Source: Selaginella moellendorffii
Taxonomy: Eukaryota > Plantae > Lycopodiophyta
Assembly (NCBI RefSeq): GCF_000143415.4
Contig: NW_003314329.1
Location: 931,763-995,762, forward strand
Length of the DNA stretch: 64,000 bases
Direction of reading: 5' to 3'
Under the pieces are notes generated by a model. That model made no database searches and had not been told where the DNA came from. It saw only the letters and a list, made by a program, of their open reading frames with translations. A program made the position numbers and the translations under genes. Of the stretch, positions 1 through 64,000 are shown piece by piece. Numbering within the stretch: position 1 is the first letter of the stretch; each line of letters opens with the position of its first letter.

Positions 1-3000
1 GGCATCCACCACGATGTTACTCTTCCTAGGCTTGTATAGAATCTCACAATCAAACTCAGCCAAAGCATTGACCCGTTGACCTTGTTTCCCTCTCAGATCG
101 GGCTGTGACAAGAAGTGTTTCGTTGCCACATTATTCGTGTAAACCTTGAAGTGTCTCCCAAGGTAGTGTCGCCACTCCTTGAGCGCCTTGACCACTGCAT
201 ACAATTCCTTCTCGTGGGCAGGCCACTTCTGTTGAGCCTTGTCCAACTTCTTTGAGAAGAACGCTACTGGATGGTTGTCTTGCTTCAAAATTGCGCCTAA
301 CACAAAGTCTGAAGCATCCATTTCTACCTCAAAGTCCTTACCAAAGTTTGGTAATGCCAACACGGGAGCCTTCCTCAACTTCTCTTTGAGGTGGACAAAT
401 GCCACTTCGCATTCTGCTGTTCATACCATCTTCCCTTTTCCCATTTGGTCCATTAAGGGCAGAGCTACTCTTGAATAGTGTCTGATAAACTTCTGGTAAT
501 AGTTGCATAGCCCCAACAATGCCCTTAACTTGTGTACATTTGATGGTCGCTCCCAATCCTGGATCGCTTGGACCTTCTCAGGGTCCACTTTAAGCCCGTC
601 CTTGCCCACCACATGCCCGAGAAACTTTACCTCTTGTTGAGCAAAGTTATATTTGCTCTCTTTAGCATACAGCTGATGTTCCCTTAGTTTCTCAAACACC
701 TTTATTAAGTGTTCGACATGCTCCTCTAGTGTTTCGCTATAGATCAAGATGTCGTCAATATAGATGACCATAAAGTGATCCAGATAGGGTACAAAGATGT
801 GGTTCATCAACGCCGAAGACATTGCTGGTGCATTGCATAGCCCAAAGGGCATCACCAGAAACTCAAAGCTCCCATACCTTGTTTAACAAATTGTCTTCTT
901 GACATCTTCCTCTGCTACCCTGATCTTGTAGTATCCTGACCTTAGGTCAATACTCGAGAAGTATTTTGCCTTTCCCAACCTATTGAACAGTTCCTCAATC
1001 CTTGGCAAAGGGTATTTGTTCTTCTTTGTATACTTGTTGAGCAACCGGTAGTCTATGCATATGCGCATAGATCCATCTTTTTTTTTCACAAATAACACCA
1101 GTGCCCCATATGGCAACTTGCTCAACCTAACATACCCTTTGTTCACCAACTCCTCTAGTTGGCGCTTGAGCTCCTCAATTCCTTTTCGTTCAAATGATAG
1201 CGGGGACGAACCACCGCCTCAGCACCCTCGACCAGCTCAATCTTATGTTCTATCGATCGTGCGGGGGCCAATCCCGCCGATAGCTCCTCTGGCATGGTAT
1301 CCTAGAATTGGTCCAACACCTGCTGGATCACTAAAGATACTTCTTCCATTCCCATTTTTTTGTCACTCTTCACCGAGAGTAAGCACAAAAATGCTACCTT
1401 GGTTCCTTTAGTGAGTTTTCCTCTTGTAGACACCAGGTTTAGGTAGGAATCTTTGGCCTTGCATTGCCCTACCTTTAGATCTTGGGCCTCTACCTTTAGA
1501 TCTTGGGCCTCCACCTTGGATCTTCTTCCTTGGGCATTCGCTAGTACCATAAGGTTCTTACTTTGTCCATGCAGGGCTACCATGAACCAATTGAACTAAT
1601 CCAACCCGAAGATTACGTCAAATCCCGCCATGTCCAACACGGTGAAATCCATGTCTACTTTCCATGTCCCTACTTCGACTCTCGCTTGTCGAAGTACCTC
1701 ATCGGTGCTATAGCTGCCTTGAACAAACTCTATAGTCCTTGGTTCGCCCAGCCGCTACACCGTTAGTCCGGCTTGCCGGACTATGTCTGCAGCCACAAAA
1801 TTATCCGAAGCACCCGTGTCAATAAAGATCTTAACAAAGCTACCTCCGAGCTTCCCTCGGAGGGATAGTAGATGTCGCGAACGACTCTCTACCAAAGTTG
1901 CTCGTGTAATGAGTAACTTTGAGTTAGGGACTGGATCATATACCTCAGTTTGGATTTCACCGAACTTAATGGCCATATTGGCTCTAGCCTTCTCCGGGTA
2001 GGGACATTCCCTCGAGAAGTGTCCCCCTTCACCACAGTTGTAGCATACGTTGTTTCCCATGCTGCTAACCGACTTGCCCTTCTTATCCGTGGGTTTGTCT
2101 CTTTTTGCTTGACTCCCCCACATGCTCGCTCGCTGGCCACCGGATCTACCTTTTCGGAACCCTGAGGACTCATTATTAGAGAAATTGTTTTTGAATTTGC
2201 CTTTGCTATATGTTCCCCTTAGTTTGGCCCCTTTGCTAAATGTGGACCCCGACCCTGTCGCGTTCCCCTTTCGCAGGTTATCGTTGAAATGCACCTTGAT
2301 AGCCGCATCCAACGCTTCTTTTTAATTGGTCGGGTTCCAACGCATCACCTCGTTGCCAGCCCAGGTTTGCAAGCCTAATATGGAGGCATAGAACGCATCC
2401 ATATCACTCATATTCGTTACCAATATCCTCTTTGCCATAAATCCATTCACATACTCTTGAATGGTTCCGGTCTGCTTCAGCTTACTCAGCTCATCCCTTA
2501 GGTGCAGAGTAGCATTTGGAGGAACGTATGTCGCGCGGATCCTTGCCTTTATCATTTCCCAAGTGGCCACCGGTCCTTCGTTGGCCTCCGTCGTTCTCCA
2601 CCAAGACTTGGCATTATCTGCCAAGTATGGTTTTGCACAAAGGACCTTCTCTGAGCTCGGTAACCACAACGCTCGAAAGTAGTCGTCCATATCATAAAAC
2701 CAATCCTCCACCACCTTATAGTCGTTCACTCCCTTGAAGACTGGTGGGGGCTTTGGTTTGTACTTAGGAACTGCCTGAGGGACTGATTCCAATTTGGTCT
2801 GTTTGACCTTGTTTAGTTCAGCCTCAATCCCTACCGAAGGGTCCGCACCTTTTGCGCTACCAACATCTGCAGTCTTTCACTTTTTCTTCTGCTTCTCCTC
2901 ACGCTTCAACTTGCATACGAGAGTCTCCAATAGGGCATTGGTCTGTGCCAATTGTCCTTTTAGAATGTCCAATCGAGCCTTGGACGACCAAACCTCGCCA

Positions 3001-3885
3001 CCAGACTCCTGTTTGGAAGTTTCCTCACTGTCCTCATGCAAAGATTCCTCATCTATAGCCTTTTGTTCGACCAGAGGCTCCAGCTCTGGTAGAGGTTCTG
3101 TCTCCACCTTGGTTCGTTTTCACTCTGCCTTTGTCATCTCCCAGCAATTCACCTCTATCCTTCGCTAAAACTGAGGAAAATCCTCCAATACCATATCTAT
3201 CCGATTAACACTGCCTTGGCTTTTGCTAAGTTCCTTTGCCAAGGTTCCCACCTATTGTACCAGCTCCTACTTGGTCCTACTTGGTTTCAGCTACTCACTA
3301 CATGAGCAATGGAGCATTAGCCATCCATCCACGGATTCCCAAATCTCTCCCAATCCCCCTCCCCGGGTTAGACTGGATTTAAGGTTCGGCTACACTCCCC
3401 GTAGGCACAAGCAACCAAGCACACCAAGCCTCCAAGTTTTTAACATCCCTTGGTACAACAAGACTTGATCATGGGACCTTCTAAATCCCAAGCCTTGGGT
3501 GCAACACTTGCTTCAGGACACCAGGGAGAAACACCGTGGCCTAACGGCCCAGTATGGGTACCTCTACCCCCCCACTTCTATCCCAAAGGAAAGGCTCAAG
3601 CCCCTAAGAAGGGCGAGGACCAATGAGCCACAAGGTACTCAAGTGGGGCACCACTCCACATGAGCTGGGAGCACCGCAGTCGGTTTCCCTTTCGGGAGTG
3701 GGAGCTGCTCTTGAGCACTTCCCTGGGTGGCCATTCCGGCACCACCCAAGCCCATGCTCACTCCCACCCAAGGCCCCTCGGCCCCAATCTCAACCTCAAG
3801 TCAGTTTGGAAGCACCACTGGAGAGTTCCTTCAAAACTAGTTCTTGGACCTCACTATCCCTACTATACTTTTGGAACCCCCTGCA
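1..3885 (-). mobile_element. Ty3/gypsy LTR retrotransposon family A, copy 1 (defective; 3' part lies outside the window; 5' LTR truncated)
   Basis: Minus-strand fragments in gypsy order: gag (2322-2792), CCHC knuckle CYNCGEGGHFSREC, protease IFIDTGASDNF (1755-2312), RT (883-1149; 421-855 with YIDDILIYS), RNase H (~1-400). Degenerate PBS near 3182-3193. LTR sequence ~3194-3885 matches the LTRs at 14717 and 22896. Several stops. Confidence 0.95.
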
Positions 3886-3915
3886 AGAAACGAACTATAC
3901 TTTTGGAACCCTGAG

Positions 3916-6272
3916 TGAAACGAACAACAGAGCAAACCCTAGGCCAACCTCCCAACCCTTAAGGCATTACAGCCACAGGGCATAGAATATTCTTGGAATA
4001 TTCCTGTGGTTCGTGTCATTTTCCCCTACCTCATGACCGAGTCACATACGGCAGCCTTGAGAAGTTAAACGAGCCTCACATGACGGGAGTCCAAGGCAAT
4101 ACAGCCATGGAAAAAAAAAGTGCAAACAGCAACACCAACCTTGCGACAAACAATCATGAAAGAAAGAAAGCATTACGGCTTTCTTACATGACAATACGGT
4201 CATGAAAACAAGAGAATGACAATAGAACAAATGGCTCAAATTATATAGCAATACGGCTATAGAACTCAATTTTCCCCTTCCTCAGGAATGTCATCCAAGT
4301 CATAATTAAAACTCGGAAACACTCTCTTCATGTCATCCTCAGTTTCCCATGTAGCTTTGTCCATAGAATAACTATTCCATTGAAGTAACAACTCCTTAGT
4401 TGTTTTCCGGCGTGTTTTCACCAATCTTTGAGCAAGAATATTGGCCGAACCAATCTTCTCTGCATCAATCTCATGCTGAATGCCACATTCAGGAGCCAAA
4501 CCATCAAGTAACTCATCCGGAAATACGTCACAGAACTCCTCCTGAATGGAATCCACCCTAGCCCCATGCCCACGAACGCACTGCAAATCAGACATGATTA
4601 TATTAGAAAGAAACAGGTACACCACAAAAGAATTAGCTATCTCATGCATGCATGTCACCAACTCGAAAGTGTTAATCAATGGAGTATCACTATTTTCTGT
4701 CCCGACAATCTCTTTTATAGTGCCACCAACTTCAATACGCAGAACATTACGCTCCCAATCGATCCCTGGCTTCCTGTCATAAAACCATTCATTCCCAAGA
4801 ATAACGTCTATGCAACCAAGATCCATAACCTGGAACGAAGGATGGTCGAGAATCCCCTGAATTGTCAAAGGAACACTTGAAGCCCATTCACCGTAAACAT
4901 GAGTGCTATGTCCATCTGCCATAACCACCTTGTAGATTACTAAACTATTTTTTCATAGGCAAACCAAGTTTCTTCACCACCTTGGAGCTCAAAAAGTTGT
5001 GTGTAGCACCTGGATCGAAAAGAATATTAACAGCATTACCCTAAATGTCCCCCTTGGCCTTCACAAGTTGATTGTGCATAGAACCATTAATCTTGACAAA
5101 GTTGATACGAACTTGAGAGTTAGATTCTTGAATTTTTGCCATAGGGTGTGGAAAAGCCACCACAGCAGATGCCTAAGTTGTATCCACAAGAGATTCCACC
5201 ACATTCACCTTAGCATTCTTTGATCCCTTTACAAGAGGACAATCCTTGCCATGATGTCCAACCTTATGACAACGAAAGCAATTGCCCTCCACTTTGTCCT
5301 TTTCTCATTGGTCTAACTGATGTCTTTTTGCCTCATTACCATCTCCACTCTTCGAACTAGGACAAAACAATGGCTGTTTCTTCCCTGAAGATGAAGTATT
5401 GGTAGGTGAGTCATCATGTTGACCAAGTTGACCGATAGTTTGGGTGAAAAGATTTGAGCCTTAGTGATAGCATCAGTCAATGTTGCTGGAAAATCCTTCT
5501 TGACCTTCTACTACACATCCACTGAGCTCAATCCTTTGATGAAATATTGCACCTTTAACAGCTCATTATAAGTGCCCATGAGACTAAGGCAAAGATCACA
5601 GAACTTGCAAGCATACGCATCCAAAGACAAAGTCCCCTGCCAGATCTCTAACAACTGGTTCACGAGATCAACCTCTTAAAACTTCTTGACAAACGAAGCG
5701 CGGAAAACCTTTGTCAAATTAGTCCAAGAAGTCGGCTTCGGATTAGCTTTGATGTAGTTCTTCCACCACGAAGAAGCATGGCCCGTAAACTCCATCACAA
5801 AGAAATCTATCTTCACCTTATCCTCACAAGGATTGTGAGACAAATAACTTTCCCACAATTCCAACCAAGAATCAACCTCTTGACTATCACAAACATTCGG
5901 TGATGATTTTCGTTCCATGATACTATAATCTTTAGCATGTTTGATGTACCAATGGTAATCACGGAATTGATTCAACCCTTGAGGGTCCATGTGAAGGAAG
6001 AAATCCTTAATGAGATTGACAGAATCCTTAACCTCCTTTATGTCGCTCTGAACCTCAGAAATCTGGCGTCAGGAATAAAAGCCAAATTCAAACTTACAAG
6101 AGACTTAGGCTTATAGCTATACATCGCCATAAATGGAAACATGCCAATAGTCGATTAATGAGTGTTATTGTGAACAAATTGAAGCAAAGGCAAATACTTC
6201 TCCCATACTCCCTATTGAGTCAAATCCCACAGGCTATAGAATATTCTCAGAATATTCCTGTGGTTCGTGTCA
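3916..6272 (-). mobile_element. Chromodomain-bearing gypsy family B, internally deleted copy B1 (gag, protease and chromodomain only)
   Basis: 3' LTR at 3916-4018 is the reverse complement of the family B LTR, with an adjacent PPT. Partial 5' LTR at ~6223-6272. gag at 5676-5990, CCHC knuckle near 5240-5290, protease ILFDPGATHNF near 5000-5030. ORF 4266-4928 fuses pre-RT 'GIQHEID' directly to the chromodomain 'AEK...ELLLQWNSYSMDKATWE'. Confidence 0.9.
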
Positions 6273-6279
6273 GTGACAG

Positions 6280-7496
6280 TCTATGTTTGATTGCATCTCA
6301 GAGTGCCATAGAACTCAGCACTCACGCACCAGGGGCAAATTGTGGCAGCAAAATTGACCTCGGGCAAAAACACCGGCCAAGGATCTCATGTGCTAGATGA
6401 ATCTATTGCCCAGAATGACAGGACATTCCATGGGTTCCCCTTCCGGCAGTGAATACCAGAGGGAAGAGATCTTTGATTTCATGCCGGATGAAGACGTGGT
6501 GCATGGAAGGCAATGACGTCAGCCACCAAGGCTTCGTCACCCTCATGAAGAACAGCTTCGGTCAAATCCCGAAGAAAAATCCAGTACCGTGGATCCTCGC
6601 ATTTGCGAGAATGGGCATTTTGATAAGGCGGTTCACGAGATCCTGCGCAAGACCATTGTCTACTGGATAGCTCTCACGCAAGTTTCAACTTGAGCGCCAC
6701 CAAGAGCATGTTTCAGAGCATGAAGATGCACACCTTGGTTTCCTGGACGACCAACGCTCAAAACGCTTGAAGGACAAAATCAGGAGTCAGAACCATACTC
6801 AGGTGGTTCAATCCCTTTCGAAAGCTTCCACAGTCAGACCGTTTGCTTCTACATCCCAAAGAAACCAGGGGATACCTCCAAACAATTCAAACACCATTTC
6901 AGCAGCATTCACTCTCTGCATTATCTCTTTGGCTTCTTCTGATCCACTCTTGTAGTCTGTCACGCGTTTCCTCCAGGAAGACACAAGAGCATCGTACTCG
7001 TGCTTTTCCCACGCAGGCAGATAGCGAGTGAACGTTGTCCGCTTGGCTTTTCTGACATTGAACTCGTCTGGTGATGAAGCAGCAACAAGGGTTTTATTTC
7101 CAACCATCCGCCCCAAGTCCACTCACTGATCGATGAGATGGTAATCTACTTTGCTGTCCAGCACAATCTCCTGAGGGAAGTCTTCTCTATTCACCACCCT
7201 GAGCTTGTCACCCTCGAACATCAAAACAGTTGCTCTGGATTCGTAGATCATGACCGGAAGTACCAGAGGAATGCAGATTTACCAACCCCTGAATTTCCAT
7301 TCAAATGGCAGCACAACATCCACATGAACGGCACCAGGATCTTCCTGATCTCTTTGTACAACCCATCGAATATCTCCTTCACGTACAGCTTCAGAATATT
7401 GCTGTGGAATGTGGTCAGACGAGCACCTTGAGCAAGAAATTTCAGCCGTTCCAGTGATCCACCATGCCTGCTGAGATCTCCTAACATAGACTGCAT
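6280..7496 (-). pseudogene. Crinkler (CRN)/RHS-type P-loop NTPase gene fragment
   Basis: Minus-strand translation gives 'LYVKEIFDGLYKEI...GNSGVGKSAFLWYF' (Walker A), 'TLVAASSP', 'YLPAWEKHE' and 'FELFGGIPWFL'. This motif order is typical of CRN-effector NTPase domains. Frameshifted and flanked by TE sequence; boundaries approximate. Confidence 0.6.
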
Positions 7497-8164
7497 GTTC
7501 CCACAGGAGGCAAAGAATATTTACGTTTTAATTGAAAAGCATTTAACTCAAGCGTTACAATGAGCAGACCTTGCTATCCAATAAGAGCACAACTCCTTAA
7601 AATGGACATTCCAACAATGGCCTAATCTTCATTATTGAGCTTAGATTGTAAAAGATTGTAACCGAGCTTAGTCTTTGTACTGTGGGTTCCTTGTAAAAGA
7701 TTGTAATTAGAAGCTCTATTAGCTAAAAGAGTGATGGAAGCACAAGGAATCCAATCACAGTGGAGTTCTTCAGGCTACTTTAGCACACGACAATGACATC
7801 CTCAATGTTAACAATCCACCTTGTGTGTACTAGTGCTCCACGATCGGGCAAGTCTCCACATAGGTTCATGATTTGGCGAGGAGCCCCACGTAGCTACATG
7901 TTATGTCTAGCATTCTTGAGGCCAGTTTCGTCCTTCTAGGTGGTACATCCTGACAAAGAACTTTTCTAATTTCGGAAGTGAATGTGATCTAGTCGGGAGC
8001 CATTCCTTCCAAGACCATGTCCTGGTAGAGGATCAAATTAAAGCGTGGAAGAAATTCCCAGTGAGAGTGTAGGCCTAGCAGTCCATGCGACAATGTTGTG
8101 GCACTTGGGCATTTGATCGAACATTGCCCGTGCCATGTGTGTGCCGTTTTGAGTGTAGAACTCA

Positions 8165-8400
8165 TGCTTTTCCACGGTATGTATGGTTCTTCTCGTGCTC
8201 ATTTTGCTTATACTCTTGTCCAGATTGCTTCATTCCTCATAGATGTATTTTCCAAGATAAATGGAGGCCTGTAGTTCATCAACATCCAAGGCATGGAGTG
8301 ACCACAATGCAACTTGTGATGAGATGAGTTTGTGACCTGGTACACTTTTGTGTTATGCCATCTGCTCTTTGGAAACTTTTGAGAAAGCTTGCTCTCAGCT
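8165..8400. repeat. Dispersed ~230 bp repeat, copy 1 (gene-fragment-like)
   Basis: 'gctttt.c..ggtatgtatggttcttctc.tgctcatt.tgcttatactcttgtccag...tgagtttgtgacctggta.acttttgtgttatgcca...ggaaacttttgagaaagcttgctc' recurs at ~26425-26650. Confidence 0.8.
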
Positions 8401-9596
8401 GATTGAGTTTGAGCTCGGTCAAGGCTCTCACAAGATTGGACAATAGTGTGAAAGACAGATGATGGCCATACTTTCGGCACCCAACAAGCTTAACTTTCTA
8501 GTTGCACCAAGATTACCACCAATTCCATGAGGTGTGACTTATTTATGTTTCCGTGGACAGGATCCATTGCCACCTTGAGGAAGCTCGTGAAGTTGATTGC
8601 ATTGAGATTACCCCCAGACTGCAATTGTCCAGAGTCTAAAATAGCTTGGTCGATTCTGGGCTGGAAACGCTTCGGAAGCGATCATGTTGGAGAGGTATCG
8701 ATTCGGCCAATAGCTGCTCTCCAGGATCCGCGCGTGGATCCTTCAAATCTCTGGCCTCGCAGCCCCTGGATGTCGTCCACGTGGACAGTCAGATGGATTC
8801 CAAATCTTCCTTTGCATTCAAATTCAATAAAAGGTGCTGAAACTATTTTTTATTATCTTCCAGTGTTCATGGCTTTGTGGTTAACTTTCAATTAAGAATA
8901 ATGCGGTCTTAGGGTAGCCCCCTAAACATGAACACTATTTTATTATTTTATTATTAAATTAACTGTGTTGAGTTTCAGGTACCATTTTATTATTTTATAG
9001 TGGCTCTCCTCAAAATTTCACCTAAGATTAACTGTGTTGAGTTTCTGGGTGTTAAGTTGGTACTAGATCATGGTAAAGAAGCCAAACCAAACTTGTAATC
9101 AATGGAATCCATTCTTACAGACTTAAACAAACAGATCATTAAAAAGTATTAACTTAGGTGCATCTCCACTGTAGTCATGCAATAAAATTTTGTGGAAGGG
9201 AAGATATATATTTGATTTGCTCCAGCAGCACACAAACAGCACAAACATGCCATTGAGCTTACCAATTCGATCATATATACCAAATTCTCATCAGTTGTCA
9301 CTTCAGCATAATTGATCAATCATACACAATGTTGTGCCATTGAATTCTTGATGACCCTGCCAGCATATGCAAGGTTTCCTCACCATTTGAACAAGAAAGA
9401 TGCTAGACAACAAGCTAGAAATGAACTTTTAAACGCAGTTTATATTAGTGGTAACTACAAACAAATAAAAGGTTAAGAGAGATACATCACAGCCGTTGGA
9501 TTAAAGGATATCTTAGAATATACCATCCAAACTGTTAGATTTTAGCGCTGCTACGGTTTCGCATGACCTGTGCTGGTTCCGGGGGCGAGGTGAGAG

Positions 9597-12500
9597 TGAC
9601 ACGAACCATGGGAATATTCCAAGAATATTCCATGGCCTGTGGGATTACTGTGGGATTTAAGGTTAGGAGGTTGGCCTAGGGTTTGCTCTCTTGTTCGTTT
9701 CATTGGTATCAGAGCAGCACGTTCTTTTGGGGATGGCAGGTGAGCAAGACATTGATCTTGATGAGGAGTATGGTGTTAGTGATGATAGCCATGAAGATGC
9801 GAAAGAGACTCTTGATGATGTCGTTGTGCGGCAGGGACGCCAAATTTTTGAGGTTCAGAGCTACATAAAGGAGGTTAAGGATTCCATTAATCTCATTAAG
9901 GATTTCTTGCTTCGCATGAACCCTCAAGGGTTGAATCAATCTCATGTCTGTGATTACCATTGGTACATCAAGCATGCCAAGGATTATGGTATCGTGGAAT
10001 GGAAATCATCACTGGATGTTTGTGATAGTCAAGAGGTTGATTCTTGGTTGGAATTGTGGGAAAGCTGTTGGTCTCACAATCCTTGTGAGGATAAGTTGAA
10101 GATAGATTTCTTTGTGACGAAGCTTACGGACCATGCGTCTTCATGGTGGAAGAACTACATCAAAGCTAATCCGAAGCCGACTTCTTGGACTAATTTGACA
10201 AAGGTGTTCCACGCTTCGTTTGTCAAGAAGTTGATCTTGTGAATCAGTTGTTAGAGATCCGGCAAGGGACTTTGTCTTTGGATGTGTATGCCTGCAAGTT
10301 TCGTGATCTTTGCCTTAGTCTCATAGGCACCTATATTGAGCTACTAAAGGTGCAATGTTTCATCAAAGGATTAAGCTCGGTGGATGTGCAGTAGAAGGTC
10401 AAGAAGGATTTTCCAGCAACATTGACTGATGCTATCACTAAGGCTTAGATCTTTTCGCCCGAACCGTCAGTCAACTTGGTCAACTCTGGTCAACGAGATG
10501 GTCTACGGAGTAGTCAACGTGATGACCAGCTCGCCAATGCTTCATATTCGGGGAAGAAACAACCGTTGTTCTGTTATGGCTCAAAGCATGAAGATGGTAG
10601 TGAGGCTAGAAAACTTCGTTTGGACCAGTGAGAGAAAGACAAGGTGGAGGGCAATTGTTTTCGTTGCCATAGAGCTGGATATCAGAGCAAGGATTGTTCT
10701 AAAGGGGTTAGTGAATGATAAGGTGACTGTGGTGGAAATTATAGGCAATGATGTGAGTGATAGTGCTTTTGGGGCTGTATTGCTTCAAGTTAGGCATTCT
10801 CTCGCATTCATGAGCCACAAGTTTGATGCCACACAACAGAATTGACCTACTTAAGAATGGCAACATTCTCTATATGAATCGGACTTCCATGTAGATTCAG
10901 ATCATCAGTCTCTCCAGATCTGGATCTTCGAGGCCACCTTGCTCGTTGGCAAGAGTTCCTGCAGGAAATGTCTGTTAAGATCTGGTACAAACATGGAGGT
11001 GACAATAAGGTGGTTGATGCATTATCCAGGATGGTAAATTTTATCTCGTTCGTGAAGCTATCCAGCGATCTCTTGGATGAGCTTAAGGAGTTTGCTGACT
11101 TCAACTCCTTTATCACTGATATTCGCGCGAAGGTTTTGTTGAGGGACGCCTCTACAGATTTGAAGGGTGACAAGTTTGTGTCAATCGAAATACGAGATGG
11201 AATCCTAGTGAAGAAGGGACGTGTAGTGGTTCCTCGTGTTGACAAACTCATCAAACGGATTTTGGTTGAGTTTCATGATGTGCCAAGTGCTGGGCATCCG
11301 GTGGTATTGAGAATGTATATGTTGGTGAAGAGGCATTTCTTTTGGCCTAGGATGAAGTCAGATGTTGAGAAGTACGTACGTGGTTGTTTGACCTGCCAGG
11401 TGGTCAAAGTTGATCATCAAAAGCTCGCTGGCCTCTATCATCCTTTACGTGTACTCAAGAATAAGTGGGATAGCATCTTGATAGACTTTATCACTGGTTT
11501 GCCCAAAACCTTTCAAGGAAATGATGCTATTTGGGTTGTTGTGGATCGTTTGACGAAGATGGCTCACTTCTTCCCTATGAAGTCAACGATAAAAGCTTCT
11601 AAACTTGCTCAGTTGTTTGTAGACTGGTTATTCAGTCTCTATAGTTTGCCGGGTGACATTGTGAGTGATCGGGATCTTAGGTTCACGTCCAAGTTTTGGC
11701 AAACAGTCTTTGAGAAAATAGAGACTAAACTAAGCATGAGTAGTGGTGAGCATCCACAATCTGATGGGCAGAAAGAGCTCATGAATCAACTATTAGAAGA
11801 TATGCTACAGTCTTTTGTGGGAAACTTGACTTGACAAGGAGTATGGGAGAAATACTTGCTTTTACTTCAGTTTGCTCACAATAGCGCTCATCAATCGGCT
11901 ATTGGCATGTCTCCTTTTATGGCGACGTATGGCTATAAGCCTAGGTCTCCTGTGAGTTTGAATTTGGCTTTGGTTCGAGTTCCTCATGCTTGTGATTTCC
12001 TGGAGGATATGCAAGACAAGCTTGAGTTGGCAAAATTGAACATGAGGCAAGCTCAAGAATGAGACAAAAGATTGGCTGATGAGCATCATCGTCATCAAGA
12101 GTACAAAGTTGGTGACAAGGTTTTTTTTAAACTGTCGGATGCATAACGGTCTTTAAAAGGAGGTGGCAATGCTAAGTTGTCTCCACGGTATTGTGGACCT
12201 TGGACAATTTTACAGTGTGTAGGGGATCTTGCGTACACTTTGCACTTGCCAGTTAGTTTGAAGATTCATCCAACGTTCCATGTGGGCAAGCTTAAAGTGT
12301 GTTTGCACTCTGGTGATATCGTGGATCAGTCCATCATCCAGGTTCCAGAGATTGATGCAGAGAAGGCTGGTCCGGCCAATATTCTTGCTCAAAGATTGGT
12401 GAAAACATGCCGGAAAACAACTAGGGAGTTGTTAGTTCAGTGGAATGGTTATTCCATGGACAAAGATATATGGGAAACTGAGGATGACATGAAGAGAGTG

Positions 12501-12903
12501 TTTCCGAGTTTTGGTTATGACTTGTATGACATTCCTAAGGAAGGGGAGAATTGAGTTCTATAGCCGTATTGCTATATGATTTGAGCCGTTTGTTCTATTG
12601 TCATTCTCTTGTTTCTATGACCGTATTGTCATGTGAGAAAGCCGTCTTGCTTTCTTTCTTTCGTGGCCGTTTGTCGCAACGTTGGTGTTGCCGTTTGCAC
12701 ATCTTTTCTCCATGGCCGTATTGCCTTAGACTGAGGCTTGTTTAGCTTCTCGAGGCTGCTGTATGTGGCTAAGTCATGAGGGAGGGGAGAATGACACAAA
12801 CCACAGGAATATTCCAAGAATATTCCATGGCTTGTGGGATTTAAGGCCATAACGCCTTAAGGGTTGGGAGGTTGGTCTAGGGTTCGCTCTCTTGTTCATT
12901 TCA
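9597..12903 (+). mobile_element. Gypsy family B copy B2: both LTRs and TSD present, protease and RT deleted
   Basis: LTRs 9597-9702 (106 bp) and 12792-12903 (112 bp), both TG...CA. TSD GAGAG on both sides. PBS TGGTATCAGAGC (tRNA-iMet) at 9704-9715. PPT just before 12792. gag 9691-10242, RNase H remnant ~10750-11030, integrase 10968-11834 (HHCC and core) and beyond, chromodomain 12177-12554. Confidence 0.95.
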
Positions 12904-13724
12904 GAGAGAGACTCGGGTATTCGTCTTCCTCTGTGCAGCGGAAAGCTGCCATCTCTCGATATTTGGGTGGCTTGAATCCCTCAGAGCTCTCCATCCAGTT
13001 GCACCCAGACAAAGGCGACGTTTTCCATCCCCTCTCTCTCAACTACACAACAGGCCTGTCGTGCTGGACTTGGGATGAGCTGGTCCAGGAGCTCAGCTGC
13101 ATCTATTCTGACGCAATTGCTTCGCTCCCTGACGCATCCCTTCCCGACGCCAAGACGCGGCAAAATGCAGCAATCATCCAAGGCATCCAGCCGCCCAAGG
13201 ACGAAAGGGAGCCGGCTTGGATGTCGACGCTGTCCGAGATTTGCAGAGGTAGGATCGACGTGGACTTGCTTTTGTGCCACACATTCATGCTCACCTTTCG
13301 CTACCATCTGGACGTGAACGATTCAAACGTCGTCTCCATGGACAAGGAGCAAGATTGCCAGGACCTGATCACGCAAGAAGAAGAAGAAGAGCTCTTTGAT
13401 TGTCACCTCCCTCGAGCTCAAGCTGACGAGATTGTGTGCGAGATGTCTTTAGTTTTGCCACAGTTGTACTGGTGGCTGGGTCTAGAGGGGATGGACAGCA
13501 AAGAGGAGGTTTTCCGCGTGATCAACTGGGACATGGAGGTGAGGAGCTCCAATCTCAGCCAGGCAAACAAGATCTTGGATTGACATGGTCAGTTGGCACT
13601 CACTCAGTACACTGTATGCCCAATCCAGGCATCTTGAGATTTCCAAGAATAAGGATTTCCGTGATTGTCTCCTGGAACACGATGATCACTGCGTATGTGG
13701 CGGCATCCTGCATCCGAGACTAAG
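12904..13724 (+). pseudogene. Gene fragment of unknown function ending in decayed PPR motifs
   Basis: Open frame to 13583 of unknown identity. At ~13540-13720 the frameshifted pieces 'SSNLSQANKILD*', 'MVSWHSLSTLYAQSRHLE' and 'VIVSWNTMITAY' resemble PLS-PPR motifs. Bounded by TEs on both sides. Confidence 0.5.
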
Positions 13725-14716
13725 TGAAACGAACAAGAGAGCAAACCCTAGGCCAACCCCCAACCCTTAAGGCATTATGGCCATAGGGCATAGAATATTC
13801 TTGGAATATTCCTGTGGTTCGTGTCATTTTCCCCTGCCTCATGACTGAGTCATATACAGCAGCCTTGAGAAGTTAAATGAGCTTCACATGAAGGGAGTCC
13901 AAGGCAATACAGCCATGGAAAAAAAATGTGCAAATGGCAACACCAACCTTGCGACAAACAGTTACGAAAGAAAGAAAGCATTACGGCTTTCTTACATGAC
14001 AATACGGTCATGAAAACAAGAGAATGACAATAGAACAAATGGCTCAAATTATATAGCAATACGGCTATAGAACTCAATTTTCCTCTTCCTCAGGAATGTC
14101 ATCCAAGTCATAACTAAAACTCGGAAACACTCTCTTCACGTCATCCTCAGTTTCCCATGTAGCTTTGTCCATAGAATAACTATTCCACTAAAGTAACAAC
14201 TCCTTAATTTTTTTCTGGCGTGTTTTCACCAATCTTTGAGCAAGAATATTGGCCGAACCAACCTTCTCTGCATCAATCTTATGCTGAATGCCACGTTCGG
14301 GAGGCAAACCATCAAGTACCTCATCCGGAAATACGTCACAGAACTCCTCCTGAATGGAATCCACCCTAGCCCCATGCCCACAAATGTACTACAAATTAGA
14401 CATGATCATATTAGAAAGAAACAGGTACACCACAAAAGAATTAGCTATCTCATGCATGTATGTCACCAACTCGAAAATGTTAATCAATGGAGTATCACTA
14501 TTTTCTGTCCCGACAATCTCTTTTATAGTGCCACCAACTTCAATACGCAGAACATACGCTCCCAATCGATCCCTAGCTTCTTGTCATAAAACCATTCCTT
14601 CCCAAGAATAACGTTTGTGCGACCAAGATCCATAACCTGGAACAAAGGATGGTCGAGAATCCCTTGAACCGTCAAAGGAACACTCGGAGCCCATTCACCA
14701 TAAACATGAGTGCTAT
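13725..14716 (-). mobile_element. Gypsy family B copy B3 (3' LTR and chromodomain; truncated by the family A LTR)
   Basis: LTR 13725-13826. Near-identical to 3916-4908, including the same pre-RT/chromodomain fusion. Ends abruptly at 14716. Confidence 0.9.
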
Positions 14717-15507
14717 TATAAGCCACAAATTTTTCCTTTCCAATTTGCCAGCTTACCTCGTTTATCTAACCAACACTGCCTTGGCTTTTGCTAAGTCCCC
14801 TTGCTAAGGTTCACGTCTATTGTACCAGCTCGTACTTTGTCCTACTTAGTTTCAGCTACTCACTGCACGAGCAACAGAGCGTTAGCCATCCATCCACGGA
14901 TTCCCAAATCTCTCCCAATCCCCCTCCCCGGGTTAGACTGGATTTAAGGTTCGGCTACACTCCCCGCAGGTACAAGCAACCAAGCATACCAAGCCTCTAG
15001 GTTGTTAACATCCCTTGGTACAACAAGACTTGATCATGGGACCCTTTAAATCCCAAGCCTTGGGTGCAACACTTGCTTTAGGACATCGGGTGAAACACTA
15101 TGGCCTAACGGCCCGGTATGGATACCTCTACCCCCCCATTTCTATCCCAAAGGGAAGGCCCAAGCCCCTAGGAAGGGTGAGGACTAATAAGCCACAAGGT
15201 ACTCAAGTGGGGCACCACTCCATATGAGCCGAGAGCACTGCAGTCGGTTTCCCTTTCGGGAGTGGGAGATGCTCACTTGAGCACTTCCTTGGGTGGCCCC
15301 TCCGGCACCACCCAAGTCGATACTCACTCCCACCCAAGGCCCCTCGGCCCCAACCTCAACCTCAAGTCAGTTTGGAAGCACCACTGGAGAGTTCCTTCAA
15401 GACTGGTTTCTAGACCTCATTATCCCTACTATACTTTTGAAACCCCCTGCAGCCCCCCCCCTGGGAGACACACGCTTTGGGCTTTCACCCCTTGACCCGT
15501 ATTAGTA

Positions 15508-15745
15508 CTCGGACTCGGTCTCGGACTCGATCTTGGACTCGATCTCAGACCTAACTTTGGACTCGGTCTCGGAGTCGATCTCAGACTCGACTTCGGACTC
15601 GACCTCAGACTCAGTCTCGGACCTGATTCGGATCTCGGACTCTGTCTCAAACTTGGTCTCAAACTCAATCTCCGATTCGGCCTCGGACTCAATCCCAGAC
15701 TCTATCTCAAACTCGGTCTTGGACTCGATCTCCAACTCGGTCCCA
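15508..15745. repeat. Degenerate CTCGGA/CTCGAT hexamer tandem repeat inside the family A LTR (also ~23690-23830 and 24507-24580)
   Basis: Runs of ctcggactcg(a/g)tctcggact. These produce the spurious ES/SP-rich ORFs in the track. Confidence 0.9.
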
Positions 15746-17290
15746 TCTGATGAACTCTTTATCATTTCGGTCATGCTTTCGGGGATCCTTTAGCCTACGA
15801 CACCTCAGGGAGTTGGTTCCTTAGAACTCCACCACCCATAGAAGAAGTTTGATGCCCACATCGAACGTCTCTTTTTATCCTACGAGTTGTTGACCATGTC
15901 TCCGGGGGCATCCCCCCACTTAGCGGTGTGCCTAAGTTAGCCTCCCTAGCCAAGAGCCCATGACAATGGAATATAAGTGTCCCTATACCCCTCACCCCAC
16001 CATGCCCTAGTATCGGGTTGGGACTTGAACCTAGGCTTGCTTTACTAGGGGGTTGGGACTCGAATCCAACCTTCGTAGAATATGTCTACGGATTTGACAT
16101 CCCTGTGGGGAGTTGGGTGTAGTTCTTTACGCCTAGTCGACCTAGCTAACCCATGCTAATTAGCTTACCTTCGGCGCGCCTTCGGGTCCCAACATATGCC
16201 ATTGCTCAACTTCACAAATTGATACTTTAATTGAACTTTGCATAAGTACATAGAGTTCTGCCTTGCAAAAATTCCTCCACTAGATCTCGCGCGTTTGCTA
16301 GGTTCTTCTCCGGTTCCCATGTTGCTTCGTAGTGTGGAAATCCTTTCCACTTCACATGGAACTCTCTCATCTCGCGTCCTTGTCGCTTGCTCTTGCGCTC
16401 ATTGAGGACGGCCTCGACTTCATATTCCTCTTCCCTTTGGATAACCTCAGGTAAAGGTCTTACTTAGTCCTTGCGAAGCGGATCCTCAAAGTACGGCTTG
16501 AGTAAGTTCACGTGGAACATTGGGTGCATCTTCCCCATCTCTTGAGGAAGTCGGAGACGACAAGCCATTTTACCGATTCATGCCTCAGTCTCGTAAGGTC
16601 CCACGAACCTGCTTAAGGAACTCAAGATCAATTTATTTATAGGAATACATGCATTTTTACGTTTGGGTCAACTTCCGGCTAATCCCATTTGGTAGCTTGA
16701 GGTTCTTGGTATTCAGCCACACCTTCTCCCCAACTTGGAACTCTACATCCCGGCGCTTTTGGTTCGCGTACCTGGTTTGCCTTTGTTGAGCCCGTTCCAA
16801 GGAATCCCTCACTAAATTCCAAATGTTGAGTCTTTCTGCCGTGAATGCCTCCACTGTGGGTAACTCTCCATGAGACTCGGCCATGCCAAGTTCCACAGGA
16901 CCTTCAATAGCTCGCCGATTGATGACTTCCCATAGATTCACCCCAATACTCGAATGTGGTGAGTTGTTATAACATATTTCTGCAAGTCCCAAATGACTTA
17001 CCCAATCGGTCTGGTCTCCCAAGACATAGCATCGCAAATAATCCTCCAACTACCTATTCACCCTTCCTGTTTGTCTGTCTGTCAAGAAGTGTTAGTGCCA
17101 ACAAACTTGACTTAATACCCAATACCTGTCTGTGGGTGATAGGCTGTGCTGAATTTCAACTTGGTGCGATACTATTCCAAGAGAGTTCTCCAGAACTTAC
17201 TAGTGAAGATCTTATCTCAATCTGAGATAATCTCTTCTGGACTTCTCCACACTCGAACCACTTGTTTGAAGAACAGCTTCACCACACCTT

Positions 17291-19123
17291 TGTAAGCGAC
17301 TAATTTTTCCATTCTACTTTAGTCACTTAACCACGCCTTCAACCACTTGGAGGAGTCTCACTCACCACCTCCTTAAGTCCAATTCAGGACTTGGGACTTG
17401 CTAGCCCCGAGAATGGCATCCATGCCACTCATCCCTTGCACTTAGTCCAAGTGCTCCACGTGTCCGGTCCCAAGACTGACACCCCAAGGTACCACCAACA
17501 TACTAGCCCGTTACGCTAAGGCCATGCCCCTTTACCTTGGTCATACCGATGGTCTAACACCACCTGCATCACAATCCCGTCTCTCAAGGACTGGACCATC
17601 CGTCCATGAGTGATCATTCCAGATCCACTCCTTAGCATCCTTAGGATGCCCGCAGACGTGGGGAATAGCCTTCCCCAATGTCCTTTTTCTGGTCCCCACC
17701 AAGTCCCTTTCTGCCCATGGCTGTGTTCACCAACACTACCACTGGATCGAGGCCCACAGGCCCGACCACTAAGTCCCACGGTCCTCTAGGACTTCCTCAC
17801 CACACGACTGTGTCCTTGGTCACTACCCCAGAGGACTGCTCCTCTTCCTTTCCACAGTCTAGGCCTTTGGGACAACATTTCGGAACACCGTGGCCTTACG
17901 CGAGCCACCTGGGTACTCTCCCCACCTTTCGCCTTTAGGTGCTCTAGCCATGGGCTTAGAGCGAGGTTCCGTCGAGCCACGCCTGGTATCCAAGTAGGTA
18001 GTGCCACCCACACTTGGACTGAGAGCATCGGCCAGTCGATCTCCCGGGGGAACTAGAGCCGGCTCTTGAATACTTCACCAAGATACCCCGCTTGTTAGTC
18101 CGTATTCACTCTAGTCTTGGACTTCCCAGTGGTCAGTTCATCACCCAACACTGGGTCTGGCCTTCCTGGGCCAAACTGGCCTTTCCTGGCCAAACTGGCT
18201 CCACTGCAGTCCTCCCCCTTACTATACTTTTGGAGCTCACCAAACCCCCCAGGGTCTGGGAGATGAACGCTTTGGGCTTTCACCCTCTCAGACTCGAACT
18301 CGGACTCGGACTCGGACTCGGACTCGGACTCGGACTCGGACTCGGACTCGGACTCGGGCTCGGTCTCGGCCTCCGCCTCGGTCTCGGTCTCGGTCCCGGT
18401 CTCAGTCTCGGTCTCGGTCCCGATCTCGGTCTCGGTCTCGGTCTCAGTCCCGGTCTCAGTCTCAACCTCGGACTCCATCTCGGGTCCTTCTCGGACTCCA
18501 TCTTGGATTCCATCTCGGGTCCATCTCGGACTCCGTCTCGGTCCATCTCGGACTCCATCTCGGACTCCACTTCGGACTCCATCTCGGACTCCATCTTGGA
18601 CTCCACCTCAGACTCCATCTCGGACTCCATCTCGGTCCATCTCAGACTCCATCTTGGACTCCGTCTCGGTCCATCTCAGACTCCATCTCGGACTCCACAT
18701 CGGACTCCATCTCGGACTCCACTTCAGACTCCATCTCGGACTCCATCTCGGTCCATCTTGGACTCCATCTCGGACTCCGTCTCGGTCCTTCTCGAACTCC
18801 ATCTGTGACTCCACTTCGGACTCCATCTCGGACTCCATCTCGGACTCCACCTCGGACTCCATCTCGGACTCTGTCTTGGTCCATCTCGGACACTTCCACG
18901 TGTCATGTGTTGGTCCTTTTGTGTCCCTTTTTGGAGCCTCGCTTATTGCTCGCTTTGTGCTTGTTCCTCAAGCACTTTGTTGGGAGTTCCACTCCCGCTC
19001 TCGACCTTCCAAGTCAGAGCTTTTAGTCCAAATGGGTCACGCTCGTTTGGCTTTCGCTTCAGCCACTACCACGTGGCACCCTTTCCAGCTCCACTTTGGG
19101 GCCTAGGGATTTTGTGTCTCACA
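17291..19123. mobile_element. Solo LTR (1833 bp, family C) inserted in the integrase of family A copy 2
   Basis: Starts TGTAAG and ends CTCACA. Perfect 5-bp TSD ACCTT (17286-17290 and 19124-19128). Integrase coding sequence resumes on both sides. Confidence 0.9.
18290..18890. repeat. (GACTCG)n microsatellite grading into (CTCGGACTCCAT)n 12-mer repeats
   Basis: About 10 perfect GACTCG units, then CTCGGT units, then ~30 12-mer variants. Confidence 0.95.
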
Positions 19124-22100
19124 ACCTTCTGCATCCACTTTTGTTGTGGTGGGTATGAAATGTGCCATCTTCGAAAATCAGTCCACCACCACGAATATCG
19201 CATTGAACCCCTCGCTTGGGGGGAGTCCCATGATGAAGTCCATCGTAAGACATTTCCACGGATGATCTGGAATTGGGATGCTTTGTAACAAGCCCCCACT
19301 TGCCTTAGTCATGGCTTTGACCTGCTGACATATTACACATGTCTTTACATAGTCTTGGACGTCCTTAGCCATATCTGGCCAATGATACTTCCTCTTGAGT
19401 AAGCCCATCGTCTTGGGCACTCCACCGTGTTCCACAAGAGGTCCGTCATGACAGTCTTCTAAGGCTACCTTCCTTAGTTCCCCTTCTGGAATATACACCC
19501 TCGTTTGCTTGTAATAGATGAGTCCATTGCGTTTCGCATAGCTCGTTTTCTCTTCCGTTGGCAACTCACCTCTCTGGTGAGCTTCCCGTGCCTCTAGATT
19601 CCTCAGCAACACTTTTTGTGCTAGACCATCGTTCTCATATGCTGTCCGCATATCATCCCAAAAGGTTGTTGTCGCACTGGATATCGCTAACTTGAAGCTC
19701 GCTTTTCGAGTTAGCGCATCCGCCACGATGTTGCTCTTCCCAGGCTTGTATAGAATCTCACAATTAAACTCAGCCAAAGCATTGGCCCACCGACCTTGTT
19801 TCCCTCTCAGGTCGGGCTGTGACAAGAAGTGTTTCGTTGCCACATTGTCTGTGTAAACCTTGAAGTGTCTCCCAAGGTAGTGTCGCCACTCCTTGAGTGC
19901 CTTGACCACTACAAACAATTCCTTCTCATGGGCAGGCCATTTCTGTTAGGCATTATCCAACTTTTTCGAGAAGAACGCTATTGGATGGTTGTCTTGCTTC
20001 AAAATTGCGCCCAACATAAAGTCTGAAGCATCCATTTCTACCTCAAAGTTCTTACCAAAGTCTGGTAACACCAACATGGGAGCCTTCCTCAACTTCTCTT
20101 TGAGGTGGACAAATGCCACTTTGCATTCTGCTGTCCATACCATCTTCCCTTTTCCCATTTGGTCCGTTAAGGTAGGGCTACTCTTGAATAGTGTCTGATA
20201 AACTTTTGGTAGTAGTTGCATAGCCCCAACAATGCCCTTAACTTGTGTACATTCGATGGTCGCTCCCAATCCTGGATCGCTTGGACCTTCTTAGGGTCCA
20301 CTTTAAACCTGTCTTTGCCCAACACATGCCCGAGAAACTTTACCTTTTGTTGAGCAAAGTTATATTTGCTCTCTTTAGCATACAACTGATGTTCCCTTAG
20401 TTTCTCAAACACCTTTGTTAAGTGTTCGACATGCTCCTCTAGCGTTTCGCTATAGATCAAGATGTCGTCAATATAGATGACCACAAAGTGATCCAGATAG
20501 GGTACAAAGATGTGGTTCATCAACGCCGAAAACGTTCCTGGCGCATTGCATAGCCCAAAGGGCATCACCAGAAACTCAAGGCTCCCATACCTTGTTCAAC
20601 AAATTGTCTTCTTGACATCTTCCTCTGCTGCCCTGATCTGGTAGTATCCTGACCTTAGGTCAATCCTCGAGAAGTATTTTGCCTTTCCCAACCTATCGAA
20701 CAGTTCCTCAATCCTTGGCAAAGGGTATTTGTTCTTTTTTGTATACTTGTTGAGCAACTGGTAGTCTATGCATATGCGCATAGATCCATATTTTTTTTTC
20801 ACAAATAACACCAGCGCCCCATATGGCGACTTGCTCAACCTAACATACCCTTTGTCCACCAACTCCTCTAGTTAGCGCTTGAGCTCCTCGAGTTCCTTTT
20901 CGTTCAAACGATAGGGGGGACAAACCACCGCCTTAGCACCCTCGACTAGCTCAATCTTATGTTCTATCGGTTGTGCGGGGGTCAACCCCGCCGATAGCTC
21001 CTCTGGCATGGTATCCTAGAATTGGTCCAACACCAGCTGGATCACTAAAGGTACTTCTTCTATTCCCGTCTTTTTGTCACTCTTCACCGAGAGTAAGCAC
21101 AAAAATGCTACCTTGGTTCCTTTAATGAGTTGTCCTTTTGTGGACACCAGGTTTAGGTAGGAATCTTTGGCCTTGTATTGCCCTACCTTTATATCTTGGG
21201 CCTCCACCCCAAATCTTCTTCCTTGGGCATTCGCCAGTACCTCAAGGTTTCTACCTTGTCCATGCAGGGCTACCACGAACCGATTGAACTAATCCATTCT
21301 GAAGATCACGTTAAATCCCGCCATGTCCAACATGGTGAAATCCATGTCCACTTTCCATGTCCCTACTTCGACTCTCGCTTGTCGAAGTACCTCATCGGTG
21401 CTTTGGCTACCTTGAAAAAACTCTATAGTCCTTGGTTCGCTCAACTGCTACACCGTTAGTCTGGCTTGCCGGACTATGTTTGCAGCCACAAAATTATTAG
21501 AAGCACCTGTGTCAATAAGGATCTTAACAAAGCTACCTCTGAGCTTCCCTCGGAGGGATAGTAGATGTTGCGAACAACTCTCTACCAAAGTTGCTCGTGT
21601 AATGAGTAACTTTGAGTTAGGGACTAGATCACGTTCCTTAGTTTGGATTTCACCCAACTTAATGGCCATATTGGCTCTGGCCTTCTTCGGGTAGGAACAT
21701 TCCCTCAAGAAGTGTCCCGCTTCACCACAGTTGTAGCATATGTTGTTTCCCACGCTGCTAACTGACTTGCCCTTCTTATCCCTGGGTTTGTCTCTTTTTG
21801 CTTTACTCCCCCACGTGTTCGCTCCCTGGCCACCGGATCTGCCTTTTCGGAACCCTGAGGACTCATTCTTAGAGAAACTCTTTTTGAATTTCCCTTTGCT
21901 ATATGTTCCCCTTGGTTTGGCCCCTTTGCTAAATGTGGACCTCGACCCCGTCGCGTTCCCCTTTCGCAGGTTATCCTTGAAATGCGCCTTGATAGCCACA
22001 TCCAATGCTTCTTTGTAATTGGTTGGGTTCCAACGCATCACCTCGCCGCGAGCCCAGGTTTGCAAGCCTGATATGAAGGCATGGAATGCATCCATATCAC

Positions 22101-23832
22101 CCATATTTGTTACCAGTATCCTCTTTTCCATAAATCCATTCACATACTCTTGAATGGTTCCGGTTTGCTTTAGCCTACTCAACTCATCCCTTAGGTGCAG
22201 AGTAGCATTCGAAGGAACGTATGTCATACGGATCCTTGCCTTCATCATTTCCCAAGTGGCCACTAGTCCATTGTTGGCCTCCGTCGTTCTCCACCAAGAC
22301 TTGGTATTATCTGCCAAGTATGGTTTTGCATATGGGACCTTCTCCGAGCTCAGTAACCGCAACACTCGAAAGTAGTCCTCCATATCATAAAACCAATCTT
22401 CCACCACCTTATAGTCATTCACTCCCTTGAAGACTGGTGGGGGCTTTGGTTTGTACTTAGGAACTGCTTGAGGGACTGATTCCACTTCAGTCTATTCGAC
22501 CTTGTTTAGTTCAGCCTCAGTCCCTGCTGAAGGGTCCGCACCTTTTGTGCTACTAGCATTCGCAGTCTTTCACTTTTTCTTCCGTTTCTCATCACGCTTT
22601 AGCTTGCGTACAAGAGTCTCCAATAGGGCATTGGTTTGTGCCAATTGTCCTTTTATAACGTCCAATCGAGCTTTGGATGACCAAACCTCACCACCAGACT
22701 CCTATTTAGAAGTTTCCTCACTGGAGTCCTCCTCATGCAAAAATTCCTCATCTATAGCCTTTTGTTCGACTGGAGGCTCTAGCTTTGGTAGAGGTTCTGT
22801 CTCCACCTTGGTTCGTTTCCACCCTGCCTTTGTCATCTCCCAGCAATTCGCCTCTATCCTTCACTAAAATTGAGGAAAATGCTTTGATACCAAATTGTAA
22901 GCCACAAATTTTTCCTTTCCAATTTGCCAACTTACTTTGTCTATCCGATTAACACTGCCTTGGCTTTTGCTAAGTTCCCTCGCCAAGGTTCCCACCTATT
23001 GTACCAGCTCCTACTTGGTCCTACTTGGTTTCAGCTACTCACTACACAAGCAACGAAGTGTTAACCATCCATCCACGGATTCCCAAATCTCTCCTAATTC
23101 CCCTCCCTGGGTTAAATTGGACTTAAAGTTCGGTTACATTCCCCGCAGGCACAAGCAACCAAGCACACCAACCCTCCAGGTTCCTAACATCCCTTGGTAC
23201 AACAAGATTTGATTATGGGACCCTCTAAATCCCAAGCCTTGGGTGCAACACTTGCTTCGGGACACCGGGAGAAACACCATGGCCTAACAGCCCGGTATGG
23301 GTACCTCTACCCACTTCTATCCCAAAAGGAAAGCCCAAACCCCTAGGAAGGGCGAGGACCAATGAGCCACAAGGTACTCAAGTGGGGCACCACTCCACAT
23401 GAGCCGAGAGCACTGCAGTCAGTTTCCTGTTCGGGAGTGAGAGTTGGTTTTGAGCACTTCCTTGGGTGGCCCCTCCAACACCACCCAAGTCCATACTCAC
23501 TCCCACCCAAGGCCCCTCGGCCCCAGCCTCAACCTCAAGTCAGTTTTGAAGCACTACTAGAGAGTTCTTTCAAGAATGGTTCCTAGACCTCACTATCCCT
23601 ACTATACTTTTGGAACCCCCTGCAGCACCCCCCCACCCCCCCCCGGGAGACACATGCTTTGGGTTTTCACCCCTTGACCCGTATTAGTACTTGGACTCAG
23701 TCTCGGACTCGATCTCGGACTCAATCTCGGACTCGACTTTGGACTCGACCTCGGACTCGGTCTCGGACCCAATTCAGATCTCGGACCCTATCTCAAACTT
23801 GGTCTTGAACTCGGTCTCCGATTTGGCCTTGG

Positions 23833-24506
23833 TGTAGTGCATGTGATCATGGGATGAGATTTGGATATACTGTCACCGTGGATCCTTGGAACCTTGGGAG
23901 ATAAATGGGGATAAAATAGCCACTAAGGGCTCTCTCATCAAGCAATTGCCCCTTTTCCAGTTGGCTTAAGGGGAGAGAGATAAGGTGCGCTACAGTTGGT
24001 ATCGGAGCAAATGGCATGGGTTCGATTCCCATTGATTAGTGGCTACTTAAAAGTATAATATACCCTTGAGCAAGGTATATTCCTACCCCTAAATTTGAAA
24101 TTGTACGTATTGTGCATCCATGCGTATGTCCTTCCTCTTGTGTGGAGTATCCACGGACAAAAGTATTCACCGTGGGACTGTGGTACAGGTGGATGACTAG
24201 TTGCCTCACATGGAATAGCTGGTCTACACAATGGAAGGATTGGTAGATTGAGTGCGGAAATGGAGGTGCTGGTTCCCCTTGGCTCAGTAGGGGTTGTTAG
24301 TCAATAGTCAATGAGGACATTGACATCTCTGAAGGGGGGGTGAGTGTAGTGCATGTGATCATGGGATGAGATTTGGATATACTGTCACCGTGGATCCTTG
24401 GAACCTTGGGAGATAAATGGGGATAAAATAGCCACTAAGGGCTCTCTCATCAAGCAATTGCCCCTTTTCCAGTTGGCTTAAGGGGAGAGAGATAAGGTGC
24501 GCTACA
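23833..24506 (+). mobile_element. TRIM (terminal-repeat retrotransposon in miniature), 674 bp, nested in the family A 5' LTR
   Basis: Two identical 162-bp LTRs (23833-23994 and 24345-24506, TG...CA). TSD CTTGG. PBS TGGTATCGGAGC at 23997-24008. PPT GAAGGGGGGG before 24345. 350-bp non-coding interior. Confidence 0.97.
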
Positions 24507-26424
24507 CTTGGACTCGATCCCGGACTCTATCTCGAACTTGGTCTCAGAGTTGGTCTTGGACTTGATCTTTAACTCGGTCCTATCCGATGAACTCTTTGTC
24601 ATTTTGGTCATGCTTTCGGGAATCCTTTAGCCTACAACACCTCGGGGAGTTGGTTCCTTACAAGAACCTGATGAGGTCGAGGTGAGTGAGAAAAGTTCCA
24701 AGGATCAGTAACATTGTTTGAGTTGGTAGCAAAGTTCACAGCTTTGTGGTCACAGTGAAGACATTGTTGAGGAGCGTAGGGGAGAGAGCAAAAGGAGGAG
24801 CTGCTGCACTACCACCAGCGTTGTGGCTTTTGGATTGATCAGCTGGGCACAAGGGACATTGCAGTGAAAGCATTGCTTTCCCATAGTTCATCTTTCGCCC
24901 TTTTTTGCTCTAAATACTCTTGTTAAGGACAGCCACCTTTTGGCCCCAAGTACTTTCCATGCATTGCCCCCTCTTCTTCAGACAGGGTGTGACTTGAAAT
25001 TTCATGGATTTTTTCAAATCTTTGGTCTTGTTGCTGCTAGGAACAAGCATCAAACTTGGATAGAACACGACAAGAAAGTCCCTTGATGAAATCTCAAGCT
25101 CCCCAGGATTTGAAAGAACAGAGAAGTACCTCCAGCCTTGGACTCTTAACTTTGCTACTAATCAAGAGCGTGCCTGGATCAATTTAATTTTCAATGCTCA
25201 AACAAGCCATCTTCAGACATTGATTTCTGTTGCAGCAAACCTTGTTTCTCAGAAGAAGAAAAAGTAGGTTATCCCAGGGTGAAATCTTCATTCCATAATG
25301 GTTTCTTTCTTGAGCTTGACAACCGCAGAAAGGATGACAGCTCGCCGGGGGCGTGCACACGGTTTTGGGAGAGCCCCCGCCGATCCGGTCGTTGGCAAGG
25401 TCCAGCCGGCTTATAAAACATTCCCACGGGCTTTGAGCTTGCGCTGTTGTTTACATTATGGTGAAGGTATGATATACGTTAAGAAGCAATTAGTGTCCAA
25501 TTTGGATGGGAACCTGTTGGCCGGATACCTGGCTAGAATAAAGAAATATATTGGCAAGGTCACAGGTTCGAATCCACAGCCAGAGACCCAATCAAAAAAT
25601 TTTGCAACGCTTGATGCGCTTGTTCTTGCTCTCCCTCCTTTGCATCTTGCTTGCAAGCTACTGTGATCAGAGCGAGGTCTTCTGCCTGCAGTCATCTCGG
25701 GATGATGGGAAAAGCCAAGAGCTACTTGTCGTCCATAGCCCAAGACTACAGCATCTCCAACACTTAAGATGCTTGGTGGATCTCCTGGGGAGATCTGGGA
25801 AGCTAGACGAGGCCAGTGTCGAGCCAAATTTCAGCACTGGAGAATGAAAGAGTGGGGAAAAGTCCGATGCTAGTGTAGCTCCAACCATTCTTCTCAATCC
25901 TTATCGAATACACTCGAAGGCATGTCCCCGAATGAGGCTCGAATGTGCTCTTGGCACAAGTGATCCAGCACAAGTGATCCAGGCCAGGCCAGGCCACAGC
26001 GATGACTAGCACGTGGATCTTGGCATTGATAGCTGCCAAGAGAAATAACTAGATGCTCGAAAAAGAGTAACAAGGGCAAATGCCGTGATCGCAATCTTCC
26101 ATGAGAAAGAACCTCGATCTTTCATCTCATTTCCATGACCAGATTAGCAAGGAACCTCGAGGCCACTGGAGATGATTTTCCTCGTGGATGCACCTTCCCC
26201 CTCCCAGGTCTGTGCTCACCGCATTCTCGCCAAGGCGCCCACCGCTGGAGATCGCTCCTCCTTCCTGCAAATCTTCATGGAAAACTGCCATTAGACGCTA
26301 CTGCTGCACATTTTCGATCCAGGGGGCTCTTTACCTGGGCGGTCTGCTGCTGCTGGGCGTGCTCTATGAGTCAAGCAGCATGGTCTTTCTTCTCAGTCTC
26401 AGACATAGGCTCACAAGCACAAGC

Positions 26425-26650
26425 ACTGCTTTTCCGTGGTATGTATGGTTCTTCTCATGCTCATTCTGCTTATACTCTTGTCCAGTCCAGATCGCTTCAT
26501 TCCTCATCTCTGCCACCTTTTGCCTCAAGTATTTTCCAAGATCATCAACATCCAAGGCGTTGAGTGACCGTGATGAGATGAGTTTGTGACCTGGTATACT
26601 TTTGTGTTATGCCATTTGCTCTTTGGAAACTTTTGAGAAAGCTTGCTCTA
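26425..26650. repeat. Dispersed ~230 bp repeat, copy 2
   Basis: Similar to 8165-8400, with indels. Confidence 0.8.
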
Positions 26651-27524
26651 AGTGATCAAATCACTATGTAAACTAAAAATCGCATTCTTTAACCCAACAA
26701 GGAGCTTATCCTTGATTAACTAGCCATATAATATGACTTGGTCAAAGTAAAGACACCCAAGTAAATTGATTTGTGACAATACAATAATATTGGGAGTCTA
26801 AGAAAGTAGTTTCCAAAGAAGGACCCAAGGGAGGGTTGCAAGATTAGGCCATAGATAAAGGCCACAACAGAAAATTTTAAAAAAATTTACTAGAGGTGAA
26901 CACTTTTTGGACTTTGCAAAATAAAGCTTTGTTATGGAATAAAAATGACTTCAAGGATGAGGTAGCAATCATAAGTTTTTTGATGCAGCAAATAGTAAAT
27001 AGGAGTAAAATATTAGTGATCAAGAATGAACTTTGGAAAATTATTGAATGGGATCCAAATAATAAGTTAGGCAAAAGACCACCATTTGGTGGACACTAAT
27101 AAATTATGGAAAAAGTAATAGATTCCCAAGGTCCCAAGTGCTCTAATTTGGCAAAAACTAAAAACTATAAAAAAAACTTTAAAAACCTTTAAGAGATAGA
27201 ATGGGAAATTAGCTAGACTATGAATAATCCTAACACAAATTATAGATAAGTAGAACTTAGTGCTTAAAGTGGCACAAGAGGATGATAGTGTCCTCAAGTA
27301 AAAATACTCTTTAAGATGGGGAAGTGGAGTTTGCACAATATATACAATAGAAAATGCGAAAAACATATAGAAAATTGACATGAAAAGTTAACATTGAAGT
27401 TTTAAAGGATGATGGTTGCATTGATATGGTTTGAGACTACTCTAAAATGAGTATTAAGATTGAGAAAGATAATGTTTATGGGTTTAGTGGGATCTAAACC
27501 AATAAAGCAAGAGAATCATCACAA

Positions 27525-28054
27525 TGTAAGCTTTTGATCCTTAAAAGTCATTTAGCCGAATATTATTTAAACCCAATGATGCTTAACCCTAAATATCCCT
27601 AAATTTTTAACCAATTAAAAAGAGGGGCACACTCTTGTTTATGGATCCTTTCCCTCTATATTTAAACCTTAATGTAATCCTAAAACTTTTAACCAATTAA
27701 AAAAAAGAATACACTTTTGTTTATGAGCCCTTTCCCTCTATATTTAAACCCCAATATAAATTAAAGGTAAATTGGATATGCTAGATGTCAATCTTGTGAC
27801 TTCTTTGATACCAAATATAAATTAGAGGTAAATTGAACCTACCAGATGTCAATCTCATGACCTATTTGATACTAAATATCAACTCTTGAGTTTGGATTTC
27901 CTAAGAGGTCACCTAGCTCAGTACTACTTAAACCCAAGGATATCTTAAAACTTTTAATTAATTGAAAAAAGTGTATTTTTATTCATAAACTCTTTTCTTT
28001 TATATTTAAACCCCAACAGATTGTCTCTTGAATTATTCTTTTTACTTGCTTACA
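27525..28054 (-). mobile_element. Old, AT-decayed Cassandra-like TRIM
   Basis: Starts TGTAAGC and ends GCTTACA. Flanks CACAA/CATAA are a near-TSD. PBS relics 'tttgataccaaa' (~27804) and 'tttgatactaaa' (~27865). Decayed 5S-like block 'ggatttcctaagaggtcacctagctcagtactac' at ~27894-27927. Confidence 0.75.
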
Positions 28055-28697
28055 CATAAATAAACTAATGAGTCTCTCAATTGGAGAGTCTATACCTTTA
28101 GTGGATGTATAAGGTATGATGAGCCTTCAATGTTAAACCATTGATGAATAGTGATTTGGTGTAAAAGATAAAAATGGTAATCCATGATAAGGTTACTTTA
28201 TCAAATGGTTTATTATTCAATGAAAACATTAAACTTTGTCTGTGGGTGGTAGAGTTGTAAAACACAAATTTCTAAGCCTTAAAGTGGAGTCAAAAGTGTG
28301 CTATATGGTAGTGGCCAAAACAGAAGTCTAATGAGTGTAACACATTTAGACCAAAAATTCTAACTCGGAAAGTCGAGAGTTATAGGATGATTACTCATAG
28401 ATGGATAACCTAATCTTTAGGAAATATAATTATGATAACAATAATCTTATACTACCAATGAGAGAAATGCAAATGAACATGGTCTTAGTGTAATGGGCTA
28501 GTATGTTCCAAATGTATAGTAAGGATGTTATATGGGTCAAACATGGTTGACTAACTTGAGATATAATTTAGCTCCAACTTGACAGTGAGAGCTCACTATT
28601 CTCATAAAGTCTAATAAAATGCAAGATGCAACCTACTACCAAGCAAAATGCTACTGAAGAAAGGCACAAAAGTCACTTTTCTAGAAAAGCATAATAG

Positions 28698-30188
28698 TGT
28701 AAGCTCCTGAGTTTGGACTTCTCGGGAGGTCACCCAGCCCAGTACTGTTCAAACCCAAAGACGCTTAACTCCAAAATATCCCAAGACCCTTAACCGATTG
28801 GAAAAGGGGGTGCACTCTTATTCATGGGCCCTTTCCCTCTATATTTGAACCCTTATGGATCATCTCTCAAGTCGTTCCCTTTGGTTGCTTACAATCCACC
28901 ACACTTCCTTACAAGTTCACGCCCTCGTGAACGGAAGCTGAGAGCTGCAGCTCTCCCGAGAGCCCTGCTCTCTTGACACCTTACCCCTCGGGTCGAGCCC
29001 AGTGGGAGAAAACTGGACCAGCCAGATGTCAATCAATGTGTGGTTTGATTTCCCTACAATCCACCACACTTCCTTACAAGTTCACGCCCTTGTGAACGGA
29101 AGCTGAGAGCTGCAGCTCTCCCGAGAGCCCTGCTCTCTTGACACCCTACCCCTCGGGTCGAGCCTAGTGGGAGAAAACTGGACCAGCCAGATGTCAATCA
29201 ATGTGTGGTTTGATTTCCCTACAATCCACCACACTTCCTTACAAGTTTATGCCTTCGTGAACGGAAGCTGAGAGCTGCAGCTCTCCCGAGAGCCCTGCTC
29301 TCTTGACACCCTACCCCTCGGGTCAAGCCCAGTGGGAGAAAACTGGACCAGCCAGATGTCAATCAATGTGTGGTTTGATTTCCCTACAATCCACCACACT
29401 TCCTTACAAGTTCACGCCCTCGTGAACGGAAGCTGAGAGCTGCAGCTCTCCCGAGAGCCCTGCTCTCTTGACACCCTACCCCTCGGGTCGAGCCCAGTGG
29501 GAGAAAACAGGACCAGCCAGATGTCAATCAATGTGTGGTTTGATTTCCCTAGCCAACCAACAGAGTCATACTTGAGACCGCTCTGATACCAAATGTAAGC
29601 TCCTAAGTTTGGACTTCCTGGGAGGTCACCCAGCCTAGTACTATTCAAACCCAAGGACACTTAACTCCAACTATCCCAAGACCCTTAACCGATTGGAAAA
29701 AGGGGTGCACTCTTGTTCATGGGCCCTTTCCCTCTATATTTGAACCCCATGGATCGTCTCTCGAGTCGTTCCCTTTGGTTGCTTACAATCCACCACACTT
29801 CCCTGCAAGTTCACGCCCTTGTGAACGGAAGCTGAGAGCCGCAGCTCTCCCGAGAGCCCCACTCTCTTGACACCCTACCCCTCGGGTCGAGCCCAATGGG
29901 AGCAAACTGGACCAGCCAGATGTCAATCAAGATGTGGTGTGATTCCCTTAACCAACCAACAGAGTTGGACCCGAGACCGCTCTGATACCAAATGTAAGCT
30001 CCTGAGTTTGGACTTCCCAGGAGGTCACCCAGCCCAGTACTATTCAAACCCAAGGACGCTTAACTCCAAAATATCCCAAGACCCTTAACCGATTGGAAAA
30101 AGAGGTGCACTTTTATTCATAGGCCTTTTCCCTCTATATTTGAACCCTTATGGATTGTCTCTCAAGTTGTTCCCTTTGGTTGCTTACA
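28698..30188 (-). mobile_element. Cassandra-type TRIM tandem array: three LTRs, each with a 5S-rRNA-derived segment
   Basis: LTRs 28698-28893, 29594-29787 and 29993-30188 (TGTAAGC...GCTTACA). PBS TGGTATCAGAGC on the minus strand (29580-29591, 29979-29990). PPT-like AAGGAAGTGTGGTGGAT. Single TSD AATAG around the whole array. Minus-strand LTR segment AGTTAAGCGTCCTTGGGTTTGAATAGTACTGGGCTGGGTGACCTCCTGGGAAGTCC matches the 5S A-box/IE/C-box region. Confidence 0.93.
28894..29550. repeat. 165-bp tandem repeat x4 (amplified Cassandra internal domain)
   Basis: Units start at 28894, 29059, 29224 and 29389. Near-identical. Each holds a GTTCACG-N4-CGTGAAC-type hairpin and the palindrome GAGAGCTGCAGCTCTC. 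Confidence 0.95.
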
Positions 30189-31075
30189 AATAGCCACTTT
30201 TCTACACAAACTCCAAACTTTATCCAACTTAATTGCCTTAGCCCCAAAAATTAGCATCCCTTTCCAAGCTGCATCATACAAATTACATAATGAGGTCTAA
30301 GTTAACCAAAGTCAACTCCTCCAACCATTTCATTAGTTTGTACTAGCTTATGAAAATGGAATGGTTTTCAAACAAAATAACCAGCAGATCAACCATTGGA
30401 AAGTCTAAGAAAATTTGTGGAAAATTTTCCATCCTAGAGAAAGAATGACTCCAAATCTAGTGCCCAAGTCTCCAAATGTAGTGCATGTGGTTTTTACCCT
30501 TTATACTATGGTGATTTATCATAGAATAATCACGAAGCGGAACCTAAACCCTCTATATGCCACATACCACATACCCCAAGTTTAAGGGGCTTGGGCCACT
30601 AAACAAAAGAACAGAGCCAAACTTTTAAATATAGAGCCAAGGAATGAAGGCATTAAAGCATAGAACAACTCTTGAGTATACAGCTTAAGAAGTGAAGGGA
30701 CAGGAGCACGAAGTGACTTGGAATAGTCCTAGAGTATCTAGCATCCCAATGCTAGGACTAGCACGCAAAAGAAAGCCAAAAAATACCAAATAGAGTGTGG
30801 CACTATTTCAGTATACCAGTGGCCTAACGTGAGGATATGGGTACTCCACTAACTAGCATGGTATGAAACTTAGGCTTAGATCTAAGTTAGATATAGAACA
30901 AGGACAAGCATGTAAGCGAGAGCTAAACTATGCCTACTATACATTTGGAACCCCCGCCGCCCCCCCCCCCCCCCAACAATGCTCTCGGAAATCCCATCGA
31001 GCAGAAGAATACTTGCACCAGAGGGGGTGATCGTTCGACAAAAAAGAAACTGATTCAGGGAGCTGTGGACGCGCC

Positions 31076-31841
31076 NNNNNNNNNNNNNNNNNNNNNNNNN
31101 NNNNNNNNNNNNNNNNNNNNNNNNNNNNNNNNNNNNNNNNNNNNNNNNNNNNNNNNNNNNNNNNNNNNNNNNNNNNNNNNNNNNNNNNNNNNNNNNNNNN
31201 NNNNNNNNNNNNNNNNNNNNNNNNNNNNNNNNNNNNNNNNNNNNNNNNNNNNNNNNNNNNNNNNNNNNNNNNNNNNNNNNNNNNNNNNNNNNNNNNNNNN
31301 NNNNNNNNNNNNNNNNNNNNNNNNNNNNNNNNNNNNNNNNNNNNNNNNNNNNNNNNNNNNNNNNNNNNNNNNNNNNNNNNNNNNNNNNNNNNNNNNNNNN
31401 NNNNNNNNNNNNNNNNNNNNNNNNNNNNNNNNNNNNNNNNNNNNNNNNNNNNNNNNNNNNNNNNNNNNNNNNNNNNNNNNNNNNNNNNNNNNNNNNNNNN
31501 NNNNNNNNNNNNNNNNNNNNNNNNNNNNNNNNNNNNNNNNNNNNNNNNNNNNNNNNNNNNNNNNNNNNNNNNNNNNNNNNNNNNNNNNNNNNNNNNNNNN
31601 NNNNNNNNNNNNNNNNNNNNNNNNNNNNNNNNNNNNNNNNNNNNNNNNNNNNNNNNNNNNNNNNNNNNNNNNNNNNNNNNNNNNNNNNNNNNNNNNNNNN
31701 NNNNNNNNNNNNNNNNNNNNNNNNNNNNNNNNNNNNNNNNNNNNNNNNNNNNNNNNNNNNNNNNNNNNNNNNNNNNNNNNNNNNNNNNNNNNNNNNNNNN
31801 NNNNNNNNNNNNNNNNNNNNNNNNNNNNNNNNNNNNNNNNN
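31076..31841. other. Assembly gap
   Basis: Run of N. Confidence 1.
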
Positions 31842-34800
31842 TACTAAATATGGAATGTCCCTAGATTGTGAATTTGGATATGGGATGAACACTACTATGT
31901 TCAGAACAATATTTACATTCTGTAGATATGCCAAATGAGCAAATCTAGACACTTTCCATAAATAGCATTTGAGACCGAAATGACACTAACACAAAAGGCA
32001 TGATAACGAGGGTGTTTGGCAGATATAGTAAGCTATCATTTATTGATATTGAGGGACTAGTCTCAATATATGAGGGTTCTTATCAAGTCAATACAAGACA
32101 AAGTAAAAAAAAACTAACAAGTTGGGCCAAATATGCTTAACTAAATAGACAAATAAGAATTCATTTTTTATGCTTGTTCGGCCAAGTATAGATGCAAAGT
32201 CCAGTTTACTCACTTGAACAAAAAGGACTAATAAAGGGTTCAATAATACCAACCTTTTACTATTGTGGCAGTAAAGAAAGAATATCTGAAAGGATTAGTC
32301 GATAGGTAACTTTCAATACCTGAAGTCATATTCGCGACAATACATATCCTCCGCATACTTGGGTATTTACTTGGCTTTAAATCATGTCAACTTGACAAAA
32401 AAGAATGCTTCTCACTTTGTAACATTTTAGATTCTCTCCAACTTTGACTTTTTAATGTTTCTTTCCCACTTGGATTCCCTCATTAGGCAGTTTAATGCCA
32501 AATGCATTATATCCATATTCTTCACCACTCGATATATCACTAGAGAGTGGAAACTTTATAGGTTGCCCTCCAACTTTTAAGAATCCACTATTATCACCAA
32601 ATTTCAGCTAAAATGAATGGTAATATTTTCTAAAACCTTTTAGTGGTATGTTGTAGGTAATTTTTCTTCAACCATGCCTTTTGGTTATAAAAGAAAATCC
32701 CCATTATTATCAAGCTCCTGAATCTTCTTTATGAAAAAGATGCTCAATGCATCTAAGATTTTAGCTGGACAAAATGTAAAATCTTCTAATGTGACCTAAT
32801 TGTTAGAAATCTCTTCTAGAATGACTTCCCCCACTTCCTAAGGTGATACATTAATGGCACCACCTTTAGATTTTATTAGTATAGTTGTTGGAGCCTCTTC
32901 AATACATTCTTCTTATTGGTATTTGCCCAAGATTGCTTTTATAGCTTCCAAAACTTTGTATAAATTTGGTGAAAAAATCCCATCTATCTTGCATTATTTT
33001 ATAAAATTCCAAAGGATCCATAATGAAATCTTAAACTTTGTTGAGAATGATTTCAGAGTTTTGGACAGCCAACTCTCATAAAATAATTCATGTCAATTTT
33101 AATCCATATGGCATAATAAGATTAATTTATGTGTTTGGTTTGGTTGTTCTCTTTTCTCCTTCCTTTTACCCAGGTTCTTTTGAGCCTATCCAGCTTGCCA
33201 ATTGCAACCCCAGAAATCTTCAATAGTAAGGTTGTTGCCCACCAACTTATAGCCTCAAGGAGATATTACACAATCTCTACAATAACTCTCTTTCTCATTT
33301 TTAACTTCTCGGCCATACCTCTCTCTCTCTCAGTCCTTAACTTTTAGACATACTTAAAAACCCCATTAGTTAACAATTGTTGATAATACATACAAAAATT
33401 CTTTAACCCAACTCACCTAAAGTAATGAGTTGTTTCTTGCACCAAAATTCTTTGTTGACCACTCCAACTCTTTTGAGACCTTTCCTAAAACTTCTTTCAC
33501 ACTCAGGATCATTGTGTTTCCATAGTTGGTCTTAAATAATTTGAAGATTCCTTCTCTACAATCTTATAAAGTCGGGTTGAATTTAGAATTCTTTCTAAAC
33601 TCTCCAATACACTTAAATTGTTATTACAAGCTTAAGAACACTATGTGTTCATAATAGTTCATAAGGTATAAAGAAATTCCTCACAAAGAACACTCTTCTT
33701 TATAAAAAAAATAGAAACTTATTCATAAGATTAAAGGGTCTTGGTCTATTTATTCACTATTAATATTATCAACAATTTTAGTAAAGCTTTCTTAAACATA
33801 AAACTTGTTAACATCCACTAGCCCAGTATTCATAAATATTATAGACCATTAAAATTAACAAAAGATATTGAGGATTTTGGAGAGTCATGAATGAGATTAT
33901 GTTCTTGGGTTGGGTTTGGGTAAATATTTAAAGAGATATTTGTGAAATGTTCAAATTAAGTTCTGAAATACAAAAGTTGAAGATGGTAAAAATTCCTAGT
34001 GTACTTAATAGTTTTAGACATTTTTGAAGGACAATACCAAAGAATAATTTTACTAAAATGAGGAATTTTTTTGAGATTTATCTACTAAAATATAAATGTC
34101 AAATGAATTATTATAGAAAATATTGATATTTTGATTCCCTTCTAAAAATCACCAGGGTGAATATCTATGGCAAGCCATGCATGATTGCAGGTTTTGGGGG
34201 GAGATACAACGTGGCAAAAAATTGTAGTATACTGTAAAATATGTGAATTAAAAACACATATGTGCTTGAATTTTTTAAACACACAGCTGTGATATATTCT
34301 TTTGGATGCCACTTTTTTTCAAGGTATATATAGGAATTCTTAATCCAGATTAGTATATTGCCATATCAATATCTTTTTCTTCATTTTTCAAGTTTGTCAA
34401 GAATGGTAGAAATGCATGACAAAATGATTGATCTATCAACCTAATTAGAAATATAGCTAAACCAAGTATCATGTGAGAAGAGTATTGGCCCTAAGCCTCC
34501 ATGCTTTAGCCATTGTCCATTGCCAGTTGTGCCAATTTGGCAATGTCATTGCAACATTGGAGTGCTTGATTATGGCTCCCAGTGCATTGAGCATGTGCTT
34601 ATGATTTGCAGTGGCTACATGCATTTAGGTGTCAATCTAGAGTTTTATTGATCTCTACCTCAAAACAAGCAATAATTTCAAATGCCATATGTTTTGTGGC
34701 ATGTTCACCAAGAACAAAATCTAAGTTAGTAGAATAATTGTAGTTATTGCTAGGAGCTATAGGAGATTATCAGTTGATTGATAAAGATTGCAACATTGTA

Positions 34801-35805
34801 TGGTGTGCTGGATGAGCCAGCTTGCTGCTAGGCAGTGTGTTAATCTTTCAATGTTTTTGCCACCCAACTGTAACATGACATTATGGCAATCTTAGACATA
34901 TATGCATGTCATAAGTAATCCTAGTTAGCATGGGTTGGATTCACCCATGCTAAAATTATAATGTACACTGTCATGTTTCAATTGCTATTAAGCAATCAAA
35001 ACATGATTGTGTGCATTATAATATTATGTGAAATTCAAAATAAAAATATATATCCACACTAAGTGTAAATATATAATGCTTTTATGGACAATCAAATATT
35101 CATTTCCAGAAATATCTCTTCAATCCTTTTCCCTTCATATTAATTTTTTGACCTGTAATACTTGATCTTCCTCTTATCAGATCCAAAAGAACCTCCATCA
35201 TCTTTAATTTGCTTTTCTTCCAAAGTTCTTTTCAATTCTAGTCGAGGAGGTTTTAGGGTAACACATTAGTATATATTAGTATATTCTCAAAGGAAATTTG
35301 GTTGTGACATTGTTTGAAAACTCTTTCATATTAAATGTCATTTATTGGTTTGTTTAAACAAAATCTATAGGGGGACTAAGATGGTAGTGGATATATGTAG
35401 AATATCCCTAGATATTCTACCATCTAAAAGATTAATCTCGTATTTATAATTTATAAACAGGTTTATCTTGATTTATAAATTATAAACATGTTTATAATTA
35501 TTGATCAATTGAATTATTCAATGACACTACTATTAAGCAAACCAAACGTTATTATATGCAACCTGCAGAAAATTATTTTTAAATCTTTGAATGCTCAAAC
35601 TGTCATATGACATTTTTTTGGTCATGCCAAAATTATTCCCTGGCCAAGACCAAAGAAGCTCGAGCATTTAGTATCCTGAAAACACATGGATGGGATTAAG
35701 CTAGATTCCAGTGGCAGAGATAACTTCCTTGCTCAGTTTCTGGGGAACAAAAGCTGTTTCCTAAACACACTACTTCAACTCTTGTTTCAGACTCATAGGT
35801 GGGAA

Positions 35806-36262
35806 TCAACGCAGTAGCTCGTCCTTTCTGTGACATAAGCGCAAGTAACCCCCCTTGTTAAACACAAACTTGTCGAGATTGATTTCTGTTCCAATGGATA
35901 AATGGGGATCGTTTGTTCTGCACATTGCTAATAGATAGTAATCTCCGTCGTCCATTCTTTCCACAGACACCTCGTCGCAGGTCAGTAGAAAGTCTGAACC
36001 GGGATAGCAAAGCTTTCCATTAGTGTTTCCAACGAACCTGTAAATGGGAAGATATGCAGTGCGTGTGCGAGGAGGGCAGATTGCGGTGATGAAGGTCTTG
36101 TCCTCGGTAAGTTGAATATCTGTGCAAACTTTTGAAAAGTCTCCACAAGCCTGTGGTACAAATGAATGTACGAACTTACAAGCAAACTCTTACCTTAATT
36201 TGCATTGCGAGGAGTAAAGCCACAGCAGCAACAATAGACGAGATCACTGAGAACGATATCAT
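35806..36262 (-). CDS. Secreted cyanovirin-N homolog (CVNH) lectin, 137 aa, 2 exons (36262-36194; 36150-35806)
   Basis: Manual translation: signal peptide MISFSVISSIVAAVALLLAMQIK, then a 43-nt GT-AG intron, then ACGDFSKVCTDIQLTEDKTFITAICPPRTRTAYLPIYRFVGNTNGKLCYPGSDFLLTCDEVSVERMDDGDYYLLAMCRTNDPHLSIGTEINLDKFVFNKGGYLRLCHRKDELLR*. Two internal repeats fit the CVNH pattern FxxxCxD..LxAxC...(I/L)xxx(V/I)GNxxGxL. Confidence 0.85.
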
Positions 36263-37004
36263 ACTTCCAAAAATGCGAGTAAACTCAACACGAAAGGAAA
36301 GAAAGATAAGATCAGCTTGGCATTGTAGCGTTGCTCTAAGCAACGACTCGTGGCAGCGTTTGATCACAACACAGTTACTTCTCTTCTGTCATAAATTTTC
36401 TTAACTTCAGAAGTTGGCACAAGAAAGGTGGCGGATGATTTTTTGTATTGATCGTAAACGTACAAAACAAGAAATTTGAGAGGCCCTGGGGTCTGATGAT
36501 CAATCAAACCCACTAATTTTATTGGTGGCAAATGCCCGTAGATCGTTCGTTCTTATGTGGGACTGCGAATGTTTCTTTGGAAAATCCCGGATCAATGGGA
36601 AGATAGTAGACGGTGGTTACACGCTTGCAGCTAAACTCGCAGTAACACATTGGAGTCACAAGAGTTACGCTGCGTCATCGAAATGATCCACGACAAGGCG
36701 AGATTGTGATGATCAAACGCTGCCACGAGTCGCCGCTTAGAGCACAACGCAATCACACCTTACTCGCGTGTTCTGGATCGATCTAGAGGCAGCATTGCAA
36801 AGTCTATCACTATTCTTGACCACAAACCCTAAAAACCCTAAAGGTTGTTAGAACAAATAGAAATAGATTTCTTTACCAGTAGGCATAGGAGTCACGGCGT
36901 GAGGAGGACTGCCGACCTTCTTCCCGTGTAGCGTGCGCTACTGGGAGCTCCAGATCTAGAATGCTCTCTAGCTGAGATTCTAGGGCAGCGCCATCGATTT
37001 CGCG

Positions 37005-39071
37005 ATGGGCGAGTGGATTGTCGGCGCCGCGATCAACATCCTCGGCAGCATTGGGATTAATCTCGGCACAAATCTTCTCAAGCTGGGCCACAACCAGGCA
37101 AGATTCCAAACTCCAGTGGCAGAGAAGAGATAGAATTTCTTAGACCCTTGCTCGGATTTTTAGAGAGAAAGGGAGTGCGCGGCAGAAGGGGGAAAATTGC
37201 CACACCGGAAATCAGTGGTCCAGTTCCAAGCATGGAGGGCAGGTAAATTTTTCTTGCATTGGGATCTAGGATCTTGGCTAGCGAGCTCGAAGAAAAAATT
37301 TTTCTTAGTGGCTACTTGATTTTTTCCCAGGTCTCATCGTCTTTTTCTTTGGCAACTGCCTTAACTTCATCTCCTTTGGCTACGCGGCACAGGCAGGCTT
37401 TGAATGGATCCAATTTATTTTTATTTAAACTCGTGTTCTTCCAGTCATTGCTTGCGGCTCTCGGTTCCGTGCAATTTATTTCCAACATCGGCTTTGCGTA
37501 TTTTGTTTTGCACGAACTTGTGACATCAAGGTGGCTGCACTGTTGGTTGAGAACTTTTCATGACATTGTTGCTAGCTTTTGTCTTGTGTGATCAGAATAA
37601 TACTTGCCACAGCTTTCATTGTCGTAGGCAATGCGTTTCTAGTTGCCTTTGGCAACCATCAGTCTCCAGGTAGAAAGCTTGAGGTGTGATTTGCCTTTTT
37701 AATCTAATTTTTGGCTTCTTTCCTTCCTTTTCTGTTTTGTAGTTTTCACTCCAGACGAGCTGCTTCGCAACTACAAAAATCATATGTATCTGGTATACTG
37801 TGCGGTGCTTTTGATAATCATAGCTCTTCACCACGCTGCATACAGGTACTATACTCTCTCAAGTTACTAGCTCTTTGGAATGTTTAGAGGCTTTTCAGGA
37901 AAGGAAGGCAGCTCGTCCACGAACAGGGTTCAAACACTAACCGCAACTGGCACTTCCTCATGCCGTTCTGCTACGCTGTTGTCTCTGGAGCCGTGGGGAC
38001 TCACTCGGTGTTGTTTGCAAAGTCCTTGTAAGCATGCATTTGTCTTCACATATTGCGTGCTAACTGGTTAAAGTGCTGCCTTTTCTCTTTCAGATCAATC
38101 TTACTTCGACTGACATTGAATGGGGAGAGTCAACTGGATGGCTGGTTTACTTACTTGCTTCTGTCTCTCTTCTTCGTCACGGCTGCGTTCTGGGTAAGAT
38201 GCGCTTGCTTTATTTTGACGTAAGTTCCGAATGTTGCGCCTGCAGATGGTGCGGCTGAACGATGGACTTTCTATGTTTGATGCAATCCTCATTGTGCCCA
38301 TGCTACAAATTTCCTGGACAACGTTTTCCATTTTCACTGGATTCGTCTACTTCCAAGAATACCGGGTACTGTCTTTCGCTGTTCATCTGGTTAAAGTTTT
38401 TGGCTCCAGGTTTTTGATGGTTTCAGGGTCTGCATGTTCATAGTGGGAATAGTTGCTTTGTTCTTGGGCATTTTGCTGTTAGCACCTCAAGGGTCATCGA
38501 GTACGTATCTCTTTGCTCTATCTTTTCAAGGAATAGGGAAAGTAACACAAGTTTGTTCTGTAGGTACTAGCGAAGCATTCAAAGCGACAAAGCCAGACGA
38601 CGTTGAGTCGGCTCCTTTGATTGCCAATGCGGACAGGAAAGTGCTTCATTCCACGAGTTGCATTTGGATTTGTGTAAATTTAACACGAATAAATTTTTGC
38701 AGGCCACTAGTTTCCGAACAAGGAAGGCTTTCGAGGGCGAGAGGTGTTATCCAGAGCATTGCAGTCGACGCTTTGTCCATGGTGGGTAGAGCAAAGGTAA
38801 TAATGAAGTTTCAATCGTCTTGGCACTCACTCGGAAATATTTTTGTGTCGTTTTTCCATAGACCGCTTACAAGATGACCATGGGCTTTGGCCAAGATCAA
38901 ATTCACGCGTCCTCAGTATTCAGTATGCCGATGGTTTCTTCGTCGCGAAGTTCCTGGAGAAATCCATCTCTGTACAACGATTGGCTTTCGTCTTCTTCTT
39001 CGTTCCCCCCTCCCGCAATCGACGAAGAAGTTTTGACGTCCGAGAGAGTTTCCATCCCTCAAGACGTATAG
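37005..39071 (+). CDS. NIPA-family probable magnesium transporter (NIPA8-like), multi-exon
   Basis: MGEWIVGAAINILGSIGINLGTNLLKLGHNQ ... GNCLNFISFGYAAQSLLAALGSVQF ... RLNDGLSMFDAILIVPMLQISWTTFSIFTGFVYFQEY ... GFGQDQIHASSVFSMPMVSS. Short spliceosomal introns. Confidence 0.9.
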
Positions 39072-39092
39072 ACTTCGGGAGGTATGACTTGT

Positions 39093-39956
39093 TTACTTCT
39101 CTTGCCTGTTCCCTGTTCCTAATCTAAGCTCAACTTCTGCAGCTACGTGACTCGATTGCGGCCGAGTCGAGTCCCGTGAGCTGCTGGCGAGCGACGCATT
39201 TGAGTCGTGTACATTGTTGAAGAAGTTTTCCTGCTGGTGGGCTTGGACCAAGGAAGAAATGACTGCCTTTGGGTCCGACANNNNNNNNNNNNNNNNNNNN
39301 NNNNNNNNNNNNNNNNNNNNNNNNNNNNNNNNNNNNNNNNNNNNNNNNNNNNNNNNNNNNNNNNNNNNNNNNNNNNNNNNAGCACAGGAGCAAAGTTTTG
39401 GTGGCGGATCAAAATTCGCCTTTATACTTACATGAGAGCACCGGTAGCCCAATCTTGTTCCATAACGAGTCTTCGTGCGTGCAGCAGCTGTTCGCGCTCT
39501 CTCTCTGCAAGATCAAAGTATAGAAGACGATGCGCTCTAAGTTTCTCTCACCTTGGCGGTGCCGATTCATGTGTCCTCCCAGAGCTTGAGACTTTGCAAA
39601 CTTCATCGGACAGAAGCGGCACTCGTAAGGCCTGGAAGACGATGGCTCGTTGCTGCACGAAGAAGCGGCCATGGAGGAAAGGCTGCGAGGCCGGAGTCGA
39701 GGCCGAGGACGAGGCTTTGGAGGTGGCGGCGGTGGTGGCATCTGACAGCAGCTGGTAAAAGAATAATTCGCAAACGCAGTGCAACGCTAAGGATTGGAAT
39801 CGTGACGAGCAAGAGGAAGAACGAAAGAGTGATTTTTTGGAGGTGAGTTTATACTGACCAGCTCGATGATCTTGTTGTGCTATCGCAGTTGCATTGGGAC
39901 GACGAGGATGGAGTAGTCGGGGACAAGTTAAGATCAAGAGACGATGCTTCATCCAT
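39093..39956 (-). CDS. JAGGED/NUBBIN-like single C2H2 zinc-finger repressor
   Basis: N-terminal EAR motif MDEASSLDLNL. Finger YECRFCPMKFAKSQALGGHMNRHRQ, then an intron, then EREREQLLHARRLV. C-terminal VELRLG. Interrupted by the gap at 39281-39380, so the middle structure is uncertain. Confidence 0.8.
39281..39380. other. Assembly gap
   Basis: 100 N. Confidence 1.
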
Positions 39957-40279
39957 CGCTGCGAGAAGACGAAGTAGTACTAGAGTTCTTGCGAAAATAG
40001 GATCTAGTCAAGTATAATTGGGGTGATCAAAGAGTGACGAAAGATTCTTTGGTTCTTTGTTTAATCTTTGCATCGGACTTTGCCAACACCAATGAAGAGA
40101 AAGTTCTAACTTCCAAAACTAGCCTTTAAGCCCTAATTTTATCTCTTTAAAGCGACCTTTAGAAGATCCAAAAGTAACAAACCCTAAAATCTTTGTTCTT
40201 TACCGTTGGATCGGGATCGGTTATCTAGGGCTTGAGCTATTTTTTTCCCTCTCTTTCTCTCGTCGTGCGGGCGGATGAG

Positions 40280-41966
40280 ATGCTGGCTGCCGCCGTGAAT
40301 TCCACCTCCACCGCCACCTCCGGCTCGATTCCTCCTCCTCCTCCTCCCGCCGCTCCCGCCGTTCCCTCTAGGGCGAGGAAGCGTCCTCCCACTTCTAGGT
40401 CTCACTCCATGGTCGCAGCAGCTCCGGAAGAACAGGGCATCGACAATGGCGGCGCTGCCGCCGTTGCTGGCGCTGCGAATCCCGCGAGCAACACGGCCAA
40501 TGGCGGCTGCGAGACGTGCTGCAGCGTCGGGAATGGGGAGGGCGAGGCGGTGTCGTCGCCGCTGCGCAAGACATCGCTTCGGGCGCCCAAGACAGGTAAC
40601 AAGGTAGCTAGATCTTCACACAAGCAGGATAGTTCTTCGCGGCCGGGGGCGGAGACTCACCACCATCTCGCGGGGCCGCTCTTCTCCAAGCCGGTCTTCA
40701 TCGCTGTGATGCTGGCAGTGATGGCCACTACTGCCTGGAAGTGGAGCCGGGATCCAGGGGTAGCACCGGGGATCTCGATCGCCCAGATGAAAGAGCTGGA
40801 GGATTTCTCGAGGAAGACGACCAAGTGGATGCAAGTCCAGCTCGAGCTTGTGGATATGAAGATCGGGAAGGAGATCGAGGGGCTGAGGAGAGATGTGGAG
40901 GACAAGATCGAGGAGCAGGCGTTGGCTCTAGAGACGAGCATCATGAACTTGAAATCACAGGTGGAGGATATGGATTCTTCCGTGCAAAGGCTCACGCAGG
41001 ACGGGCTTCTCACGAAGAAGGAAGGGATGGAACTCATCGCGTCGATTATCCAGCAGCGAGCAGCGGAAGAGTCTGGAAAATCTCTCACTCTGGACGACGT
41101 GAGAATCGCTGCGAGACAGATCGTGGAAGCGGAGCTGGAGAAGCACTCGGCGGATGGAATCGGTCGGGTGGACTATGCTCTTGGCAGTGGAGGAGGGAAG
41201 ATCATCGAGCACTCGGAGGGATTTTTCACGGGTGGCCGGGCGGGGTGGCTGAGCATTCTTGGAGCTGGGCTCTCGGCCGGAGGCGCGGTGAGGCATCCCA
41301 TGGCTCACAAAGTCTTGGAGCCGAGCTATGGCGAGCCGGGTCAGTGCCTTCCACTCAAAGGAAGCAATGTTTTCGTGGAGATTGCGCTGAGAACTCACAT
41401 ACATCCCGACGCCATTACGATCGAGCACGTCCCAAAGGTATGATCTCCTCCCTCTCCCTTTTTTTCCGAGTGTTTGAGCGAGAGACCTTGATCCGGGAGT
41501 GAGAGAAACTTAGCTTAGCGCTAATCTGGCGAGACTAGAGTTTGGTTCTTCCTCTTTCTTTCTTCGACTGTTTGAGCGAGACAGAGATAGAAAACTTCGA
41601 TCGAGAGAAACTTAGTCCAGCGTTTTCTTCAAGCTCTCGAGACTAAAGTTTGGTTCATCCTCTTTCTTCCAGAGCGTGGCTTACGACGTGACGAGCGCTC
41701 CCAAAGATTTCCGCGTCTTTGGCTGGCTGGAGCGAAGCATCCAAGCCGGGACGATCGCGCGGCCAGTGAAGAAGCTCTTGCTGGGAGAATTCAGCTATAG
41801 TTTGGATGGATCAAACATCCAGACTTTTAGCTTCCCGGAAGAAGTGTCGAGGGAGCTGATCAACACCGTGCGAATCCACATTACATCCAACCACGGTAGC
41901 GCCTCTCACACTTGCCTTTACAGAGTTCGCGTCCACGGCTTTGAGCCATCGCCACAGCATTTTTAG
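40280..41966 (+). CDS. C-terminal SUN-domain nuclear envelope protein (SUN1/SUN2-like), 2 exons
   Basis: TM segment, coiled coil with WMQVQLELVD, HSADGIGRVDYALGSGGG, PSYGEPGQCLPLKG, TIEHVPK|SVAYDVTSAPKDFRV, SNHGSASHTCLYRVRVHG. Confidence 0.93.
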
Positions 41967-42052
41967 AGCTCTTGTTCTTCCTGTAAATTCTTTTATATAC
42001 ATTGTGTTTGAACAAATGTGTGTGGAGGAGCCCTAAACCTAAGCTATGAGCT

Positions 42053-44493
42053 ATGGCAGATGAAGCGAGCTGGGATTCGCGGCGTGGCAGCCGCGGCCGA
42101 GCTTCTTCCAATCGATCGGCAAGCTCGTCACAGCGCGCGGCAGCGCCGGATGGTAGGGATTTCATCGGCAGTATAAGGCGGAGGCAGCAGCAAGCGAGGG
42201 GTTTGTCGCGGAAATGGGGGTCGATCAATCGCTACATTCTCCAGGCGCGGCAGTGGGCCGAGCAGGAGCCGACGCTGCTGGCGCTCCAGGCCGCGCTGTT
42301 GAGATTCGTCGACAAGCTGGTGCCAGTCATGGCGACAATTCGATCGAGGGCCGGGAAGGTCGTCGAGCGGTGGTGGCCGGGAGTGGAGAGATGGGGCATA
42401 TTCGCTGGCAGGTTTTTCCTGATTCTTCTCGTCGCTACGCTTGACTGTTCGCTGCGAGGGATCAAATCGGTCTTGCGATTGAGCTCCGCGGCCTTGTGCC
42501 TCATTTTTTGGTGCTCCATTCTCAACCTCGCGGTGCTCGCAGGATTCCTCTCCATCGCCATTGCCACTGTAAGTTCTCCAAGCTTTGGCCTTTGCTTCTT
42601 TCTCCATTTTGTTTGCTTCATACATAGTTTTTTCTTCTCTTCCAGGTGGTCACGATAGTCACATCGTTTTTCCTTGGATTAACTCCAGGTTTCATCGTCC
42701 TGAGCTTGTATGGAGCTTCTGTTTCGTGGATGTATGGGAGCTTCTGGACGACGTTCGCAGTCGTCTTAATTGCAGGTCAGTGACTTTTGGTGAAGTGGAT
42801 TTCTTCTCACCGTCGTGCTCCAGGCACTCTCTACCTTTTCCAGCAGCCTGCCGCCTGGATCATCCTCTTGCTCTACGCGGTTTACTCGTGCAAGGTCCAT
42901 GGAGGGTGGCTTGGAGTGTTTCTCTGCTGTGGCCTGTCCTTCGTGTCCAGTGACGTGATCGTTTACTTGGTCGCTACTGTCGAGCAGAGAAGACAAAGTG
43001 AAAAGGTACACGATCGGTTTAGTAAAGGCAAGGCAGCTCCCAAGTCCAGTTCTCAAACTCAAAGATTTAGCAGTGCTGCTGAAGACGAGAATTCGCCTTC
43101 CGTAAGTGGTGCTCCTGATGTCGACCAAACGGTGGCAGAGGAAGAGGTTGCACGAATTCTGGGGTCCGGGGATCACTATGCAGTTCTTGGCTTCCAACGG
43201 TTTGAAGTTTGCGAAGAGTCCGCTCTGAAAAGAGAGTACAGGAAAAAGGTTTGATCTTCTTTTCTGTTTTTCCTTGTCCAGTTTTGGTTGACGATTATGG
43301 TGCAGGCAATGTTGGTTCATCCTGATAAAAACAAGGGAAACGCAAAAGCGGAAGAGTCGTTTAAGCGATTACAAAATGCTTATGAGGCCGAATCACACTT
43401 TACTCTTGACAGTCATACTATAATGCAGTCTTCCTTGCAGGTTCTTCTGGACACTGCGAAGAAGAAATCTTACGACGATGATTTGCGCAGGGAGGAGTTA
43501 ATCATGAACTTTCGACGAAACGGCTTTGGCTTCCATAAGGTAAAGCTCGGACCCAAGCGGGATTTTTCTTCGCTAATGATTTGCTTGCTTGTCTGCGACA
43601 AACAGAACGGCAGGTGTGAGTCGCCAGATTGTGGGTGTCACAATCTCGATCACCAAGACGAGGGAGCTGAAGCCGAGCTAGTTGACGCACGGCCTATTGT
43701 CTGTAAGAATTGCAAGCAGCTCCACATGTGGACGCCTACGGACAGGAATAAGCAACACGCGAGGTGGTGTCAAGTACGTATTTGTTAGTTCCTCACAATC
43801 AGTTTAGATTTCGGAGGTGATATTCTCGTCCGTGTCAATTATGCCAGGAGTGTCAGGAATTCCATCCGGCCAAGGATGGAGACGGCTGGGTAGAACAATT
43901 TGGTCATGCTGTCTTCTTTGGTTTGTTCCAAAAGGTTGGTAACCAGTTGAATGTAGGACGCAATTTGGTTGTGAAGATGAGCCGTAGTGCGTGTTTTTTT
44001 TTTTTTTTTTTGTTCTATCAGGTGGATGTTCCTCAAGCATACGCTTGCGCTGGAGACATGGTGTTCAACGTAACGGACTGGGCGATTTGCCAGGTAACGG
44101 AGCTCATTAAAACTCCGTCTCTTGAAAACTTAGACATTGTTTCCTGGCTTCCGTCCACAGGGCATGAAGTGTCCAGCAAACACGCACAAGCCTTCGTTCT
44201 TCGTGAGCACACAGGCAGCCATGGGAGGAGGAGGAGGAGGAGGATCTTCATCGAAAAAAGGCAGGAAAGGCAACGTTGCCGAAGGATTTCCATTCCCCGA
44301 CATGGCGGAGACGATGAACGAGCAAGAGTTTTACGACTGGTTCGAGAAGGCGATGGCTTCCGGGATGTTTGGAGGCGCGAGTTCTTCTCACGGCGAGCAG
44401 CAAAGCCATCACCAGCAACAGCAAGCTTCCTCGTCGTCGTCCAAGCAAGGCCATCGAAAGAAGAAGAAAGGAGGCAACAAGAAGCAGTGGTGA
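42053..44493 (+). CDS. Membrane-anchored DnaJ protein with Jiv90 domain (DNAJC14-like)
   Basis: Several TM segments. J-domain DHYAVLG...LKREYRKK|AMLVHPDKN...AEESFKRLQNAYE. Zinc-binding CKNC...H...ARWCQ|EC...H and AYAC...WAICQ|GMKCPANTHKPSF. Confidence 0.9.
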
Positions 44494-44525
44494 AGAACGC
44501 ATACGTAGATAAAAGCTATATAATC

Positions 44526-44559
44526 TCAGGAGTGGGATTCGAACCCACGCACGCTCTTT
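44526..44559 (-). other. tRNA-Leu-like 3'-half fragment (T-arm and acceptor strand), not a complete tRNA
   Basis: Minus strand reads AAAGAGCGTGCGTGGGTTCGAATCCCACTCCTGA, similar to the 3' end of plant tRNA-Leu. No D-arm or anticodon arm upstream. Confidence 0.5.
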
Positions 44560-45123
44560 GTCCCCGATTTACCCCAGCAAATACTTTTTTGTCACATCGC
44601 TTGCGAGGTAAAAAATGGAATGGAATGATGAATTTGCGTAACAGAAAGCTGGCGATGACTGACGGGTCAACTACGGACGGAATATGCCGTGCGGCGGGGA
44701 AGAATATTCTGGGAACCAAGCGTGGGCACACGTCATCCTCCTTCATGGGGATGTCATGTGCGGCAAACGGCCGCCGTGCGGTGACGCAGTTCTTTCCTTC
44801 CATCCATCTCTCTTGGTGTGGTGGTGTTTGTTTTTAGAGTGAGCTAGGTCTAGAATGAGCTCGCAAGTACCGCGAGGACGTCGCCAAGGCCTAGGCGCCG
44901 CAGGGGTGAGCGCGCGCATTCTCGGCTCGATCGGGGAGCTTCTTGGAGAGATTATGACGCCGCGATCGCTCCTCGGCGAGATTACCGTCACAGGTGGATG
45001 AATTTCTCGGGATCTTGGCAGCGCATTCTCTGATCGGGAGCTCGGGAGCTTCTCTGATCGGTTGCCGGCGTAGATCGTCGTCACAGGCGGCTGAATTTCG
45101 GAGAATCTTGCGGCGCCGCGATC

Positions 45124-47331
45124 ATGGCCAAGGCGATCGTCCCCGGGCTCCAAGAAAGGCTGCGATCGCTGGTGAATGGCAAGGGCTGGGACTACGTCGT
45201 CTACTGGAAGCTCAACGACGATCAGAGGTATGGGATATGTTCTTCGCTAGCGTGGAAAGACCTGTGTCGAGGATTTTGTGGCTCATCGCTCGCAGGTTTA
45301 TCGATTGGGTGGGCTGCTGTTGTGGCGGAGTGACAGCAGGCCATGGAATTGGAGCGGATTTTTTCTCGCCACAGCCTCACTACCTGGATGGAGGAGCGCC
45401 TTGTCCCGATATCTCGTTCCCCCATCCATCAACAAAGACGTGTACGATTCTCTCCGCCATGACGCTCTCTCCTTCCATTCCTCTTGATTCGGCCGGGTAA
45501 GAACAAGTATGAGCTCGCTCGCACAGAGAAACTGTAGTGAGTCCTTTAGCTTCGTGCGTGTGCTATCATATGTCACGAAACTCTTGTTTGTGTACTTACG
45601 CTTTGGTGGTTTCTTGGCAGTGTTCACGCTCAGGTGCTTTTGTCAGGGCAGCCTCGCTGGATTAACTTCTCGCTGGAGAGTAACCAGGTATATAAGGAGG
45701 GATTTTACTTAGAGATTGTGTCGTCGTGGTAACGGAGGTTTTGCTTACAGCACGAAGGCGTGCAAACCAAAGTTTACATTCCAATCCAGAATGGAATCGT
45801 GGAGCTCGGATCGTCAAGCCAGGTGCTTTTGATATGCTAGAAGTGAGATGACAAAGCATTGATTCTTTTCTTTGTTGCAGATTGCCGAGAATGCCATGGT
45901 CATTCAAAGTGTAAAAGCAAAGTGTGGGGATCCATGGCAGGATTTTCAGGTTGGCAATTACAATTCCATGCAAACTGGCTTGTTATGTACCTTTCTTTTC
46001 CACTGTCAGGGTTTCCAGGAGAACGTTGACCAGCAAGGCTTCAAATCTCTGTACAAGAACCAAGAAGATGGTTTAGACAAGCACTTCAACGGCCATGGCG
46101 ACCAGGTGCACTGGACTTCGGCGCTGGACACTCACCCTTGGGAACACGACGTAGGATTTTCCGACAATCAGTTCTCACTGAACATCGCGGCACCGACTCA
46201 GCTCAACTTCCTTGGGCAGCCCTCTAAAACGGGTGGTCAACCGTCGGACCACTTTGACAAGCAAGTTGACTGTTCCCGCCCCGAGAAACAAGGGCCGCCA
46301 TTTGTGCAGGGGCTGCAAGACGTCCCTCCTCTTGCTCCTCCAAATCACAGCTTCTCGGAGTCTCCTCACGGCAGCGGCGTCTCCAAAGAGAACTCCGAAG
46401 TCAAGCAGGAGACGCGCGCTGATTCGTCAGATTGCAGCGACCAGGTGGACGAAGACGATGAGAAAGCCACCGGCCGCTCTGGGCGGCGGCACTTGTCCAA
46501 GAACTTGGTCGCCGAGAGGAAGCGGAGGAAGAAGCTTAACGAGCGCCTCTACTCTCTCCGAGCATTGGTCCCAAAGATAACCAAGGTAACGATTTGAGAC
46601 TGACATTATAAATGAAGGTGAATGACTGACAGGGTGGTTTCCTGTGTCTCAACAGATGGACAGAGCATCAATCTTGGGCGATGCCATTGAGTACGTCAAG
46701 GAGCTACAACAGCAAGTTAAGGAGCTGCAGGACGAACTGGAGGACGATTCTCAGGCTGCCAACAATATCCCCACAATGACAGACGTTTGTGGTGGAGGAC
46801 ACAAGCACCCTGGGAGCGAAGGAATCACGATTGCAGACGTTGACACCAACAAATGTGCCTTGAAAGCGGATGATATCAACGACAAGAAAGTGGAAGATCT
46901 CACGCAGCCAATGCAGGTAAGTGCTTTGCAACAAAAACACACGGCAAGTCTTACAATGTTTTTTCAGGTGGAGGTGAGCAAAATGGATGCTCACTTGCTA
47001 ACTCTGAGGATCTTTTGTGAGAAGCGGCCGGGGGTGTTTGTGAAACTGATGCAGGCACTGGATGCGCTGGGTTTGGACGTCCTGCATGCAAACATCACCA
47101 CGTTTCGAGGATTAGTCCTTAACGTTTTCAATGCTGAGGTAACGTTTTTGCTGTGGTTCTTTTCGCTTTTATCGAGTGAAGTTTTGGCTACTGTAGATGC
47201 GGGACAAGGAACTGATGCAAGCTGAGCAGGTCAAAGAGACGCTCTTGGAAATGACATCGCAGCCAGAAGCGCGAAGCAGCTCGTCGCTTGTGTCTGAGTC
47301 TCATATGGGAGTGATAACTATTGATGGGTAA
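45124..47331 (+). CDS. bHLH transcription factor, ABORTED MICROSPORES (AMS)/TDR-like
   Basis: MYC-N region LQERLRSLVNGKGWDYVVYWKLNDDQR|FIDWVGCCC. bHLH SKNLVAERKRRKKLNERLYSLRALVPKITK|MDRASILGDAIEYVKELQQQVKELQDELE. C-terminal ACT-like region FCEKRPGVFVKLMQALDALGLDV. Stop at 47329-47331. Confidence 0.88.
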
Positions 47332-47442
47332 ACGAGAATGCTGCCAAGTTAAAAGTGATGGAATTTCCAATCTTCCATGACAAATATCTATTTATCATCA
47401 ATTTCGAACATAAATGTAACTTCCACTTGGAGTGTATACAAC

Positions 47443-47856
47443 ATGGATTTCGGGGGTTTAGTTTTTTCAATTTCCATACTGATTATGTTATTTAGAGGCT
47501 CAGGCTCAGACTGTTCTTGTAAGAGTGTTGAGTATAACAACGTTGCTAACTTCACGATTTTAGAGGATGGTTATAATTTCAAGCCCGGAGTGTCCCGGCA
47601 GCTCTTAGATTGCAAAGATCACAATAAGAGGAATGCAATTGCTAGGTGGTTGAATATGGAATATGGAAGGCATGAGATAGAAGACAACAATCCCACTTAC
47701 AGTTATTTTGTAGAGGATTTGCAGTGTTTTGAGATTACTTCTTTTAATGGATGGGGTCATTTTAGAACCACAAATGGATGGTATGGTTGGAGTTTCTGGG
47801 CCTTCACAGGGAGTTTCATTCAATCTTCTAACCACTTGAGTGTTGATTTTCTTTAA
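47443..47856 (+). CDS. Putative small secreted protein, unknown family (137 aa, intronless)
   Basis: Signal-peptide-like MDFGGLVFSISILIMLFRGSGS followed by a 4-Cys, aromatic-rich domain. Open frame in AT-rich sequence. Confidence 0.5.
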   Translation: MDFGGLVFSISILIMLFRGSGSDCSCKSVEYNNVANFTILEDGYNFKPGVSRQLLDCKDHNKRNAIARWLNMEYGRHEIEDNNPTYSYFVEDLQCFEITSFNGWGHFRTTNGWYGWSFWAFTGSFIQSSNHLSVDFL

Positions 47857-48832
47857 TTCTTGGTTAACCATTGGGTATTCCTAGTTTATGTTTTGTTTAT
47901 ATTTAATTGAAGTTTTTAGTTGTATACTTTGAGTTTACTAAACTTCTTCACAAAATTACTAATAAATTTCTTTTTATTTGTTATTTGCCATAGCTAAATG
48001 ATTTTTCTTGCTAAATAGAACGAAAAAAGAAAGATTTACTGTATGTTTAACAAAAAGCAAAAGTAAAGCTGTAAAGGTTGTAAAGTTTGCATCCATCGAT
48101 GCAAACTTCCATTTCTCGCGATAAATGTTAGGACATAGAAAATAAAATGTAGAGGCAGCAAGCTATGTACCAAGCTCTAGTTTTTCCGGCTTTTACGATC
48201 TTGCTACTGGCACGGTTTCAAATCTCAGAGCTGCTGGTGCTAGGTATAGTCTTAAGGCCGTTCAGCCCAACATATCAAACGCTTCAGCTATTTCACCGAA
48301 AGCTTACAGTGCTTCGAAGTTATGTCGTTCAATGATTGGGGCCATTACAAGTCGGGGCATGGGATTACCATCGATTTTACCTGAACATCATTGACAAATG
48401 TAAAACCATGACAATAAGCTTGAAAAAGATTTAGTTTCCAGAACTAGTCTGAAAATCAGAGTAGAGTTTTCTTTCACGTGACTCAGCAGAAAATGGATGG
48501 ATTGTCACTCACATCTATCATCAGAAACTGTGAAATAACTGGTCATCACTGCCACGAGTAAAGAAGGGATTCATCTAATTGGCTCAGCAACTCGGTGAAA
48601 TTTTCACTCATGTTGCCTTCAGACAAACTGTGAAATTTCTATAGACATCATCGCCATTCTAGCCTCTAGAAGGGAAGAAAAACTTACAAGGAATTCGTGG
48701 CCTCCTAGTTGGAGCGAGAATGGAGCTTTACTGATCCATCGCAAGCCATTGTAAGCACTGCCAATTACGCGTTATAGAAGGTGAGAAGAGAAACACACAA
48801 ACAGAAAACAAACCTGCTTTGAAGGCATGGTT

Positions 48833-50183
48833 TCAGTGACCACTCCCAATCTTTAGCGCGCTCAAGAACATATGTTCTAGTGCCGCTTCTCGACAAAGTG
48901 CTGCGAGCTTCGACATGTCAGTCTCGCCGAGCTCTTCGATTTGAGTCGTCTTGAACCGGCGCAGCTCGTCAATGTTGCGGCCAGCAGGACACTGCTCCTC
49001 CTCGAGAGCCCGCAAATTCATAGCTTGCCATCTCAAGTGACGAACTCTCTTCACATATTCGGTAATATTTGTGTCTTCAGCCTGGACAAATGGACAATCA
49101 TGATGTGAAACAACACACATACACATACCTCAATGATTAGAATACCAGGAAAGCCAGGCTTGCAGTAGCCACCCACACGAAGTTCCTTTCCCCACTCCAC
49201 GATACATTTCCTTTTCCGCGTGGACTTGATGTGATGAAACCTTCACAAAAGTGATCGAGCTAGAAATTGTTAAAGATTCACAAAAGAAAACAAACCAAAA
49301 GAGTTTTCTCTTTAGGAGTTGTGACGCTCCAGACATCGATGAAGCGTTGGAGGATTCAGTGGTTTGATCGTTTTCTGATATCCGCCAAGCCAAGTCCTAC
49401 ACAAGACAGGTTAAGAACCTCCAAAATGGAAGCGAGAAGAAACTTACCTGTACTTTTTGTAGCACTAAAAGAGTCGATTCCTGTCCGAGAGCTCCCTCGG
49501 CAACGCTGGCTGCCGCTCGATTTAAGCTGTCAAGTTGATCTCTTGCAACGCTTCCATGGCATCTCACGTTGACAGCCACCGCTTGGCTCTCTGGATAGTC
49601 GTCCGGGAAGGTGAACTGGATGCTTAAACACTCAAGCAACTTAAGGTGGACAGTGAACGAGACAGAGCCACCATAGCCAGCCTCAAACTCTCCCTGGCCA
49701 GAGTATATAGACCGCAAAGCCTCCACCTGTGGATCGAGAATTTTTTTTTTTTAATCAGAAAACCATAGAAAACTTATCAGAAATTCTTCACAGTGGAAGA
49801 AAGTTTTCCAGCATCGACCAAAGAGAATTTTCAGCAATGCGCAAAACCAAATTTGCATTTGATCGATGCACATTCAAAGAAAGAAAGACCTTTATGAAAT
49901 TATCACAAAAAGGGTCTATGAAAAGGGGAAAGAAATCGAAAGCGACGAGATTCATCCGCAGAGAATTTTCAGCAATGCGCTAAACCACATTTGCATATGA
50001 CCGACGCACATTGAAAGAAAGACCTTTATAAATTATCACGAGAAGCGTCTATGAAAAGAGGAAAGAAATCGAAAGCGACGAATTTCATCCGCAGAAAAAG
50101 TAGGAACAATCGATCACAAGCAAACATTGTACCTCGTCTAGCTGCCGCTGGAGATTCGCGGAAGTGTGGCGGCGTCCATCCAT
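48833..50183 (-). CDS. RWD domain-containing protein 2-like (RWD + DUF1115), multi-exon
   Basis: MDGRRHTSANLQRQLDE|VEALRSIY...FTFPDDYPES (RWD YP motif) ... HHIKSTRKRKCIVEWGKELRVGGYCKPGFPGILIIE ... EYVKRVRHLRWQ ... FLSALKI. Confidence 0.85.
49822..50095. repeat. ~138-bp tandem duplication in intron 1 of the RWD gene
   Basis: 'agagaattttcagcaatgcgc...gaaagcgacga..ttcatccgc' occurs twice. Confidence 0.85.
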
Positions 50184-50459
50184 AGCTCTAGCTCCGCGCT
50201 GCCGCCGCCGCCGCCCATTTTGGAAAAGAAGAACCCTAGTGGGAGAGAAGGAAAGCAGCATTAAAGAAGAATTTTTTAGGGCTAAAGGAAATTACTTGCT
50301 AGGGCGGACGGAATGGATCTCTGATGGTGATGGCGATGGCGCTGGCGCAGTGGCTCGCGGCATCCGAGGCGTAAGCGGTGCGATCGCGGCGGCGAGCTCG
50401 GCAGCTAGATCACGGTCCTAGGATGCTGGTGAGCTCGCCGCTGATGAAGGGCTTGTTCG

Positions 50460-51731
50460 ATGCCCCTCCCCAATTCTGCCGTGGACGCGCTTGGCTTCGC
50501 GACGCTGCTCCTGGTGCTGGTGCTCCTCATCCTCGGCGTCCTCTGCGCGGCCTATGTTCTCCACTTCCGCTCCAAGATCCACCACGACAATCTCTTGGCG
50601 CTCAGGCATTTTAATTCCCTCTGGATCGTTCGCCTCATTCTCATCCTCTTCGCGGTTCTCTGGGGATTGGGCGAGCTCCTCCGGCTGCCACTGCTGCGAA
50701 AGAAGGGCTGGTTCCTCCACAGGCTTGGATTCCGGTGGCAAGTCACCAGCTGCAAGATCTACATTCTCTCGTCGCTGGGGATTCTCGAACCGTGCTTCTT
50801 CCTCACCGCGCTGTTCCTCGTCCAGGGATCCATCCGCAGCGCTCCCTTCACGCCGAGAAAGAGATGGAACGGCAGAGTGATCGTCTCGGTGCTGGGATTT
50901 TGCGCTCCGGTGTTCCTCGCGCAAGTGTTCTTGGTGGTGGTGAGCCCGATTGTTTGGGGGCGGCGGGAGGAGGAGGGCAGTGCGAGCTACAGGGCTGGCG
51001 GAGGATTCGTCGATCGATTCAAGCTCCCGCACTACTTCACGCGGGTGTTCCAGGCGATGGAGGTGGAGGAGAGGGAAAAGGTGGTGGTGGCGGCGGCGGT
51101 GTGCACGTATCCTCTCCTGAGCACCGTTGTTCTTGGGATGTTTGGCTGCGTCTACGTGATCTACTTCCTCTACCTGGGCTGGAAGATGGCGGCGCTGGTG
51201 ATCAACCGGAGGCTCCAGCTGCGGGTGTACGCGCTGGTGATCGCGGTGGCGCTGCTGTTGCCGATCCACGTCGTGTTCTTGGGGCTCTCGGTGCTCTCCC
51301 GGCCCAGCGAGCCGCTGTTCGAGGCGGTGGGATTCCTGGGCTTCTTGACGGTGCTGCTGTGCACGACGGTGGGCGAAGGAATTCTCGTGGTTCGTCCCAT
51401 TGCCGACGCGCTGGCGATTCGGTGGCGATATGAGGAGGCCGCCTCCGCCAAAGCTTCGTCGCTCTGGGAGCCGCCGCCGCCAGTGAGATCATCATCCTCG
51501 GAAGAACTTCCGCCTCAACGCCAGTTTGTAGTTCCTCTCACGGCGGCGGTCTTGGGTGACGAGTCTGCTACTGCTGGGGATTCGAGAGTCGAGAATATAG
51601 AGATTTCGAGACTGCACAAAGCTTTCCAGGCAGCGATGGTGAAATCGTCATCGTCGTCTTCATCGTCACCACCGAGTCCCACTCTTCCCGGAAGAACACT
51701 CGTCTCATACACGAATAGAATACTGGTATAG
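50460..51731 (+). CDS. Plant-specific ~7-TM membrane protein (resembles the candidate-GPCR Cand1/At1g57680 family, from memory)
   Basis: Intronless 423-aa ORF with about 7 hydrophobic segments and motifs WIVRLILI, EPCFFLT, CTYPLLST, VINRRLQLRVY, GILVVRPIADALA. Confidence 0.75.
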   Translation: MPLPNSAVDALGFATLLLVLVLLILGVLCAAYVLHFRSKIHHDNLLALRHFNSLWIVRLILILFAVLWGLGELLRLPLLRKKGWFLHRLGFRWQVTSCKIYILSSLGILEPCFFLTALFLVQGSIRSAPFTPRKRWNGRVIVSVLGFCAPVFLAQVFLVVVSPIVWGRREEEGSASYRAGGGFVDRFKLPHYFTRVFQAMEVEEREKVVVAAAVCTYPLLSTVVLGMFGCVYVIYFLYLGWKMAALVINRRLQLRVYALVIAVALLLPIHVVFLGLSVLSRPSEPLFEAVGFLGFLTVLLCTTVGEGILVVRPIADALAIRWRYEEAASAKASSLWEPPPPVRSSSSEELPPQRQFVVPLTAAVLGDESATAGDSRVENIEISRLHKAFQAAMVKSSSSSSSSPPSPTLPGRTLVSYTNRILV

Positions 51732-51998
51732 TTTCTTTACCTCATCTTTGATAAAAGAAATACGTATTTTTCCTCTTACTGCGATGACGATCACCTCTAA
51801 GCTGTGGTTTTTGGTCCCAATCTTCCCGGAAGAACACTCGTCTAGAATATTGGTATAGTAAAAGAAAAGGTATTTTTCCTCTTACTGCGATGACGAATCT
51901 CTCAAAGTAAGATGTGATTTTTGGTCCCAATCTTCTCGGAAGAACACTGGTCTCATACAAGAATAGAATATTGATAATAGTTTTTTACCTCATCTTTC
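51678..51998 (+). repeat. Three-copy tandem repeat of the gene's last codons and 3' UTR
   Basis: 'tccca.tctt...ggaagaacact.gtct...agaata.tg.tatag' at ~51678, ~51816 and ~51925. Confidence 0.85.
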
Positions 51999-52487
51999 AC
52001 CGATCACGATCACAAGAACATCTCTCGGAGCTATACCAAAGATGTAATTTTTACCAATCGCACACGCAAAGCCATGGAATTTATACACGAGCCTCCAATG
52101 GAGAAGCCGTCCATCCATGGACAAACATTATCCAGCCGCGATGGAGCAAAAAAAAAACTATTATGGGCGAAATGATTATGTCGCACTGTTGACCATTTTG
52201 GGATTATTTGGATCTAGGGTTGTGATGGATTAGGGCTTATGCGCGTGAGCGAGCGAGTGCTGGATGAGGAAGAGGAGGCGCTGGAGCAGCGGCGGCAGCG
52301 CAGCATCAGACAGGATGGAGCTGCCAGAGTGTGAGCTGAGGAGGAATGTGTGAAAATGGTAGACGGCGATGAATCGAGCGAGGAGAGCGAGGGAGGGGCA
52401 GCGGCAGCCGCGGCGTAGCGATTGCTCGCCGCAATCTCAGAGGAGCGGCCACATTCTCGGCGCTGGAGCATCGATTCCGGCGATAAT

Positions 52488-55400
52488 ATGAAGAACTTCC
52501 TGCGTAAGTTCCACTTAGTAGGGAGTAGTAGCGTAGAGAGTGGGAGATCTTCGCAGCAGCAGGAATCAGCGCCATCGCCGTCGGGTTCCACTTTGTCGAG
52601 CATTTCCGACTGGATTTCGTCTCTCACCTCCAGACCATCCACCGCCTCGAGTGATACTTCGTCTCACCACGGGGGAGGAGGAAGTGGTGCTAGAGCGCGG
52701 GTGGAAGGCACCACAGCTCCTGCCAGAGTGAGCACCACCAACGATTCCTCGTCAGTAACGCCATCGTCACAAGCTGGGAAAACGTTTTCATCGTATGGAT
52801 CTCTCGAGGAGGAGTATCAGGTCCAGCTCGCCATAGCTCTCAGCGTCAACCAGCCAGTTGATCCAGAGGTCGCGGAGATCGAAGCTGTGAAAAGAATCAG
52901 CCTTGGTTTGTGTCCCGAGCGTTCTACGACTTCACAGGCGGACATGGCTACATACCGGTATTGGGTAAAAAACATTTTTTTCCTTCTTTTGTTGCTTTTG
53001 TTTAGGAGAATAACGTTTTGTTTTTCTGATCGCAGGCATACAATGCTCTGTCCTACGATGACAGTGTGGTGGACGGGTTCTATGACGTATACGGTGTGGC
53101 GTGTGATCCAGTTTATCCCACGAAGATGCCATCTCTTGTGGATTTGCAAATGAAGCCTCTGTCCGATGCTGCAAGCTGGGAAGTTGTTCTCGTCAACAGA
53201 TTAACAGACAGCGAGCTCGCGAACCTGGAAAAGAGTGCTGCTCGCACTCGAGCTCAGTGCACGGGGGGTCCGAGTGCTTTGGCGCAAAAGATTGCTGTTT
53301 TGGTGGCTGAGCAAATGGGAGGGGCTGTCGAGAACGACGTCGACATGATCTCTGTTTGGAGGACTACAAGCTGGGAGTTGAGGACTTCTCTCAAGAGCAA
53401 CATATTACCTCTAGGCTATCTTCAGATTGGCTTGGCTAGACATCGAGCTCTACTATTCAAGGTAATTCAGAAAGCGGACTTTCTTTTCGTTTTCGCTCAC
53501 CTTTTCCTTCATTTTAAGTTTCCAGGTTTTGGCTGACTCTGTTGGTATTCCCTGTCGACTCGTGAAAGGAAAGCACTATACTGGAGTGGACGAGGGAGCT
53601 GTGAATATTATTAAGGACGCTGATAGCAGGTGCGGTTTTACCTTTCGTGCTTCTTCTTGCACTAATCTTGATGGTTGTAGGGAGTATATTATCGATCTCA
53701 TGGGTGCTCCTGGGGCGCTTATACCTTCAGACGGTCCTGCGAGCGAGAAGAACGTTCCGCTGAACCACGACACACACCTTGGGCAAAGGCACCACAGTGA
53801 GCCCGCTGATTTCGAGAATGCTCTTGCGGGCGCTGGCGCTGGCGCTGAGCGTCGTCCTGGGCCTTCTCACGGAAGATCACCCTCCTGGACAGAAGGCATT
53901 GGAGCACCCGGGGCTCGTCAAACGAAAGCCAAAGACATGTCACAATACATGATCGAGGCGGCCAAGGAGAATCCCGGACTTGCACAAAAGCTACAAGACG
54001 TTTTACTGGAGAGCGGGATAGTTGCACCTCCAGAGTTCCTAGCGGAGTTATCCCCTACGGAACCACAGCAGAGGTCTACTGATGCGCGGCCGGATCTGAG
54101 GAGGCCCAGTCGAGTCGCGAGAGTTAAAGAGCGAGGAAAACCTCCTCTTTTAACTAAATCGCCTGCTGCAAGACCAGATGATGCGGCTGCAAAGGATAGA
54201 TTACAACGCTTGAAGTCTGTGGAGGGTCTAGGAGACAGGCGACCGCTCGAGTGCCCGATGCCTTATTATCAGGCCCAAGCAGCAGCACCAACGGTGTTGA
54301 CGCCGGTTCACGAGAATAGCTTTCCGGCAAACTTGATAAAGAACTCACCAGTTGCTGCTTCAGCTATAACAGCAGCTGTTGTAGCCTCGTCGATGGTGGT
54401 GGCCGCAGCCAAGACGGACATCGGTGATGGTTCGTTGGAAGTTCCGATCACTGCTGCAGCTACAGCAACCGCTGCTGTAGTCGCTGCTACGTCGGCTGCA
54501 GTGGTGCTCAAGTCAGAAAGTGGATCAGGGAATTCTGATAAAGGTGGAAGTGGGGACAGCAAAACCAGGACAGAGGAATCAGGAAGTCACAGTGGTTCAA
54601 AGAAGAAAAACAATTCCAGAGAATCTGAAGGTGATGCGGGCGACTTGGAAAATGGTCGAACAGGAATCAGCAAATCCGACTCGATCCTTGATGTTGCGGA
54701 GTGGGAGATTCCGTGGGGAGAGTTGCGTGTTGGCGATCGTATAGGTCTTGGTAAGGAGTTTAAACTTCTTTTACGCGAACTCATGTTGGTGTGCAGGGTC
54801 CTATGGAGAAGTGTACCGCGGAGAGTGGCATGGAACTGTAAGTAACTGTGACAAGTGTATCCTGAATTCACGACTCATATTAAATTCATGCAGGAAGTTG
54901 CCATCAAGAAGTTTTTGAACCAGGATATCTCCGGCGATGCCTTGGAAGAATTTATTACTGAGGTGGAATCTAAACCATCATGGGAATTTTTTTTTACAAG
55001 GTTTTTTTTTTCTTGCGAAAGGTTCGATTGATGAGAAGAATGCGGCATCCAAATGTGGTTCTCTTCATGGGTGCCGTAACCAGGCCGCCAAATCTGTCGA
55101 TTGTAACAGAGTTTCTTCCAAGGTACTTTGATGCGGTTTTGGATCATTGTCGATATTTGGAGCGTGCAGAGGGAGCTTGTTTAAGCTGATTCACCGGCCT
55201 TCAAACCAGGTTGACGAGAGAAGAAGGCTGAGAATGGCTCTCGACGTGGTAAGAAAATTTCTTTTTTTCTTGATATGGCATTTAGTAACGATCGTGATAC
55301 CATTGAAAGGCCAAGGGTATGAACTATTTGCACTCTAGTACCCCGATGATAGTTCACAGGGACTTGAAATCTCCGAACTTGTTAGTCGATAAAAACTGGG

Positions 55401-56068
55401 TTGTGAAGGTACAGTAAAAGTTATCGGTTTTGTTTAGTAACACGAAAATTTGCAGGTTTGCGACTTTGGATTGTCTCGAATGAAACATCACACTTTCTTG
55501 TCTTCGAAGTCACAGGCAGGCACGGTGGGTACACAAGACTCCCTTACTTTTCTCCTGGGTAGTTTTTTGGATTTGAGAGGACTTGTTTTTAACAGCCTGA
55601 ATGGATGGCACCAGAAGTATTAAGAAATGAACCGTCTAACGAAAAGTAAGAATCGTCTTTGCTTTGCTAAATTGACACGAGCTCCTTTCGTTTGCAGATC
55701 GGATGTCTACAGCTTTGGAGTTATCCTTTGGGAACTGGCTACTCTGCAACAGCCGTGGCATGGAATGAACTCAATGCAAGTCGTCGGGGCTGTCGGTTTT
55801 CAAAACAGGAGGCTCGACATCCCAGCGGACATGGATCCCGCCATCGCAAAAATCATCCAGGAGTGCTGGGAAAAGTATGTGTTTCCTTCTTAGATTTTGT
55901 AGCGCCTGACAAAACAAATCCTCCGTTTCTTTTGGTGGCAGCGATCCTGCTCTTCGTCCAAGTTTTCATGAAATAATGGATTCCCTGCGGCCTTTCCAAA
56001 GACCTGTTATCCCCTCGCAAGGGGAGGCAGGAGGAGGTAAGCAAAAGCAACCACGCAAGGCTTCGTAG
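52488..56068 (+). CDS. B3 Raf-like MAPKKK (EDR1/SIS8/CTR1 family), multi-exon
   Basis: [10 protein letters not shown] start. EDR1 domain [13 protein letters not shown]...DGFYDVYG...[12 protein letters not shown]|[15 protein letters not shown]. Kinase [35 protein letters not shown]|PEWMAPE. Stop at 56066-56068. Confidence 0.93.
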
Positions 56069-56176
56069 GAACAAAAAATGGCTGGGGCTCCGTTTACTAA
56101 TGTATCTGTAAAGTACAGTAATTTATAGGTGGTCGAAGACGGATTCTAGGAAGGAAGAAAAACAGGATCAAGGATG

Positions 56177-58066
56177 TCAAATTTGACAGAAGTTCAGGGT
56201 GGAAAGACAGGAACTATCGTCTTCGGTTTTGGTTACATGGTCGGACAAACGAGACGAGGAATAAGACGAGGAAGACGAAGACGAAGAAGCAGCATTTCTA
56301 GCAGGGCCGAGATGGAGACCAGAAAGTAGAGTATAAGGCGCAGCATTTGTGGGATCGAGCTCGTAGACGTACTCCGCAGCCTTCCTGGCCCTGTGAGAAT
56401 CACCAGCAGCAGTGGAAGCACTGAGAAGCGACGTCCAGGCCACAGCATCCGGCTCAAAAGGCATGGTGGCGATGAGATCTTCGGCCTCTCTGAGCCTTCC
56501 AGATCTCGCCAGAGCATCGACGACGCACATATAGTGATCCAAGCTCGCAGCTATGGCGTAGTCCGCCGAGAGGGACGCAAAGTGGGAGTAGACGTCGCTG
56601 AGAAGGCCGGCGTGAGCACAGGCCAGAAGAACGCTCACAAAGGTGACGGAGTTTGGAGTGAAGCCGTGGAGCTGCATGGCGTGGAAGATCTCGAGAGCTT
56701 CGTGGCTATGGCCGTTTAGAGCAAAGGCCGCGAGCATGGAGCTCCAGGCTTTGACGTCGCGGTGCTTAAGATCGTCAAACACGAGCTTGGCCTCGCGGAG
56801 GTGGCCAAAGTTTCCATACATCGCTACCAGTGCCGTCTTGATCGCAAAGTGGGCGATCCATCCTCTCCCCTCGTCGGTGAGAATGGAGTGGACGATCCTT
56901 CCCTCGGCGACGCTGGAGCACGAATCGATGATGGCGGTGAAGGTGACGCTGTCGGGAGCGATTCCTTCGAGATCCATGGCGCGGAAGAGATCAAGAGCCT
57001 CGCGGCGGCGATGCCCGGACTGGGCATACGCGGTGATGATCGAGTTCCACGCGACGACGTTGTTATTCTTTCGCGGGATCTTGTCGAAGAGCTGGCGCGC
57101 CGCGTGGAGATCGCCGGCGCGGGCGTAGGTTGTGACCATCGTCGTCCACGAGACGCTGGATCGCAGCCTGGGAGGAGTGTTCTCGAAGAACTCGCGCGCC
57201 TGGGAGGGAGAGTGATTAATCGCATAGGCCGCGAGCATCGCTGCCCATAGCACGGCGTCGCCGCCAGCGCCATCGATCCCAGTGGCGCGATCGAAAGCCC
57301 GCCTCGCGTCCTCGATCTTGCCCAGTCTGCCATACATCTCCACCAGCGCGGTGGAGATCGTGATCTCTCCCTGGAATCCGGCCGTGAGGAGCTCGGCGTG
57401 GATCCACATCCCCAGCCCCATCGCTAGCGACTGACCGCAAGCGTCGAGGATCGCGACGAAGGTCACGCGATCCGGGCGAGCGCCCTCGAGGTCCATCGCG
57501 CGGAAGAGCCCCAGCGCTCGCGCAAAATCCCCTTCTCTGGCAAATGCGCAGATCATCGCGTTCCAAGAGACTGTGTTCCTCTCGGGCATTTGATCGAAGA
57601 GAAGCTTTGCTCGATCGATGCGATTGCTCTTGGCGTAGGCGACGAGCATCGCGGTCCACGACGCTACGTCCCTCCTGGGCATCCCCGAGAAGAATTTCTC
57701 CGCGCGATCGAGATGCCCGCTCTGGGAGAGGATCGAGAGCATGATGTTCCAGGAGAATTGGTTCCTGGGATCCATCCGGTGGAAGAATTCGCTGGCGTCC
57801 TCGATCGAGCACTTGCCATACATCTGGAGCACGAGATTGGAGAGGAACTCGTCGCCGCGCAGCCGGCCGTGCTTGATCATCTGGGCGTGGATCCGGCGGC
57901 CATGGGAGAGCGCCCGCGCGGATCCACACCGCCGGAGCAATGATCCATACGTGACGCTGTCCGAGGAAGACGATGAGGATTCTAGGGATCTCACTGCCCT
58001 CTCGAGCTGCTCTAGGACTAGCGCTGGATCGTCGCTCTTGCTCGCGTGGAGGAGGAACTGCGCCAT
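56177..58066 (-). CDS. PLS-class pentatricopeptide repeat protein with E domain, no DYW
   Basis: Intronless 629-aa ORF with repeated VSWNAMI/PDRVTF/ALVEMYG motifs. HYMCVVDALARSGRLREAEDLIATMPFEPDAVAWTSLL and E-motif AAPYTLLS, then a Ser-rich tail. Confidence 0.93.
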   Translation of the reverse strand: MAQFLLHASKSDDPALVLEQLERAVRSLESSSSSSDSVTYGSLLRRCGSARALSHGRRIHAQMIKHGRLRGDEFLSNLVLQMYGKCSIEDASEFFHRMDPRNQFSWNIMLSILSQSGHLDRAEKFFSGMPRRDVASWTAMLVAYAKSNRIDRAKLLFDQMPERNTVSWNAMICAFAREGDFARALGLFRAMDLEGARPDRVTFVAILDACGQSLAMGLGMWIHAELLTAGFQGEITISTALVEMYGRLGKIEDARRAFDRATGIDGAGGDAVLWAAMLAAYAINHSPSQAREFFENTPPRLRSSVSWTTMVTTYARAGDLHAARQLFDKIPRKNNNVVAWNSIITAYAQSGHRRREALDLFRAMDLEGIAPDSVTFTAIIDSCSSVAEGRIVHSILTDEGRGWIAHFAIKTALVAMYGNFGHLREAKLVFDDLKHRDVKAWSSMLAAFALNGHSHEALEIFHAMQLHGFTPNSVTFVSVLLACAHAGLLSDVYSHFASLSADYAIAASLDHYMCVVDALARSGRLREAEDLIATMPFEPDAVAWTSLLSASTAAGDSHRARKAAEYVYELDPTNAAPYTLLSGLHLGPARNAASSSSSSSSYSSSRLSDHVTKTEDDSSCLSTLNFCQI

Positions 58067-58221
58067 GCCGCGCGGCGTACTGCCAAGTAACGGTATCTTA
58101 CCGCGCGGTATGGCGGGCTAACTGACACTCAAAGCAATCCAATGTGGATGACCCGCGCATTTCTCTTTTTTGAAAAAAGTGCCCTATTAGAAATGGGGAA
58201 TTAGGGTTTCAATCTCCGGCG

Positions 58222-61200
58222 ATGGAGGCCGAGAGAGAGAGGCGCTTGAGCCGGCGGATCTCCGGCATTGTCATCGCCGCGGCCAAGGCGGTGTCCAAGC
58301 TCACCGAGGGGTAAGATCACAGCTCCAGCGGCGCTGCATTCTCTGTGCTTGTTGTGTGCTTATCAGGCAGAAAGATCCAGAGGAGGACCCGGATTTCGTC
58401 GCGAGGAATCCTCAGTGGGAGCCGGAATTGCCGCCGATCCATGGCGTGCGGCGGCCGACGGATGCGAAGGCGCAATCTACTGCTGCGCTGCTTGCGGCAC
58501 TTGACGAGCTCCCTCCCATTGCGATCGATTCGGCCGCCAAGCAAAACTGGAAGAAGGCTTACAAGACAGTGAAGAGGATTTTGGTAAGTCACTCCACCCA
58601 CCTGTGTAGTGTAAAGCTTTTCACTTTCGTTTCTTCACAGATTGTGAGAAGGAAGGCAATGCGTAGTGCTCTTGGAACTGGAGCTCAGATGGAAGGACAT
58701 GCGCTGGGGGTGTGGAGTCCCTATAGCACGGCGCGTTTGAAGCTCTTTATGATGCTCTACAACCAGTAATCATTCTAGCGCTGAAGTTTTTGCTTCAAAG
58801 TTCTCACTACTGTGCCAGGAAAGCGGAGTATGTCGTTCTTTGCTTGATCATATCACACCTCTTGGTGCTCATCTTCCAAGGATCATCCCAAGAACAATGG
58901 ACTCACGTCCGGAAGTTCGACCTCGACTTTGCCGATGCGACGCTTACTCTGTTCTACACGTAAGTATATTCCAAGATCTAAGAGGTATTTTAGCATTGAC
59001 ATTCTTTTTTGTCTCAGCATTGAGATGATTCTTCGGATCCTCTGTCTTGGCTTTATCAGAGGTCCTAACACATACCTGCGGGATCCATACAATAGGCTCG
59101 ATTTTGTCATCGTGATTGATTCCTGGTAAGTCGGTCTTTCGTGTTTTCTATACTGAAGGTCTTAAAGTTTAGGGTCCATATTGGTGTAAGAAGTGTGACT
59201 GGAAGCGAGTTCTTTGCACGCATTGCGATTCTTCGTGCATTTCGAGCCCTGTTAGTTTTGAAGCATTTCACGTTCTTCGCTGATGTCATAGTATGTTCTC
59301 TGAGGTTATGTTCCCATAACAACGTATGACGAAAGTGTGAATCACTTGCTAGGCTATCATGTCTGCAGTTGGAAGGAGCATTGTTCCTCTTGAGAACGTC
59401 ATTTACTTGACACTGTTCATTATCGTCTTCTATGCGCTCCTTGGTATTGAGTTTCTCGAGGAAACTTTAGATCAACGGTATGTATAAACGAGCCTTTTTC
59501 TGTAGACTAAAGCGTTTTGCTACTCATCCAGGTGCATTCGAACGACAGATAACCAGTTGGCCTATCCAGAGCGGTTTTGTGATGCGAAGAAAGTGACGGA
59601 TGGGTACAAGTGCCCGAGCTCACAAAGTCAGAAATGTCTGGTAAGGAGTTGATCTTTATCATCGAAACAGTAGGTAGTTTTCCTTAAATGTTTACTCTTG
59701 CAGTGCAGGTGTCCGGTAATCCCAACTGGGGATCTACAAACTTTGATCAGTTCCACTATGCCCTGCTCACTATGTTTCAGGTTCTCATTTGACAATTTTG
59801 TGTCTTTTAAAATTGTTCTGACGGTCGCTGCTTGTTTCAAGGTCATATCCTTGGAAGGTTGGAGTCTCTTAATGTACAGCATCAAGGATGCCGAAGCTGC
59901 GCAAGCAGGTGCTGCTTCTAATGTTTCTTCTTCTTGTTGACTCCTCAAGTCTCTTGGATGCAGATGCATATTTTATGACTTTAGTCGTTTTTGGCACATA
60001 CTTGCTTATTAATGTTTTCATTGCTGGTATAAGTGGAGTGTTCCTTCGAGTGAGGGCTGAACATCAGGCAAGAACTTTATCTCTCTGAATTCTATATGTT
60101 TTGTGTTTTCTTTTTCCAGATGCTGCTAAAGAAAAGCCGCCAACCGAACCAAGTTACTTTCTACAACGCAACGGTAATGGCAAATGTTCTCAAAGACGAC
60201 ATTATTAAGGACGATGAGAGGAACAAGAGATGGCACATCCGTTTCATAAACAGATCAAAGAAAATGCACCGGGACGTCATTCGTGCTGTAAGTCGTACTC
60301 GGTCGTCCGTGAAGGCGGCCTTTCAGGCCACCTCGTTCAGGTTCAGTAGACAGTTCTCCATGGCTGGGGGTAGCCGGCGGTTTTCACGAACTTACTCACG
60401 GGCGCTGAGTCGTAGTGTGACCATGGGTATGAGAGCAGCAATGGACTTGTCGCATAAGTCCCGTGCAATTGTTGAAAATCCAAACTTCAACCGGGGGGTG
60501 CTATTGGCGGTCACTATAAACATCATCATTTTGTGCCTGTACAAATATGGGATGTCGAACGATTTACTCTATACTCTTTGTACGTCTGATGGTTTTTCTT
60601 TCTGGAATTTCTTTCTGACGTCCTTAACATGGTGACAGATGCTATTCAAGCGGTGCTGCTTGTTATATTTGCCGCAGAGATGGTTTTGCGATTTCTTGCG
60701 TATGGACCTAGGCCATTTATTGCAGACAGTGAGTACTTACTGTTTATCTTGTCCTTCACTGAACATGCCTGTCTTTATCAGAAATGAACGTGTTCGATGT
60801 TTTCGTGATCTCCGTGTCTGCTGGGGCTTTGGTTTCAAGAGCTTATCCCAATATCTCTTCAGTTCGGGTTTTGCGATGGTTTTACTTGTCGAAAAAGTAT
60901 GTGGATAAACATCCAAGTACAGTGGTAAGGCTCGTGTACACAGTTTTTTTTTTTTTTTTTCCTGCTCTTACTTTTCTTTTAACTGACTTTAACTTCTCCC
61001 AGGCCACATGTATAAAAAGTGTGGGCTCTCTTGTTAGTGTTTTTTTCTTCTACCTCCTTGTTATTACAATTTGCTCCATTATCAGCATGGAACTGTACAG
61101 TGGTCAATACTATAACTTTCCGGACGGTTATCCCAGGGGAAATCATGACTCCATGCTGCAGACTATGCTTTTATGGTTTACCGTCACAACAGGTGAATCC

Positions 61201-64000
61201 TGGGTCAACCAAATGTGGAACTCTATGAGACCCGGAGTGAAATATAAGTAAGTAAATACTACTATGGTTTTTTCTCTCTGACACGAAGTAATGGTTTTTC
61301 TTTCACAGTTGGCTGGCGCCCTTTCTCTATGTATTATACTACTGCATGACAACTTATGTTATCTTAAATCTTATTATTGCCGTCATCCTGGAGAGGAGCG
61401 AACTTACTGACAACCAAAAAAAACAGATACAACGAGTAAGTACCTGGTTTAATAAAAACTTCTGTCGATGATATTTTTCTCTTTCAGGTAGAACATATGA
61501 AACTACTGAGGCGGATGCATAGCAGGGCTTATATACGAAGCGGAAGCTGGGTTGTAGACGCTGTGGAAGGAGCCCAGGCCGGTTTCAAAAAGGTGGCATC
61601 TCGGGTTTTAAGCATGAATGTGAGGGCATTGAAAGACGGTAGCAGACGGGATGAACGAGAAAGAAGACGAACAAGGGATGGAGGATCTGAACCAGCCAGT
61701 AGTGGACAGTCGGAGCTTCCAGGGGCAGTTTCTGAGCAGCCAGCAGGCAATACAAGCGTCACATTACAGCCCTCAACATCTGCTGCTGCAGAAAAATCCC
61801 GCACCAGTTCTGAAGCAACATCAGAGAAGTTGCATCGCCGCTCTTCTCAAGTTATTCAAACGTCCGGCTTTCCAACCGATATTGGCGAAAGGCGGGAGTC
61901 GAGAACTGCACTAGAGAGCGCAGTTCTCACGCTTGCAACAATGACCAAGCCACCTGTCGTAAGGGCTCCAAGCAGAATGGACAGGAGGCTGAGCCGGAAA
62001 ATGAGTAGAACCGCCAGCAAAAGACAGTCGTTTCAGCTAGCTGAGTACGAGGAGCTTGAGAAGAGCATTGCAACTTTAGAGAGGCCGTGGTACTTGCAAG
62101 AAGGGTCACTTCTTCTGTTTGGACAAGGAAACGCCGTCAGGAACTTGTGCCAGCTAGTTGTGGGAAGTGTTTGGTGGTGGTGGTTCTCAATGTTTTGGGC
62201 TGTTATCAGCGTGTGGACTGTGGTCGAGATGAAGCCGAATGGCGATCCCCTCGTTCTCAAGTCCTTCCTGCCTGTACTGCACAACCTCGTGTTTGTGGTA
62301 AGCATCTCAGTTCCATGCTCTGATTTCTTATGCTATGTGATTGGAACAGGTATTCTTCGCGGAGCTTCTCATGAGAGTTATCTCTCAAGGCCTGATCTTC
62401 ACTCCCGACGCCTACATGGGGGACTTTTACAACCTGATCGACGTTTTTATACTTATCATCGACGCACTTAACATGAAAACTACGTGGAGCGAGAATTCAG
62501 CAAGGCCTATTCACGCTCTGCTTGCGCTCCGGCCGTTTCGATTCGTGTGTCGACTCACCGGGTTGAAGAGTTTATTCGGTAATCTAGTGAGTACCTGTCC
62601 GGCGATTGCGTCAGTTTTGCTATTCACTTTCACCATCTTTGCAATCTTCGGCTCTATCGCTATTCAACTCTTTCGTGGCCACCTTTACTCTTGTAACGAC
62701 ACTAATGTGAGTCACCGAGCCTACTGCACGGGCTATTACATCAACAAAGTCTCGCTTATGGCTCCTCGTGCATGGACCAATCCTACGTTCCACTTCGATG
62801 ACATTGGCAACGCTCTTCTCACCCTGTTTATCACGTCTAGCTTCGACAATTGGGTTGGAAACTGGTTATATCCGGTCATGGACATTGCTCCCGAGAATCA
62901 TCAGCCCCGCCGAAACCACAGCCCGGTTTACGCTCTTTTCATGGTGGCCTTTGTCTGCGCTGGAGGTTTTTTTATAATGCGAGTTTTCGTGGGAGTGTTC
63001 ATCAACGAGTTTGGAGTTAGATCCGGTTCCAAGCTTCTGACAGAACGGCAGAAGCTCTGGAGGGACATGAACCGTATAATTCAGAAGATGAGACAGAGAC
63101 CGGTGCCGCGGCCGCAGAAAGATCCCATCAGGAAGTTTTGCTATCATTTGGTCCATCATAAGTACTATCCCCACGGTATGGTAATCGTCATTCTTAGTTA
63201 CTGCGCATTTCTGGCCTCTCATGTTGCCAACCAGACCAAGGCAACCTCCAGAAGCCGGCAGAAACTTCATTGTTTCTACACAACTCTCTTCTTGGTAGAG
63301 ATGTTGCTGAAGATAATTGGTAATGAGGTGAGTACAATCAACAACAAACTCTCGGCTACTCTTCTAACTTCTTTCTTTTTCTTTTTCGGTGAGTGCAGTT
63401 TAGCGTTTACAAACATGACCACGCTAGTCATTTGGAAGCTGCGCTCTCCTTGACAGCTGCTGCGTGTTTGTTGCCTAAGAAAGGCTCGCCTCGTCAAACT
63501 ATAGGCCGCGTTGCATACAGCTTGCGGCTTTTTTGCCTTATTCCTCACATTCCAAGGGCCCGGGTGCTGATAAACACTATAATCGTCTGCTTCCCAAGCA
63601 TGGCAGAGATCATGGCTCTTCTCATGATCTGCCTCTTCGCGTTCTCGGGCATTGGCTTTCAAATGTTTAGCCAAGTGAAGGATGGAGTTTGCATTGGGCC
63701 TGCCATCAACTTCAGGAGCTTTGTAAACTCGTTCATCACCGTATTTCAGGTGCACAATGTTTTCACAAGTTGGCACAGATTAACTCTGTAGTCTTACAGG
63801 TGACAACTGCTGATAACTGGTCTTGCATTATGGGCGATGTTATGGTGGCGCCGCCATACTGCACGAAAGGTTCGTCGCTAATGGCAAACGACTGCGGTTT
63901 TCCTGTAGCGGGCGTTGTCTACTTTGTGGCGCTCATCGTCGTGGCAAACAACATATTCATGAACTTGTTCGTGGCTATTATCTTGGACGTGATCACTTTC
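58222..64000 (+). CDS. Four-domain (4x6TM) voltage-gated-type cation channel alpha subunit (Cav/Nav/NALCN superfamily); 3' end outside the window
   Basis: DI: YLRDPYNRLDFVIV, RAFRAL, GNPNWGSTNFD...FQ|VISLEGW. DII: NVFDVFVI, PRGNHDS...TTGESW. DIII: ALRPFR, FRGHLYSCND, FHFDDIGNALLTLFITSSFDNW. DIV: INFRSFVNSFITVFQ|VTTADNW, NDCG, FMNLFVAIILD. Many short introns. Confidence 0.93.

Follow-up and report, generated by a model that had tools for sequence, protein, structure and literature searches.

On its minus strand, the genomic sequence of Selaginella moellendorffii analysed here carries what is very probably a decayed Cassandra-type TRIM, with a 5S promoter in its LTRs and in a form that comprises three LTRs and two interiors within one 5-bp TSD. 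The window denotes throughout the whole stretch of 64 kb that was analysed. A preceding sequence-only reading had proposed a Cassandra-type element, and this proposal was borne out: the structural tests were passed, and the host is a lycophyte.

Anatomy of the element

The three-LTR, two-interior array under a single AATAG TSD that the same reading had described was recovered with all of its coordinates, as were the 56-nt 5S-like blocks, each of which stops 17 nt before the 3′ end of its LTR (Table 1). All three LTRs start with TGTAAG and end with CTTACA. The minus strand indeed carries a PBS and a PPT, as had been claimed before. The PBS, TGGTATCAGAGC, does not differ from the one given for Cassandra in PMC7215508. 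The PPT is weak: of the 15 nt that precede LTR B, 11 are purines, and the same count applies to the 15 nt preceding LTR A. ARAGORN detected no tRNA in the 64-kb window that could pair with the PBS. With LTRs of 194-196 nt, a basic interior of 205 nt that is non-coding and a 5-bp TSD, the anatomy of a TRIM is present, and none of the open reading frames of at least 90 aa listed for the window overlaps the element. The layout is that designated L3I2, i.e., each inner junction has a PPT and a PBS and one TSD surrounds the whole.

Table 1 Coordinates of the element, its parts and a neighbouring relative in the window
Feature	Position	Strand	Remarks
Whole element	28698-30188	minus	LTR-internal-LTR-internal-LTR
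TSD AATAG, left copy	28693-28697		adjoins TG of outer LTR; read directly
TSD AATAG, right copy	30189-30193		adjoins CA end of other outer LTR; read directly
LTR C (5′ LTR in element sense)	29993-30188	minus	196 nt, TG..CA; RF00001 34.3 bits
LTR B (middle LTR)	29594-29787	minus	194 nt; RF00001 26.9 bits
LTR A (3′ LTR in element sense)	28698-28893	minus	196 nt; RF00001 31.4 bits
PBS TGGTATCAGAGC, first unit	29979-29990	minus	2 nt past upstream LTR C
PBS TGGTATCAGAGC, second unit	29580-29591	minus	2 nt past upstream LTR B
Internal domain 2	29788-29992	minus	205 nt, non-coding; PPT-like tract is last 15 nt, 29788-29802
Internal domain 1	28894-29593	minus	700 nt; 44-nt PBS head, then four tandem 165-nt units
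5S-derived block, LTR C	30010-30065	minus	A-box 30054-30065, 18-nt spacer, C-box 30023-30035, on to GGAAGTCC
5S block, LTR B	29611-29666	minus
5S block, LTR A	28715-28770	minus
Partial duplicate of A-box region, LTR C	30075-30089	minus	25 nt upstream of true A-box
Predicted R region, LTR C	30097-30114	minus	18 nt; predicted Pol III start 30114 through T5
TATA-like AAATATAG, LTR C	30134-30141	minus	20-27 nt upstream of predicted start; putative function
T5 run, LTR C	30097-30101	minus
T5 run, LTR B	29697-29701	minus
T4 run, LTR A	28802-28805	minus
Older relative of same 5S-bearing family	27527-28056	minus	60-80% identity to young copy, AT-enriched, rearranged; 640 bp away

The recurrence of 5S-like blocks at a spacing of 400-900 bp is reminiscent of a 5S rDNA array, and the locus might on this ground be taken for a short row of 5S rRNA pseudogenes or for a satellite derived from 5S instead of a retroelement. 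Such an interpretation is extremely improbable. Each repeat is bounded by TG..CA, followed by a tRNA PBS and preceded by a purine-rich tract, a 5-bp duplication surrounds the whole, and the likeness to 5S is partial, with no copy reaching the Rfam gathering score. The pseudogene array or satellite was rejected because of this retroelement anatomy (TG..CA, PBS, PPT and TSD).

The copy numbers, three LTRs and four 165-nt units, could in principle have been created by the draft assembly, and a gap of 765 N some 900 bp downstream shows that the window stems from a gapped draft. We regard this as very unlikely. Private substitutions are found in every LTR and in every 165-nt unit, which would not be expected if reads of a single copy had been mis-joined, and an assembly artefact was rejected on these grounds. 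Furthermore, arrays of this kind have been verified by PCR and resequencing in maize and pear (PMC4717578, PMC4079214).

The 5S-derived promoter module

In all three LTRs, the 56-nt block spans exactly the stretch from the A-box to GGAAGTCC past the C-box, and every LTR carries the 5S internal control region (A-box, intermediate element and C-box) in sense orientation. When the Rfam model RF00001 was applied at its gathering score of 38, no match was obtained in the whole window, and hence there is no 5S gene in it either. Judged by E-value in a search of 2.1 kb, all three LTRs match the model on the minus strand with 34.3, 31.4 and 26.9 bits (E 9e-5 to 8e-3). The 5S origin claimed in the sequence-only reading, for which a comparison with RF00001 had been named as the refuting test, is therefore borderline by this test, with nothing at the gathering score and clear matches by E-value in all three LTRs. 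The scores of the Selaginella LTRs (27-34 bits) exceed those of two reference Cassandra elements, here called L002 and L003, which were scored in the same way and reach at most 28.8 bits; this value was obtained for one LTR, and the others gave E-values above 1. These lower scores indicate that an RF00001 score below the gathering score is normal for such elements. The likeness to 5S extends over approximately 56-81 nt of the LTR, and the 5′ half of 5S cannot be made out.

A second line of evidence is provided by the box motifs RGTTAAGYRHGY and RRRATRGGTRACY, which make up the Cassandra pattern of Kalendar 2020 (PMC7215508). In its strict form the pattern has no match in the window. When one mismatch was allowed per box, three occurrences were found in the window as compared with none in 200 shuffles. 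Both boxes deviate from their motifs by a single mismatch in each LTR, and the A-box and C-box are separated in all three by exactly 18 nt, which is the published value for Cassandra (PMC7215508). The exact PBS follows 32 nt past the C-box motif and lies inside the range of 5-200 nt given for Cassandra. The C-box variant of the Selaginella LTRs reads GGGCTGGGTG, while the canonical C-box is AGGATGGGTG according to Maiwald 2024 (PMC10853983). Because each box deviates at one position, a search with the strict published motifs overlooks the Selaginella family. The E-values for RF00001 together with the shuffled pattern searches exclude chance as the source of the likeness to 5S.

The 5S block occupies positions 124-179 of the 196-nt LTR (63-91%). 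This is outside the range of 25-75% of the LTR within which Maiwald 2024 places the 5S region of Cassandra, never at the termini (PMC10853983). The earlier statement that the block is usually located more centrally agrees with that survey. It does not extend to ferns, where the PBS lies 8 bp from the 5S part according to Kalendar 2020 (PMC7215508), closer still than in the Selaginella element, or to L002 and L003, which show the same geometry near the 3′ end. Both reference elements are on plant contigs retrieved by one pattern scan of metagenome contigs, and as this pattern demanded a nearby PBS, they show that a geometry with a close PBS exists and not how frequent it is.

A partial duplicate of the A-box region is common to all three LTRs (14 of 16 positions with one gap, shuffle p = 0.003). 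The sequence-only reading had mentioned neither this duplicate nor the unequal interiors nor the older relative nearby.

Predicted transcription start, T-run and R region

The start site was placed 49 nt upstream of the A-box on the basis of geometry. Counted along the LTR, this predicted start is at position 75 and the last residue of the T5 run at position 92, which yields a terminal repeat of 18 nt. An 18-nt repeat has also been described for the ends of Cassandra RNA (Kojima 2024, PMC10886601). The T-run is placed in L002 and L003 as it is in the Selaginella LTRs, and its role as a terminator is a prediction; for Cassandra, Liu 2025 locates a terminator within the 5S domain (PMC12486564).

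In the life cycle that we propose, RNA polymerase III would be recruited to the 5S promoter and would initiate some 49 nt before the A-box, traverse the interior and halt on reaching the T-run in the following LTR, by which the 18-nt terminal repeat would be left for strand transfer. The PBS after each upstream LTR is of the initiator-tRNA-Met type, and reverse transcriptase and integrase would have been supplied by an autonomous LTR element. The T5 run, located 14-18 nt past the predicted start, should hinder polymerase III in the 5′ LTR too, a puzzle that is common to all Cassandras. A T4 run occurs in each unit of interior 1 and is absent from interior 2; the runs in interior 1 could stop polymerase III as well.

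Comparison with two reference Cassandra elements

L002 probably comes from a grass, as suggested by a MIR1435-like match, and L003 is a plant contig with a Cassandra element flanked by the TSD ATTTT. The complete element of L003 (5932-6442) has an interior that is itself built of short tandem repeats. The element of L002 (approximately 1220-1664) is rearranged; its second LTR is devoid of the first bases and carries an insertion. A common layout unites the Selaginella element with both of them. The LTRs measure 179-196 nt, the A-box is found at 54-63% of the LTR, the C-box ends at 78-85%, and a run of four or five T residues falls between +9 and +21 relative to the predicted start. The 5S core of the Selaginella element aligns to the cores of L002 and L003 (p = 0.002).

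Two fundamentally different origins of the 5S module have to be weighed. Either the Selaginella family shares a single 5S capture with the Cassandras of ferns and angiosperms, which would then have taken place in the first vascular plants, before lycophytes and euphyllophytes split, or a lycophyte TRIM captured 5S independently and came to work in a Cassandra-like manner without kinship to the fern and angiosperm lineage. We rate the first of these as tentative and rather unlikely, and the second as a realistic possibility that nevertheless falls short of probable. Under the first, the element would also have preserved a 5S promoter that is nearly canonical; for Asteraceae, by contrast, promoter boxes that mirror the 5S gene of the host have been described. 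An independent capture would agree with the finding that the Selaginella LTRs show no significant similarity to those of L002 and L003 outside the 5S core in unconstrained comparison (p = 0.14-0.22). The same lack of significant similarity outside the core applies to L002 and L003 when they are compared with each other (p = 0.33-0.41), so that dissimilarity of this kind proves nothing. Further points in favour of a separate event are the Selaginella core, which is nearer to the 5S model than are the cores of L002 and L003, as expected of a younger capture, the C-box variant that this family has in place of the canonical sequence, and the existence of Ajax in ribbon worms, from which it is evident that the same design can arise twice (PMC10886601). 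Against it stands the agreement with Cassandra in the limits and orientation of the module, the placement of the T-run, the 18-nt R region and the closeness of the PBS. In addition, when the A-box register is held, the stretch from the predicted start to the T-run resembles that of the grass-like L002, which is weakly significant (p = 0.025), and a G-to-C change in the A-box is common to the Selaginella element and L003. In the same register, the TATA-like stretch compared with L003 gives p = 0.07. As far as sequence comparison goes, these hints of similarity are compatible both with common descent and with convergence brought about by shared functional constraints.

History of the array

Identities between the LTRs range from 91.3% (B-C) to 93.9% (A-C), the outer LTRs A and C being the closest pair with a difference of 6.1%. 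Over the three pairwise comparisons, 38 of the 40 mismatches are transitions, and there are 5, 10 and 7 changes private to LTRs A, B and C, respectively. Divergence and private changes of this extent indicate that the copy is old and decaying. When interior 2 was compared with the consensus of the four 165-nt units plus the head, 19 of its 205 positions differed (9.3%). Among the differences are four transversions and a cluster of five within 8 nt next to the PBS (p = 0.02). The contrast in transitions and transversions has a Fisher p of 0.18, and we estimate the excess divergence of the interiors at p of about 0.03-0.1.

These observations bear on the question of how three LTRs came to lie within one TSD. 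The array could have grown in place: a two-LTR element would have been inserted, giving rise to the single TSD, and its 5′ LTR would then have recombined unequally with the 3′ LTR of the sister chromatid. Tandem expansion at the DNA level is evident at this very locus from the four 165-nt units, and the near equidistance of the three LTRs would fit a triplication soon after insertion. In that case, however, the interiors should have been identical at the start, and yet they are further apart than the outer LTRs, which is not expected from in-place triplication of a single element. They also exhibit the five clustered changes and the four transversions, whereas LTR decay consists almost purely of transitions. 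Moreover, it is the middle LTR that is most divergent, as would be expected if an older array had served as its template, and the closeness of the outer pair fits reverse transcription, which equalises only the outer LTRs at integration. We thus lean towards integration of the array as one unit over growth in place, although each of the statistics is weak alone, and consider the latter a plausible but less probable course of events. If the array did integrate as a unit, it would have been reverse-transcribed either from an array that already existed or from two distinct RNAs packaged together, and decay would have set in afterwards.

The two interiors are unequal in length (700 versus 205 nt) owing to the four-fold 165-nt unit of interior 1, which Tandem Repeats Finder (TRF) reports as a tandem repeat with 97% matches over 4.0 copies. 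Each unit begins just past the PBS head and extends to the PPT, units 1-3 also hold the first 4 nt (TGTA) of the LTR, and successive units are joined by a two-base overlap. With 1-4 private changes, each unit has so few that either the amplification is younger than the array and took place at the DNA level or the units have been homogenised by gene conversion. The growth of one interior to four units would accordingly be a later event in place, brought about by slippage or unequal exchange at the DNA level.

Arrays with three LTRs are well documented elsewhere. In pear, three-LTR Cassandras with a TSD account for 15.5% of the intact copies (Yin 2014, PMC4079214), and L3I2 is the commonest tandem form of TRIMs in maize (Gao 2016, PMC4717578). 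Multi-unit transcripts have been recorded for Cassandra (PMC7215508), and Cassandras with multiple LTRs that are transcribed and transpose were reported by Yin 2014 and Kalendar 2020. Given this frequency of the three-LTR form under one TSD in Cassandra and other TRIMs, the Selaginella array is in itself ordinary. It resembles the multi-LTR Cassandras of pear and the L3I2 TRIMs of maize in the perfect 5-bp TSD and in the PPT and the PBS that adjoin each inner LTR (PMC4079214, PMC4717578). It differs from L3I2 TRIMs in its four-fold amplification of a 165-nt unit that takes in the PPT together with the initial 4 nt of the LTR.

Surroundings in the window

The older relative listed in Table 1 comprises one near-complete and two truncated LTRs as well as two interior units of approximately 60 nt in which remnants of the PBS are preserved. 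The partial A-box duplicate 25 nt upstream is present in its 3′ LTR and absent from its 5′ LTR. The evidence for mobility of the family in this single window consists of these two neighbouring copies.

Scaffold GL377691.1 (GCA_000143415.2) aligns at approximately 98% to positions 46133-64000 of the window and, judging by this alignment, most likely represents the second haplotype. It ends near 39 kb of the window by extrapolation under the assumption of collinearity, and is thus short of the element and the transposon-rich stretch. A search of this scaffold revealed no copy of the 5S-bearing family.

Several other features of the region were recorded. The insertion site is bracketed by an inverted repeat of 22 nt with 91% complementarity (28505-28526 and 30930-30951); its arms may mark the termini of a DNA element of about 0.95 kb that predates the array and received its insertion. 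At the target site, the direct repeat CACTTTTCTA is present twice (28668-28688 and 30189-30209), with a distance of about 21 nt when the element is left out, and is distinct from the AATAG TSD. The assembly gap of 765 N is located at 31077-31841; the long open reading frames on both strands at 30882-31952 and the GC content of 25% in that region are artefacts of this gap. PBS sites of the tRNA-Met type that belong to other LTR elements, either exact or with one mismatch, are situated at 9704-9715 (plus strand), 22881-22892 (minus strand) and 23997-24008 (plus strand), and a gag ORF (21448-22485) and an integrase ORF (10968-11834) were found near these sites. An ORF for a PPR protein of 628 aa (56177-58063) is 98% identical to an S. 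moellendorffii protein at NCBI.

Relation to known TRIM families and significance

According to reviews, Cassandra ranges over ferns, monocots and eudicots. With the Cassandras of ferns and angiosperms, the Selaginella element shares short LTRs with a 5S promoter in sense orientation, the 18-nt box spacing, a T-run in the 5S-equivalent domain, the PBS TGGTATCAGAGC, a 5-bp TSD, a non-coding interior and the occurrence of tandem forms. The location of the PBS very near to the 5S part is shared with the fern Cassandras in particular (PMC7215508). The Selaginella element is unlike Cassandra in that its host is a lycophyte, each box motif has one mismatch, the C-box reads GGGCTGGGTG, the 5S block occupies 63-91% of the LTR length, the A-box is partly duplicated and no significant likeness is seen outside the core in unconstrained comparison.

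Among TRIMs with polymerase III promoters, Ajax of ribbon worms contains, like the Selaginella element, only the promoter part of 5S and has been judged to be of independent origin (PMC10886601). Helenus is a TRIM with a polymerase III promoter too, but has the A and B boxes of tRNA and LTRs of 120 nt; one of its members, Helenus-1_SMo, resides in the same species, S. moellendorffii (PMC10886601). For this species, Gao 2016 described eight TRIM subfamilies, SmoRetroS1-8, five of which form tandem arrays (PMC4717578). None of the eight was named Cassandra, and 5S was found in no other TRIM family (PMC4717578). The Selaginella 5S family may be among SmoRetroS1-8 without having been recognised as such. 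In those accessible papers that treat Cassandra together with Selaginella or lycophytes, no lycophyte Cassandra is reported.

The three-LTR array adds little to this picture: a further example of a known form, it offers modest evidence for transposition as a unit. The published strict motifs overlook the Selaginella family by a single base per box. Whether Cassandra has a single origin in early vascular plants or multiple origins is openly debated (Maiwald 2024, PMC10853983; Liu 2025, PMC12486564), and for this debate a family that has the complete Cassandra layout in a lycophyte constitutes the deepest sampling point.

What the first reader, a model, noticed from the sequence alone, without database searches (positions are those of the whole stretch)
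58222..64000. Four-domain voltage-gated-type channel with an EEDD selectivity filter in a land-plant gene neighbourhood
Seen: four homologous 6TM repeats in one intron-containing gene with no stop or frameshift noticed. Pore residues are E (LEGW, codon 59854), E (TGESW, 61195), D (SFDNW, 62845) and D (TADNW, 63812), giving EEDD. Established: EEDD is the T-type (Cav3) Ca2+ filter signature; 4-domain channels occur in animals and green algae but not in angiosperms such as Arabidopsis. Inference: this is a retained ancestral Ca2+ channel in a seed-free plant, plausibly acting in flagellated-sperm motility or chemotaxis. Related genes may already be reported in bryophytes, so novelty needs checking.
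Basis: partly seen in the sequence, partly recalled or inferred. Interest (0 to 1): 0.85.

Follow-up and report, generated by a model that had tools for sequence, protein, structure and literature searches.

The report
Four-domain EEDD cation channel gene, Selaginella
This is a real, selected gene for an animal-style four-repeat calcium-type channel in a lycophyte, from an old green-plant family found so far only in land plants with swimming sperm. It is not a T-type channel, and the public RNA examined shows mainly splice forms that break its first repeat.

Summary
Positions 58222-64000 (+) hold 20 exons of one gene with 47-78 bp introns.

Spliced RNA contigs from four studies confirm 15 listed joints; three more rest on piece ends, depth and a loose end. 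Single contigs span all four repeats, so it is not two 2-domain genes. Variants between runs give 26 synonymous to 10 non-synonymous changes, so it is not a pseudogene.

Homologs with EEDD occur in Marchantia, Sphagnum, Diphasiastrum and Selaginella paralogs. Ceratopteris reads EDDD; the Adiantum and Ginkgo fragments cover only two pores. These sequences form one clade, sister to prasinophyte green-algal channels (EEDE). Joining this clade to Cav3 is rejected (AU p=0.001), so EEDD here is not T-type ancestry. S4 charges are reduced.

All four RNA sets skip the conserved IS4 exon, and at least three use an acceptor 5 nt upstream. This breaks the frame in repeat I.

A sperm role is untested. Brunet & Arendt (2016) noted a putative moss Nav/Cav and the link to flagella, while later reviews still call land plants devoid of such channels. 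The scan also flagged this stretch in another window and a paralog elsewhere in this genome.

The parts
58222..64000 (+). Four-domain channel gene, exons 1-20 (aa 1-1560 of 1736); it continues beyond the window. Exons: 58222-58310, 58367-58583, 58641-58765, 58819-58959, 59018-59125, 59173-59290, 59353-59477, 59532-59640, 59709-59780, 59842-59908, 59964-60067, 60120-60579, 60639-60728, 60782-60924, 61003-61247, 61309-61435, 61488-62297, 62350-63327, 63399-63749, 63800-64000
   Evidence: Model with no stop; identical to P0211; joints in RNA contigs
58823..60052 (+). Repeat I (S1-S6, aa 146-420); pore LEGW, filter Glu codon 59854-59856
   Evidence: Pfam best stretch 147-421; coordinates
59173..59290 (+). 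Exon 6 (118 nt), encoding IS4 (FARIAILRAFRALLVLK). It is conserved from Marchantia to Selaginella but absent from all RNA contigs laid (joint 59125|59353); skipping it shifts the frame
59704..59708 (+). Tandem acceptors TTGCAG|TGCAG|G. The frame-keeping acceptor gives an exon start at 59709. The RNA contigs start at 59704 (+5 nt), which creates the MSVQ... 1396-aa ORF from ATG 59634
   Evidence: Depth bins of X1 and X18 and the X5 loose end; ORF scan; public isoform P0213/P0214
60068..60119 (+). GC-AG intron (donor GCAAGA), removed in all four runs
   Evidence: joint 60064>60117 with 3 ambiguous letters
60492..61393 (+). Repeat II (aa 550-766); pore TGESW, filter Glu codon 61195-61197; S4 one turn shorter than in animal channels
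62172..63012 (+). Repeat III (aa 1009-1271); pore SFDNW, filter Asp codon 62845-62847
63013..63144 (+). III-IV linker, nearly invariant among land-plant homologs (LLTERQKLWRDMNRIIQK...PRP)
   Evidence: Invariant columns 1271-1295 in alignment A1
63172..64000 (+). Repeat IV (aa 1325-1560, cut by the window end in S6); pore TADNW, filter Asp codon 63812-63814; only two in-register S4 arginines

Best explanation
Shown: this is the pore-forming subunit gene of a four-repeat (4 x 6TM) cation channel in what is very probably Selaginella moellendorffii. It belongs to a green-lineage clade distinct from animal Cav1/2/3, Nav, NALCN and fungal Cch1. That clade was inherited vertically from algae into land plants and is under purifying selection. 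Inferred: the four P-loops place a Glu-Glu-Asp-Asp carboxylate ring in the pore, conserved in the liverwort, moss and lycophyte sequences read in full, so the channel most likely conducts Ca2+ or is at least divalent-permeable. A C-terminal EF-hand-like region and IQ motif suggest calmodulin feedback. The S4 segments keep only about 2-4 in-register basic residues, so voltage dependence is probably weak or shifted. Shown: in the four public RNA sets laid, the assembled mRNAs skip the IS4 exon, and in at least three they use a +5 acceptor. These forms cannot encode the full channel. The full-length frame is nevertheless conserved and selected, so I infer the complete protein is made only in some cell type or condition not captured there. 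The male gametophyte is one candidate.
For: Gene model and identity to P0211. Four Ion_trans repeats plus IQ; IQ at 1681 and no AID motif. Spliced single contigs spanning all repeats in four studies. 26 synonymous versus 10 non-synonymous variants, pN/pS about 0.11, with 6 of 7 variants upstream of 59634 synonymous. EEDD in Selaginella paralogs, Diphasiastrum, Sphagnum and Marchantia. Land plants monophyletic with species-like branching, sister to a clade holding Bathycoccus and Prasinoderma. Cav3 kinship rejected. Whole-protein PDB scores nearly equal for Cav2, Cav3 and Cav1 (349, 339, 331 bits), lower for Nav and NALCN. IS4 exon peptide conserved down to Marchantia. Paralogs are named Selaginella moellendorffii, and the protein sits on two scaffolds as two alleles.
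Against: No electrophysiology exists, so ion selectivity is inferred from four residues. S4 charges are reduced, most of all in repeat IV of this copy, so it may not be voltage-gated. No RNA contig contains exon 6 in any of the four runs, so a full-length mRNA is not shown here. Contigs drop rare variants, and the tissues of the runs are unknown. Three further loci in the same genome could make this copy dispensable.
Confidence: 0.8

Rival explanations
1. It is a plant ortholog of animal T-type (Cav3) channels, with EEDD inherited from a common Cav3-like ancestor, and it gates at low voltage like them.
For: The EEDD ring is identical to the Cav3 rows. Repeat III alone scores best against Cav3.2 and Cav3.3 in the PDB.
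Against: Trees place the green clade across a split with support 100 from Cav3. The AU test rejects the union (dlnL 195, p 0.001). The repeat II pore scores best against Cav2 and the repeat IV S4-P region best against Nav. An IQ motif is present. The III-IV linker differs from the Cav3 linker in the alignment.
Confidence: 0.03
2. It works like NALCN/Cch1: a weakly voltage-sensitive, partner-dependent leak or stimulus-operated cation channel rather than a depolarisation-gated Ca2+ channel.
For: S4 segments have lost several gating charges. In the unrooted trees the green clade is not inside the Cav/Nav assemblage and meets Cch1/NALCN-like sequences at the same deep node.
Against: It is not nested in NALCN/Cch1, which is its own clade with support 100. 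The filter is EEDD, not the NEEE, EEEE or EKEE seen in those rows. PDB scores are lowest for NALCN. No partner genes were examined.
Confidence: 0.2
3. This copy is decaying. Redundancy with paralogs has let splicing of repeat I fail, and the locus is on its way to being a pseudogene.
For: All four RNA sets skip the IS4 exon, and at least three use a frame-breaking acceptor. IVS4 of this copy is the most degenerate among the plant sequences. Three further loci exist.
Against: There is no stop in 1736 codons on either allele. pN/pS is about 0.11, and this includes repeat-I exons upstream of the break. The exon-6 peptide is conserved.
Confidence: 0.08
4. The N-terminally truncated products (1468 or 1396 aa, lacking the first voltage sensor or all of S1-S5 of repeat I) are the functional proteins.
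For: These ORFs match the assembled transcripts, and both exist as public predicted isoforms.
Against: They lie behind long upstream ORFs of 245 and 111 aa. The upstream exons show synonymous-biased variation, as expected only if they are translated. A pore lacking S5 of repeat I is unlikely to fold, which is an inference.
Confidence: 0.06

Closest known systems
Prasinophyte green-algal four-domain channels (Bathycoccus prasinos CAL6339629.1 cluster, Prasinoderma coloniale PRCOL_00001059, marine metagenome relatives)
   Same: Sister clade with support 100. About 32-33% identity over repeats III-IV. Same pattern of reduced IS4 charges. E, E and D at filter positions I-III.
   Different: Filter position IV is Glu (EEDE) rather than Asp. 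They come from unicellular algae, some of which I recall as lacking flagella (from memory). No function is known for either clade.
Animal T-type channels (Cav3.1-3.3)
   Same: Identical EEDD filter ring. Repeat III is the best PDB match (3e-52). Four-repeat architecture.
   Different: Not orthologous (AU p 0.001). The plant protein has an IQ motif and a different III-IV linker. Its S4 segments carry fewer charges.
Animal HVA Cav1/Cav2 and Nav channels
   Same: C-terminal EF-hand-like region and IQ motif. By eye and from memory, the III-IV linker motif (TE.Q...PRP) is like theirs. The repeat II pore is most like Cav2, and the repeat IV S4-P region most like Nav.
   Different: The filter is EEDD rather than EEEE or DEKA. 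There is no AID motif for a beta subunit. The phylogenetic position is outside that assemblage.
NALCN / fungal Cch1
   Same: Depleted S4 charges. Deep branch outside Cav/Nav.
   Different: Separate clade and different filter residues. Lowest PDB similarity.
Putative Nav/Cav of Physcomitrella noted by Brunet & Arendt 2016 (PMC4685582, Fig. 6 legend)
   Same: Same idea: a four-domain channel kept in land plants with flagellate sperm and missing from seed plants.
   Different: That note rests on a reciprocal BLAST hit, with no sequence analysis. I did not recover a Physcomitrium protein here, so I could not test whether it belongs to this clade.

Membership tests
Four-domain voltage-gated-type cation channels (4 x 6TM) | Four Ion_trans repeats in one polypeptide | tested here: met
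   Pfam PF00520, 4 stretches, E 6.6e-134 on P0062; exon pieces hit separately
Four-domain voltage-gated-type cation channels (4 x 6TM) | One transcript covering all four repeats (not two 2-domain genes) | tested here: met
   Contigs of 8926 nt (X1) and 5039 nt (X18) span exons 1-20
Four-domain voltage-gated-type cation channels (4 x 6TM) | S4 segments with basic residues at every third position | tested here: inconclusive
   Present but depleted: about 3 in IS4, 2-4 in IIS4, 4 (one His) in IIIS4, 2 in IVS4
Cav3 / T-type | EEDD selectivity filter | tested here: met
   Filter columns E, E, D, D, the same as the Cav3 rows
Cav3 / T-type | Groups with Cav3 in a phylogeny | tested here: not met
   Split with support 100 between them; constrained tree rejected, p-AU 0.001
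Cav3 / T-type | No C-terminal IQ motif (from my knowledge of the family) | tested here: not met
   IQ motif at 1677-1692 and 1681 IQAAWRGHLVR
HVA Cav1/Cav2 | EEEE filter and an AID motif in the I-II linker | tested here: not met
   EEDD; no QQxExxLxGYxxWI or GYxxWI
NALCN / Cch1 | Nested in the NALCN/Cch1 clade, with a Lys- or Asn-containing or EEEE filter | tested here: not met
   Cch1 plus the NALCN-like row form their own clade with support 100, excluding the green clade; filters differ
Two-pore channels (TPC) | Two repeats per polypeptide | tested here: not met
   Four repeats; TPC2 hits only at 2e-5
Green-lineage four-domain clade (land plants plus prasinophytes) | Monophyly with named plant and green-algal sequences | tested here: met
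   Support 100 for land plants and 100 for land plants plus the prasinophyte clade; names
Flagellar or sperm Ca2+ channel (function) | Expression in spermatogenous cells or localisation to flagella | not testable with these tools
   Run tissues are coded and unknown; only the taxon distribution is suggestive

The most novel reading that the evidence does not exclude
A conserved EEDD four-domain channel clade, overlooked by reviews that declare land plants devoid of such channels, is the Ca2+ entry channel of swimming sperm (or of another excitable cell) in land plants with flagellate sperm, including Ginkgo. In Selaginella its production is gated by splicing: the IS4 exon and the in-frame acceptor would be used only in the cells that need the channel, while other tissues make frame-broken transcripts.
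Probability: 0.2. Interest if true: 0.8.

Novelty: new member of a known kind. Interest (0 to 1): 0.55.

Why it matters
Three channel-evolution papers read here (PMC5824947, PMC6259924, PMC11085791) state that land plants lack four-domain Cav/Nav-type channels. This gene and its relatives in liverwort, moss, lycophytes, ferns and Ginkgo show that statement is too broad.

They also point to a tractable candidate, Marchantia Mp2g23520. It could bear on two open questions: which channel lets Ca2+ into plant sperm during chemotaxis, and which channels carry Ca2+-dependent action potentials in bryophytes.

The clade gives a second, independent occurrence of the EEDD filter for studies of selectivity. 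The gain is moderate rather than large. The proteins are already in public annotation under automatic names, and the link to flagella was sketched in 2016.

Tried and rejected
I aligned with a faster MAFFT setting instead.
- treekit's AU test did not finish in two 300-s calls. A first manual IQ-TREE run failed on the thread count. The test was then done with LG+F+G4 and -fast searches, a simpler model than the one used for the tree.
- Searches for Mp2g23520, MARPO_0069s0001, XP_024536113 and Gb_09885 in papers found nothing, nor did several term combinations. Supplements and non-open papers are not covered. Edel et al. 2017 is not held.
- The Cycas sperm preprint, the Cycas genome paper and the spermatogenesis gene-distribution preprint do not mention such channels.
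- The ESM Atlas look-up gave only generic channel clusters.
- The word-indexed searches are leaky: Marchantia and Sphagnum were not re-found even with a profile containing them. The lack of Physcomitrium, hornwort, cycad, conifer or angiosperm hits is therefore weak evidence of absence.
- Contamination was considered and rejected. The introns are uniformly short. A PPR gene lies 155 bp upstream. Two allelic scaffolds exist. The gene tree follows plant phylogeny.
Full report
**What is in the sequence**

Translating 58100-64000 in three frames shows coding blocks that shift frame at short AT-rich gaps. Joining them at GT-AG sites gives 20 exons and a 4680-nt frame of 1560 codons without a stop. 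One donor is GC, at 60068. Introns are 47-78 bp and 38% GC against 48% for the exons. The frame runs off the window end inside IVS6.

Exon pieces hit Pfam Ion_trans separately. A search of 1.8 billion representatives with exon 18 returned a 1736-aa protein, P0062, at the same residue numbering. Its cluster mate P0211 is identical to my model over all 1560 residues. P0062 differs at 11 residues and sits on a second scaffold, so the two look like the two alleles of one locus.

Pfam on the full protein gives four Ion_trans stretches (E 6.6e-134) and an IQ motif at 1677-1692. In alignments they occupy the filter columns of Cav channels: E, E, D, D.

**Which organism**

Source names for the window's own protein are hidden. 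Its closest relatives, at 56-63% identity, are RefSeq proteins of Selaginella moellendorffii with automatic names such as 'sodium channel type 3/9-like', 'T-type alpha-1H' and 'L-type alpha-1F/1S-like'. In the tree the window protein nests with them at support 100.

The very short introns, the two allelic scaffolds and a PPR gene 155 bp upstream on the other strand fit what I recall of that genome. There appear to be four loci: this one, P0252/P0253, P0255 and P0257/P0063. The scan has also flagged one paralog on another piece (s1-344439).

**Transcripts**

Eleven of the listed runs hold half or more of the sampled words. I laid contigs of four runs from four studies on the 5779 bases.

- The contigs skip the predicted introns. 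Fifteen joints are listed, including the GC-AG intron. Three further junctions (59640|59704, 60579|60639, 60924|61003) are not in the listed table and are inferred from piece ends, bin depth and a loose end.
- Because the contigs are spliced, these runs are RNA.
- One contig of 8926 nt (X1) and one of 5039 nt (X18) cover exons 1 to 20. This refutes the idea of two separate 2-domain genes.

Two features differ from the full-length model.

- Exon 6 (59173-59290, 118 nt, the IS4 segment) is absent in all four runs. The joint is 59125|59353, and the bin depths leave no room for a second contig containing it.
- Exon 9 starts at 59704, not 59709. This follows from 130 rather than 125 covered bases in the bin for X1 and X18, and from an X5 loose end reading TGCAGGTGTC after 59640. 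The evidence for X7 is not decisive.

The net change is -113 nt, which matches the record coordinates of X18. Such a transcript carries three ORFs:

- a 245-aa ORF from ATG 58222 that stops at 59408;
- a 111-aa ORF from 59359;
- a long ORF from ATG 59634 that begins MSVQVSGNPNW.

That last ORF is exactly the public 1396-aa isoform P0213/P0214. A 1468-aa isoform, P0210/P0212, starts at MSAVGRS, meaning exon 6 is skipped with the in-frame acceptor. The RNA examined therefore supports truncated or unproductive forms. A full-length mRNA was not seen, although contigs drop rare variants.

**Is the full-length frame under selection?**

The 36 single-base differences between the runs and the window fall as 26 synonymous and 10 non-synonymous in my frame. 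That gives pN/pS of about 0.11. Six of the seven differences upstream of 59634 are third-position synonymous changes. With about 23% of sites synonymous, that has a probability of roughly 0.001 (my arithmetic).

The exon-6 peptide is also conserved from Marchantia (RDTFLRLAVLRLFRALLILRQ) to Selaginella. Repeat I, including IS4, is therefore maintained as coding sequence, and the locus is not a pseudogene. The simplest reconciliation is that productive splicing occurs in cells or conditions not dominant in these libraries. This is an inference.

**Relatives and phylogeny**

Named land-plant homologs:

- Marchantia polymorpha Mp2g23520, with isoforms up to 2039 aa;
- several Sphagnum species, mostly annotated as 319-aa fragments;
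- Diphasiastrum complanatum, two loci;
- Ceratopteris richardii, two genes;
- Adiantum nelumboides;
- Ginkgo biloba Gb_09885, a fragment.

At the Sphagnum fallax locus, tblastn with my model finds IIS6, the II-III linker and repeats III and IV in order around the annotated fragment. No angiosperm or conifer protein appeared in any search. The word-indexed searches are leaky, so this is only weak support for absence. It does agree with the literature.

EEDD is conserved in Selaginella, Diphasiastrum, Sphagnum and Marchantia. Ceratopteris reads EDDD. The Adiantum and Ginkgo fragments cover only pores II and III, reading D-D and E-D.

Two maximum-likelihood trees (LG+C20 PMSF, quick search) agree on these points:

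- Land plants form one clade at support 100. Vascular plants within it are a group at 96-99, and the Sphagnum/Marchantia fork is unresolved.
- The sister clade, also at 100, contains Bathycoccus prasinos, Prasinoderma coloniale and marine metagenome sequences. Its filter is EEDE.
- This green clade is separated by a split with support 100 from the assemblage of Cav1/2, Cav3, Nav, many protist channels and a Chlamydomonas incerta protein.
- Cch1 plus a NALCN-like sequence form a third group. Mesostigma branches nearby on a long branch.

The root is unknown. I therefore cannot say whether the green clade is closer to NALCN/Cch1 or to Cav/Nav. Forcing the green clade and Cav3 into one clade is rejected (dlnL 195, p-AU 0.001, LG+F+G4). 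Whole-protein PDB scores are almost level for Cav2, Cav3 and Cav1 and lower for Nav and NALCN. EEDD in plants and in T-type channels is therefore convergent or an old shared state. It is not evidence of T-type identity.

**How it probably works**

Shown features:

- four repeats, each with S5-P-S6;
- an acidic E-E-D-D ring;
- cysteine-rich turrets in repeats I and III;
- a nearly invariant III-IV linker;
- an IQ motif (IQAAWRGHLVR), preceded by a region that by eye resembles the EF-hand-like C-terminal domain of Nav/Cav;
- no beta-subunit AID motif.

Inferred behaviour: a pseudo-tetrameric pore whose carboxylate ring binds divalent cations, giving Ca2+ permeation, with calmodulin feedback at the C-terminus.

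The S4 segments are depleted of charge compared with animal channels.

- IS4 keeps three in-register basic residues.
- IIS4 is one turn shorter.
- IIIS4 has His and Leu at two Arg positions.
- IVS4 of this copy keeps only two Arg.

The bryophyte sequences keep more charges in IVS4. Gating may therefore be only weakly voltage-dependent, so a NALCN/Cch1-like mode is a serious rival.

**Function in the plant**

Every land plant in which I found the family has swimming sperm, including Ginkgo. It also fits Brunet & Arendt (2016), who reported a putative Nav/Cav in Physcomitrella by reciprocal BLAST and none in seed plants, and linked the loss to the loss of flagella (PMC4685582).

Two points weigh against a strict flagellar role. 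From my knowledge, which I did not test here, Bathycoccus and Prasinoderma in the algal sister clade lack flagella. And transcripts, albeit frame-broken ones, are assembled in RNA sets from several studies whose tissues I cannot see. The sperm role remains untested.

**Novelty**

The proteins are in public databases under automatic names, and the 2016 note anticipates the distribution argument. Three later papers state that embryophytes lack four-domain channels (PMC5824947; PMC6259924; PMC11085791). None of my ten literature searches found a description of this clade, its EEDD ring, its prasinophyte sister group or the splicing pattern. I rate it a new member of a known kind, with moderate interest.

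Noticed in passing
window 56177-58066 (-): Intronless, GC-rich 629-aa PPR protein gene lying head-to-head with the channel gene, with only 155 bp between the two start codons. The 8926-nt RNA contig of run X1 extends about 3.2 kb upstream of the channel ATG, so the two divergent transcripts probably overlap or were merged by the assembler.
   Followed up: partly
window 59702-59709: Tandem acceptors 5 nt apart (TTGCAG|TGCAG|G). The upstream, frame-breaking one is used in the assembled RNA, and it creates a new ATG-initiated ORF (ATG 59634) that reads into the repeat-I pore helix.
   Followed up: yes
L001 (Sphagnum fallax CM038195.1) 13-12390: The Sphagnum ortholog is annotated only as a 319-aa single-exon fragment, yet IIS6, the II-III linker and repeats III and IV lie in order around it, with a gap of about 7.9 kb before repeat III. 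Fragmented gene models like this may be one reason surveys missed the family in land plants.
   Followed up: partly
proteins P0252/P0253, P0255, P0257/P0063 (other Selaginella scaffolds): Selaginella has about four loci of this family, while a 2013 review notes that no TPC1 gene is annotated in its genome (PMC4844392). Whether the expansion compensates for a missing two-pore channel is an open thought, not tested.
   Followed up: no
run X6: One run labelled as a different organism (organism B) holds 58% of the sampled words of this gene, as much as the runs of organism A. It may be a mislabelled or mixed sample, or a very close relative.
   Followed up: no
window 60933-60972: A long T-run inside intron 14, where the reads tool reported that reads seem cut.
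   Followed up: no
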